From Eledone cirrhosa (lineage: Eukaryota): a DNA stretch of 64,000 nucleotides. Under the pieces are notes generated by a model. It saw nothing but the letters and a program-made list of their open reading frames with translations. It did not search any database and had not been told where the DNA came from. A program made the translations under genes and the position numbers. The stretch's first letter is position 1. Each line of letters starts with the position of its first letter. Shown here one piece after another: positions 1-64,000 of the stretch. The stretch covers positions 17,670,001 to 17,734,000 of the forward strand of contig OZ024754.1 in NCBI GenBank assembly GCA_964016885.1. Direction: 5' to 3'.

Positions 1-774
1 AATTGTTGGCCTTGTGCCAAAAGTAGAAACAATTATAGATATAGTTCGATTTTAATATCACCTGGGCCTATTGATTCAAAAATTGATAGATTTTGCTTTT
101 AGAAATCAAATTGTGATTTGGCCTTTGAAACAATTGTAAACAAATAAATATTTTTTCAAGAATTTGGTTGTTTATTCTCCCACTATAATTTTTATATTTG
201 TAATATTATATGAATTAGAATGTGTTTGTTTCCTTGTCAAACAGATAATGAGAATTATGTCAACACACACACAGTTGCTGTTGTCTTACTATCATAGAGA
301 TATCAACATTTTGTGCCCTTTGCTTCTTTCCCTTGAAATATGTTATGCCTCGCTCTTAAGGGCTTTCGAGATGACAAAGATATGCCCCAATACAGCAAAA
401 ATGACATCCCACTGTTAAGACACCAATGCTACATTAATGTAGGATGAAGCTGTATATGTAATAGACTTTGACAGTTTCGACCCCTACCAGTGGTACTGCT
501 GGTCCACCTGGGGTCACAGTGTCTGACACAAGACAAAACGCTGTCCAATATATATGTATATTGTACTATGACAATTTTTCTTTTCCTGATAAAGTGCAAT
601 AATCTATGACATAGTGCATATGATTGAGTACAGAATTTTGCAGTGAGCACATGTAGATGGTTATGGTAGAGTAACATATGTTAAGAATGAACCCTCAATA
701 AATTTCTCTTCCTGCCTAGTTATTCCTGCATATATATATATAAATAACATATGTATATAACAATATATATCTAT

Positions 775-925
775 TGGGAAACAAACTAGTATTTGGTACA
801 TATATATAGAACAAATATATATGTATAGCAGACTTTAACACCAAGGAGTAAGTATTTAAATTTGTAATTAAATTTACATATTATTTGTTCTATATATATG
901 CTCAAAATACTAGTTTGTTTCTCAA
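775..925. repeat. Imperfect inverted repeat (~50-bp arms)
   Basis: AAACAAACTAGTATTTGGTACATATATATAGAACAAAT (~779-817) is the near reverse complement of ATTTGTTCTATATATATGCTCAAAATACTAGTTTGTTT (~883-920). Confidence 0.7.
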
Positions 926-944
926 CTGATATATCCTGTTATAT

Positions 945-1220
945 ATCATCATAATTTTACGCTCGCTTTTCCCTGCTTGCAAGGGTGGGATGGGTCCTAT
1001 TCAGCACAGCATCTCCCCACTTGTCACGGTCCTTCGTCATCTCTACCGTGAGCTTCAGCGAACTGAGGTCTGTTCTCACCACCTCTGTCCATGTTTTTCG
1101 TGGTCTTCCTCTACTGCATCTTCCTTCATCTGGCATTTCTTGGCACTTCTTCACCCATCGGTCATCCTCCATGCGCATCACATGTCCATACCATCGCAGT
1201 CTCCTCTCCCGCACACACTG
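945..1220 (-). mobile_element. RTE-clade LINE, short 3' fragment
   Basis: ORF 957..1232 ERRLRWYGHVMRMEDDRWVKKC...RGRPRKTW matches the C-terminus of the other RTE copies here (e.g. 30805..31029). Confidence 0.9.
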
Positions 1221-1499
1221 GCTATAGAACATTACCTCAAAAGCTCCTGTCCAACTACTATATATATATATATATATATTGTATATATATATTGTGTGTA
1301 TATATTGTGTGTATATATATATATATATATAATAGGGTTAAAGTATTGTAGGAGAGGATGAAGCAGAGAGGTACAAAGAGGTGAAATACAGAATATTAAA
1401 TGCCAATAGCCGAAGTGTAGTGTACTCGATGCTTGGGTTAACAGGGTTAAATATTAGAGGAAGTTAATATTTAGTGTATGGTTTAAGCACAGCTGAAAT

Positions 1500-2529
1500 A
1501 AGCAAATGAATTAGTGAATGAAGGAGTTACAAGCTGTTAAAACAATTCTTTATATAGCTCTTACACGCATTTAGCAGAGTGAGTCTAACTCATTAGGTGC
1601 TACACAGTGCCTCAGTGGGAAACCGATGGATGGTTGATAGTGTCTTTAGACACTGCACATTGGTCAACCTATTGCAGGTGGATCAAATTGAGGTGCAATG
1701 CAGAGAGCTGTGGAAATATGATGTTATTCAGGTTCAGGGAACCATCTGTAGAAGGATTGCTGCAGCCGGTGGCCGCAATTGATAACCGTTTTAGCCCAAC
1801 TATTAATGAGTTCCTGGAGTGCTTGTACTATATAGTATAACTCCATTATGCAGAGCTGGCAATTTTTCATGAAATTATATGGGGTTGCTTGGTTAACAAC
1901 TTTCCATTGAGTGGTGTAGCTAATGTTAGAGTTGGTTAATTGAGTAATATAATTAGAGAGGGAGGTAGAGAATCTTAGTTTCCTATTCCTAAATGAGTGG
2001 AGATGTGCTCTAAATCTAGTCTTGAAGTCCCCAGAAGTGGCGCCTATCTATGACCTAGTGCTATTATAACTTGTCACTGTGCATTTATAGATTACGTTTC
2101 TAATCAAGCAGTAGCCTTGTAATGGACAGTTGTTGGAGTTTCGGCAATTACAGTGTTTTATGTTGCTAATTCTAAAATAGTGAGGTCTGCTTCTAACCTT
2201 ACTACTATCATTATCGCCATCACCATTGTCGTCGTTCTTGCAGTTGGCATTATTGTAGTTACAGTCCAGCCTGGCTGGACTGTAACTACAATAATTACCT
2301 CCCTTAGCGAGTTAGGCCCCTTCCACCGACGCCATTGTGTTTACATTTTTGGAACAAAAATGCAGAGTGATGTAAAGTTGGGGAGATAATTTCTCAATGG
2401 TATTTATACTTACCGATGTAACCATAGGAACTTCTGCCTCTGAAAAGTCCTTCTGGGCGAAACATGTGTAAGAGCTATATAAAGAATTGTTTTAATGGCT
2501 TGTAATTCCTTCATTCACTCATTCATTTG

Positions 2530-2532
<3 letters not shown>
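1500..2532 (-). mobile_element. Penelope-like element remnant (Naiad-type GIY-YIG) with inverted terminal repeat
   Basis: Minus strand ~2152-1990 translates CNCRNSNNCPLQGYCLIRNVIYKCTVTSYNSTRS*IGATSGDFKTRFRAH (CxCx5Cx5C plus GIY-YIG). 1500-1566 is the inverse of 2467-2532. Flanked by (TA)n. Confidence 0.8.
2437..2474 (+). ncRNA. Degenerate hammerhead ribozyme in PLE terminal repeat
   Basis: CTGAAAA-GTCC-TTCT-GGGC-GAAA-CATGTG-TA-AGAG; the CUGANGA core carries a G>A substitution. Confidence 0.5.
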
Positions 2533-2586
<54 letters not shown>

Positions 2587-2702
2587 AAAACGTTAAGACC
2601 CTCTTCCTGCTGTATCAAGAATTAACCTAATATATCCCTTCCATATACTGTACCGATTGTGTTGTTATTTCTGTTTACCTTTTACATATATATATATATA
2701 TA

Positions 2703-4080
2703 AAATGAAGGAAGTGTGGTAAGGAGCCAGATGGACCATAATGCACCAGAGTACTCAATACTTAGGGTAGTAGAGTGGGTAATAGGAAAAGGTTTACCCA
2801 GAAAGCAGAGCTCAAGCCATTTCAACGGCTAATTCTGGACTAAATTAGAATTTTTAGTGTGTTAATAAATAACCGAACTTTTCAAGGGGTAATTCCTTAC
2901 ATGGGAAGATTGTAGTTGTCAAAAGGATTGGTCAAAATTTCTTGTAAACACAATTAAGTCTTTCTTGGTGGTAGGTGGGAGGTAGGGGTGGCTGAACTTG
3001 CCTGTAGAACAATGAGGGAGTGGGTGGAGCCGGTCAAGCGTTGAAAGTGAATTCTATACAGCAAATTCTAAGGAGTGTGTATGAAATTAGGCTAGGAAGA
3101 AGGCAGGCGAAAAAGAATTCTGGGGGAATTTGAGAGTGGGACGTTATAAAGTTAAAAGGTTAATAAATTGAGATTAAAAGATAATAAATAAAAAATAACA
3201 AATAATAAAAAAAAAAAAATCTCTAGAGTCTAAAGCAGCTGCTATATTTTTAGCTGGTATTGCTTTATCAGCCAATGCTATATAGAATTTACTGGGGTGG
3301 GGGCCCTCAAGCGAAGTGATTTTCAGGAGGAAATCTCCTTTTATCCAGCTTCCCTTAGCGAAACCAGCAGGCGATGCCGCCGCTCACGTCACGTAACGTG
3401 GTTTAACCCTCCCCACAATACTGAGGTGGCAAGTAAGTTCCAAGTAAGATTGTATGTTATGTTGTTATCTTGGAGGTCCCATATGTGGCCCGAAAGTGTA
3501 GTGGCACAAGTCGCCGTTTTGGGTCGTATGTCGCCGTTGGTAGAGCCGGGTCTTAAAGTCACAAGCGGTTAATCCTATGTAGGCTTTGTTGGAGTTTTCC
3601 GTTCTCACGTTGCATTGGTAGATCACGTTACGTTCTCAGCATCTGTTATTGAAGGGGCACATAGATCTATCAGGGCAGTTACACCTGGTCAGCTCTCAAC
3701 TAATGTCTAGGTTGTTTCTTCCATAGGAGTTGAGTTTCTTGTTGTTTGAGGAGGTGATGTTTTGTGCGAAGTTGGGTGTGGTGCTGTAGGAGAGTTTCAT
3801 AGTGTTTTTGTTGATTATGTTGTGGTAGCGGTGTTGTGGTGGGAAGTGTTTTTTGAGGAGCTTAAAGAAGATTTTCCCGATAGGTGTTGCCATCTCAGCA
3901 TTGTGGGGAGGGTTAAACCACGTTACGTGGCGTGAGCGGTGGCGCCGCCTGCTGGTTCCTCTAAGGGAAGCTGGATAAAAGGAGATTTCCTCCCGAAAGC
4001 CACTTCACTTCAATTCTATATAGCATTGGTCGATAACGCAATACAAGCTAAAAATATAGCAGCTGCTTTAGACTCTAGAG
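2703..4080 (-). mobile_element. Penelope-like element remnant (Naiad-type) with inverted duplication
   Basis: WFNPPHN and IGKIFFKLLKKHFPPQH...KLSYSTTPN (ORF 3696..3893), followed by CNCPDRSMCPFNNRC*ERNVIYQCNV...YIG. 3222-3432 is an inverted copy of 3887-4080. 2703-2845 is the reverse complement of 16815-16955. Confidence 0.8.
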
Positions 4081-5385
4081 ACGGATACACAGCCAAGAGA
4101 GAAGCTAGACATCAGGTGTACTTAGCACGCAGGGAGGCTGAGAGTAGGACATTTGCCAATGTTTTGCGACAAGAAGATCAGAGACGTGCGGTGTTCCACA
4201 TTGCAAGGCAGTGTGTCGATGCAAATCAGGATGTTGTTGGAGATAATTGTGTCCGGAATGATGCCGATGTACTTAGTGTCACGAATGACCAAAAAAAGGA
4301 GGCCTGGAAATGTCATTATGAGAGACTGATGAATGTGGAGAATGAATGGGAGAGAGAGAAATTACCCTCAGCAGATCCAACAGAGAGACCAGCTATTGAG
4401 ATTGATGAATATAGGGTCCAAGAGGCAATTAAGGAAATGAAAAATGGTAAGGCCGCTGGACCATCGGGGATAGTTGCTGAGATACTGAAGGCATCAGTGG
4501 ACGTAGGCACTAAACTGGTTGCACGCATTATCAATCAGGCTATATATGGTGGTGTCATACCGAAAGACTGGTGCAGCAGTATTCTCATAAATTGCTGCAA
4601 AGGTAAAGGGGATGCTCTGGAGAGGAGCTATTATAGGGGTATAAAACTGATGGATCAGGTTATGAAAGTGACAGAAAGGATATTAGTGCAACTAATTAGA
4701 GAAAGGGTCAAACTAGATGAGATTCAGTTTGATTTTGGAAAAGTACAACAGATGCCCTCTTCTTAGTGAGAAAATTACAAGAGAGATTCTTAGAGAAGAA
4801 TAAGCCACTATACTTAGCTTTTGTTGACCTAGAGAAGGCCTTTGATAGGGTACCCCGATCTGTCATCTGGTGGTCCCTAAAGAAACTAGGTGTTGAGGAA
4901 TGGCTTGTGAGGACAGTGAAAACTTTGTACAGAGGTGCTGTCAGTAAAGTGAGGGTAGGAATGGAGTTTAGTGAGGAATTCCAGATACAAGTAGGAATAA
5001 ATCAGGGTTTGGTCCTCAGCCCGCTCTTGTTCATTATAGTCCTCCAAGCCATAACAGAGGAGTTTAAAACTGGCTGTCCATGGTAACTTCTCTATGCAAA
5101 CGATCTGGTTCTTATAGCAGAATCAGTAGAGGAGCTAGAAAATAAATTCTGGCTATGGAAACAACAGTTTAAATCAGGAGGACTGAGAGTAAACCCAGCT
5201 AAGACAAAAGTGTTGATGAGTGGAAAATAGGACAATACTCTGATTCTGTCAGGGAAATGGCCATGTTCGATATGAAGAAAAGCTACTGGCATAAATTCTA
5301 TAAAATGTACACAATGCAGATCTTGGGTACACAAGAGATGTAGTGGGATAGCAGGCAAACTAACAGGTAGGGAAAACTACGTATG

Positions 5386-5835
5386 TGTAGCGCTCTCTAG
5401 GCAAGGGAAGTAGCTAGAGTTACTTCCTGTTGAATTTCTAGAATATTCCTTAAACTTCCGTTCCAGGGATTATAAAAGATAGAGCAAAAAGCGATTTCCT
5501 CTCTTTTGGTTGCAAGCTTTCAAACTGACCACATCCAGCACAAATATGTTAAGCTTTTTACCACCATATCTTAATTCAGGATTACACATTATCATGCCAC
5601 GATGTATGTTTTGTTACCACATTTGTAATACACAGACTACAATAAATGCAAGTTATTTTGATACTCGTTTTGAGAAACTCTTCATGCCTCAGTTATTACT
5701 TCGAATGTAGAGAGAGATAATTCTCACAAAAAGAAATTGTATGAAAGTTCTTCTATATCTTCTTTCTATTAAAATTAGTAGTAGGGATCCGGTGGTACTT
5801 ACTGGAGTAAGTAACCCTGGGACCATTTCCCTAAA
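5386..5835 (+). repeat. 5' LTR
   Basis: Starts TGTAG and ends CTAAA. Contains TATAAAA (~5470) and AATAAA (5641). Roughly 93% identical to 8733-9185 (hand estimate). Confidence 0.93.
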
Positions 5836-5836
5836 A

Positions 5837-5850
5837 TGGTGACTCCGAAC
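5837..5850 (+). promoter_or_regulatory. Primer binding site, tRNA-Trp-like
   Basis: TGGTGACTCCGA directly after the LTR resembles TGGTGACCCCGA, the complement of the tRNA-Trp 3' end. A second copy lies at ~5963. Confidence 0.75.
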
Positions 5851-6354
5851 ACGCAGCAAAACAAATCTATTTATTCACCATTGCCTAAAAGTGGTGACAA
5901 ATATTTTCATACACTATTACAATTTATTGCTACACAAACTATTGCTAAACAACTCCCTAAAATGGTGACCCCAACAACGACACAGAAAAGAATTGTTCCC
6001 GACTCTAGGAAGTTTGTTTTATTTCAGTCAGTTCGTGTGGGGCGAACAAAATAAAAAAATTGAAGAAGCAAATCGCCATGTTGACAGCATGATACTTCAA
6101 CGTGTTTTCGGTTCAACCAAGCTTTCGTCTTTTTGAAGTCGGTATCTTACTTGCTCGGTGCTATATTTTTACTTCAGTTATTCATGGTACTACCACGTGT
6201 GCGGTAGTTTAAAAAAAAAAAAAAAAAAAAGAATTTTCTCGAGAGCCTACTTTGGCAGATTCAGTCGTAGCTTCTGCTTTCAAAACCCAGCATCTCTATC
6301 CCAGTTATTTCAAGGTCTTCGATCGACCAAGTCAGAATCAACCCAGCTCAATGT

Positions 6355-8172
6355 GTGTTTGGTACAGCTTCACTGGAATTCCTTGGACATCTTATAGATT
6401 CGGATGGAGCTCTGCCATCTAAGGTGGAAGCGATTCAGCGTATCGCAACCCCCACCTCCCTGAAACAATTACGTCATTTCTTGGGATTAATTAACTTTTA
6501 TCGTCGCTTCATTCCTAACTGTGCGGACAAGTTGTTTCCCTTGACACAGTTTTTAAAGGCTGCGAAAAAGAAAGATGCTCCTATTTCACTTTCTGCTGAT
6601 CTCTTGCAGTCTTTTGAGTCCGTCAAGTCCGAGATAGCTGAAGTTTCCTTCCTTGCCCATCCTGTTGCAAACGCGAGGCTTTCTTTAACTGTTGATGCGT
6701 CCGATCATGCTGTTGGAGCAGTTTTGCAACATACGATCAACCACCAGGTTCAACCACTGGCATTTTTCTCACGCCAACTTAAACCAACGGAACAGAAATA
6801 CAGCACCTTTGATAGAGAACTTTTGGCAGTTTATCTTGCCATGAAACACTTCCACCATTTTTTGGAAGGGCGGGAGTTCACGGACCATAAACTGCTAACA
6901 TTCGCTCTCCAATCCAAGTCCGACAGGTACTCTCCGAGAGCATATAGGCATTTGGATCTCATCTCCCAGTACACCAGTGACATTCGTCATATAGCCGGAG
7001 CTGCCAACATATCCGCGGACGCACTATCTCGACTTTCTGTGTGTTCTCTTGCGTCTCCTGCACATATCGATTTGGTTGCCATGGCAACTGACCAACCTAC
7101 TTTGGATTCGTTGGACATTTCTTCTGACCAGTTCTCCTGCTGCAAATTGGAATATTTACCTCTTCCATCTTCTGAAGGGAAAATTCTCTGCGATATTTCT
7201 ACTGGCTCACCCAGACCACTTGTTCCAGATTGCCATCAACGTACCGTTTTTGATGCACTTCATTCCTTGTCGCATCCCGGCATAGCTGCCACGGTGAAGC
7301 TCATCACGGCCCAATTTTTCTGGCCTAATATGCGTCGTTTAATCACGGGTTGGGCACGTTCTTGTTTGAAGTGTCAGTGCTCCAAGATTTATCGGCATGT
7401 CCGCGCTCCTCTTGGCATATTCAGCCCGCCAAACGCCTGTTTCCGTCATATTCATATGGATATTGTTGGTCCGTGGCCCGTTAGTCGTGGGTTCACATAT
7501 ATATTGACCTGTATCGATCGTTTCTCTCGGTGGCTCGAGGCCATACCCCTAGTGGACATAACAGCCGAGTCCGTTGCCCGAGCTTTCATTTCCAATTGGA
7601 TTGCTCGCTTTGGTGTTCCTTCTAAAATAACTATGGATCGTGGACGCCAGTTCGAGGCTTCCTTATTTCGTGAAATATCACGACTTTTGGGTGCTCATCA
7701 CATTCATACAACCAGCTATCACCCAGCCTCCAATGGAATGGTGGAGAGGTTTCACAGACAGTTGAAAGCTGCACTTCGCGCTACTCCTGATCTGCAACGC
7801 TGGACTGAATTTTTGCCAATCGTGCTTCTTGGTTGTTGTTCTGCCATTAAGACAGATTTGGGTTTCTCTTCTGCTGAACTTCTTTATGGTACCACCTTGA
7901 CTCTTCCTGGTCAAATGTTAGCACCGGTGGATTCATCGCATCTTGATCCAGCATCATATGTCACCAGGATTTGTTCGTATTTCTCGGATCTTCCACCAAT
8001 GAACCCTCGTGACCAGTCTATTTCTTCAGCTGTTCCATCGGACATCTCTACGTGGACACACATTTTCATACGGAATGATTCCGTCAAGGGACCGCTTACG
8101 TCACCCTACAATGGACCTTTTCATGTGCTTTCGCACACACCAAAACATTTCACAGTAGCTGTCAATGGTTGA
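6355..8172 (+). CDS. Gypsy pol remnant: RT C-terminus, RNase H, integrase
   Basis: [24 protein letters not shown]...[15 protein letters not shown] (HSLSHPG...CLKC) and DDE core ([22 protein letters not shown]). Confidence 0.9.
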
Positions 8173-8732
8173 AAAAAGACAATATCTATTGACAGAGCAA
8201 AGAAGGCTTTCTCTGAAAGTCTCATTACAAAGCCTGACATACCTCGTACATACACTCTCACACCAACACCTTCACCTCCACTGCAAACACCATATACCAC
8301 ACAACCTTATATCACACGAGGTGGCAGGACAGTAAAATAGCCACGTAAACTCTCAAAAACTATATACATTTAACTCCTAGTGGCATTAACAAACTTCTTT
8401 TTTCAGTTTCAGATAGAACTAGTGTCAGAAAAGTCTGTACACTGGTGATGTATGAACTATTTGATTTTGAAGAAACTTTGAACTTACCATTGAGCATTCA
8501 TTTTTCTCTGCTCCTTTATATTAACTTTGAATTATCAGTTTGTTACATTCACATTTTTTCTTTGTAAAATGCATTTACTTGTTTTGTGCTTTTTTGCTAG
8601 TTGCTTCAGTTGCGAGCTCATGTTTTATTAATGCACTTTCTTGTACCTTTTGCTTTGCTCCTCATTTCTTACGGGTTCTCGCTACAATGACCTTCGGTTG
8701 GTTATGCAACTTCTCGTCTGAGAGGGGAGTCT

Positions 8733-9185
8733 TGTAGCGCTCTCTAGACAAGGGAAGTAGCTAGAGTTACTTCCCGTTGAATTTCTAGAATATTCCTTAA
8801 ACTTCCGTTCCAGGGATTATAAAAGATAGAGCAAAAAGCGATTTTCCTCTATTTTGGCTGAAAGCTCTCAAACTGACCACATCGAGCGCAAATATGTTAA
8901 GCTTTTTAAAACCATATCTTATAGTTCAGGATTACACATTATCATGCCACGATATACGTTTTGTTAACACATTTGTAATACACGAACTACAATAAATGCA
9001 AGTTATTTTGATACTCGTTTTGAGAAACTCTTCATGCCTCAGCTATTACTTCAAAAGTAGAGAGAGATAATTCTCACAAAAAGAAATTGTGTGAAAGTTC
9101 TTCTATATCTTCTTTCTATTAAAATTAGTAGTTAGGATCCGGTGTTACTTACTGGAGTAAGTAAACCTGGGACCAACTCACTAAA
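8733..9185 (+). repeat. 3' LTR preceded by a polypurine tract
   Basis: GAGAGGGGAG at 8720-8729, then a direct repeat of 5386-5835. Confidence 0.93.
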
Positions 9186-9876
9186 TATGCAATAGATGCA
9201 CAGGGAAAGTTGGCAGTAGTAAATCACAGTGATAGACACATTTTTCCAATGCAGGTGGGTTCTATGGAAGTGGTTGATAGCTTCCGGTACCTAGGTGATC
9301 AGATTAGCATGGAAGGGGGGGTGTTGTTCCAAAGCCATATTATCTAGAATAAGGACGGGCTGGAAGAAGTTTAGGGAGCTGCTTCCTCTGCTGACAAAGA
9401 AGGGTTTCTGCCTGCATACGAAAGGCCGGTTTTATGATACCTGTGTGGGGAGAGCGATGTTGCATGGTAGTGAAACATGGGCAGCAACTGCAGAGGATAT
9501 GCGATGGCTGGAGAGAAATGAGGCAAACATGCTCCGTTGGATGTGCAATGTCAATGTGTGTGAATGACTGAGCATGGATGTGTTGAGAGAGAAACTGTGT
9601 CTGAGAGGTATAGATTGTAGTGTGCAGGAGAGGAGACTGCGATGGTATGGACATGTGATGCACATGGAGGATGACCGATGGGTGAAGAAGTGCCAAGAAA
9701 TGCCAGTTGAAGGAAGATGTAGTAGAGGAAGACCACAAAAAACATGGGCGGAGGTGGTGAGAGCAGACCTCAGATGATGAAGGACCATGACAAGTGAAGA
9801 AATGGGGTGATGAATAGGACTCGTCCCACCCTTGCAAGGAGGGAATAGCGGATGTAAAATGATGATGATGATGATG

Positions 9877-9930
<54 letters not shown>

Positions 9931-9950
9931 GTATATATATGGATATATAT

Positions 9951-12290
9951 CTTTGATAACTGTGATAGGTTTCGGCCAGTATTGGCCCAGGCCATGTCTA
10001 ACTTAAAAGCACCACCTGGCGAAGTTCTTCAAATCAGGATTTGGGCACCATGGCCCACTCAAGTAGAGAGTTATTGTTTACGGAGGCATATCCGGGTGTA
10101 GGAGGTTTATCTGGGATTTCTTGAAGGAATTTGTTCAAAGACTTCTTGAACTTTATGGGGTCTGTTTCTGTTTTAATGTTTTGGTGTAATGTTAAAGAGA
10201 GCGGGGCTAATTGAGGTGAAATAATTGTGCTGTATTGTTGTTATGAGATGCGAGTGAGATTTTTGTTATGGGCGGATAGCACGGGGCCCAAGCCTTGGGT
10301 GTACCTTAAAGGTGATGCCAACATCATTTGGGCAAAGCTGATGGAATATTTTCCACATCATGCAGATAATGTAGCGCTCACGGCGACGTTGGAGAGAATA
10401 AAGGTTGAGCTTTTCTAATCGACTCCAGTAGTCAAGGCCTGTCATGCCATCTATCTTTTTTGTAATTGATCTTTGGGGTGCTTCAACTTTCATGATACTT
10501 TGTTTCGTGTGGGGAGACCACAGTGGATAACAGTATTCAAGATGGAGTTGAGCAAAAGTGGAGACGAGAAGGATAACAGTATGGATATCTCTCGACTGGA
10601 AGGTTCTGAGAAACCAGGAACACATTCTGTGGGTCATGTCAACTTTACTGTTTATATGAATGGTCCAGCTTAAGTTGTCCACAATTACTCCCAGGTCTCT
10701 GATGTTGGATGCCACGAGAGAGTTTCACATGAAGGAAGAGAGTATTGGAGTTTCAGGGCATCCTTTTTTCCAAAGTGGATTAACTCGAACTTATCATCAT
10801 TCAACAGCATATTATTCTTTTCTGCCCATTGGATAACAGGCAGTAAGTCTGACTGAAGGCAAATCCAGTTGCCCACCTCATTGATGACCGTTTGGAGCTT
10901 GGAATCATCTGTGAAGATTCTTATGTTGCTGTGCTTGATGATGTCAGTAATGTCATTAATGTAGATGATGAAAAGAAGTGGGCCCAACATAGTGCCTTGT
11001 GAGACGCCACTACTGACTTTGGCTGGGCTTGATTTTACTCCATCAACTACAACATGTCAGGAAACATTTGATCCACTGTAGTAACTTTCCAGAGACACCA
11101 ATATTGGATAGTTTTTTCAGTAGAATCTTATGATCAACCCTGTCAAAGGCCTTGCTGAAATCAAGGTAGATGACATCAGTGTTGGAGCCCTCTCCCAAAG
11201 CTCTCAAAACATCATTAAAATGATGCAGGAGCTGCATTAGGCAGTCCCTTCCATTATGGAACCCATGCTGTTAGGAGTTCAGCAGGCCGTTGTTTTCGAG
11301 AAAGTGGGTTATTCGTGATCTCACCACTCTTTCAAATACCTTGATAATATGAGAAGTGAGTGACATCGGATGGTAGTTCACTGCAAGGGACTTGTTTCCC
11401 TTTTTGAAAACTGGGACAATGGACAGGGACAGAAAGTTTTCAGGAATATGGACAGTATCCAGTGAGTTCCTCCTCAGATTAGCAAGAGGAGATGCAAGAT
11501 TGTCTCAACACCTTCAGGAAACAAGCACCTATCAGGGCCTAGTGCTGAATTGTGTTCAATTTTGTTTATTGCCACTAAGATATCAGGGGCGCCAATGTTA
11601 TGTCCGATATAGTTTGTTGGGATTAACATCACTGATACGGCCCAGATCGGCCATATCAGGATTGCTGAAAACAGAGCAGTATTGTTTCTGCAATATCTCG
11701 GCCATGGTTTTGGCATTATCTGGAAGTGTACCATTTTCATCAACTAGAGGGCCAACAGTGGAGACAGTGACCTTGTGTTTTTTAGCAAATGAAAAGAACA
11801 CTTTGGGGTTGAGTTTGATTTTCTCAATGGCCCACTTCTCTTCAGCTGTTCTTTGGTTATTGATGATGGTCTTCATGTATTATTGGAGGTTATATTTTTT
11901 TTATTTCAAGCAGGGCGATAGCTATCGAATGTGTGCGTTGCTGTTGGCAGTATTTTAGTGTGTTAATTTTTTTGTTTGTTCTTTTTATTTTTCTGATAAT
12001 AGTTTTTCTGTTTTGTGGGATACTGCACTTAGTTTTGTTCACAGGTCTTGGTGGGGTGTGTTTTGCACATATATTTGTGACAGTGTCTACAAAGATCTGC
12101 CAAGATATTTTGATGTAGGTGGAGATGTGTGCATGTGTAAAAGACCAGTCGACATGCGATAGTTCGTTCATAATTGCATCCCAGTTGGCATTGTAGAGAT
12201 CCATGTTATCAAATGAGTGGGCTGGAAAGAGATCCCTAGGATTATCTTTCAGCTGGTGGAATCTCAGGTTACAAAGAACCATGTCATATA
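9951..12290 (-). mobile_element. CR1/L2-group LINE, 5'-truncated, degenerate ORF2
   Basis: Fragments VIYLDFSKAFDRVDH, LGPLLFIIYINDI...FTDDSKL, RDLGV, HLEYCYPLWSP, YWSRLEKLNLYSLQRRRER. Both ends abut (TA)n. Confidence 0.9.
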
Positions 12291-12314
12291 TGTATGTATA
12301 TATATATGTGTATA

Positions 12315-12346
<32 letters not shown>

Positions 12347-15258
12347 CAAAAACGAGAAAATCACTTGATCACCTATAGATCAGGGCAACACGCCAGTCAG
12401 ATAGATTATATCCTTACCAGAAGACGTGACAAAGTGTCTGTTGTAAACACTAAATCCTCCCCCGTGAACAATGCACCTCCCAACATAGCCTCATAGTTAG
12501 CGACCTCATAGTCAGGACGAGACGTACTCGACAACAGAGGAGGACTACCCTAGGGAGAAGAATATGGAAGTTAAAGGACTCCACAGCCAGTAACAAATTT
12601 AAAAGCATATTACTTGATGCTTTTGACAGTAAGGAAGAGCAATTAGAGACTACAATATAGAGGAACAGTGGGAATTCCTGAAAGTTAACCTGCTAAGGCG
12701 ACAGATGAAACCTGTGGCTGGAGCAGACCTATAGGCAGGAGGAGAGTAACATGGTGGTGGAACAGTAAGGTGGAGGAGTCAATCAAGGCCAAAAAGCAGG
12801 CTTGGAAAGTATGGTGGGGTGGGAAGTAGAGAACACTATCAAGTGGCCAGGGAGGAAGCTAGGAGACAAGTGTACTTCGCAAGAAGGGAAGCAGAGGAAA
12901 GAAAGTTCAAGCATGTTCTACAACGCGAGGACCAAACACTTGAGGTGTTCAGGATTGCTAGACAATGTGTCAAGGAAAATCGTGATATTGTCGGGGAGAA
13001 GTGTGTCCTTAATGATGATGGTGTACTTGCCATCACTGACACTGATAAGAAGGTAGCTTGGAAGTGTCACTACGAGAGGCTACTAAATGAGGAGAATAAA
13101 TGGGACAAAGATAGTCTGCCCCACATCGATCCAATAGAGGGACCAGCAGTACAAGTTGAAGGTAGTATAATAAGTAAGGAAATCAAAGATATGAAGACAA
13201 GCAAGGCAGCTAGGCTTTCGGAGATAGTTGCTGAAATGTTGAAAGCATCTGGAGCGGTGGGACACACTATGGTCACCCGGATAGTAAACCAAGTCATACA
13301 GAACGGGGTCATACCAAATGACTGGCGTAGCAGCAGCATCATTAACTGCTACAAGGGTAAAGGAGATGCACTAGATAGAGGAAACTATAGAGGCATTAAA
13401 TTAATTCACCAGGTCATGAAGCTAAAGTAAACCCCTATACTTAGCTTTTGTTGACTTGGAGAAAGCCTTTGACAGAGTCCTCCATGCCATAATCTGATGG
13501 GCCCTTAGAAAACTAGGGGTTGATGAATGGCTTGTGAGAGCTATACAAGCCATGTATAAAGAAACAGTCAGCAAGGTTAGAATTAACAATGAATATAGCG
13601 AAGAATTTAGCGTAAAAGTTGGTGTTCATCAGGGCTCTGTCCTTATCCCCCTCCTATTTAATATTGCCCTTCAGGCTATAATAGAGGAGTTCAAGACCGG
13701 CTGCCCATGGGAACTTCTCTATGCAGATGATCTAACGCTCATAGCTGAATCGATGGCTGAACTAGAGAAGAAATTCCAAACATGGAAGCAAGGCCTAGAA
13801 TCAAAAGGCCTTAAAGTTAACTTGTCTAAGACTAAAGTTCTAGTATGTAAGAAGGAAAATAGGGCACAGGGTCCCTCTGGGAAATGGCCATGCTCAGTGT
13901 GTAGGAAAGGAGTAGGTAGAAATTCCATTTTATGTCCCAAATGCAATCTATGGGGGCACAAAAGATATAGTGGGATCACAGGTAAGCTATCTAAGAACGT
14001 AGATTTCATATGTGGTTGGTGCTCAGGTGCAATAAGTAGTAAGTGCCCACAGGATACTAGCTCATTCTATTGCCCAGATGGCTCTATAGAAATAGTGGAC
14101 ACCTTCCGTTACCTGGGTGACAAAATCAGCAGTGGTGGAGGATGCTCAGAAAGTACAGTAGCCAGAGTCAGAACGGGATGTAAAAAATTCATAGAGCTTA
14201 TACCACTAAAGGTTTCTCTCTAAAAATGAAAGGCAGACTGTATGATGCCTGCATAGAAACAGCTATGTTACATGGCAGTGAGACATGGGCTTTGTGTGCA
14301 GAGGATCTTTGCAGACTGGAGAGGAACGAAGCATGCATGCTCCGCTGGATGTGTAATAGTAACATATGTGAACAGCAAAGCATAAATGAACTAAGTGAGA
14401 AATTAAGTATAAGAGGGATCAGATGCTGTTTACTCGAGAGAAGACTATGTTGGTATGGTCACGTGATGCGCATGAAAGACGACAGCTGTATAAAAAAGTG
14501 CAGGGCGATCAAAATTGACGGACGTTTACGGAGTAGGCAGACCCAGAAAAATCTGGTGGGGAAACGCCGTCTCCATTCTGTCTGCCGGGGCTGTGGGTGG
14601 GCCCCATCACGTACCGTTGTAGTTGTTGTAGCAGAAACAGGAAGACAACAACTGGAAAGTTTGATTTTCTATTCCTATGCAAATATCCCAATTTGCAAAA
14701 CTGTCGAACATGTAACATAAATAACATGTAAATTCATGAAGAACAAAAAAGGGAAGAAATACCAACCCTTTACAATAAGGTATATATTTGATAAATTCTG
14801 ACCTTACACACTTACACCTCTCTAAGATAATGTTACAGGACCGAGATCTTTGGCGCTATGCAGTAATACAGAAAACCCGCCTTGCCTAAGTACAAAGCGA
14901 AACCTACAGTCAGAAGGCACCCCCATCCCACTACCAAAACTCCCCCACTCCATCAACATCACCCCTTTCTTTGTAAAGTTATGTTGGTACCACAACATCC
15001 AGTCCTAAATAAATGAGGTCGTGTAGGTGTCACAACAAAAAAACACAGTCCACACTGTAATGTGGCCGTGTAGGTAACAGTAAAAACCTCCCAATCCACA
15101 CTGTGAACGTGGTTGGTGTTAGGAAAGGCATCCAGCCGTAGAAAACCTGCCAGACAGTCCTATACGAGCGAGACAACCAATCTTGCCTCAAGTGGGACAA
15201 TTCCTGTCTAAACCCATGCTAGCGTGGAAGATAGACGTTAAACGATGATGATGATGAT
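12347..15258 (+). mobile_element. RTE-clade LINE (long-3'UTR subfamily), degenerate, with ~235-bp unrelated insert at ~14555-14790
   Basis: APE C-terminus (QIDYIL), RT (GVHQGSVL, YADD), C-terminal RLCWYGHV and a (GAT)n tail at ~15245-15258. Confidence 0.9.
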
Positions 15259-15320
15259 TATATACATATATATATGTATATACATAAATATATACGGGAT
15301 AACAAGTTATTGTTATAGGT

Positions 15321-15854
15321 AGTCCACTTAGATGTAGTCCAGTTAGAGTACTCCGAGTAGTGGATAGTATTAGCTTGGCTAAGTTTGACTCAACAAGACG
15401 TTTCCATAGTGATGTTGCGAGTACGCGGTGATTTCTATGTAGTTTACACTTGGAGTAATAATAAATCAAGAAAGAAGAGTGACACGGTTTGCTATACAAT
15501 AAGGGCTTTATTGACATTGCTGACAATTATTTCTCTGAACTGGTAGGTCTAGAGATCGCTACCCGCCTGATTTTACGTCAATCGATCACCAATACATAGT
15601 TATAACCAGTCTATTCATCAGAGCATGCGAGAATGAAGGAAATACACAGGCATGGCTTCTATATATAGTAGTGGCATTAAATCAGAACAATAATAACAAT
15701 ACTCAAATAAATTAGCTAGATAGTAAATAGTTAAAATAATCACAACAATCTAAGTAAGAAATAGAGTATACTGATGACTTTACCATGTAAAACGAGCTGA
15801 TACGAAACAGATGTATGAAATTGACATGTGAAAGCTGTCCTGGGGTACATTACA
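15321..15854. mobile_element. Possible solo LTR
   Basis: Begins TGTTA and ends TTACA, ~530 bp, non-coding. No clean 4-6 bp TSD. Confidence 0.25.
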
Positions 15855-16379
15855 TATAGTGTTGAGATAACCTGGGGCTTGAAACAATGGACCATTTACT
15901 TTACTGTAGGTTTGCTGACCGTAAGATTTATTTATTATCTGACAGATAAAATATTTTCATTGTAGTGAGGATGGTAATTTTTATGTGGTGTAAAGTGGAT
16001 TCATTATTTAAGTGGTCTATATTAGATGTAGGGATTGTTAGTTCGAATCATGGGAGTTGTTTAGCTTTCACAGCATCAATAACAAATCATGCATGAATAA
16101 GACAACAATAACAACAATATAGGCAATAAGGTAATTCAGAGGTTAAGCAAGATATATAGAGAACATGATGAATACTATTACGGATACATTGGGGTGTTCA
16201 TTATAACAACAGGAGGAAGGTGATATTTCAAAGACTGTGGTAGTAGTAAATAATATACTTAGAATTAAGTTCTTCTGTTGAAAATCAAGAGTGAGGAGGT
16301 GGTGTTGACATATATATATACATAAATATATATATATATATGTATACATACATATATATATATACATACATATATATAT

Positions 16380-16457
<78 letters not shown>

Positions 16458-16542
16458 TTCCTAAGCTTTAATAGATGTATACTCCATATTCTTCTGAGTT
16501 TTTGGCTTGTATTGGCCGATAGTGCTTCTTGTAGCTTTACTT

Positions 16543-16580
16543 GCCCTGATGAGTCCTTAATAGGACGAAACATTGTTGGC
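16543..16580 (+). ncRNA. Minimal type I hammerhead ribozyme
   Basis: GCC-CTGATGA-GTCC-TTAATA-GGAC-GAAA-CATTG-TT-GGC: intact core, perfect stem II, stem I GCC/GGC, GUU cleavage triplet. Confidence 0.85.
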
Positions 16581-16746
16581 TAATAAAGACTTTTGATGTA
16601 TTGAAGGCTTCTTTGGTTTATTTTTTATAATTCTTCGGCTCTGTTTAATTACATTGAGCTATATCTTATACTGTCATTTCTATAATATGAAGAGGGTGTT
16701 TAACTCCAACACACTCTAGTATTTTAATTCTTATATATATATATAT

Positions 16747-16955
16747 AGGAACGAGTAGGACTCCAACAGCTGAGCTCAAGCCGTTTCGACGGATAATTCT
16801 GAACTAAAGACATTTTAGTCCAGAATTAGCCGTCGAAACGGCTTGAGCTCAGCCGTCGGGGTCCTACTCGTTCCTATTATCCACTCTACTACCCTAAGTA
16901 TTGAGTACTTTGGTGTGTTATGGTCCATCTGGTTCCTTACCACATTTCCTTCTTT
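16747..16955. repeat. PLE terminal-repeat remnant forming a hairpin
   Basis: 16747-16809 is an inverted copy of ~16814-16876. The body matches 2703-2845 in reverse. Flanked by (TA)n. Confidence 0.75.
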
Positions 16956-16965
16956 ATATATATAT

Positions 16966-17022
<57 letters not shown>

Positions 17023-17041
17023 CATATATGACATGGTTCTT

Positions 17042-17645
17042 TGTAATCTGAGCTTATAACGGCGGCAAAGATTCAAAACCGAATCTGAGCTTTCCCACCT
17101 CTGGGACAAGTTGTGGTTAGTTGTTTACGCCCGGCAGACCAACCCCTGCTAAACACAGGTCAGATGTTGTTTTCGCCTGGCAGAAAAAGTGAGACTACAG
17201 ACAAGACAGGAAGTATTTACCGATGCTCTCCTCACGAAAAACCAGTCTGTCCACTAATTTCTCACACACCACTCCCGCCTAGCTGATTGAATCCTACTAC
17301 TGCTAAGACAAGAAAGTATACTAATACACACACACGCACACATAGTAAGTTCACACTGCTTGCATTTTTATACGCACCATTTCTGTCACATTGTATCTTT
17401 CAGATACAATACAAATTATATTATATCGTATTATGTGATACTTGTATTTACGTGGCACGAAGAGCCACCAACTCATTGTACGAATATTTCATGTTATAGA
17501 TTTTATCATTCAATATTCAAATTAAATATTGTTATAATAAAATAAACATTGTAACAACTCAATCCTGGTATTATTCTTTGCATTGAAACCATCATACCAA
17601 CAAACCCATCTATCCGTTACAACTGAATTCCACTTATTCGTTACA
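17042..17645 (+). mobile_element. Possible solo LTR
   Basis: TGTAA...TTACA termini with internal AATAAA. No TSD, and the right end is fused to an RTE. Confidence 0.25.
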
Positions 17646-19203
17646 AGCTGATGGACCAGGTCATGAAAGTAACGGAAAGAGTTATAGCACAGTTGATTAG
17701 GGACTGGGTAAAACTAGATGAGATGCAATTTGGGTTTGTACCAAGAAAAGGCACCACTGATGCCCTCTTCCTTGTGAGGCAGTTACAGGAAAAGTACCTA
17801 GCTAAAAGTAAGCCACTCTACCTGGCATTCGTCGATCTCGAGAAAGCCTTTGACAGAGTTCCACGTGCTATAATCTGGTGGGCTCTTAGAAAACTAGGAG
17901 TAGATGAATGGTTTGTGATAGCTGTACAAGCCATGTATAGAGGAGCAGTCAGCAAAGTTAGGGTTAGCAATGACTATAGCGAGGAATTTAGCATACAGAT
18001 CAGTGTCCAGCAGGGCTCTGTTCTTAGCCCTCTCCTGTTCATTATAGTTTTGCAGGCAATAACAGAGGAGTTTAAGGCCAGATTCCCATGGGAACTCCTG
18101 TATGTGGATGATCTCACACTTATAGCTCAATCTATTGTAGAACTAGAGAAGAAATTCCAAACATGGAAGCAGGGACTAGAAAGAAAGGGTCTCAAAGTGA
18201 ACCTGACAAAGACTAAGGTCCTCGTAAGTAGACGAGAAAACAGAACCCAGATCCCCTCAGGGAAATGGCCTTGCTCAGTATGTAGGAAAGGTGTAGGTAG
18301 GAACTCCATCCTCTGCCCCAAATGCAAACAATGGGTACACAAGAGATATAGTGGGATCTCAGGAAGCTTAACTAAGAATGTAGGCTTCACATGTAGCAGC
18401 TGCTCTGGGACAGCAAACAGCCACAGGAAACAAGCCCCACAAAACTCTGGGAGGGCTCTGTAGAAACAGTAGACAGCTTCTGCTACCTAGATGACCGAAT
18501 TAGCAGCGGAGGTGGGTGTTCAGAAAGTAAAATAACTAGGGTAAGAATGGGATAGAAGAAGTTCAGGGAGCTACTACCACTGCTAACTGCAAAAGGCTTT
18601 TCCCTCAAAGTGAAAGGCAGACTGTATGATGCATGTATACGAACAGCAATCTGTCGGGCGCTGTCTGTAGAAGACTTGTGTAGATTAGAAAGAAACAAAG
18701 CCTGCATGTGATGCGTATGAAGGATGACAGCTGCATAAAAAGGTGCAGAGCACTAGAAGTCTATGGAAGCCGCGGAGTGGGGAGACCCAAGAAGACCTGG
18801 GATGAGGTGATAAAAGCCGACCTTACCCAATTGCACCTCTCAAGACTGTGACATCTGGCGTCATGCAGTAATACAGAGTACCCGACTTCCCACGGGTACA
18901 AGCTGAAGCATATAGATAATATGCCCCCACCCCCACCCACTGCAAAGTGGTCATGGAGGTGCCACGGCAAAAAAACACCCAGCCCACACTGTAAAGTGGA
19001 CGTGTAGGTGCCACAGAAAAAAAAGGACCCAGCACTCACAGTAAATGAGGTTGGTGTTAGGAAGGGCATCCAGCTGTAGAAATCAAGCCTAAATCAGTTC
19101 CCGTATGAGCAAGACAAGGTCAGCCGACCGGACACTACCCACAACAGGACAATCCGTCTAACCCATGCTAACGTGGCAGAACGAATGTAAAACAATGATG
19201 ATG

Positions 19204-19205
<2 letters not shown>
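17646..19205 (+). mobile_element. RTE-clade LINE, 5'-truncated (long-3'UTR subfamily)
   Basis: ORF 17651..18463 is an RT domain. Closely similar to 39110-40838. (GAT)n tail. Confidence 0.93.
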
Positions 19206-19263
<58 letters not shown>

Positions 19264-19429
19264 CCGGGAGCTTCCAACAGCAATGGTTGCATTCTTTAAG
19301 GGTATGTCAATATTTATTTATATTATATTTTATCTGATGAAAGCACACAATAATTTAACTTGGTGTCCTTGAAATATGTATAATGAAATAAATATGGTTT
19401 TATAAATATAGTTTCCATTTGTTAATATC

Positions 19430-19480
<51 letters not shown>

Positions 19481-19904
19481 GAAACACACAGATACATGCG
19501 GACACACACATATATACATGAATGCATCCGCACCCAACTGTGAGTTAAGGGTGCCAACTTCACCGATGTTGCTCAATGAATGACTGGGACAGACCAATTC
19601 AGTTTGAACCAGACTGAACCAGTATCAGAGTTAAAAATACATTATGAAGAGAGAAGAAACATTTAGATATAATTAGTAATAAAATGTATCATACCTAAAC
19701 TCTTCCTAAATTCTCTTCATAATGTATATATATATATATATATATATAAGAAATAGGATTTCGCTTCAAGCATGGCTTTATACAATATGTATAAATATTT
19801 TGTATCTCCAAAGAAATACAGTTTTATGAAGCCGTAGCTAAGCAAACACTGGGGGGAGGGGGGCCTATGCCCTCTGGTGATGTCCAGCAGAAGCAAGGGG
19901 GACA

Positions 19905-19948
19905 ACCGTTTATGCATTTCAGGCTTAGCTGGCCTTCGTCAGGACGGT
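19905..19948 (-). ncRNA. Hammerhead ribozyme (left arm)
   Basis: Reverse complement reads ACCGTC-CTGACGA-AGGC-CAGCTAA-GCCT-GAAA-TGCA-TA-AACGGT. Confidence 0.8.
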
Positions 19949-20189
19949 CCCTCCCACCGCTTGCGACTGCTGGACTAGAAGACAGCCGAGAATATATAGT
20001 TTTCTCGTCTGTGTAAATGAGGTGATTAATCTCATTTGCATATGAAGCTGCATAAGTTGGCTTTATTATAAGTTGAGCCAACTTATGCAGCTTCATATGC
20101 AAATGAGATTAATCACCTCATTTACACAGACGAGAAAACTATATATTCTCGGCTGTCTTCTAGTCCAGCAGTCGCAAGCGGTGGGAGGG

Positions 20190-20233
20190 ACCGTCCTGAC
20201 GAAGGCCAGTTAAGCCTGAAATGCATAAACGGT
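20190..20233 (+). ncRNA. Hammerhead ribozyme (right arm)
   Basis: ACCGTC-CTGACGA-AGGC-CAGTTAA-GCCT-GAAA-TGCA-TA-AACGGT with a palindromic stem III (ATGCAT). Confidence 0.8.
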
Positions 20234-20339
20234 TGTCCCCCTTGCTTCTGCTGGACATCACCAGAGGGCGTTAGCCACACCCCGGTGTTTGCATAGCTAC
20301 GGCTTCCTAAAACTGTATTTCTTTGGAGTTACGAAATAA

Positions 20340-20372
<33 letters not shown>

Positions 20373-20389
20373 CATATATATATACATAC

Positions 20390-20428
<39 letters not shown>

Positions 20429-20485
20429 CATATATATATAGATATATAGATATATACATAAATACATATATATATACATATATAC

Positions 20486-20569
<84 letters not shown>

Positions 20570-21136
20570 GGTGGCTGCCAACTCGTTTTCGAGTACGGCC
20601 ACTATTTTATATCCATGTAGGAGAACCCCCTACCGATGCGCTGAACGAGTGTGACTTTCTAGTCCAGCCAGCGACATGAAAACTCTGGTACAAACACTAC
20701 ACCTGTGACAATTATTGACACAGTGCTGGGCCCATGGTACCATGTGACGACAAGTGCAGAGAGACCTCCAGATATAAAGCAATGCCTGTGCCGTGAAGCT
20801 TTTATAGTGAGCAAAGGCACTGCACAAAGCCAGTCCCACTCTCTTAACCAAGATGATATTTACCAAAAAGAAGAACAAGTCAACATCATTGGATACCATC
20901 AGGGTTGCAGGTGTTATATCAGAGTTTTCCTTCTCCTAGAATTCTGCCTTGACAAAGGCTAAGGGGTCATCTTTCCCGGTGATTTTGGATGGCCATTGAC
21001 TCTTAAGAGCTCCTTTGCCCTTTGACAGGTTTTGTTTTTAGTAATGCAGGATGTCCAAAGTGACACTCCTCACCAAGAAACCTTGGTGGGGTTGCCAGTT
21101 TAGTCGCCAACGACCCGACCATGGGACAGGTTGTGC

Positions 21137-21138
<2 letters not shown>
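20570..21138 (-). mobile_element. Short non-LTR retroelement derivative (RTE-like) ending in a C2H2 finger
   Basis: ORF 20630..20899 ends [22 protein letters not shown], similar to the C-terminal C2H2 of some RTE ORF2 proteins. Bounded by (TA)n on both sides. Confidence 0.5.
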
Positions 21139-21182
<44 letters not shown>

Positions 21183-21183
21183 G

Positions 21184-21268
<85 letters not shown>

Positions 21269-21269
21269 G

Positions 21270-21304
<35 letters not shown>

Positions 21305-21306
<2 letters not shown>

Positions 21307-21615
21307 TATCTCCAACGTTCTGTCCTACGCCATCTTGTTTTTGTGTGCCACACACAAAAACAACATGGCGTAGAACAGAACAAAGGAGAGGCACAAAAAC
21401 AAAGAAAAGAATCCCCAGTCACTGATGAGGTCACAGAATGTGTGACGAAAGAAATTTGACAATGTATAGACAATCATCTGGTTGTGGAACCAACCAACCA
21501 ACCAACCGGAAATTTATAAATTCCTAAATTTATAAATTTATTATAATAAATTGAAGTGAAAGCAACTGGTGCGTGTGTTTCTTATTGGCAACATGACCCT
21601 CCCAAAGTATAACAA
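21305..21615 (+). repeat. Solo pseudo-LTR of the adjacent PLE, with hammerhead motif at 21418-21460
   Basis: Matches ~27270-27518. GTCA-CTGATGA-GGTCACA..TGTGAC-GAAA-GAAA-TT-TGAC, with stem III mutated relative to the other copies. Confidence 0.85.
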
Positions 21616-21628
21616 TATATATATATAC

Positions 21629-21678
<50 letters not shown>

Positions 21679-21686
21679 TTATATAT

Positions 21687-23224
21687 ATTTCGTTTCTGAA
21701 TTTGTTTAGCAAGATTCTTTATCTGAAATCGTGTGTTGAAACCGATATTGTTATACTTTGGGAGGGTCATGTTGCCAATAAGAAACACACGTACCAGTTG
21801 CTTTCACTTCAATTTATTATAATAAATTTATAAATTTCTGGTTGGTTGGTTGGTTCCACAACCAGATAGTTGTTTATATATTGTCATAGTTCTTTCGTCA
21901 CACACTCTGTGACTTCTTCAGTGACTGGGGATTCCTTACTTTGTTTCTGTGCCTCTCCTTTGTTCTGTCCTACGCCATTTTGTTTCTGTGTGTGTATTGT
22001 GTGCTCAGTCTGCGCATGCGCCACATCCGGGTGTCTGTGTGTGTTTATGTTCATTTATTTATTTGTTTATTTACACGTTACTGGTTGGTTGTTTGTTCTA
22101 TGTGTGTGTGTGTTTTCATTTTGTCCTTAATTGTAAGTTGTGATGTTGCTGTTCCACTCATATTTTCTATTTAATTTTGGTTGTAATTCTTTTATGTTTA
22201 TTGCCTCTGTGATTTGTCTAAACATTGCGTCTTTTCTGTGTGTAGATTCTATTTTTATTTCTATGTTCTCTAATTTACCCTTGTGTTCTATTTTAGCATG
22301 TTGGTAGAGTACAGATGATTCTTTACTATCTTGAAGGTCTCGCCAGTGTTCATTTATCCGTTCCCCTACACTACGAGCTGTCTCACCTATGTACACTATA
22401 TTTTTGTCTCTACATTGTCCTTCAGTACATCTTATGCTATACACTACATTTCTAGTTTTACAGTTAATATGGGGGCTTATTTTACAGGTTATACATTTCT
22501 TATCTATACATGAGGGTCTTTGAAAAGGGTATGTCTTGCTAATAAGTGTTTTTACGGAGGTACCTGGTCTTTCTACTATCTTAATATTGAGTTTATGTTT
22601 ATCTAGGGTCCTTCTAAATTTGTAAGCTAATTCACCTCTAGGGGTTGTATCGATGAACATTACACTCTGGTATTTATTGCTATCATACCATGAGTTTATT
22701 CTATTAGCCTTGTTCCTAGTTCTTTCTATTCTATTCCAAAATTTGCTCCTATACAAGGGGCAGGTCCCATTTATGTCATTATTTACCATTTTTTCCCATT
22801 TGGCCTGGCTCCTCTATACACTCTGATTTTATCTCTCTGATTGTAGCCAGAGAACTGCATACGGTGGATGAAGTGTTGTATGTGTCTCTCTAGTTCTTCG
22901 GGGTTGCACATGCGGGACACGTTTCTCATCACCCGTACCAAATCCGCAATCAGTATGTTGATTTTGGTATGGTCCGGAACGGCCGAGTTTCGGTGGATCA
23001 GATGTTTGGAAGTCACGGGTTTGGCATAATGGGAATGGAGGATTTGTTTTTTGTTATTAATGGTATCTAACCAGAGCTCTGTGTCTAGTACAGGTAATCG
23101 ATGGTTGGGGTGTTTACTTGGGTAGTCTATAGTAACTCTAATGCTCTGGTGGATGGAGTTAGCTATTTGCTGGATGCTTTCCATTGTGTTTTTCTCTAGT
23201 TCCTGACTGTTCTCTAGTGGGGGT
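21687..23224 (-). mobile_element. Inverted 5'-truncated copy of the PLE (RT thumb, GIY-YIG endonuclease, pLTR)
   Basis: Reverse complement of 26040-27518, running ~70 nt further into ORF-start sequence. ORF 22127..22789 has an intact NVVYSIRC...YIGETARSVGERINEH. Confidence 0.95.
21883..21925 (-). ncRNA. Hammerhead ribozyme in inverted pLTR
   Basis: Reverse complement reads GTCA-CTGAAGA-A-GTCACA-GAGTG-TGTGAC-GAAA-GAAC-TA-TGAC. Confidence 0.8.
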
Positions 23225-23268
23225 GACAGAACAAAGGAGAGGCACAAAAACAAAGAAAGGAATCCCCA

Positions 23269-23311
23269 GTCACTGAAGAGGTCACAGAGTGTGTGACGAA
23301 AGAACTATGAC
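23269..23311 (+). ncRNA. Hammerhead ribozyme in 5' pLTR
   Basis: GTCA-CTGAAGA-G-GTCACA-GAGTG-TGTGAC-GAAA-GAAC-TA-TGAC. Confidence 0.82.
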
Positions 23312-24981
23312 AATATATAAACAACTATCTGATTGTGGAACCAACCAACCAACCAGAAATTTATAAATTTATAAATTTATTATAAATTTATTATAATAAA
23401 TTGAAGTGAAAGCAACTGGTGCGTGTGTTTCTTATTGGCAACATGACCCTCTCAAAGTATAACAATATCGGTTTCAACACACGATTTCAGATAAAGAATC
23501 TTGCTAAACAAATTCAGAAACGGAATATCGTAAGCCTTAGCCAAGCTAACAAGATACTGAAAACCACCATGTTCTGTTGTCTACGAAAAACCATAACATC
23601 TCGACAACTACACTTCATAAAAGAATGTGCCTCGTCCCGAGTTTACACCAACACCATCAACACCGACGTAAGAAGATTACAACTCACCAAAAAACAAGCA
23701 GATAGGCTAAAACTAACACTAATTCTAAACATAAAAAAGAAGATCTATAGTGAATTAAGTCATCAAGAAAAACATAAGCGTAACCTAATACAAGAAATAG
23801 CTAGGATCACCACACCAAGAGAGAAACTAATATTTATAAGCCTTATACGTCCTGAAGAACAGTACATTACTCAAGAATGTGATAAGCACTTTAACAAGAA
23901 ACTAAAGTGGCTTAAGCAGATAAAGCTAAATCAGGATACTGTAGAGAATACCAATAGATATCCCGACAAAATTGACGGTATAAATATGGCCGACACCTCA
24001 TTAACAGATGAGTTCAACAACAACAACAACACAAATATATACGGCAACACAGTAATAGATGACGATGAGTTATCTGTATTACGTCTACCCCCGAAATTTG
24101 CGACATTCAAGAAGGTAAATATGATTAGTTGTCTGTCAGAAATAGAAAAATCATTTACAAAACTACGCTGGAGCCTCAAAAACAAAAACAAAAACAAAAG
24201 CAACAATATACGCACACACATATACAACACACATCCCAACAACAACAGACACACAGACACAAACAACAATAACAAAACACACACACCAACAACAACAACA
24301 ATAATAACATACCCAGAAACAACAACAACAGACACGCAGACACAAACAACAATAACAACACACACAACAATAATAACACACACGGAGACAACAACAACAC
24401 ACATCAACAACAGCACACATCAACAACAACAACACACACACATTCAATGCCTCTCACCACCACCACAATCTTAACAAACACACAGACACAGAAAACAAGT
24501 AATGACAGTAGCACAGAAATCACAGAAATAAGGGAAAGTAATAGGATTAAAAGGAGAAGGGAGACAAAGGACAAAGAAAATAACCAAGACGAACACACAG
24601 ACACACAAAATAGGGTAGATAACAACAATGAGCCAGTGGAAAGAGACAGGAGTAATTATGAGAGACATAGAAACAACCATGAGGCTGTTGGTGGAAATAG
24701 AAATAGAAACAACACAACTAACAATAACAATAGCATTAGTACACATAAAGCAGCAGCCTGGAACTCTAGTTTTTATAATCCCTCCGATAAATCGTTCGAC
24801 CTGCGACGAGTCCACGCCACGACTTTACCATTTAACAAACGCACGCAATTGCCGTCGCAGGTCGATGAACAAACAGAAGCACAATTTAGTATAGCTAAAT
24901 CCGAACTTAGAAATATTATAGAACAGTATAGCAAGAATCAAAATAGAATGGAGGCCCAGCAACTGGGAGAAAAATCTGCAA

Positions 24982-26481
24982 ATGGCTTGCGTAATGCAGC
25001 GCTCGCGTAATCGAGATATAGCATGCTTTCCAACAGACAAGTCTGGCAGAATGTCGGTTGACAGCCTGCCAAACTACATCCAGGCAATGCAACCCCACAT
25101 CACTAACACAAGAGAGGTAACACCACAGGAGCATGAGGATAGAGAAAAAGCCCTCAATGCCCATATGGTGATGTGGACGAATATAATGCAGCCCAACAAA
25201 AGGACTGTCAACAACTTCCAGGCCTGGAACAATGACGTGCCGGCGTTGTATGGGCTTCGAAAAGACCATAAAACGGGCAGTGACCCTGTCGCGGGACCAC
25301 CAACACAGCCAGTCTGTGGAGCTAACATTGCTAGTAACTACAGACTGTCCTACTTCCTCTCCCTGATCATACGCCCCATCATTGAAATGTCCCCAGATGT
25401 ATGTGGCAGCACGGAGGACCTCCTCAGCAGAATCAGCGAGAGTAACCGATCTAGGGACCTAACAAACTGCATAATAGGTAGTATGGATGTTGTGTCCCTG
25501 TATCCATCTATTGACGTGGATTTTGCTGTGGAGAAATGCGTAGAAATGATCAGTGAGAGCAATGTTGAGTTCCGTGGGATTGATACCAGTGAGCTGGGAC
25601 TCCTACTTAAACTTACCTATAGTAATAATTACCTAGACACATATGACCTTAGCAACCTGTGCCCTACAAGACCAGCAAGAGGCAGACCACATACCATTAC
25701 CTCAATGGCCAAGAAAACCCACACAGATAGATGGAACGGGTGGACCAGAGCCATACGGACACCCGAAAACCACAATGAACTGAAGAAAATGATTGCACAT
25801 GCGGTAGGGGCCAGCATAAAACTAACCCTTAAGGAACATATGTTCAAATTTAATGGAAAAACATATGCCCAAGAGGAAGGAGCAGCCATTGGTGTTAGCA
25901 TTGCAGGCGACATAGCTAACTTATTCATGGTATGGTGGGACAGTAGACTTAAACTTAAACTTAAAGAACAATTAGAAGACCCCTTAACCCTGATAATGTA
26001 CTCCCGCTACGTTGATGATATAAACATCGTAGTTAAGACACCCCCACTAGAGAACAGCCAGGAACTAGAGAAAAACACAATGGAAAGCATCCAGCAAATA
26101 GCTAACTCCATCCACCAGAGCATTAGAGTTACTATAGACTACCCAAGTAAACACCCCAACCATCGATTACCTGTACTAGACACAGAGCTCTGGTTAGATA
26201 CCATTAATAACAAAAAACAAATCCTCCATTCCCATTATGCCAAACCCATGACTTCCAAACATCTGATCCACCGAAACTCGGCCGTTTCGGACCATACCAA
26301 AATCAACATACTGATTGCGGATTTGGTACGGGTGATGAGAAACGTGTCCCGCATGTGCAACCCCGAAGAACTAGAGAGACACATACAACACTTCATCCAC
26401 CGTATGCAGTTCTCTGGCTACAATCAGAGAGATAAAATCAGAGTGTATAGAGGAGCCAGACCAAATGGGAAAAAATGGTAA
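24982..26481 (+). CDS. PLE reverse transcriptase (largest open fragment)
   Basis: 499-aa ORF with RT motifs A (MDVVSLYPSI), B (QEEGAAIG) and C (YVDD). Confidence 0.9.
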   Translation: MACVMQRSRNRDIACFPTDKSGRMSVDSLPNYIQAMQPHITNTREVTPQEHEDREKALNAHMVMWTNIMQPNKRTVNNFQAWNNDVPALYGLRKDHKTGSDPVAGPPTQPVCGANIASNYRLSYFLSLIIRPIIEMSPDVCGSTEDLLSRISESNRSRDLTNCIIGSMDVVSLYPSIDVDFAVEKCVEMISESNVEFRGIDTSELGLLLKLTYSNNYLDTYDLSNLCPTRPARGRPHTITSMAKKTHTDRWNGWTRAIRTPENHNELKKMIAHAVGASIKLTLKEHMFKFNGKTYAQEEGAAIGVSIAGDIANLFMVWWDSRLKLKLKEQLEDPLTLIMYSRYVDDINIVVKTPPLENSQELEKNTMESIQQIANSIHQSIRVTIDYPSKHPNHRLPVLDTELWLDTINNKKQILHSHYAKPMTSKHLIHRNSAVSDHTKINILIADLVRVMRNVSRMCNPEELERHIQHFIHRMQFSGYNQRDKIRVYRGARPNGKKW

Positions 26482-27340
26482 ATAATGACATAAATGGGAC
26501 CTGCCCCTTGTATAGGAGCACATTTTGGAATAGAATAGAAAGAACTAGGAACAAGGTTAATAGAATAAACTCATGGTATGATAGCAATAAATACCTGAGT
26601 GTAATGTTCATCGATACAACCCCTAGAGGTGAATTAGCTTACAAATTTAGAAGGGCCCTAGATAAACATAAACTCAATATTAAGATAGTAGAAAGACCAG
26701 GTACCTCCGTATTAAAACCCTTATTAGCAAGACATACCCTTTTCAAAGACCATCATGTATAGATAAGAAATGTATAACCTGTAAAATAAGCCCCCATATT
26801 AACTGTAAAACTAGAAATGTAGTGTATAGCATAAGATGTACTGAAGGACAATGTAGAGACAAAAATATAGTGTACATAGGTGAGACAGCTCGTAGTGTAG
26901 GGGAACGGATAAATGAACACTGGCGAGACCTTCAAGATAGTAAAGAATCATCTGTACTCTACCAACATGCTAAAATAGAACACAAGGGTAAATTAGAGAA
27001 CATAGAAATAAAAATAGAATCTACACACAGAAAAGACACAATGCTTAGACAAATCACAGAGGCAATAAACATAAAAGAATTACAACCAAAATTAAATAGA
27101 AAATATGAGTGGAACGGCAACATCAAAACTTACAATTAAGGACAAAATGAAAACACACACACACATAGAACAAACAACCAACCAGTAACATGTAAATAAA
27201 CAAATAAATAAATGAACATAAACACACACAGACACCCGGATGTGGCGCATGCGCAGACTGAGCACACAACACACACACAGAAACAAAATGGCGTAGGACA
27301 GAACAAAGGAGAGGCACAGAAACAAAGAAAGGAATCCCCA

Positions 27341-27383
27341 GTCACTGAAGAGGTCACAGAGTGTGTGACGAAAGAACTATGAC
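27341..27383 (+). ncRNA. Hammerhead ribozyme in 3' pLTR
   Basis: Identical to 23269-23311. Confidence 0.82.
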
Positions 27384-27517
27384 AATATATAAACAACTAT
27401 CTGGTTGTGGAACCAACCAACCAACCAGAAATTTATAAATTTATTATAATAAATTGAAGTGAAAGCAACTGGTGCGTGTGTTTCTTATTGGCAACATGAC
27501 CCTCCCAAAGTATAACA

Positions 27518-29654
<2,137 letters not shown>

Positions 29655-29656
<2 letters not shown>

Positions 29657-31045
29657 CAGAAGGGATATTAGCACTACTAATTAGAGAAATGTTGAAATTA
29701 GATGAGATGCAGTTTGGTTTTGTGCCTGGGAAGAGTACATCAGTTGCCCTCTTCTTGGTGAGACAATTACAAGAGAGGTTCTTACAGAAAAATAAGCCAC
29801 TATACGTAGCCTTTGTTGACCTAGAGAAGGCCTTTGATAGGGTACCACGATCTGTCATCTGGTGGTCCCTAAGGAAACTAGGTGTTGAGGAATGGCTTGT
29901 GTGGACAGTGCAAACTTTGTACAGAGGTAGTCAGTAAAGTCAGGGTAGGAATGGAGTTTAGTGAGAAATTCGAGATACAAGTAGGAGTACATCAAGTTTC
30001 GGTCCTCAGCCCGCTCTTGTTCATTATAGTCCTCCAAGTCATAATGGAGGAGTTTAAGACTGGCTGTCCATGGGAACTTCTCTATGCTGACGATCTGGTT
30101 CTTATAGCAGAATCAGTAGAGAAGCTAGAGAATAAATTCTGGCTATGGAAACAGCAGTTTGAAGCAAGAGGACTGAGAGTGGACCTAGCTAAGACAAAAG
30201 TGTTGATGAGTAGAAAAGAGGACAAAACTCTGATTCCGTCAGGGAAATAGCCATGTTCGATATGCAGAAAAGGAACTGGCATAAATTCTATAAAATGCAC
30301 AGAATGCAGATACTGGGTACACAAGAAATGTAGTGGGATAGCAGGCAAACTAACAGGTAGGGAGAAATACGTATGCAGTAGAAGTCGCATTGATAGACAC
30401 ATTTTTCAAATGCAGGCGGGTGCTATAGAAGTGGTGGATAGCTTCCGGTACCTAGGAGCTCAGATTAGCATGGGAGGGGGCTATTCCGAGGCTATAGTAT
30501 CTAGAATAAGGACAGGTTGGAAGAAGTTTAGGGAGCTGCTTCCTCTGCTGACAAAGAAGGGTTTCTCCCTGTATACGAAGGTTATATGATGCCTGTGTGA
30601 GGAGCACGATGTTGCATGGTAGTGGGACATGGGCAGGAACTGCAGAGGATATGCGACGGCTGGAGAGAAATGAGGCAAGCATGCTCCGTTGGATGTGCAA
30701 TGTCAATGTGTGTGAATGACCAAGCATGTATGTGTTGAGAGAGTAACTGTCTGAGAGGGATAGAATGTAGTGTACGAGAGAGGAGACTGAGGTGGTATGG
30801 ACATGTGATGCGCATGGAGGATGACCGATGGGTGAAGAAGTGCCAGGAAATGCCTGTTGGAGGAAGACGTGGTAGAGGTAGACCACGAAAACCATGGGCG
30901 GAGGTGGTGAGAACAGACCTCAGATCGCTGAAGCTCACAGTGGAGATGACGAAGGACCGTGACGAGTGGAGAGATGCTGTGCTGAATAAGACCCGTCCCA
31001 CCCTTGCAAGCAGGGAAAAGCAGACGTAAAATGATGATGATGATC
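29655..31045 (+). mobile_element. RTE-clade LINE, 5'-truncated (short-3'UTR subfamily)
   Basis: DEMQFGFVPG, AFVDLEKAFD, YADD, RGRPRKPW and a (GAT)n tail. Confidence 0.93.
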
Positions 31046-31197
31046 TAGAGAGTTTAAATTGGAGTTACTGTAGGTTCACCCAGGTGAGCACTCAATATTT
31101 AGGTTCACTTCTGTGTCGAGGTGTTGAGCTATACAGAGTGTATTATATTTAAAAGATAACAAGAATGGTTGGTTACTCTTTCATTACATTTATTGGT

Positions 31198-31232
31198 AGG
31201 TGACGCGCGTTTCGCCACTGATCAGCTCAAGG
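31198..31232 (-). ncRNA. Degenerate or half hammerhead motif (probable PLE remnant)
   Basis: Reverse complement TTGA-GCTGATCAGTGGC-GAAA-CGCGCG-TC-ACC has the 3' core with a palindromic stem III; the 5' core is damaged. Confidence 0.4.
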
Positions 31233-31914
31233 TTCGATCTGTATCGATCTTACCCGACTCTATAATCGGCAGCTCGACGGACCCTTTAAAATGCTATAAG
31301 AAAATAAATACATGCTATATGGTAAAGTCAGAAGTTCATATGTTGGTCAATATGAATTGTTTTGATTGGTGGAATAGATCATAGGGATGCTTTCGCCTGT
31401 TGTGTATGTGGGGGTGGATGTGATGATAAGATGGTGGTGACGGTCGCTGGCTGGTTGGGCTGTGGTGTGGGGGGGGGGGGGAATTGTAGACAGATTGGCG
31501 TGTATTTGTGGCTGGTTATTGTGTGTGGTGTGGGTGTGGTGGTGTTGTCTATGGTAATGGTGTTTATGGTGGTGTGGTGGATGTGTTGGTGGTGTCAAAT
31601 CCATGGGGGAGATACATACCTAGACACACTTAGTCTGACAAAAACGTTGTATACATATACATGCGTATACACACTGACATATATACACATACACACTTAT
31701 ATATATACACACATATACATATATACACATGTGTGTGTGTGTGTATACAGAGAGGGGGGGGGAGTGTCAGGGGAGGGCGTAGTACATAGATAGGGTGGGG
31801 GGGGGGCAATGGAGATGGCGTTGTACATATAAACATATACACACAGACACACATATATATATATATATATACCTACACACAGACACACAGACTTGCGTTG
31901 TTTAGGGAGGGAAA

Positions 31915-32620
31915 GTATGTGTTGGCGATGTTAGTGATGTTAATGATTGTTGAGGTATGGAGATGTGCCTAGTGGTGGCGGTGGAGGTGTTGTGTGCGAC
32001 AATAAATATACAGGATCGAATTATACGATGGGTTACAGGTTAAAAGGTGACATAGGGAACACGGGCGGGGAAAACAAGGTTGTGAACGTATAGCGATGTG
32101 TGTGGAGGTGGTGGTGGTGGTTATATGTTCGACAATATATTTACATGATCAGATGTTACGGTGGTTTACAAGGTAAAGCTGACAGAGAGGGCAGACATAA
32201 CACAGTGGTTCCAGGAGGGAAGGGGTGATATGTGTTGGTGATGTTAATGGTGTTAATGATTGTTGAAGTATGGAGTTGTATCTGGTGGTGGCGGTGGTGG
32301 TGTGTGCGACAATATATTTACAGGATTGACTTTAACGAAGGATTGTAGGTTAAAAAAGACAGATGGAACATGTGGGAACAAGGTTGTGGGTATGGGATGG
32401 TAGACATATAGCGAGCGATGTGTGTGGTGGCGGTGGTGATGGTGATGGGGTGATGTAATCGACATTATATTTAGAGGATCGGATGCTACAATGGATTACA
32501 AGGTAAAACCTGACAGAGAGGACAGATAGAACACAATGGTACTAATATGAGGGGTGTATGGCGATGTGTCTTTTGGTGGGGGTGATGGATGCGGCATGAT
32601 ATATACAAAATTTTGACTTA
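31915..32620. repeat. Degenerate GT-rich tandem repeat (~310-bp unit made of two related subunits)
   Basis: GACAATATATTTACAGGAT-like marker at ~31998, 32131, 32308 and 32461. Confidence 0.7.
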
Positions 32621-32776
32621 CAAAGGGTTACATGTTATAAGACAAATGCACTGAGCTGAGGGACAGAGAAACAAGGCAAAGGAGGTTATTATTATGTTGG
32701 GTCAAGGTTAGTGTGTGGCCCTCAGCCGAATGTTTGTGCAGAGAAGGTATTCAACTATATACATATATTTAAAGTT

Positions 32777-35143
32777 GTATGACATAGATGATAACTGGAA
32801 TTTCTTGCATGACAACTTACTGCAGGCTACTGAAGAGACTTGTGGTTGGGGCAGAGCTTCAACCAGACAGAGAGTGACCTGGGGGTCGAACAGCACAGTA
32901 GATAGGGCCATTAGAGAAAAAAGACTGGCTTGGAAAGCTTGGGAAAATGGTGGGAGTAGAGACGGATACACAGCCGCTAAGAGAGAAGCTAGACGTCAGG
33001 TGTACTTAGCACGCAGGGAGGCTGAGAGTAGGAGGTTTGCCAATGTTCTGCGATGGGAAGATCAGAGACGTGCGGTGTTCCACATTGCAAGGCAGTGTGT
33101 CAGTGCAAATCAGGATGTTGTTGGAGATAAGTGTGTCCGGAATGATGCCAGTGTACTTAGTGTCACGAATGATCAGAAAAAGAAGGCCTGGAAATGTCAT
33201 TATGAGAGACTGATGAATGTAGAGAACGAATGGGAGAGAGAGAAATTACCCTCAGTAGATCCGACAGAGGGACCAGCTATTGAGATTGACGAATATAGGG
33301 TCATCATCATCATCATCATCGTTTAATGTCCATCTTCCATGCTTGCATGGGTTTGGACGGGAATTTTCCCACTTGGGGCAAGATTGGTTGACTTGCTCGT
33401 ATAGGACTGTCTGGCGGGTTTGCTACGGCTGGATGCCCTTCCTAACACCAACCACGTTTACAATGTGGACTGGGAAGCAATTAAGGAAATGAAGAAGGGT
33501 AAGGCCACTGGACCGTCGGGGATAGTTGCTGAGATGATGAAGACTTCAGGAGAAGTAGGCACTAAACTAGTTGCATGCATCATTAATCAAGCTATATATG
33601 GTGGTGTCATACCCAAAGACTGGTGCAGCAGTATTCTCTTAAATTGTTACAAAGGTTAAGGGGTTGCTCTGGAGAGGAGCAATTAAAGGGGCATAAAACT
33701 GATGGATCAGGTTATGAAAGTGGCAGAGAGAATATTAGCACAACTAATTAGAGAAAGGGTCAATTTAGATGAGATGCAGTTTGGTTTTGTGCTTCGGAAA
33801 AGTACAACAGATGCCCTCTTCTTGGTAAGGCAACTACAAGAGAGGTTCTTAGAGAAAAATAAGCCACTATACTTAGCTTTTATTGACCTAGAGAAGGCCT
33901 TTGATAGGGTACCCCGATCTGTCATCTGGTGGTCCCTAAGGAAACTAGGTGTAGAGGAATGGCTTGTGAGGACAGTGCAAACTTTGTACAGAGGTACTCT
34001 CAGTAAAGTGAGAATAGGAATGGAGTTTAGTGAGGAATTCCATATAAAAGTAGGTGTACATCAGGGTTCGATCCTCAGCCCACTCTTGTTCATTATAGTC
34101 CTCCAAGCCATAACAGAGGAGTTTAAGACTGGATTCCCATGGGAACTTCTCTATGCTGATGATCTGGTTATTATAGCTGAATCAGTGGAGGAGCTAGAGA
34201 ATAAATTCTGGCTATGGAAACAGCAGTTGGAAGCAAGAGGACTGAGAGTGAACATAGCTAAAACAAAAGTGTTGATGAGTAGAAGAGAGGACAATACTCC
34301 GATTCCACCAGGGAAATGGCCATGTTCGATAAGTAGGAAAGGAACTGGCATAAATTCCATAAAATGTACGCAATGCAGATCTTGGGTACACAAGAGATGT
34401 AGTGGGGTAGCAGGCAAACTAACAGGTAGGGAAAACTACTTATGCAGTAGATGTACAGGGAAAGTTGGCAGTAGTAATCGCTATGATAGACTCATTTTTC
34501 CAATGCAGGTGGGTTCCATAAAAGTGGTTGATAGCTTCCGGTACCCAGGTGATCAGATTAGTATGGGGGGGGGGGGGTTCTGAGGCCATAGTGTCTAGAA
34601 TAAGGACGGGTTGGAAGAAGTTTAGGGAGCTGCTTCCTCTGTTGACAAAGAATGGTTTCTCCATGTATATGAAAGGACGGTTATATGATGCCTGTGTGAG
34701 ATGCGTGATGCTGCATGGTAGTGAGACATGAGCAGCAACTGGAGAAGATATGCGACGGCTGGAGAGAAATGAAGCAAGTATGCTCCGTTGGATGTGCAAC
34801 GTCAATGTGCATGAACGACTAAGCATAGATGAGTTAGAAAGAAACTGGGTATAAGAGGGATAAGTTGTGGTGTGCAGGAGAGGAGACTGAGATGGTATGG
34901 ACATGTGATGTGCATGGAGGATGACCGATGGGTGAAGAAGTGCCAGGAAGTCCCAGTGGAGGGAAGATGCAGTAGAAGTAGACCACGAAAAACATGGGCG
35001 GGGGTGGTGACAACAGACCTCAGATCGCTGAAACTCACCGAGGAGATGACGAAGGACCGTGACAAGTGGATGTGCTGAATAGGACCCGTCCAACCCTTGC
35101 AAGCAGGGAAAAGCGGACGTAAAATGATGATGATGATTATGAT
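32777..35143 (+). mobile_element. RTE-clade LINE, degenerate
   Basis: ORFs 32715..33326 and 33702..34583 (RT) and a (GAT)n tail. Interrupted at 33301-33472. Confidence 0.93.
33301..33472 (-). mobile_element. Short retroposon (RTE 3'UTR-derived or SINE tail) nested in an RTE
   Basis: (CAT)n followed by the reverse complement of the 3'UTR seen at 15100-15258. Related pieces at 43520-43685 (+) and 41090-41255 (-). Confidence 0.8.
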
Positions 35144-35162
35144 ATATATATAAATAATTACA

Positions 35163-35194
<32 letters not shown>

Positions 35195-35499
35195 AGCACC
35201 CAGTCCATGTTGTAAAATGGAGGGGTGGAGAGGGCCCCTGATCCAGTAAGACAACCACTCTGGTGCTGGTGGCACGAATAAAAGCACCCAGTCCATGCTG
35301 TAAAGTGGTGTTGGTGTTAGGAAGGGCATTCAACCAGTATATATTAATGCCACAAGCTATGAGCACAACAAATGAGAAATACAACAACTGCATAAACAGT
35401 AATAACACTAACCATGTTAGGGCTACACACGGTAGTGGGGTGGCTGGTGTGGCCATGTACAAGAACCTCCCGACTGTCATCAAGCAATCGCACAACAAG

Positions 35500-38400
35500 A
35501 ACAAGAATATGAAGGCATCAAATCTCTGAGTTGCCACACTTAATGTTGGCACTCTAACAGGTAGATCTGGTGAGATAGTTTAGATGCTGGAGAGAAATCA
35601 TATGGATGTGTACTGCATGCAGGTGAGATGGAGAGGTGCCTTTGCAAGACTAATCGCAGGCAAACATCTTAGTTATAAGTTTTTCTGGGTAGGTAACGAT
35701 GATGGGTTAGGTGGGGTGGGCATTTTACTGGCTGAGAGATGGATCGATAAGACAATAGAGGTAGTTAGAATCAGTAATAGAATAATTAAGCTTAGATTAG
35801 TTGTAGGCAAGAGACTGCTGACAATCATCTCTGCCTATGCTCCCCAGGCGGGCCTAGGCAAAGAAGAGAAAGACTGCTTTTACAAGCAACTTTTAGAAAC
35901 GGCCTCAATGACAAAGGAGAGAGACATCGTTATGCTAGCAGGGGACTTCAATGGTCATGTTGGACAGCTCCAGAATGGTTACACTGGGGTACATGGTAGG
36001 TACGGTTATGGCTCAAGAAATGAAGAAGAAGTGAGGTTTCTTGAATTTTGTGATGCAAGTGCATTAACCATTTGCAACACTAACTTCAAGAAGCCTACCA
36101 ACCACCTAATAACCTACAAATGTGGCAAGCACATAAGCGAGATTGACTTCCTGCTAGTTAGACAGAGGGACAGACATGGTGTCAAATACTAAGGCATACC
36201 CTGGGGAAGAATGTACCCCACATAGTCGTTAGTGATATCTCAGTAAGCAAGAGACAGAATGAGACCTACAGGAAGGTGTGGAAAAGAAAGGTCTGAAAGC
36301 CAAGAAACCTTTCACTAAAATATAAATTTAGGAAAACCCTTCAAGATGTGTATGACGAAAAAGAAGACGATTTAGCGACGTATGACATAGATAATAACTG
36401 GAATTTCTTACGTGACAACATACTACAGGCCACTGATGAAACTTGTGGCTGGAGCAGAACTCCAACCAGACAGAGAGTGACCTGGTGGTGGAACAGCACA
36501 GTAGATAAGGCCATTAGAGACAAAAGACTAGCATGGAGTGCTTGGAAAAATGGTGGGTGTAGAGACTGATACACAGCCACTAAGAGAGAAGCTAGACATC
36601 AGGTGTACTTAGCACACAGGGAGGCTGAGAGTAGGAGGTTTGCCAAGGTCCTGTGACGAGAAGATCAGAGACGTGTGGTGTTCCACATTGCAAGGCAGTG
36701 TGTCAGTGTAAATTAGAATATTGTTGGAGATAAATATGTCCGAAATGATGCTGATGTACTTAGTGTCATGAATGATCAGAAAAAGGAGGCCTGGAAATGT
36801 CATTATGCGAGACTGATGCATGTGGAAAATGAATGAGAGAGAGAGAAACAACCCCAGTAGACCCAAGGGACCAGCTATTGAGATTGATGAATATAGGGTC
36901 CAAGAGGCAATTAAGGAAATGAAAAATGGTAAGGCCACTGGACTGTCAGGGATAGTTGCTGAGATGCTGAAGGCATCAGGAGAAGTAGGAACTAAACTGG
37001 TTGCATACATTGTCAATCAAGCTATAAATGGCGGAATCATACCCAAAGACTGGTGTAGCAGTATTCTCATAAATTGCTACAAAGGTAAAGGGGATGCTCT
37101 GGAGAGGAGCAATTATAGAGGCATAAAACTGATGGATTAGGTCATGAAAGTGGCAGAAGAATATTAGAGCAACTAATTAGAGAAAGGGTCAAACTAGATG
37201 AGATGCAGTTTGGTTTTGTGCCTCAGAAAAGTACAACAGATGCCCTCTTCATAGTGAGGCAACTACAAGAGAGGTTCTTACAGAAAAATAAGCCACTATA
37301 CTTAGCCTTTGTTGACCTAGAGAAGGCCTTTGATAGGGTACCCTGATCTCTCATCTGGTGGTCCCTAAGGAAACTAGGTGTTGAGGAATGGCTTGTGAGG
37401 ACAGTGCAAACTTTGTACAGAGATACTGTCAGTAAAGTCAGGGTAGGAATGGAGTTTAGTGAGGAATTCCAGATAAAAGTAGGAGTACATCAAGGTTCAG
37501 TCCTGAGCCCGCTATTGTTCATTATAGTCCTCCAAGCCATAACAGAGGAGTTTAAGACTGGATGCCCATGGGAACTTCTCTATGCTGATGATCTGGTTCT
37601 TATAGCAGAATCAGTAGAGGAGCTAGAGAATAAATTCTGGCTATGGAAACAGCAGTTGGAATCAAGAGGCCTGAGAGTGAACATAGCTAAAACAAAGGCG
37701 TTGATAAGTAGAAGAGAGGACAATACTCTGATTCCATCAGGGAAATGGCCATGTTCGATATGTAGAAAAGGAGCTGGCATAAACTCTATAAAATGTACAC
37801 AATTCAGATCTTGGGTACACAAGTGATGTAGTGGGATAGCAGGCAAACTAACAGGTAGGGAAAACTACATATGCAGTAGATGTACAGGGAAATTTGACAG
37901 TAGTTGTCGCATGATAGACACACTTTTCAAAAGCAGGTAGGTTCTATAGAAGTGGTTGATAGCGTCCGGTACCTAAGTGATCAGATTATCATGGGAGGAG
38001 GTGTTCTGAGACCATAGTATATAAAATAAGGATGGGTTGGAAGAAGTTTAGGGAGCTGCTTCCTCTGTTGACAAAGAAGGGTTTCTCTCTGTGTATGAAA
38101 GGCCAGTTATATGATGCCTGTGTGAGATGCGCCATGCTGCATGGTAGTGAGGTATGGGCAGCAACTGCAGAGGATATGCGACGGCTGGAGAGAAATGAAG
38201 CAAGCATGTTCCATTAGATGTGTAATGTCAATGTGCATGAATGACCAAGCATAGATGAGTTGAGAGAGAAACTGTGTATAAGAGTGATAAGTTGTAGAGT
38301 GCAGGAGAGAAGACTGCGATGTTATGGAGATGTGATGCGCATGGAGGATGACCACTGGGTAAAGAAGTGCCAAGAAATGCCAGTAGAAGTAAGACCACAA

Positions 38401-38546
38401 AAAACATGGGCGGAGGTGGTGAGAGCAGACCTTAAATTGCTGAAGCTCACGGGGTGACGAAGGACTGTAACAAGTGGAGAGATGCTGTACTGAATAGGAC
38501 CCGATCCACCCTTGCAAGCAGGGAAAAGCAGACTGATGATGATGAT
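35500..38546 (+). mobile_element. Near full-length RTE-clade LINE (APE plus RT), multiple stops
   Basis: VATLNVGTLTG, ISAYAPQ, AGDFNGHVG, EIDFLL (APE), then RT and a (GAT)n tail. Confidence 0.93.
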
Positions 38547-38573
38547 GTGTGTGTGTGTATTTATATATATATA

Positions 38574-40834
38574 GGCGACAAGTATACTTAGCTAGGAGGG
38601 AAGCAGAGGATAGAAAATTCAAGCATGTTTTACAACGTGAGGACCAGAAACAGGAGGTATTCAAGATTGCGAGGCAGTGTGTCAGAGATAGTTGTGATGT
38701 CATTGGAGAGAAGTGTATCCGGAATGATAAAGGTGAGCTTGCCCTCACAAGTGCTGAGAAGAAAGATGCATGGAAGAGTCATTATGATAGATTACTAAAT
38801 GAGGAGGATGCATGGGAAGAAGAGACCCTACCCCAAGTAGACCCTATAGAGGGACCAGCAGTACAAGTCAGCGGCAGCGTAGTAAGTAAGGCAATCAAAG
38901 ATATGAAGATGGGGAAGGCAACCGGTCCATCAGGTATAGCTGCCGAGATGCTGAAGGCATCTGGGTCTGTAGGTCACACGATAACCACACGTATCGTTAA
39001 CCAGGTAATACTAGAAGGGGCCATACCAAAAGATTGGTGCAGTAGCATCATTGTCAACTGCTACAAAGGTGAAGGCGATGCACTAGATAGAGGAAACTAT
39101 AGAGGTATAAAGTTGATGGACCAGGTCATGAAAGTAACAGAAAGAGTTATAGCACAGCTGATTAGGGACCGGGTGAAAATAGACGAGATGCAATTTGGGT
39201 TTGTACCAGGAAGAGGCACCACTGATGCCCTCTTCCTTGTGAGGCAATTACAGGAAAAGTACCTAGCTAAAAGTAAGCCACTCTACTTGGCATTTGTCGA
39301 CCTTGAGAAAGCCTTTGACAGAGTTCCACGTGCTGTAATCTGGTGGGCTCTTAGAAAACTAGGAGTAGATGAATGGCTTGTGAAAGCGGTACAAGCCATG
39401 TATAGGGGAGCAGTCAGCAAAGTTAGGATTAGCAATGAGTATAGCGAGGAATTTAGCGTACAGGTTGGGGTCCACCAGGGCTCTGTTCTTAGCCCTCTCC
39501 TGTTCATCATAGTCCTGCAGGCAATAACGGAGGAGTTTAAGACCGGATGCCCATGGGAACTCCTGTATGCTGATGACCTTGCACTCATAGCTGAATCTAT
39601 GGTAGAACTAGAGAATAAATTCCAAACCTGGAAGCAGGGACTAGAAAGAAAGGGTCTCAAAGTCAACATGACAAAGACTAAGATCCTTGTAAGTAGACGA
39701 GAAAACAGAATCCAGATCCCCTCAGGGAAATGGCCTTGCTCAGTATGTAGGAAAGGTGTAGGTAGGAACTCCATTCTCTGCCCCAAATGCAAACAATGGG
39801 TACACAAGAGATGTAGCGGGATCTCAGGAAGCTTAATTAAGAATGTAGGATTCACATGCAGCAGCTGTGCTGAGACAGCAAGCAGCAAACAGCCACAGGA
39901 AACAAGTACCATCAATCTCTGGGAGGGCCCTGTAGAAACAGTAGACAGCTTCTGCTACCTAGGTGACCGAATTAGCAACGGAGGTGGGTGTTCAGAAAGT
40001 GCAATAACTAGGGTAAGAACGGGATGGAAGAAGTTTAGGGAACTACTACCACTGCTAGCTGCAAAAGGCTTCTCCCTCAGAATGAAAGGCAGACTGTATG
40101 ATGTGTGTATCCGAACAGCGATGTTGCATGGTAGCGAGACCTGGGCGCTGAAGGTGGAAGACTTACGTAGATTAGAGAGAAACGAAGTCTGCATGCTCTG
40201 ATGGATGTGTAACAATAATATACGTGAACGACAAAGCATAAATGAATTGAGAGAGAGACTGAGCATAAGAGGAATCAAATGCTGTGTGCAGGAGAGGCGG
40301 TTGCGCTGGTATGGACATGTGATGCGTATGAAGGATGACAGCTGCATAAAAAGGTGCAGAGCACTAGAAGTTGATGGAAACCGCGGAGTGGGGAGACCCA
40401 ACATGACATGGGATGAGGTGATAAAAGCCGACCTTACCCAATTACACCTCTCAAAGACAATGACACACGACCGTGACTTCTGGCGTCACGCAGTAATACA
40501 GAGTACCCGACCTCCCATGGGTACAAGCTGAAGCATATAGACAATATGCCCCCCCCCCCCCACCGCAAGGTGGTCGTGGAGGTGCCACGGCAAAAAAGCA
40601 CCCAGCCCACACTGTAAAGTGGACGTGTAGGCGCCACGAAAAAGCACCCAGCACTCACTGTAAATGAGGTTGGTGTTAGGAAGGGCATCCAGCTGTAGAA
40701 ATCAAGCCAAATCAGTTCCTGTATGAGCAAGGCATGGTCAGCCGACCAGACACTGCCCACAACAGGACAACCCGTCTAACCCATGCTAGCGTGGAAGAAC
40801 GGACGTAAAACGGTGATGATGATGATGATGATGA

Positions 40835-40838
<4 letters not shown>
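38574..40838 (+). mobile_element. RTE-clade LINE, 5'-truncated, youngest-looking copy
   Basis: 550-aa uninterrupted RT ORF (38549..40201), one TGA at a Trp-adjacent Arg position, then 40205..40531 in the same frame. Long 3'UTR and (GAT)n tail. Confidence 0.95.
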
Positions 40839-40871
<33 letters not shown>

Positions 40872-41271
40872 ACAATCGCCTCCGATCAATGTGAGAAAGT
40901 TCTCCAGGAAAATTGACCAGGAATCTTTAAAAATCTTCCTACCGAAGTTAACAAAGAACTTACTAGATCTACCAAATCATGATATTATAAAATTAAATCA
41001 AATTGTTTAGAACTACAAGTGAAGTCATTCTTTTCCTTTTTTAAATATACCTAACTGTACCAAGTATTTCAAACATTTTCCAATATATATCATCATCATC
41101 ATCATTTTTACGTCTGCTTTTCCCTGCTTACAAGGGTGGGACGGGAACTGATTCTGGCTTGATTTCTATAGCTGGATGCTCTTCCTAACACCAACCTCAT
41201 TTACAGTGAGTGCTGGGTGCTTTTTAGCTGTGGCACCTCCACGACCACTTTGCAGTGGAATGATAGGGACT

Positions 41272-41405
41272 ACAGCTGAGTAAACTGGACTAATGTGAAA
41301 TAAAGTGTCTTGCTCAAGGAAACAATACATCACCCAGTCTGAGAATTGAACTCACAACCTTTCGATTGCAAGGCCAATGCTCTAACCACTAAGCCATGTG
41401 CCGCC
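41272..41405 (-). mobile_element. tRNA-derived CORE-type SINE (5' part)
   Basis: Reverse complement: GGCGGCACATGGCTTAGTGG (A box)...GAGTTCAATTC (B box)...TCCTTGAGCAAGACACTT (CORE-like). Confidence 0.8.
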
Positions 41406-41546
41406 ACATATATATATACACACAAACACACCCACACACACATATATATATATATATGTGTGTGTAAAAGGGAAATAGAAATAACAAAACAAACAGTACA
41501 ATACATAGAAGCAATATATTCATTTAACAAAATACCACAAAGAGAG

Positions 41547-41582
41547 TCTTAACATTTTGGATACTAGTCCTTCACCAGAAGA
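41547..41582 (-). ncRNA. Degenerate hammerhead motif
   Basis: Reverse complement TCTT-CTGGTGA-AGGA-CTAGTA-TCC-AAAA-TGT-TA-AGA has two core substitutions. Confidence 0.4.
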
Positions 41583-41835
41583 TAGAGTTAGAAATAGAAA
41601 ATATATAGAAAGTAAAGAGTGATAAGAGGGAAGGAATAGGTGGTGAAAATAAGGGGGAAAATGGGGCAGAAAAAAACACACATGCATATTCAGTTGGCCA
41701 TCTTGGAGATATATATATATATATGTATATATGATGATATTTTGACACCTCATCGCTACTTATATATATATAACAAGTAGTACATTCCTTTTGAAATTTT
41801 TTTTATCAATGTGTCTATCTTATCATTATATTTAC

Positions 41836-42015
41836 CTTGTAACATTCTTATCTGTTCAACCAATGCTTTACATTTGGTAATCTCTTCTTCATAGACATTT
41901 TGTATTTGAATTACTTCTCTCTGAGAAAACTTCTTTTCTACATCTTTTTCACTAAGACGTTGGGTAAAATTGTTCTTCATTTCAGCGTATTCTAATTCAT
42001 ATTTCCCTTTCATCT
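41836..42015 (-). CDS. Coiled-coil repeat exon (4th in transcription order), 180 nt, phase 1-1
   Basis: caaattgaAG|AG ATG AAA...TTA CAA G|GTaaat; encodes EMKGKYELEYAEMK...EQIRMLQ. Confidence 0.8.
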
Positions 42016-42655
42016 CTTCAATTTGTTTGTGAAAATATTCAAATAGAAATGAAATGTTTATGTTAGGTTAATATTTATTAGATGTCACTATAAATATTTT
42101 GTCAATATTGAATGAATAATGATGTCATTCTTGACTTAACTTTAGTAATATTACAACTTATTGATCTAGAAGTAATTTAATAATTTGTACCATCTATAAT
42201 GTTTTATGTTGAGTTAATATAAATTACTTACATCTAGATATATGTATGGTTGAGATAGTTGATGTCTCTTTTTATGTCTCTCTCTCATATCAAGGTTTTA
42301 GAAAAAAAAACTGAATATCTTTGTATTTCACATGTGTGGTACCTACATTTAAATGTGGTCTGGGAATATAGAAATTTGTCTTAATCCAATAATTCTGGTC
42401 TTTGGAGGAAAGACAACACTCAGAATATATAGGTACAGAGAAAAGATGTGGATCTTTTGTTCAAAAGTTTTAATAATATCTTAAGTTGAATTTTATGTAA
42501 AAAATATGTAGGACATCCACTGTTTAGGTAAAAGTCTAATCAACAGACATCATACTAAACATAGAAGTTAAACCCTGAGTTAAAACTACATTTTCACATA
42601 TCAATCCTCAGTTATTATTGTTTTCATTTGCTATGACATCATGATATTTATTTAC

Positions 42656-42835
42656 CTTCCAACCTCTTTATCTCTTCCTCCAATGATTTACATTTAGCAG
42701 TCTCTTCTTTATAGGCACTTTTTATTTTAATAATTTCTTCCTTGTAAGCCTTCACTTCCTCATCTTTGTTGATGAGATTTTCATTCACGCTTTTCTTCTT
42801 TTCACTGTGTTCCAGTTCAGTTTTTAGTTTCACCT
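42656..42835 (-). CDS. Coiled-coil repeat exon (3rd), 180 nt, phase 1-1
   Basis: caaattgaAG|AG GTG AAA...TTG GAA G|GTaaat; in-frame stop immediately after the donor. Confidence 0.8.
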
Positions 42836-43134
42836 CTTCAATTTGTTTTTTGAAAATATTCAAATAAAAGTTAAATGTTAACTTAAGAATGATTAGATAT
42901 ATGAATTTTAAAAGAATATTTTATGAATTATGTACACACATGCTCACACACACGTGCTCCATAAGACAAAAGAAAAACTTTATACCAACCCTTAGCTATT
43001 TCTAGCTCTTTTCATAATCCCTGAAGATAACTTGGACTTTGACTCAACCTAAATGCACACACATGCATACACACTACAAAACAACAAAATGCAATCTGGA
43101 CCATTATGATAAGAAAAAGAATTTTCTTTTTTAA

Positions 43135-43330
43135 TCCTTTAGTTACCAATCCGGCCAAAACCGGCTCTGATTCAATGAATGTATATATATAAATATGTAT
43201 TAAAATATTGATTAATACATAAAAGTATTAATCATATTGTCTGACAAAAGTAAAGGTTAGCCAATGTGTTAAAAATAGTTACTATTAAAACCTTAAGTCA
43301 GCTCTACTAATAGAAAATTTGAGAAATTTC
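43135..43330. mobile_element. Fragment of a TTAA-associated MITE (piggyBac-like end)
   Basis: TTAA-TCCTTTAGTTACCAATCCGGCCAAAACCGGC resembles the inverted end at 47884-47919. Confidence 0.45.
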
Positions 43331-43401
<71 letters not shown>

Positions 43402-43429
43402 ATATATATATATATATATATAATATATA

Positions 43430-43519
<90 letters not shown>

Positions 43520-43687
43520 AATGTGGTTGGTGTTAGGAAGGGCATCCAACTGTAGAAAACCTGCCAGACAGTCCTATGCGAGCAAGACAATCACTCTTGC
43601 CTCAAGTGGGAATACCCCCGTCCAAACCCATGCAAGCGTGGAACACGGACGTTAAACGTTGATGATGATGATGATGATGATGATATA

Positions 43688-46600
43688 CTAGCAGTTTAGC
43701 CCGGCGTTGCTCGGGTTTGTTCATTTGCTATGAAAAGTTACATACAGGTAAACGTGGCTTGAAAGCGAATAAGCTTATCAATTAAGTGCATAAAGCAGTT
43801 GAACCGGTTATTAAATCTTACGAACCAATAACCATTTTCGACAATCAATGATGGGTTAATAATCTTCCAATAGCGAATTTAGTAGACCAAAGTTGCAAAA
43901 TGGTGGCCCTGATGCCACTGGGTGTCAGATTTGTCCGTTATGGGTGACCCTACCAGGAAATAGTTTTCCAGACGGCATAGCTCCAACATCTCCAACACCT
44001 GCACCAACATCTATAGCACCTCTTTGTAGACGATATTACGTGTCATCCCTTGAGGAGTGTAAGCAAAAGGTCCATTGCTACATGGTAACAGGCGACATAA
44101 AGTTGACCATGGGAGAAGCATGGCTCCCCCAAATAGATGCCCGCCACCGACAATGTTTGCCCTTGTGACTTGGACATGGCAAAACATAGTCTCACCGGGA
44201 ATTGGGATCGGCGGGAATCAAATGGGATATCTGACGCCGAGGGGAAAAGGTTCATCCTTGGAATGAAAACATTCTCCCCTCTCCCGCACCCCGTTACAAT
44301 GGTGGCCTCAATCAACTGTGGCGTCAGTGACTTGACGACCATGCGAGTACCGTTGCACTGCTTTGGTGGGTACAAGTTCCTTATTAGCATAATGGGAGAG
44401 CCAACCCTAAGCTTAAGAATGTGAGGTGGAAGCCCTGGGGGCTTAAGGGAATTTAATAACTCAACCGGATAATTAATGATATCGTTGGGGTCTGACATCC
44501 GGTCGATAGATTTGAAGATGTGCTCTTTACTGGGAATCTTCTCAATCCACTGCTCGTTAATAAAATTAACCATGGTATTTTTTGGAGCAAGGATGGCTCT
44601 TTCGCTGAGCCAATCGAGGTTTTTAAAGTTAGATGAGACATTAGGAAAAACTGCTTCCCAAAAGTCAGAAGGGATGCTCACAATGTTGCACAGGGAGTCG
44701 ATTGCTATGCCACCCTTGTCATCCGCAGGGACCTTTCCCTCACCAAGTGCTAAAATGTTCTGAGCAAATGCTGCAGACATGTTGTGACCATGCAAATGAG
44801 CACGCATATTTGTGCCCAGGTACAAACTCTTCACCTGGAGCCACAATATGGACGACTTAAGGCAGGCACGCACTTCATCAGCTTTTGTCCCTTTGGGGAT
44901 GACAGGCAGCGTTTGCCAAAAATCCCCTGATAGCAGAAGGGTTACACCACCCATAGGAGCCGTAGAATCCCTAATGTCTTTCAGGGTACTGTCCAATGCC
45001 TCAAGGGCACCCTTGTGTGCCATTGCGCACTCATCCCAAACAATGGGGCAACATTTTTTGAGAACCAGAGCTTCGTGTGAACTCTTGCTGATATTGCATG
45101 TTGGTGTCTCAGTTTTTATTAAATCCAAGGGGTGTTTAAAGGTTGAATGTGCTGTCCTACCTCCCGGCAGCAAAGTAGCAGCGATCCCGGACAATGCAAC
45201 GGCCAACGCAATTTTTTTCTCCTGATGAATCTTAGCGAGAATCAATTTCGTTACAAAAGTTTTTCCGGTACCCCCAAGAGCATCGAGAAAGTAAATACCC
45301 CCAGTCTGATTTTGAACCGCGTCAATGATAGTTAAATAGGCCAACCTTTGGTCCGACAGAAGTTTGGGCTCATTTTCCTCTAAGTATTGGGAAAGAGATT
45401 CGATGTCATATGCTGTTTCTCGCAACAAATCCGGGGCCAACGTATTAACTTCCTCTCTGACGGTTGACGGCAAGCCATACGTCACCACTCACTCCGACCC
45501 ATGTCGAGGAGGGTGTCCTCGATATCAATGAGTGCTCTGTTGTAGATAATGTCGCTGTAACCAACTTCCACTGAAGGATACTGCAGATGAGCCAGGTGCA
45601 GGAAGTCCTCAGACATGAAGTCTCTGTACTTAACCCATAAAGACTTTTGATTACCCAATTCACACTTTTGAAGCAAAATGGCAAAGAGTTCCCGTAGACC
45701 TTTAGGTGATTTCAACAAAGCACCCTCTGCTAAAGTGGAATCCCATTGCGAATCATCTTCCAAAAGACCACGCTTAAAGCAGGCTTCCCGGTACGTATCA
45801 CATATTTCTCCATTAACAGTTTTGAGGTCCTGAAAACTTTGTGGGCCTACAACTTCATGCAGAAGAAGGCAGAGATGAAAGCAGTCATGCTGACTTGGGG
45901 GCACAGTGTAAACCCTTCCAAGACAGCTGTCAAATTTTACACCAGGATTTCTTTCAACAGCCTGAGCTGACTTTCTTCACACCCAAGTATTTTTCGACCA
46001 TATAAAGTAGGATGGAACCTGGGGGTACACAATTGTTTGCGCAAATGTATTGAACTGGCAAAGTTTGAGAAACACGTCAGAGTGGTCTCTTTCGGATCGG
46101 TGGCCAACTTGGCGGCGGTTTGGTCCGTAAAGTAAACCCTTTGCCCATTTTCCAAGTGTACCGCAAGCTGTATGATGGTGGGGTGCCGTTGGTGTAGGGG
46201 TAAACCAAATAGGCGCCAAAAAGCTTCATTGCTACTGATGTACCACCTCGCCAGGTATTCTGTAACTAGTCCCTGCTATTTTCAGCTTGAAATGCGAACA
46301 TTGCGGCATCAGAGCCCTTATTTACATATTTGCATATGTATTTTATTGACTTGATGGAGTTGCGAAACTCAACGTTGATGTAGGCGTTGAACATCTTCAA
46401 GAGAAGTGGGCAGTAAGGGACCACCCATCTATTGTCAACTTGACCTCTCCTTTACTGTTGTGGTGAAGCCACTGTTCTCGGGCTGTCTCCGCCTGTACAG
46501 GGGGTACCCATCGCCACCAGTCTGAGTCTGGTCAACAAATTTTTGGGGGTATCCCTTACTGCACGACCCCCCCCCCCTTTCAGACACGTGTGATGCTCAT

Positions 46601-47406
46601 TAGGACCCGATGCACACGGACCATGAATCATGTTACCTTTGACGATGTCATGTAATTCCTGGTCAGTTTCTGGGTTAGGGATTTCAGCCGAAATGAAGCT
46701 GTCTATGGCATTTGAATTGATTTTATCAGCTAACCAAATCAAAATGTGAGCATGTGGCAGCCCTCGTTTTTGCCATTCGACGGTGAACATGTCACATTTT
46801 ACAGCCCCAAATACCTGACCCTTTTTGATTAAAGCCATGAGTTTAGCCAGTTTCAGTCTGAACACTCTGGCAATGAGGTCATGTCTGTTCGAATAATTTT
46901 GCCCAGGAAAAAGTTCACAGGTTACATTCCGATTCATGTGTCTATAGCATTAATCTGTTATATGAAGTGTTATTTTGCGGGTTGTTATTTGCAATAAGCC
47001 GATTGAAAATGCCCCAGATAAGCCGTATGTCAATACAGAACGCTCCACTGCAGTGTTGTCATATAGGGAGTGAAGAGCGACAAAGAGAGTAAAGCAGTTA
47101 AATTATAGAGAGAGGGAATATACGGAATGCTCCATTTGATCATACACATTCTTTCTCTCTCTGCAGTGTTGTCATATAGGGAGTGAAGAGCGACAGAGAG
47201 AGTAAAGCAGTTAAATTATAGAGAGGGGGAATGATCATGATAGATTTTTGCCCTTATTGTTGATGGATTTGAAATTTTTTTGCTTCATGACCTTTTCTTG
47301 ACCAAAAGCAATAATTGTCCAGACTTTGTATAGAATCCGTTGGAAATTGTGGACGTGAATCCGTTACAAACCTTAACACACACATCCTCAGATTTATATA
47401 TATAGA
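43688..47406 (-). mobile_element. Helitron (internally deleted, degenerate RepHel) with both termini
   Basis: 5' TC at 47406. 3' hairpin CCCGAGCAACGCCGGG plus CTAG at 43688. Inserted between A and T. Rep motif VEWQKRGLPHAHILIW and PIF1 helicase motifs. Confidence 0.95.
44043..45488 (-). pseudogene. Helitron PIF1-like SF1 helicase domain
   Basis: FLDALGGTGKTF, IVWDECAM, LSGDFWQTLPV, QFPVRLCFAM, KSQGQTL, FSHGQLYVA; frameshifted before the terminal TRNIVYKEVL*. Confidence 0.92.
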
Positions 47407-47420
47407 TATATATATATCAA

Positions 47421-47509
47421 GTTTAATATAGAAATGGCTTCTACAGGACTAGAACTGTTTTAATTGAATGAAACAGTTCTAGTACTGTAGAAGCCATTTC
47501 TATATAAAC
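47421..47509. repeat. Short palindrome (~40-bp arms)
   Basis: TATAGAAATGGCTTCTACAGGACTAGAACTGTTT / AAACAGTTCTAGTACTGTAGAAGCCATTTCTATA. Confidence 0.9.
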
Positions 47510-47915
47510 CCTTTAGAATTTATATTACTCTATATATACTTTTGTATTCTTTATCTTACATAATATCTCAAATAATATTGAATTTACGAGATTTTGATGT
47601 TATTTATTTTGAGAACAATACCTTAACATCAGTATGAGCAGCCAGTTTGAACAGAAAGAGATGAGAGAATTCTGGCCGTATATGGCCGGTTTACATTACA
47701 CTATATTCACATTACTCTATATATACTATTATATTTTCATGGTAAAGGCTTTACCTCATATAATTATCTCACATAATATCGAATCTATGAGATTTTGCAA
47801 GTATTTATTTTGAGAACAATATGTTAACATCAGTTTGAGCGACCAGTTACAGTCAGTTTCAACAGAAAGAGGTAGAGAATTCTGGCCGGTTTTGGCCGGT
47901 TTGAACACTAAAGGG
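47509..47915. mobile_element. piggyBac-like MITE with internal ~190-bp tandem duplication
   Basis: TAAA|CCCTTTAG...CTAAAGGG|TTAA termini; 47524-47695 is repeated at 47711-47905. Confidence 0.65.
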
Positions 47916-48074
47916 TTAAACTTTGTGTTTACACTCTACTAAAGTATTGAGTACTTTACTTGCTGTGGCTACCCCCAATTGAATCTGGGATTCACATACA
48001 TATATCATTACAAAAGTAAATGCATTCCTTTTGTTAACTTATATTCAATGGCTTTGTCTTATTATTATATTTAC

Positions 48075-48254
48075 CTTCCATCCTTTTTATCTGTTCCTCC
48101 AGTGAATCACATTTGGAAAGTTTTTCTTCATAACCACTTTGTAATTTAACCACTTCTTTCTTCGAAGCCTTCACTTCTTCATCGTTTTCTCTGAGATGTT
48201 TCTTCAGTTCTTTCTTCGTTTCATCATATTCCAATCCACCTTTTGCTTTCATCT
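48075..48254 (-). CDS. Coiled-coil repeat exon (2nd), 180 nt, phase 1-1
   Basis: caaattgaAG|AG ATG AAA...ATG GAA G|GTaaat. Confidence 0.8.
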
Positions 48255-48634
48255 CTTCAATTTGTTTTTGAAAATATTCAAATAAAATGAAATGTTATGT
48301 TAGGCTAATATTTATTAGATGTCATTATAAATATTTTGTCAATATTGAATGAATAATGATGTCAATCTTGACTTAACTTTAGTAATATTACAACTTATTG
48401 ATTTAGGAAGTAATTTAATAATTTGTACCATCTATAATGTTTTATGTTGAGTTAATATAAATTACTTACATCTAGATATATGTATGGTTGAGATAGTTGA
48501 TGTCTCTTTTTATGTCTCTCTCTCATATCGAGGTTTTAGAAGAAAAAAAACTGAATATTTTTGTATTTCACATGTGTGGTACCTACATTTAAATGAGGTC
48601 TGGGAATATAGAAATTTGTCTTAATCCAAGAATT

Positions 48635-49666
48635 TTTGTTTGTGGCATATATTAATGACATAGATGCCAACTTAAAGAATGCCACAGTACTAAAGTACGC
48701 AGATGACATCAAGCTGTACCTTGAGATAAAAAGGACAGATCCTGAACACTATAGATCTTGCTTGCAGTGTGACCTGGACACAATGCAACAATAGATCTCA
48801 GACCGCAACTCAAGCTAGCTGTGGACAAGTGCACCACCATGCATTTTGGGAGTAAAAACCCAGCGCCCACAAACTCCCTCCACAGCACTAATATCAAGAA
48901 GTCTTCTTGTGAATCTGACCTGGGCATTATGGTCAGCAGCGATTTGCGTTGGACGAAGCACGTCTCTAAAATTGTCAAGAGGGCTGAGGGTATCTTAGCA
49001 TCACTCAGCAAGATCTTTGTCAGCCGCTCTCCAGCTATCTATTTAAGGCTGTACATGGCTATGGTGCGGCCACACTTAGAATTTGCATCACCAGTCTGGA
49101 ACCCCTATCTTGCTCAGAACATTGACCGCCTGGAAACTGTTCAGAGACGTGCAACCAAGCGAATACCCTCCATCAGGCATCTACCATATTCTGAGCGCCT
49201 TGCTTCCCTGGCATGGATACATTGAAGCTCCGACACCTGGCAACTGACTTGGTAAACACCCACAAAATTGTTAACCATCTTGCCAACAACAACCCTGAGT
49301 ACCCTTTTGATTTCCATGTGTCTAACACACGTGGACATGCCCACAAAGTCAGAAAACAGCACAGTTCCCATGACTTTCGGAAACATTTTTTCATGCTCAT
49401 AGTTGCTGAAGCATGGAACAAACTACCTGCATCAGTTGTTAGCTGTCGAGACACTGCATCCTTTAAAACCTCCATGCTTCCTGAGATTCGCCAACACTAC
49501 ACCTAATGTTCCCCCTCCATACACATACACACATGTATATCATGACTCATACACTATTCACTTCCCTGACATTTGTATATTATTTTATGTACTATACATG
49601 CACCTTTGATGAGTTGTAGTGTACCTGAGCACTTTACACAATCATTTTATTATTATTATTATTATT
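48635..49666 (+). mobile_element. CR1-group LINE 3' fragment
   Basis: YINDID..KYADDIKL, SDLGI, VRPHLEFASPVWNPY, LETVQRRATK and an (ATT)n tail. The empty site is preserved in the paralogous intron at ~42390. Confidence 0.92.
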
Positions 49667-49943
49667 AATTCTGGTCTTTGGAGGAAAGACAACACTCAGA
49701 ATATATAGGTACAGAGAAAAGATGTGGATCTTTTGTTCAAAAGTATCAATAATATCTTTAGGAGTTGAATTTTATGTAGAAAATATGTTGGATATCCACT
49801 GTTTGGGTAAAAGTCTAATCAACAGACATCATACTAAACATAGAAGTTAAACCCTGACTAAACTACATTTTCACATGTCAATCCTCAGTTAAACTCTTCC
49901 AGGTAATTTTTGTTTTCATTTGCTATGACACCATTATATTTAC

Positions 49944-50123
49944 CTTTCAAACTGTTTATCTCTTCCTCCAATGATTTCCATTTATCAATCTCTTCTAAAT
50001 AGGCACATTTTAATTTATTTACTTCTTCCTTCGAAGACTTCACTTCCTCATCTTTTTCTCTGAGACGTTCCATCAGATCTTTCTTTATTTCACTGTATTC
50101 CAATTCAGCATTTACTTTCAAAT
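49944..50123 (-). CDS. Coiled-coil repeat exon (1st visible), 180 nt, phase 1-1
   Basis: tgaattgaAG|AT TTG AAA...TTG AAA G|GTaaat; an in-frame TGA just upstream fixes the acceptor position. Confidence 0.8.
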
Positions 50124-50273
50124 CTTCAATTCATTTTTGAAAACATTCAAATAAACATGAAATGTGACGTTAGCAGGGATAAGATATCAGATAAATATCT
50201 TTTTCATAGTGTATGAATTAGGACTTTATTTAATTTATTTTTATTTCTCATAGATATAATGTAAACTACGAAC

Positions 50274-53200
50274 ACACACACACAGACATACACAGACATA
50301 CACAGACATATACAGACATATACAGACATACACAGATATACACAGATACACACAGACATACACAGACATACACAGACATACACAGACATATACAGACATA
50401 TACAGACATACACAGATATACACAGACATACACAGACATACACAGACATATACAGAGATATACAGATATACACAGACATACACAGACATATACAGACATA
50501 TACAGACATATACAGACATACACAGACATATACAGACATACACAGACATACACAGACATATACAGACATACACAGATATACACAGACATACACAGACATA
50601 TACAGACATATACAGATATATACAGACATATACAGACATACACAGACATACAAAGACATATACAGACATACACATACACACACAGACATATACAGACATA
50701 CAAAGACATATACAGACATACACAGATATACACAGACATATACAGACATATACAGACATACACAGACATATACAGACATATACAGATATACACAGACATA
50801 CACAGACATACACAGACATATACAGACATACACAGACATACACAGACATATACAGACATACACAGACATATACAGACATACACAGACATACACAGATATA
50901 CACAGATATATACAGACATACACAGACATATACAGACATACACAGACATATACAGACATATACAGACATACACAGACATACACAGACATACACAGACATA
51001 TACAGACATACACAGACATACACAGACATATACAGACATACACAGGCATATACAGACATATACAGACATACACAGACATACACAGACATACACAGACATA
51101 CACAGATATACACAGATATATACAGACATACACAGACATACACAGACATACACAGACATACACAGACATATACAGACATACACAGACATACACAGATATA
51201 CACAGATATATACAGACATACACAGACATACACAGACATACACAGACATACACAGACATATACAGACATACACAGACGTACACAGACATCCACAGACATA
51301 TACAGACATACACAGACATATACAGACATACACAGACATACACAGACATACACATACATATACAGACATACACATACATACGCAGACACACACAGACATA
51401 CACAGATATACACAGATATATATACAGACATACACAGACATACACAGACATACACAGACATATACAGACATATACAGACATACACAGACATCCACAGACA
51501 TATACAGACACACACAGACATACACAGACATACACAGATATACACAGAGACACAGACACACACAGACATACACAGACATATACAGACATACACAGACACA
51601 CACGGACATACACAGACATGCACAGATATACACAGATATACACAGACATACACAGACAAACACAGATATACACAGACATACACAGACATATACAGACATA
51701 CACATACATATGCAGACACACACAGACATACACAGACACACACAGACATACACAGACATACACAGATATACACAGAGACACAGACACACACAGACATACA
51801 CAGACACACACAGACACACACAGATATACACAGATATACACAGATATACACAGACACACACAGAGACACACAGGCATACACAGACATACACAGACATACA
51901 CATACATATACAGACATATACAGACATACACAGACATATACAGACATACACAGACATACACAGACATACACAGACATACACAGACATACACAGACATACA
52001 CAGAGATACACAGACATATACAGACATACACAGACATACACAGATATACACAGATATACACAGACATATACAGACATATACAGACATACACAGACATACA
52101 CAGACATATACAGACATACACAGACATACACAGACATATACAGACATACACAGACATAGACAGACATACACAGACATACACAGATATAAACAGACATACA
52201 CAGATATACACAGACATATACAGACATATACAGACATACACAGACATACACGGACAAATACAGACATATACAGACATATACAGACATATACAGACATACA
52301 CAGACATACACAGACATACACAGACATACACAGATATATACAGACATACACAGATATACACAGACATATACAGATATATACAGATATACACAGATATATA
52401 CAGACATACACAGATATACACAGACATACACAGACACACACAGATATATACAGACATATACAGACATACACAGTCATACATAGACATATACAGACATATA
52501 CAGGCATATACAGACATACACAGACATACACAGACATACACAGACATATACAGACATATACAGACATACACAGATATATACAGACATACACAGACATATA
52601 CAGACATACACAGACATACACAGACATATACAGACATACACAGACATATACAGACATATACAGACATACACAGACATACACAGACATACACAGACATACA
52701 CAGATATACACAGATATATACAGACATACACAGACATACACAGACATACACAGACATATACAGACATACACATACATACGCAGACACACACAGACATACA
52801 CAGACACACACAGACATACACAGACATACACAGATATACACAGAGACACAGACACACACATACATACACAGACATATACAGACATACACAGACATACATA
52901 GACACACACAGACATACACAGACATACACAGATATACACAGAGACACAGACACACACAGACATACACAGACATACAGACATACACAGACACACACAGACA
53001 TACACAGACATACACAGATATACACAGATATACACAGACATACACAGACAAACACAGATATACACAGATATACACAGACATACACAGACACACACAGACA
53101 CACACAGATATACACAGATATACACAGATATACACAGACACACACAGAGACACACAGACATACACAGACATACACAGACATACACAGACATACACAGACA

Positions 53201-56200
53201 TACACAGACATATACAGACATACACAGACATATACAGACATACACAGACATACACAGACATACACAGACATACACAGACATACACAGACATACACAGACA
53301 TATACAGATATACACAGACATACACAGACATATACAGACATACACAGACATACACAGACACACAGAGACATACACAGACATATACAGACATATACAGACA
53401 TACACAGACATACACAGACATACATAGACATACACAGACATATACAGACATACGCAGACATACACAGACATACACAGATATACACAGATATACACAGACA
53501 TATACAGACATATACAGACATACACAGACATACACAGACATATACAGACATACACGGACAAATACAGACATATACAGACATATACAGACATATACAGACA
53601 TACACAGACATACACAGACATACACAGACATACACAGATATATACAGACATACACAGATATACACAGACATATACAGATATATACAGATATACACAGATA
53701 TATACAGACATACACAGATATACACAGACATACACAGACACACACAGATATATACAGACATATACAGACATACACAGTCATACACAGACATATACAGACA
53801 TATACAGACATATACAGACATACACAGATATACAGACATACACAGACATACACAGACATATACAGACATATACAGACATACACAGACATACACAGACATA
53901 CAGAGACATATACAGACATACACAGATATATACAGACATACACAGATATACACAAACATGCACAGACATACACAGACATACACAGACATATACAGACATA
54001 CACAGACATACACAGACATACACAGACATACACAGACATATACAGACATATACAGACATATACAGATATACACAGACATACACAGACATACACAGACATA
54101 CACAGACACACACAGACATATACAGACATATACAGACATACACAGACATATACAGGCACACAGACACACACAGACATACACAGACATATACAGACACACA
54201 CAGAGACACACAGACATACACAGACATATACAGACACACAGACACACACAAACATACACAGACATACACAGACATACACAGACATACACAGACAAACACA
54301 GATATACACAGACATACACAGAGACACACAGAGACACACAGATACACACAGACACACAGACATACACAGAGACACACAGACATACACAGAGACACACAGA
54401 CATACACAGTGACACACAGACATATACAGACATACACAGACACACACAGATATACACAGACAGACACAGACACACACAGAGACACACAGACATACACAGA
54501 TATACACAGATATACACAGACACACACAGAGACACACAGACATACACAGAGATATACAGACACACAGACACACACAGACATACACAGACACACACAGAGA
54601 CACACAGACATACACAGATATACACAGATATACACAGACACACACAGAGACACACAGACATACACAGACATACACAGATATATACAGACATACAAAGACA
54701 CACACAGACATACACAGACATACACAGACATACACAGACATACACAGAGATACACAGACATATACAGACATACACAGACATACACAGACATATACAGACA
54801 TATACAGACATACACAGACATACGCAGACATATACAGACATATACAGACATACACTGACATATACAGATATACACAGACATACACACACAGACATACACA
54901 GACATACACAGACATACTCAGACATACACAGACATACACACACAGACATACACAGACATACACAGACATACACAGACATACACAGACATACACAGACACA
55001 CACAGAGATACACAGACATATACAGACATATACAGACATACACAGACATACACAGACATACACAGACATATACAGACATACACAGACATACACAGACATA
55101 CACAGATATACACAGATATATACAGATATATACAGACATACACAGACATATAAAGACACACAGACATACACAGATATACACAGACATACACAGACATATA
55201 CAGACATACACAGACATACACAGACATACACAGACATATACAGACATACACAGACATACACAGTCATACACAGACATACACAGACATATACAGACATATA
55301 CAGACATACACAGACATACACAGACATACACAGACATATACAGACATACACAGACATACACAGACATACACAGATATACACAGATATATACAGATATATA
55401 CAGACATACACAGACATATAAAGACACACAGACATACACAGATATACACAGACATACACAGACATATACAGACATACACAGACATACACAGACATACACA
55501 GACATATACAGACATACACAGACATACACAGTCATACACAGACATACACAGACATATACAGACATATACAGACATACACAGACATACACAGACATACACA
55601 GACATACACAGACATACACAGATATATACAGACATACACAGATATACACAGACATACACAGACATACACAGACATACACAGATATATACAGACATACACA
55701 GATATACACAGACATATACAGACATATACAGATATACACAGATATATACAGACATACACAGATATACACAGACATACACAGACACACACAGATATATAGA
55801 GACATATACAGACATACAGAGTCATACACAGACATATACAGACATATACAGACATATACAGACATACACAGACAAATACAGACATATACAGACATATACA
55901 GACATACACAGATATACACAGACATACACAGACATACACAGACATACACAGACATATACAGACATATACAGACATACACAGACATACACAGACATACACA
56001 GACATACACAGACATATACAGACATATACAGACATACACAGACATACACAGACATACACAGATATATATAGACATATACAGATATATACAGACATACACA
56101 GACATACACAGACATACACAGACATATACAGACATATACAGACATATACAGACATACACAGACATAGACAGACATACACAGACATACACAGACACACACA

Positions 56201-59200
56201 GACATATACAGAGACACACAGACATACACAGACATACACAGACATACACAGACACACAGATACACACAGACATACACGGACATATACAGACACACACAGA
56301 GACACACAGACATACACAGACATATACAGACACACAGACACACACAGACATACACAGACATATACAGACACAGAGACACACAGACATACACAGACATATA
56401 TAGACACACAGGCACACACCAACATACACAGACATACACAGACATACACAGACAAACACAGATATACACAGACATACACAGATATACACAGACACACACA
56501 GACATACACAGATATACACAAACATACACAGAGACACACAGAGACACACAGATACACACAGACATACAGACATACACAGAGACATACAGACATACACAGA
56601 GACACATAGACATACACAGAGACACACAGACATACACAGAGACACACAGACATATACATACATACACAGACACACACAGATATACACAGACATACACAGA
56701 CACACACAGAGACACACAGACATACACAGATATACATAGATATACACAGACACACACAGAGACACACAGACATACACAGACATATACAGACACACAGACA
56801 CACACAGACATACACAGACACACACAGAGACACACAGACATACACAGACATACACAGATATATACAGACATACAAAGACACACACAGAGACACACAGACA
56901 TACACAGACATACACAGACATACACAGACATACACAGACATATACAGACATACACAGACATATACAGACATACACAGACATACACAGACATACACAGACA
57001 TACACAGATATACACAGAGATACATAGACATATACAGACATACACAGACTTACACAGACATACACAGACATATACAGACATATACAGACATACACAGACA
57101 TACGCAGACATATACAGACATATACAGACATACACAGACATACACAGACATACACAGACACACACAGACACACACAGACATACACATACATATACAGACA
57201 TATACAGACATACACAGACATACACAGACATACACAGACATACACAGACATATACAGACATACACAGACATACACAGACATACACAGATATACGCAGATA
57301 TATACAGATATATACAGACATACACAGACATATAAAGACACACACACATACACAGATATACACAGACATACACAGACATATACAGACATAGACAGACATA
57401 CACAGACATACACAGACATATACAGACATACACAGACATACACAGTCATACACAGACATATACAGACATATACAGACATATACAGACATACACAGACATA
57501 CACAGACATACACAGACATACACAGACATACACAGATATATACAGACATACACAGATATATACAGACATACACAGATATACACAGACATACACAGACACA
57601 CTCAGATATATACAGACATATACAGACATACACAGACATATACAGACATACACAGACATACACAGACATACACAGACATACACAGATATACACTGATATA
57701 TACAGACATACACAGACATACACAGACATACACAGACATATACAGACATATACAGACATACACAGACATACACAGACATACACAGACATATACAGAAATA
57801 CACAGACATACACAGACATATACAGACATACACAGTCATATAAAGACATATACAGACATACACAGACATACACAGACGTACACAGACATACACAGATATA
57901 CACAGATATATAGAGACATACACAGACATACACAGACATATACAGACATGCACAGACATACACAGACATCCACAGACATATACAGACATACACAGACATA
58001 TGCAGACATACACAGACATACACAGACATACACAGACATATACAGACATACACATACATACGCAGACACACACAGACATACACAGACATACACAGATATA
58101 CACAGAGACACAGACACACATAGACATACACAGACATATACAGACATACACAGACACACACAGACATACACAGATATACACAGATATACACAGAGACACA
58201 GACACACACAGACATACACAGACATATACAGACATACACAGACATACACAGACACACACAGACATACACAGACATACACTGATATACACACAGACACAGA
58301 CATACACAGACATACACAGACATACACAGATATACACAGATATACACAGACATACACAGACAAACACAGATATACACAGACATACACAGACATACACAGA
58401 CACACACAGACACACACAGATATACACAGATATACACAGACACACACAGAGACACACAGACATACACAGACATACACAGACATACACAGACATACACAGA
58501 CATACACAGACATATACAGACATACACAGACATATACAGACATACACAGACATACACAGACATACACAGACATACACAGACATACACAGACATACACAGA
58601 GATACACAGACATATACAGACATATACAGATATACACAGACATACACAGACATACACAGACATATACAGACATACACAGACATACACGGACACACAGAGA
58701 CATACACAGACATATACAGACATATACAGACATACACAGACATACACAGACATACACAGACATATACAGACATACACAGACATACACAGACATACACAGA
58801 TATACACAGATATATACAGATATATACAGACATACACAGACATATAAAGACACACAGACATACACAGACATACACAGACATACACAGACATATACAGACA
58901 TATACAGACATACACAGACATACACAGACATACACAGACATACACAGACATATACAGACATATACAGACATACACAGACATACACAAACATACACAGATA
59001 TATACAGACATATACAGACATACACAGACACACACAGACATATACAGACATACACAGACATACACAGACATACACAGACATACACAGACATACACAGATA
59101 TATACAGACATACACAGATATACACAGACATATACAGATATATACAGATATACACAGATATATACAGACATACACAGATATACACAGACATACACAGATA

Positions 59201-62200
59201 TATACAGACATATACAGACATACACAGTCATACACAGACATATACAGACATATACAGACATATACAGACATACACAAACATATACAGACATATACAGACA
59301 TACACAGACATACACAGACATACACAGACATATACAGACATACACAGATATATACAGACATACACAGATATACACAGACATACACAGACATACACAGACA
59401 TACACAGACATACACAGACATACACAGACATATACAGACATATACAGACATACACAGACATACGTAGACATACACAGACATACACAGACATACACAGACA
59501 CACACAGACATACACAGACATATACAGACATATACAGATATACACAGACATACACAGACATACACAGACATACACAGACATATACAGACATATACAGACA
59601 TACACAGAGATAGACAGACATACACAGACATACACAGACATACACAGACATACACAGACATACACAGACGCACACAGACATATACAGACATACACAGACA
59701 TACACAGACATATACAGACATACACAGACATACACAGTCATACACAGACATATACAGACATATACAGACATATACAGACATACACAGACATACACAGACA
59801 TACACAGACATACACAGACATACACAGATATATACATACATACACAGATATACACAGACATACACAGACATACACAGATATATACAGACATACACAGATA
59901 TACACAGACATATAGACATATACAGATATACATAGATATATACAGACATACACAGATATACACAGACATACACAGACACACACAGATATATACAGACATA
60001 TACAGACATACACAGTCATACACAGACATATACAGACATATACAGACATATACAGACATACACAGACATATACAGACATATACAGACATATACAGACATA
60101 CACAGATATACACAGTCATACACAGACATATACAGACATATACAGATATACACAGACATACACAGACATACACAGACATACACAGACACACACAGACATA
60201 CACAGACATACACAGACATACACAGACATACACAGACATACACAGACACACACACACAGACATACACAGACATACACAGACATACACAGACATACACAGA
60301 CATACACAGACACACACAGACATACACAGACATATACAGACATATACAGACATACACAGACATACACAGACATACACAGACATACACAGACATATACAGA
60401 CATACACAGACATACACAGACATACACAGATATACACAGATATATACAGATATATACAGACATACACAGACATATAAAGACACACAGACATACACAGATA
60501 TACACAGACATACACAGACATATACAGACATACACAGACATACACAGACATACTCAGACATATACAGATATACACAGATATATACAGACATACACAGATA
60601 TACACAGACATACACAGACACACACCAATATATACAGACATATACAGACATACACAGTCATACACAGACATATACAGACATATACAGACATATACAGACA
60701 TACACAGATATACACAGACGTACGCAGACATACACAGACATATACAGACATATACAGACATATACAGACATACACAGACATAGACAGACATACACAGAGA
60801 TACACAGACATACATAGACATACACAGATACACACAGACATATAGAGAGACACACAGACATACACAGACATACACAGACATACACAGACACACAGATACA
60901 CACAGACATACACAGACATATACAGACACACACAGAGACACACAGACATACACAGACATATACAGACACACAGACACACACAGACATACACAGACATATA
61001 CAGACACACACAGAGACACACAGACATACACAGACATATACAGACACACAGACACACACAAACATACACAGACATACACAGACATACACAGACAAACACA
61101 GATATACACAGACATACACAGATATACACAGACACACACAGACATACACAGATATACACAGACATACACAGACATACACAGACATATACAGACATACACA
61201 GACATACACAGACATACACAGATATACACAGATATATACAGATATATACAGACATACACAGACATATAAAGACACACAGACATACACAGATATACACAGA
61301 CATACACAGACATATACAGACATACACAGACATACACAGACATACACAGACATATACAGACATACACAGACATACACAGTCATACACAGACATACACAGA
61401 CATATACAGACATACACAGACATACACAGACATACACAGACATACACAGACATACACAGATATATACAGACATACACAGATATACACAGACATACACAGA
61501 CATACACAGACATACACAGATATATACAGACATACACAGATATACACAGACATATACAGACATATACAGATATACACAGATATATACAGACATACACAGA
61601 TATACACAGACATACACAGACACACACAGATATATAGAGACATATACAGACATACACAGTCATACACAGACATATACAGACATATACAGACATATACAGA
61701 CATACACAGACAAATACAGACATATACAGACATATACAGACATACACAGATATACACAGACATACACAGACATACACAGACATACACAGACATATACAGA
61801 CATATACAGACATACACAGACATACACAGACATACACAGACATACACAGACATATACAGACATATACAGACATACACAGACATACACAGACATACACAGA
61901 TATATATAGACATATACAGATATATACAGACATATACAGATATACACAGGCATACACAGACACACACAGACATACACAGATATATATAGACATATACAGA
62001 TATACACAGACATACACAGACATACACAGACATACACAGACATATACAGACATATACAGACATATACAGACATACACAGACATAGACAGACATACACAGA
62101 CATACACAGACATACACAGACACACACAGACACATACAGAGACACACAGACATACACAGACATACACAGACATACACAGACACACAGATACACACAGACA

Positions 62201-64000
62201 TACACAGACATATATAGACACACACAGAGACACACAGACATACACAGACATATATAGACACACAGACACACACCAACATACACAGACATACACAGACATA
62301 CACAGACAAACACAGATATACACAGACATACACAGATATACACAGACACACACAGACATACACAGATATACACAGACATACACAGAGACACACAGAGACA
62401 CACGGATACACACAGACATACAGACATACACAGAGACATACAGACATACACAGAGACACATAGACATACACAGAGACACACAGACATACACAGAGACACA
62501 CAGACATATACATACATACACAGACACACACAGATATACACAGACATACACAGACACACACAGAGACACACAGACATACACAGATATACACAGATATACA
62601 CAGACACACACAGAGACACACAGACATACACAGACATATACAGACACACAGACACACACAGACATACACAGACACACACAGAGACACACAGACATACACA
62701 GACATACACAGATATATACAGACATACAAAGACACACACAGAGACACACAGACATACACAGACATACACAGACATACACAGACATACACAGACATATACA
62801 GACATACACAGACATACACAGACATACACAGACATACACAGACATACACAGAGATACACAGACATATACAGACATACACATACTTACACAGACATACACA
62901 GACATATACAGACATATACAGACATACACAGACATACGCAGACATATACAGACATATACAGACATACACAGACATACACAGACATACACAGACACACACA
63001 GACACACACAGACATACACATACATGTACAGACATATACAGACATACACAGACATACACAGACATAGACAGACATACACAGACATATACAGACATACACA
63101 GACATACACAGACATACACAGATATACGCAGATATATACAGATATATACAGACATACACAGACATATAAAGACACACACACATACACAGATATACACAGA
63201 CATACACAGACATATACAGACATAGACAGACATACACAGACATACACAGACATATACAGACATACACAGACATACACAGTCATACACAGACATATACAGA
63301 CATATACAGACATATACAGACATACACAGACATACACAGACATACACAGACATACACAGACATACACAGATATATACAGACATACACAGATATATACAGA
63401 CATACACAGATATACACAGACATACACAGACATACACAGACATATACAGACATATACAGACATACACAGACATACACAGACATACACAGACATATACAGA
63501 CATACACATACATACGCAGACACACACAGACATACACAGACATACACAGATATACACAGAGACACAGACACACATAGACATACACAGACATATACAGACA
63601 TACACAGACACACACAGACATACACAGATATACACAGATATACACAGAGACACAGACACACACAGACATACACAGACATATACAGACATACACAGACATA
63701 CACAGACACACACAGACATACACAGACATACACTGATATACACACAGACACAGACATACACAGACATACACAGACATACACAGATATACACAGATATACA
63801 CAGACATACACAGACAAACACAGATATACACAGACATACACAGACATACACAGACACACACAGACACACACAGATATACACAGATATACACAGACACACA
63901 CAGAGACACACAGACATACACAGACATACACAGACATACACAGACATACACAGACATACACAGACATATACAGACATACACAGACATATACAGACATACA
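50274..64000. repeat. 10-bp satellite array (CACAGACATA)n, >13.7 kb, open at the window end
   Basis: Continuous decamer with variants TACAGACATA, CACAGATATA and CACAGACACA, and occasional 2-nt phase shifts. Confidence 0.99.

Follow-up and report, generated by a model that had tools for sequence, protein, structure and literature searches.

A 64,000-nt stretch of the Eledone cirrhosa genome (the window; C14:17670001-17734000) lies entirely inside gene B, a 255-kb duplicate of the neighbouring octopod NuMA gene (G000:C14:17844984-17590064, minus strand). Four exons in the window are units 9 to 12 of a tandem array of 48 units of a 180-nt type, which spreads over 161 kb of one chromosome. We put at about 0.55 the probability that this 48-unit NuMA duplicate encodes a protein of ~3,300 residues with a Hook-type head, a ~400-nm rod and a membrane anchor, and that this protein acts, bound to a membrane, as a long dynein adaptor or tether.

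The repeat exons and their array

The four segments lie on the minus strand at 49944-50123 (u09), 48075-48254 (u10), 42656-42835 (u11) and 41836-42015 (u12), each 180 nt long with AG before and GTAAAT after. All are phase 1-1, open only in the frame starting at base 3, and when spliced by script they give a single open, E/K-rich frame, in agreement with an earlier note on this DNA. Amino acid identity within two pairs, given there as 45-57%, was recounted at 34/59 (58%) for the first and third segments and 26/59 (44%) for the second and fourth, with 25-34/59 over all six pairs. In DNA contigs from three runs, three of these exons were fully covered and one partly, with zero differing letters; the runs come from one sample of one study and are possibly the assembly's own source. 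The contigs are DNA-like and uninformative on expression, and no unit-to-unit joint was found among the 15 of 254 joints examined.

The introns between these exons, all on the minus strand, are of unequal size. The u11|u12 intron (640 nt, 42016-42655) is one of six near-identical introns of an array-only family with a core mismatch of 2.7%, and the u09|u10 intron (1,689 nt, 48255-49943) belongs to the same family, interrupted by a ~1-kb high-copy repeat. The u10|u11 intron (5,239 nt, 42836-48074) contains a broken Helitron with Rep and PIF1 helicase pieces (44043-46949). Most of the u12|u13 intron (42,058 nt) occupies 1-41835, packed with retroelement pieces, and u13 starts 223 nt before window base 1. 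Part of the u08|u09 intron (35,549 nt) occupies 50151-64000 and carries a 10-nt satellite in 1,380 copies (50272-64000). The ~27 nt at the intron end before u09 (50124-50150) are former NuMA coding sequence that now forms the acceptor region, with a branch-like motif just upstream, and equivalent acceptor regions precede u10 (48255-48281), u11 (42836-42862) and u12 (42016-42042).

Where the earlier note saw an array of four, the array holds 48 copies, itself a lower bound because a 200-N stretch sits inside it. A 292-nt first repeat exon (C14:17763170-17762879) and 43 further units lie outside the window. All of at least 41 protein matches to the unit fall within 305 kb of C14 in a single orientation, and the unit matches no Pfam family; a dispersed transposon, which the earlier note had named as a possible refutation, or a satellite was rejected as its source. 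The 40 full-length units are all open in the phase-1 frame and none is open in either other frame. AG is present at the acceptor of all 47 units after the first, a YTAAY branch-like motif lies upstream of it in 46 of the 47, and AG occurs 7 times in the 50-nt stretches preceding the 48 units, where 51 were expected (minimum 36 in 1,000 shuffles). By these four properties the segments are not chance products. A further AG, which might serve as an alternative acceptor, lies two bases downstream in 31 of the 47. The units are likely spliced as exons, at junctions predicted from the DNA sequence.

The reading frame is open throughout the array. The 48 units contain no stop in 2,818 codons, and flanks read in the ancestral frame carry stops in 17/47 cases upstream and 26/40 downstream; neutral simulation of 40 units gave ~74 stops, with a minimum of 49. 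Length variants that keep both splice sites (171, 171, 174 and 102 nt) are all multiples of three, and one proline occurs in 2,360 array residues. The units differ at about half of their residues (exon divergence ~28% at the nucleotide level), dN/dS among them is 0.76-0.80, near neutral, and the donor is lost in 3 of the 48. Selection would be purging stops and frameshifts and keeping the hydrophobic core while tolerating most amino acid changes; the three donor-less copies could be skipped at no cost, as is predicted for u07, u17 and u31.

Gene B and its NuMA parent

The gene B model comprises 60 exons, all with AG/GT boundaries, and 9,906 nt, with a single terminal stop and an open frame of 3,301 aa. 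Twelve head and first-coil exons (C14:17844984-17767087) precede the first repeat exon, and three 3' exons (C14:17601290-17590064) end in a hydrophobic tail; all are on the minus strand and outside the window. One 62-nt head exon (C14:17824998) was picked for phase fit, its likeness to the O. bimaculoides homologue being weak. The predicted protein consists of a Hook-type head, a repeat rod of 2,665 aa and the C-terminal tail. The rod is 37% E+K with a hydrophobic period of 3.53 residues over the array, as the earlier reading of the unit as 8 heptads plus 4 predicts, and is consistent with a long central coiled coil predicted to extend ~400 nm. The tail has a hydropathy of 2.23 over 19 residues (3282-3300) and is likely seated in a membrane as a predicted transmembrane segment. 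A host gene with symmetric phase-1 exons coding for a coiled-coil repeat, as the earlier note proposed, is borne out; the note did not recognise the protein, missing the NuMA paralogue, the Hook-type head and the hydrophobic tail.

The head was assigned by profile and structure. A profile of four octopod heads matches Hook3/Hook1 (E 0.0015-0.006) and NuMA 6qja (E 0.23). Foldseek gave NuMA 6qja as the best match (E 3.6e-3) for a fold model of the NuMA head of O. bimaculoides, built from its alignment with three homologues (mean pLDDT 63.6); the model is not of gene B's own head, which aligns nearly gap-free to those octopod heads. In a wide structure search, other calponin-homology domains score as well as NuMA (Z 9.5, rmsd 3.4, 117 aligned). 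A single-sequence head model was poor (pLDDT 53), a single-sequence PDB search was uninformative, and a Pfam search returned no Hook family match.

The parent, gene A, lies upstream of gene B, with exons found at C14:17953015-17877558. It shares 70% identity with the O. bimaculoides "nuclear mitotic apparatus protein 1" and carries the NuMA C-terminal tail, a stretch whose PDB matches are human NuMA chains only (6hc2, E 0.005). The head exon has two copies in the genome, one in gene A and one in gene B. NuMA's last 270 residues have no matching exon in the 95 kb downstream of gene B. Because the LGN-binding/NLM/microtubule-binding tail is absent, gene B is a NuMA-derived paralogue and not a NuMA.

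Homology shows the unit to correspond to the final 60 codons of NuMA's 3.4-kb rod exon; gene A's own unit is at C14:17907017-17906838. An open frame of 1,162 aa, considered as a retrocopy, is the big exon of this intron-rich gene. The unit was freed from the big exon when an AG inside former coding DNA came to serve as an acceptor, the ~27 nt before it becoming intron and NuMA's own donor closing the exon. Neither gene A nor the 5' part of gene B yielded a source for the intron DNA upstream of these former coding bases. The 292-nt first repeat exon is likewise derived from the big exon, by internal deletion; it switches phase 0 to phase 1, and the array therefore joins head and tail in frame. 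A symmetric exon can be copied in tandem without disturbing the frame. Expansion would have proceeded by such copying, and the star-like topology of the unit tree suggests an early burst.

Just past the gene B tail exon there is an orphan, near-identical fragment of a NuMA exon, so dead fragments do arise at this locus. With junctions read from DNA alone, a dN/dS near 0.8 and three units without a donor, the array could on this precedent be a segmental repeat of NuMA DNA, non-coding or recently dead, within an intron or pseudogene. We regard this as highly improbable: stops are absent at 28% divergence while adjacent flanks are rich in them, every acceptor is retained, the entire 60-exon model is in frame, and annotated homologues exist in Octopus and Argonauta.

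Near-identical introns between divergent exons

The six near-identical introns mutually differ by 2.7%, whereas the exons that flank them differ by 30.8% and 27.1%; in round terms, some introns are ~97% identical and exons ~70% alike. At the acceptor, divergence jumps from 6.9% over the final 30 nt of the intron to 23% over the first 30 nt of the exon. The array contains several intron families, distributed irregularly along it. In one unit pair the sharing covers a 572-nt intron (1 mismatch) and extends over half of the exon upstream and 34 nt of the one downstream. Of 20 matches to the shared intron, 19 lie inside the array, and a transposon origin for it was rejected on this count. The earlier note took the window's exons for a duplicated pair. 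The pairs share mainly the intron, because their exons, at 79% and 72% nucleotide identity, lie close to the family mean of 72% and are no nearer to each other than units taken at random. A single homogenised intron flanked by such exons is the better reading of the arrangement.

The contrast between introns and flanking exons indicates that the introns are likely being homogenised by gene conversion. Recombination between copies would be ongoing; it would mostly homogenise entire introns, its tracts ending in or at exons, and exons would remain ~28% apart despite it. Exon mosaicism found no significant support in a patch test, where 30 pairs had runs of at least 25 nt against a shuffled mean of 18 and maximum of 49.

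Diversifying selection of the kind seen in reproductive or conflict genes, accelerating exon evolution after recent block duplications, would give the same contrast without intron conversion. It fits the closest pair, u21 and u32, where 7/180 exon and 5/918 intron positions differ (p 0.001), a 7-fold excess in the exon, with all seven exon differences non-synonymous; conversion alone does not predict this. Likewise, the A-B shared tract has 15/332 differences in exons and 8/500 in introns, and 13 of the 15 are non-synonymous, though clustered at the tract end; between species, the Octopus homologue of gene B is 84.5% identical and NuMA 92.6%. However, synonymous sites in intron-sharing pairs differ by 23-46%, ~10 times the intron value, outer flanks of the intron-sharing blocks align over at most 107 nt, and exons flanking a common intron resemble each other no more than random units do (p 0.91 and 0.28). 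Acceleration in place of conversion is therefore improbable; exon acceleration and intron conversion may act together.

Diverse exons between homogenised introns would also suit a Dscam-like cassette, in which one or few units are chosen per transcript to give many short isoforms with different surfaces. Any subset of units stays in frame, units differ at about half of their residues, and homologues in Octopus have annotated skip isoforms: in O. bimaculoides and O. sinensis one repeat-derived segment (59 and 47 aa) is dropped in frame. Stop-bearing copies would be cheap in such a cassette, yet none of the 48 has a stop and donor damage is confined to three. Rfam found no structured RNA in the shared intron; its four matches, all below the gathering score, fall in an unrelated hairpin at 47428-47504. 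We hold this choice mechanism to be distinctly unlikely. Transcripts of gene B probably retain most of the units as a rule, and occasional skipping would shift the length of the rod in 9-nm steps. Such length tuning, proposed in the earlier note, has indirect support in the Octopus isoforms.

The array recalls spider silk, where in Argiope MaSp2 near-identical introns (97.6% on average) delimit the repeats (PMC9779670); the flagelliform gene is cited there as likewise having repeated, homogenised introns. In MaSp2, as that source describes it, the exons are also highly homogenised, whereas gene B exons are ~70% identical and the protein is predicted to be an intracellular coiled coil.

Relatives and predicted function

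Tailed NuMA paralogues occur in O. bimaculoides (XP_014769243-46, XP_014772238), O. sinensis (XP_036363438/39) and Argonauta (GAB1599846). Their database names are myosin-, golgin- or COP1-interactive-like, and no source name found describes a NuMA paralogue. They resemble gene B in the head (in every case where the N-terminus is recorded), the 3' exons and the hydrophobic tail (hydropathy 2.19, 2.23 and 1.67 in O. bimaculoides and Argonauta, NuMA having no such tail), but have 2-3 scored unit copies (about three) against 48. XP_014769243 shares with gene B a 15-aa deletion and identical last-unit boundaries; in XP_014772238 the rod is instead lengthened by three large multi-exon blocks. One O. 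bimaculoides isoform shifts frame exactly at the last-unit start and another stops 1 residue past the unit end, which is what use of the same acceptor and donor would produce. Adjacency of the homologous genes in Octopus and Argonauta is suggested by consecutive accession numbers and a shared longest contig.

The tree singles out neither Octopus paralogue as the orthologue: gene B groups with gene A at 62/52; grouping it with the short Octopus paralogue was not rejected (p-AU 0.23), and grouping with the long one gave p-AU 0.097. A HMMER search with the unit returned 7 proteins at E 0.001 and 3 at 1e-10, all three octopod, with at most 4 stretches each. It found no annotated many-unit protein among the 50% representatives, and neither did a word search with the unit alignment, a weak method, among longer proteins. 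A literature search, which mostly left aside subscription journals, found nothing on this topic in print.

Gene B shares with its parent family, NuMA/Mud/LIN-5, descent by tandem duplication, the Hook-type head and a long coiled coil, and its repeat comes from the NuMA rod exon itself. It differs in lacking the C-terminal LGN-binding/NLM/microtubule-binding/NLS tail, in ending with a hydrophobic segment, and in building its rod from 48 mini-exons where NuMA uses one large exon. Human NuMA is reported to be ~210 nm long (PMC8047419, PMC11812572), and the predicted gene B rod is about twice that. The architecture that gene B most works like is that of C. elegans ZYG-12 and vertebrate KASH5, which are described as having a dynein-binding head (Hook in ZYG-12), a coiled coil and a C-terminal membrane anchor (PMC10071310, PMC3777164), although gene B derives from NuMA. 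Gene B has the C-terminal transmembrane segment of KASH proteins, as predicted from hydropathy. KASH proteins are described as having a luminal peptide of 20-30 residues terminating in PPPX (PMC3777164), whereas in gene B about one residue follows the hydrophobic segment and PPPX is absent.

Tail-anchored golgins (giantin, golgin-84 and CASP) are likewise described as very long coiled coils that carry a transmembrane segment at the C-terminus (PMC4707255). Gene B differs from them in its Hook-type head, and no homology was found; golgin Pfam families gave nothing above cut-off for 6 proteins. Identity as a GRIP golgin of the golgin-245 type was rejected, there being no GRIP match at the locus and both genome matches lying on other contigs. 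The match in architecture and size to these golgins (PMC4707255) would accord with a passive tether, a giant tail-anchored spacer like giantin whose head no longer engages dynein. So would the ~4-fold faster evolution of gene B than of gene A (branch lengths 0.48 and 0.11) and the absence from gene B of two NuMA exons downstream of the head. The head exons are intact, though, with the N-terminal part 56% identical to NuMA over 505 columns, and the head is kept in every tailed paralogue with a recorded N-terminus. We consider loss of dynein binding unlikely.

The likely function of gene B is that of a membrane-anchored dynein adaptor or long tether. By analogy with the biology of NuMA, ZYG-12 and KASH5, the head would bind the dynein light intermediate chain, the tail would insert in a membrane and the rod would set the distance between them. 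Going further, an octopod NuMA copy may have become a membrane-anchored dynein adaptor independently of ZYG-12/KASH5 and, in the Eledone lineage, an adjustable ruler: 45 spliceable 60-residue modules would set the distance from motor to membrane in 9-nm steps up to ~400 nm, whole-intron exchange anchored on exon ends would keep the array, and selection would diversify exons for in-register dimer pairing. We offer this fuller account as speculative and rather unlikely in its entirety.

If true, a tail-anchored NuMA derivative would add to ZYG-12 and KASH5 another way of making a transmembrane dynein adaptor, one that is present, yet misnamed, in the Octopus and Argonauta proteomes. The locus keeps the parent and, next to it, the product, so that the emergence of a symmetric exon within a coding exon can be followed base by base, as can its expansion from ~3 to 48 copies. 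The 97% introns between 70% exons form a clean natural experiment for locating the limits of gene conversion, and the same contrast bears on whether repeat proteins are selected to differ from their neighbours.

The repeat array and its gene

As the earlier note had claimed, four 180-nt segments lie on the minus strand of the window (49944-50123, 48075-48254, 42656-42835, and 41836-42015); on re-reading of the sequence, each is preceded by AG, followed by GTAAAT, and open in the phase-1 frame only. Pairwise identity among them is 42-58% for protein and 68-79% for DNA, in keeping with the divergence first reported. One unit searched against the 3.0-Gb genome gave at least 41 matches from 55 candidates, every one on the minus strand of contig OZ024754.1 (C14) within a 305-kb span. 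On this contig the window occupies C14:17670001-17734000. A profile search of the 464 kb surrounding the window recovered 49 strong copies, of which 48 lie at C14:17763057-17602026 (units u01 to u48, the four segments being u09 to u12) and one at C14:17907017-17906838. Forty of the 48 units are 180 nt long, stop-free, and bounded by AG and GT; four lack some multiple of 3 nt but retain both splice sites (171, 171, 174, and 102 nt), u01 is the 3′ end of a 292-nt exon, and three are damaged (GT lost in two, one truncated by a TA repeat). Array introns are 151 to 42,058 nt long (median, 970). A 200-N stretch lies between u40 and u41 (C14:17613299-17613498), and units may be missing there.

The remaining copy, the 49th, forms the 3′ end of a 1,162-codon open frame in an upstream gene (gene A). 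This frame is 70% identical to "nuclear mitotic apparatus protein 1" (NuMA) of Octopus bimaculoides, other exons of which map collinearly from C14:17953015 to 17877558. Several results uphold the name NuMA: the C-terminal stretch of the NuMA protein matches two human NuMA chains only in the PDB (E values, 0.005 and 0.56), a head profile built from four octopod sequences matches Hook3 and Hook1, and the best Foldseek match of a head model (O. bimaculoides NuMA) is the NuMA Hook domain (E value, 3.6e-3; no match at E 0.001). In a wider structure comparison, the head model gave NuMA a Z score of 9.5, level with other CH domains.

The head exon has two genome matches, in gene A and in a second set of head exons downstream (gene B). 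Gene B runs from head to first coil, 48 units, and three 3′ exons, which match NuMA post-rod exons; the last diverges from them to finish in a hydrophobic stretch followed by a stop. The model, which omits the three damaged units, comprises 60 exons with AG/GT ends over 254,921 bp (9,906 nt; 3,301 amino acids; single terminal stop); its weakest link is a 62-nt head exon chosen from four candidates by phase fit. The phases fit together as they would not by chance: the pre-array exon ends in phase 0, the 292-nt exon converts phase 0 to 1, every repeat is 1-1, and the post-array exon opens in phase 1. We put the probability that gene B is a real, protein-coding gene at roughly nine in ten, and its units are predicted to be spliced. 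At 0.1485 nm per residue, the predicted rod of 2,665 residues would be ~396 nm long; it has 37% E+K, a hydrophobic period of 3.53, and 1 proline in 2,360 residues.

Birth of the exon and octopod relatives

The ~27 to 30 nt upstream of each acceptor resemble the NuMA coding sequence there (58-84% per 10-nt bin), and the likeness drops to 12-35% farther upstream. This stretch now holds in-frame stops in 17 of 47 copies, has lost the competing AG of the parent (7 AG seen versus 51 expected), and, in 46 of 47, lies 3′ of a branch-like motif. The acceptor of the 292-nt exon likewise falls inside DNA that was once coding, midway along the big NuMA exon. The unit donor is that implied by annotated NuMA of O. 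bimaculoides and Argonauta, in whose proteins the unit runs directly into the next exon. Homology shows how the exon was born inside a NuMA coding exon. DNA 3′ of the donor (locus L038, region 2779-2838; downstream of most units) is a former coding extension, dead in the array and likewise in gene A; ~44 extra codons past the donor are translated in the long Octopus and Argonauta paralogues. Unit u15 and gene A share a 12-nt gap in this stretch.

The closest relatives of the locus proteins, by protein database comparison, are from Octopus and Argonauta. O. bimaculoides has NuMA and two paralogues that have a hydrophobic tail like that of gene B, and Argonauta has at least one such paralogue. 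The short paralogue (XP_014769243; 918 amino acids, three scored units) shares a 15-residue deletion with gene B, the tail of which is nearer in sequence to the long paralogue (XP_014772238). Isoforms of the short paralogue, database annotations known from protein sequences only, include or lack in frame a 59-residue repeat-derived segment, change frame precisely where the last unit begins, or stop one residue beyond its end; an O. sinensis homologue has a corresponding 47-residue skip. The Octopus isoforms put splice sites at the unit boundaries found in the Eledone array. A profile search of 1.84 billion representatives found no annotated many-unit protein. In a second tailed paralogue (P0001, P0002, and P0004, from O. 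bimaculoides, O. vulgaris, and Argonauta), the rod is longer by two to three large multi-exon blocks, each ending in the same 60-residue unit; here the rod grew independently from the same exon end. A genome search found no Eledone counterpart.

Genes A and B share 97% identity over 834 nt (C14:17769221-17768388 versus 17922743-17921912, exons and introns). A second tract, also of exons and introns, is 94% identical over 270 nt (C14:17833564-17833298 versus 17949723-17949454). These tracts represent DNA exchange between paralogues 120 to 150 kb apart, partly because of which the tree leaves the orthology of gene B unsettled. An orphan, truncated, near-identical copy of an exon of gene A, together with the intron that precedes it (C14:17585500-17585306, minus strand), 4.5 kb beyond the gene B tail exon, appears to be a recent fragment or conversion tract.

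Introns and other elements

Six introns, of which two lie in the window, are 2.7% divergent once the first 110 columns are set aside (235 mismatches among 8,716 pairwise positions), whereas the exons flanking them differ by 30.8% upstream and 27.1% downstream; divergence jumps abruptly at the acceptor. The shared intron is array specific (7 copies at 94-100%, elsewhere one 76% match). Contig depth in DNA sequencing run X1 is 41 to 43 for this intron versus 10 to 17 for exons (~3×), and the intron copies are therefore present in the reads. Further families show 0.2-0.9% in introns versus 12-34% in exons, except for one exon pair at 4%. Synonymous and nonsynonymous divergence is equal in intron-sharing pairs, their exons are no more similar than random units, and the outer flanks of the shared blocks align over at most 107 nt. 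One unit pair shares a ~690-nt tract that begins mid-exon and stops 34 nt inside the next exon. The pattern suggests that introns were converted or replaced, anchored on exon ends. In the closest pair, 7 of 7 exon changes are nonsynonymous and exon divergence is 7-fold above that of the intron, an excess that speaks against conversion alone, so some diversifying pressure is possible. Spider silk genes also have repeated homogenised introns, but their exons are homogenised too (PMC9779670), unlike the diverged exons here.

The intron between u10 and u11 holds a broken Helitron (44043-46949, minus strand; Helitron_like_N and PIF1 helicase pieces), high-copy as judged by contig depth, and that between u08 and u09 holds 1,380 copies of a 10-nt satellite (50272-64000) that extends past the window end. 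Plus-strand retroelement copies at 17627-18463, 33687-34583, and 38546-40201 encode reverse transcriptase followed in one frame by a PHD-finger match (3 of 10 open frames scanned; PHD scores near the cutoff). A fragment of an LTR retrotransposon, carrying RNase H and integrase domains, lies at 6271-8172 (plus strand). An imperfect inverted repeat (47395-47538; 146 nt, 79%), which adjoins a high-copy repeat and has below-threshold miRNA-family matches, is probably a transposon hairpin.

Constraint and predicted role

All 48 units together contain no stop in 2,818 codons. Neutral simulation with the observed substitution spectrum gave 74 expected stops in 40 units, with none of 500 runs below 49, and left 6 of 40 open. 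The dN/dS of the units is 0.76-0.80. Frame, splice sites, and hydrophobic core are preserved, with most residues free to vary, a pattern that would fit a spacer with most units translated in most transcripts.

The N-terminal part of human NuMA activates dynein via its Hook domain (PMC11812572, PMC8047419), and ZYG-12 and KASH5 couple a head of this kind to a membrane anchor (PMC10071310). Gene B shares this plan, with such a head and a predicted membrane anchor, but differs from KASH proteins in lacking the luminal PPPX peptide described for them (PMC3777164) and from NuMA in lacking the spindle tail. The best description of the gene B product is a NuMA derivative, predicted to be tail-anchored, that would serve as an adaptor or tether.

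Follow-up and report, generated by a model that had tools for sequence, protein, structure and literature searches.

Organization of the locus

The window, i.e. the whole stretch of 64,000 nt of Eledone cirrhosa DNA that was analysed, contains four exons of a repeated type, all on the minus strand, which are numbers 9 to 12 in an array where 48 paralogous exons of around 180 nt are spread over 161 kb (G000:C14:17,602,026-17,763,058). Read along the minus strand, exons E1 to E8 and the N-terminal exons are located outside the window, beyond its end, and the first element within it is the 3' part of intron I8 (50124..64000; full length 35,549 nt; a 10-bp satellite runs from 50272). Exon E9 (49944..50123) has 180 nt, phase 1-1, AG/GT ends and an open frame for a 60-residue module of coiled-coil type. 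Intron I9, which belongs to the intron family named here family A, consists of a 5' part (49667..49943), whose first 280 nt are nearest to those of I26 (96.4%), and a 3' part (48255..48630) reaching the acceptor of E10, with a high-copy insertion of about 1,036 nt on the plus strand between them (48631..49666). This insertion has an (ATT)n tail, AATT at either end and a read depth of 1.5e5-7e5, and a copy at 94.9% identity sits in intron I40; a Pfam search with it gave no match, and by resemblance only we take it to be LINE-like. Next are E10 (48075..48254, 180 nt) and the 5,239-nt intron I10 (42836..48074), which is not homogenised and contains a decayed Helitron at about 43700-47000 (PIF1 and Helitron_like_N domains), followed by E11 (42656..42835, 180 nt) and the family-A intron I11 (42016..42655, 640 nt), whose homogenised core runs from about 60 nt past the donor to the acceptor. 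E12 (41836..42015, 180 nt) and most of I12 (1..41835; full length 42,058 nt), filled with repeats, complete the window, E13 to E48 and the tail exons being located beyond its start.

Exactly 180 nt are found in 43 of the 48 modules. All 47 introns end in AG, and a GT donor is absent in three of the 48 modules (E7, E17 and E31), which would need to be passed over in splicing or to rely on alternative donors. None of 43 exons contains a stop codon (36.5 would in simulations), no AG occurs within 20 nt before any of the 47 acceptors (26 expected), and the modules contain two prolines in 2,537 residues, against 17, with 44% of charged residues. Mean residue identity among modules is 49%, and the exons differ at around 28% of nucleotides. 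Pfam coiled-coil families matched only weakly, each in at most 3 of 43 modules, and the Pfam search of the modules and their relatives returned no informative family.

The array gene (gene B) is likely a tandem paralog of a gene (gene A) like the spindle gene NuMA, with a predicted membrane tail. Its exons match the head of the relatives P0004 and P0001 at 45-62%, without stops, and the best PDB match of residues 8-347 of P0004 is NuMA (9hhl, E 0.001); when only the first 150 residues of P0001 were compared with PDB, NuMA was not among the matches. The relatives that were found have at most four matching stretches. Gene A has the C-terminal NuMA motif of chains 6hc2_B and 3ro2_B (E 0.07); this motif gave no match in gene B, searched down to C14:17,520,001, and gene B ends in a hydrophobic tail. 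Octopods carry the tailed form as a separate tandem gene (P0001, P0003, P0009). The link to NuMA depends on PDB matches of its relatives whose E-values are weak (0.001 to 0.12), and gene B is filed as a NuMA-derived paralog and not as NuMA.

Several introns of the array are more similar than the exons they separate

The starting point of this work was an earlier note, with counts made by hand, on an intron far more conserved than the exons on either side. The copies at 42016-42390 and 48255-48629, given as differing at about 14 of 375 positions, do show 14 differing columns in a global alignment (96.3% identity), made up of 8 mismatches among 372 aligned bases and 6 gap columns. The second half (42391-42655 versus 49667-49943) had been placed above 90%, which is right if gaps are left out (95%; 13 mismatches in 259 aligned bases) and wrong per column (86.9%, with 24 gap columns). 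The figure for E12 and E10 (41836-42015 versus 48075-48254) was exact, 51 of 180 nt, with the same residue in 26 of 59 whole codons, or 27 of 60 once the split codon is counted; E11 and E9 (42656-42835 versus 49944-50123) differ at 37 of 180 nt and are identical in 34 of 59 residues, in line with the 34 of 60 claimed. Synonymous differences amount to 11.5 of 32.9 in the first exon pair and 5 of 32 in the second, against 21 of 631 in the intron (P 5e-8 and 0.006, respectively). The outer intron flanks are diverged, as had been said, similarity being gone within about 80 nt.

Near-identical introns between dissimilar exons could also result from an error of assembly or polishing, or from separate insertions of a young dispersed repeat, and the earlier note had named misassembly and such a repeat as possible refutations. 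Read contigs showed no sign of misassembly: those of exons plus flanks had no differences (depth 11.7-14.0), and the core contig had a depth of 42, near the 53 predicted from 4.3 assembly copies. These contigs are possibly from the assembled animal, are not long reads, and none covers a whole unit. Each copy carries 1-8 private variants, core read depth was 50-74, compared with thousands to 1e6 for true repeats, and of 21 matches to the core in a genome search that skips common words, 20 fall within the array; the remaining one, about 220 nt at 75-76%, lies 24 Mb away on the contig. Altogether we regard an origin by artefact or dispersed repeat as extremely improbable.

Several intron families have been homogenised, probably by conversion

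Seven introns make up family A (I2, I6, I9, I11, I15, I24 and, partially, I26), and their cores differ by 1.4-3.6% across all 21 pairs. Other families reach 98.8-99.8% identity, with I38 and I46 identical at 571 of 572 positions and I31 and I36 at 98.8% over 425 nt. Divergence in the last 60 and 110 intron nt was 21% and 25%, respectively, in 1,056 non-family pairs, but 4-5% among 15 pairs of family A and about 1% among 10 of family B; since unrelated intron ends differ this much, the family introns must have been homogenised recently. Shared variants of the seven family-A cores support incompatible groupings (columns 216 versus 363, and 248 versus 716), to which homoplasy could contribute; column 329 of the alignment, the insertion cut, was ignored. 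The tracts are mosaic and bounded, and do not follow one duplication tree. Gene conversion, which the earlier note favoured, is supported, but not its confinement to one intron pair: there are seven copies and further families, and the youngest tracts enter exons.

In families A and B the tracts are tied to the acceptor and weaken toward the 5' end, and a splice site is located within about 35 nt of many tract ends. In a region so rich in repeats, this could reflect excised intron RNA which, reverse-transcribed by LINE enzymes, would convert paralogous introns, with tracts ending at splice sites by mechanism. The youngest tracts, however, pass splice sites, as in E38-I38-E39 versus E46-I46-E47 (one difference in the last 88 nt of E38/E46, and the first 34 nt of E39/E47 shared), I20-E21 versus I31-E32, and E9/E26 from position 93. 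Between genes A and B, too, there are common tracts, at 97% over 826 nt and at 98.8% over 345 nt, other exons being at 67-84%; these tracts cover exons plus intron together, as expected of conversion at the DNA level, and we consider an RNA template very unlikely. By an eye-chosen motif, five of five exons that follow family-A introns have one type of downstream intron, a number that falls to three of five by clustering and constitutes a hint only.

The intron core might likewise be conserved because it holds an RNA element or splicing regulator under purifying selection. Conservation does extend to the acceptor, and the intron folds slightly better than shuffled sequences (z -1.5, with 1 of 20 shuffles as good). 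Nevertheless, Rfam gave no match in either intron copy (five weak matches appeared elsewhere within 41700-50300), each family is near-identical for a different sequence, one core tolerates a 1-kb insertion, and no copy of the family-A core was found in gene A, all of which leaves a functional core with very little probability.

Exon divergence

Exons flanking family-A introns have a mean dS of 0.44 over 31 pairs (lowest 0.06), far above the distance between cores, and are about as diverged as random exon pairs, with dN/dS among exons of 1.0-1.2. The comparison of dN, dS and intron distance proposed in the earlier note therefore favours conversion, and its alternative of diversifying selection on the modules is not clearly supported, dN/dS being near 1 and not clearly above it. 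Model M2a was better than M1a (P about 1e-10), but fixing dN/dS at 1 and allowing codon rate variation fitted equally well (lnL -4492.4) as a positively selected class (lnL -4493.4), so that positive selection by M1a/M2a was not accepted, and these fits show no selection at the level of residues by which a filter on exons could be explained. The simple model outperformed an IQ-TREE gamma codon fit, which was left out.

These data bear on the proposal that the units are recent duplicates whose exons evolve about ten times faster than their introns, through positive selection or exon-targeted mutation. Accelerated exon evolution has been argued for venom genes. Besides the M2a result, E21 and E32 fit such a scheme, with 7 differences in 180 nt, all non-synonymous, versus 5 in 911 in their common intron block (P 0.001). 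Against it, divergence is as high at synonymous sites as elsewhere in the exons, the exons next to family-A introns do not stand out from random pairs, and the 21-25% divergence of non-family intron ends indicates that introns are not slow; we thus find fast-evolving exons very improbable.

The exon tree is star-like, with internal branches making up 12%, and the exon allele spectrum (381 alleles, versus 177-199 under conversion equilibrium) fits a burst followed by little exon conversion. This ruled out an equilibrium of conversion among all exons in which divergence would result from family size alone. Exon conversion has not ceased altogether: an excess of identical runs was observed in 30 of 903 exon pairs (9 expected), two of them globally significant, and the near-identity of E21 with E32 and of parts of E38/E46 and E39/E47 points the same way. 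A PHI-type test gave no significant result for 43 exons (P 0.11-0.47).

What stops conversion at the exon edge

Tract limits were taken from binned mismatch profiles and strict BLAST ends. Across the acceptor, mismatch in 28 pairs with matching acceptor-side introns, which are not independent of one another, rose from 8.3% in the last 20 intron nt to 25% in the first 10 exon nt, the corresponding background values being 17% and 32%. A statistic on the extent of identity into the exons was uninformative (background 90th percentile of 132-163 nt) and was dropped.

Toy simulations reproduced the pattern in 35 of 50 runs with selection against conversion that changes exons, in none of 70 with neutral erosion and in 4 of 40 with exon scrambling. 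The selection setting deletes exon-changing events by construction, and one of its five settings gave no matching run in 10. In a first round with lower rates, no run of 144 matched, two selection settings being among them, and the erosion version lost homogenisation everywhere. The simulations favour a filter against exon-changing conversion; the earlier suggestion that exon conversion is selected against gains support to that extent, with room for a neutral route.

Such a route would combine real conversion with a mechanical barrier: exons would swap short tracts with any of 47 diverged partners and grow apart from their family mates, and mismatch-sensitive recombination would halt at their edge, with no need for selection. 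A dN/dS near 1, the excess of short identical runs and the matching scrambling runs agree with it, and splice-site flanks, the best conserved parts between old units (17% divergence), could be tract ends. However, plain edge erosion never produced the pattern, three of the four scrambling matches needed an exon conversion rate of 30, above the 5-20 bracket obtained from the allele spectrum, and the seven E21/E32 differences are scattered single changes, three of them unique, and not tracts. We consider the barrier a serious contender, if an unlikely one. The reading that we prefer, and judge somewhat probable, is that in this 48-exon array of a NuMA paralog ectopic conversion keeps homogenising the introns while tracts that enter exons are removed by selection.

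Proposed history and function

Under the preferred reading, gene B would have originated as a duplicate of gene A in which most of the giant coiled-coil exon was deleted. The final 180 nt of this exon may have gained an acceptor from old coding sequence and then been amplified in an old burst, since which mutual conversion would have continued only where introns have long stretches of uninterrupted homology. Should splicing include every one of the 48 modules, the predicted product would have a NuMA-type head and a membrane tail separated by about 2,830 residues of rod; by analogy with the transmembrane isoforms of fly Mud it might act as a very long membrane tether. The weakest step concerns the cost of exon conversion. 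The guess we favour is that a homodimeric rod made of near-identical modules could pair out of register; this might predict extra divergence between neighbours, but adjacent modules are as similar as random pairs (49.2% versus 48.9% identity, P 0.66).

More speculatively, and with rather low confidence, selection in this octopod membrane-anchored rod of 48 NuMA-derived modules could guard the difference between modules, as a registration barcode, and not given residues. Were this true, exons would drift at dN/dS near 1 and yet resist the conversion that flattens the introns, the rod would measure roughly 400 nm (coiled coils rise 0.15 nm per residue), and skipping of same-phase exons could tune tether length. 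With dN/dS near 1, the usual explanation by a few adaptive residues is a poor fit.

Comparison with known systems

Conserved introns combined with diverged exons are already known from opsins and silk genes; the scale seen here and the gene look new, our literature search having found no account of a membrane-tailed NuMA paralog with its rod deleted and rebuilt from one exon. As in NuMA and Mud, there are an N-terminal head and a putative long coiled coil; gene A retains the NuMA motif and gene B has a hydrophobic tail, and Drosophila Mud has a predicted C-terminal transmembrane domain (PMC12458289). Unlike in Mud, the octopod tailed form is a tandem gene of its own, with its rod in E. cirrhosa rebuilt from the array. 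Fixed-length exons of the same phase, reshuffled by ectopic recombination, occur in the 90-bp LRR exon arrays of Tetrahymena (PMC6564038) and the heptad exons of chicken BG genes (PMC4046983), whose tails are coiled coils made of small exons. These are multigene families, and homogenised introns set against diverged exons are not described in the parts of those papers considered here. Titin Ig domains, in which tandem neighbours diverge and so avoid misfolding (PMC4660218), offer a reason why identical modules could be harmful; this was shown for folded beta domains, and in the array divergence between neighbours does not exceed that between distant modules.

Spider Flag and Argiope MaSp2 have iterated introns, about 97.6% alike within a gene and of more than one type (PMC1885213, PMC9779670), and resemble the array in having repeated exon-intron units with near-identical introns in one gene for a structural protein. 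MaSp2.2 repeats, however, are 93.5% identical in protein, well above the average among array modules, whose coding repeats are thus not homogenised, and the intron families of the array are irregularly interleaved and broken by transposons.

What began as a curiosity of two copies becomes a natural experiment with many, comprising 48 exons, intron families of varied size and age, and dozens of tract ends; with so many families and readable tract ends in one gene, the question of selection versus divergence can be tested with population or sister-species data. The closest parallel is found in the primate red and green opsin genes, where introns are homogenised by conversion and exon divergence stays high, with a peak at exon 5, a pattern read there as selection against exon conversion (PMC3924837). 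The opsin case involves two genes and two known functional residues; the array involves 48 modules in one gene and several intron families, and is read from a single species, with dN/dS near 1 and without known target residues.

A duplicated intron more conserved than its exons

The earlier note had described an intron duplicated in the window (42016-42390 and 48255-48629) and far more conserved than the exons adjoining it, and the feature is real. The first part of the pair shows 8 mismatches and 6 gap columns, and the second has 13 mismatches among 259 aligned bases plus 24 gap columns, while the two paralogous exon pairs differ at 51/180 and 37/180 positions, which bears out the counts made there by hand. 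The second intron copy is interrupted by a high-copy insertion of ~1,036 nt. Divergence at synonymous sites alone exceeds the intron distance of 21/631 (P 5e-8 and 0.006 for the two exon pairs). Misassembly is made improbable by read contigs, at a depth of about 12 (11.7-14.0 for X1), in which exons and flanks show 0 differences from the assembly; these came from three runs of one sample, possibly the assembled animal, and none extends across a whole unit.

An array of 48 modules in a probable NuMA-derived paralog

The exons belong to an array of 48 paralogous modules (E1-E48) on the minus strand, from 17,763,058 to 17,602,026, of which E9-E12 lie in the window, which covers contig positions 17,670,001-17,734,000. 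All are in phase 1-1 and together comprise 8,482 nt (2,827 codons); 43 of the 48 measure 180 nt, four carry in-frame deletions (171, 171, 174 and 102 nt) and E7 is truncated to 124 nt, while E1 forms the final part of a longer exon. A normal donor is absent in E7 (DNA piece L043), E17 (L039) and E31 (L036), with the GT lost in the last two, so that skipping or other donors would be needed. Statistics were computed on the 43 full-length modules, none of which contains a stop (36.5 in neutral simulation), and only 2 prolines were found against 17 expected. Across 47 acceptors, AG never occurs in the 20 nt upstream (26 expected). These three counts suggest that the array may be functional. The introns also house a decayed Helitron, recognisable by its PIF1 and Helitron_like_N domains (I10, window 43700-47000), a 10-bp satellite (I8, window 50272-64000; 1,380 copies within the window) and, filling most of the 708-nt I19 (L039), a 40-nt tandem repeat. 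A perfect-looking hairpin at window 47428-47504 adjoins high-copy repeats, and its matches to microRNA families were weak, below gathering scores.

Profile searches with the module returned one protein, P0001 of Octopus bimaculoides, among 7,998 candidates scored, and six among 1.84 billion representatives, the three strong ones being octopod proteins, which suggests that the DNA comes from an octopod. Mapping of octopod proteins onto the genome revealed two tandem genes. Gene A, at about 17.953-17.883 Mb, shows matches to Argonauta P0004 along its whole extent; among three PDB matches of P0004, the best two are the head and tail of human NuMA (E 0.001 and 0.12), and NuMA chains also rank top for gene A's own tail exon (E 0.07 and 0.09). 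Gene B (about 17.84-17.585 Mb) consists of stop-free head exons, the array, and a last exon whose hydrophobic tail resembles octopod proteins P0001, P0003 and P0009; a NuMA tail motif was not found for it down to 17.52 Mb. Fly Mud, too, is predicted to carry a transmembrane domain at its C-terminus (PMC12458289). The module corresponds to the final 180 nt of a giant exon in gene A, and the array acceptor region aligns, by eye, with the coding sequence immediately upstream of it. As E1 brings together two stretches lying far apart in that giant exon, we infer that gene B probably lost most of it by deletion. An inverted head exon copy lies between the genes (17,869,655-17,869,768; 81.6% to A's exon).

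Recent and repeated copying of introns

The intron pair is part of a family of seven (I2, I6, I9, I11, I15, I24 and partial I26) spread over 125 kb. Their cores, of which that in I11 runs from ~60 nt after the donor to the acceptor, differ by 1.4-3.6% in 21 pairs, against 12-34% in the first ~100 alignment columns and a mean dS of 0.44 in the flanking exons (31 pairs, those with E7 and E27 left out); mean exon divergence over all 903 pairs is 28%. A second family (I20, I31, I36, I38, I46 and parts of I39 and I44) reaches 98.8-99.8% identity, and smaller near-identical pairs are also present. Introns outside the families have ends that differ by 21-25% (1,056 pairs), so that unconverted introns are of roughly the same age as the exons. 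The variants that the seven cores share conflict with each other. Gene A also has tracts at 97-99% in common with gene B, 150-310 kb away, beside exons at 67-84%. One (17,922,743-17,921,920 and 17,769,221-17,768,396; 97.2%, 826 nt) covers exons and intron; the other (17,898,909-17,898,567 and 17,585,651-17,585,307; 98.8%, 345 nt) sits past the tail exon and stop of gene B, and may thus be an alternative end of gene B or a recent stray copy. Taken together, the families, the old non-family ends, the conflicting variants and these tracts show that copying has been recent and repeated.

Independent insertion of a young dispersed repeat at both sites could also yield similar introns, but when the genome was searched with the core, 20 of the 21 matches lay inside the array. 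The remaining one (L050:4658-4891), at 75-76% over ~220-240 nt in the middle of a family intron and with no module exon nearby, is perhaps an old repeat. Rfam gave no match within the introns. The depth of the core contig was 42, where the 4.3 copies in the assembly predict 53.

Why exons are spared

The exon tree is star-like, and in simulations (7 settings, 6 runs each) a burst with little later conversion fitted the data, while a conversion equilibrium among exons was rejected. Some exon exchange does occur (30/903 pairs, 9 expected), and the youngest tracts extend into exons. At the acceptor side of 28 family pairs, one whole-exon pair being dropped, mismatch is 8% over the final 20 bases of the intron and climbs to 25% over the 10 exon bases that follow; at the donor side (11 pairs), similarity fades across ~40 exon bases. 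The youngest whole-exon copies, E21 (L039) and E32 (L036), have 7/180 exon differences, all non-synonymous, against 5/911 in their shared intron block.

Diversifying selection was offered in the earlier note as the alternative to conversion. Exon dN/dS is 1.0-1.2, and model M2a is preferred over M1a; a dN/dS of 1 with rates varying among codons gives an equally good fit, and positive selection is therefore not claimed. A toy conversion model with six copies reproduced the pattern in 0/70 neutral runs, 4/40 with exon scrambling and 35/50 when exon-changing tracts were discarded, and in 0/144 of an earlier round at lower rates. From this evidence and the exon data, it is very likely that gene conversion homogenises the introns, and a selective filter removing exon-entering conversion is favoured with less assurance. 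Exon conversion might be costly through out-of-register pairing of modules, which is a guess modelled on titin domains (PMC4660218); the pattern this predicts for neighbouring modules was not observed.

Comparison with known systems

In a search mostly of non-subscription journals, the octopus and NuMA literature gave no paper that was related, judging by its listing, and among the matches listed on exon arrays and conversion none concerned gene B by title and abstract start. Venom PLA2 genes are a case of intron-over-exon conservation. In snake serum protein genes, low intron distance is found together with Ka/Ks above 1 (PMC6609765). Primate opsins (PMC3924837) present the same pattern as the array, and in spiders Flag and MaSp2 have iterated introns that are alike as they are here (PMC1885213, PMC9779670), although in MaSp2, unlike in the modules, the coding repeats are homogenised too. 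The pattern is thus already known in kind, and the array is unusually large.
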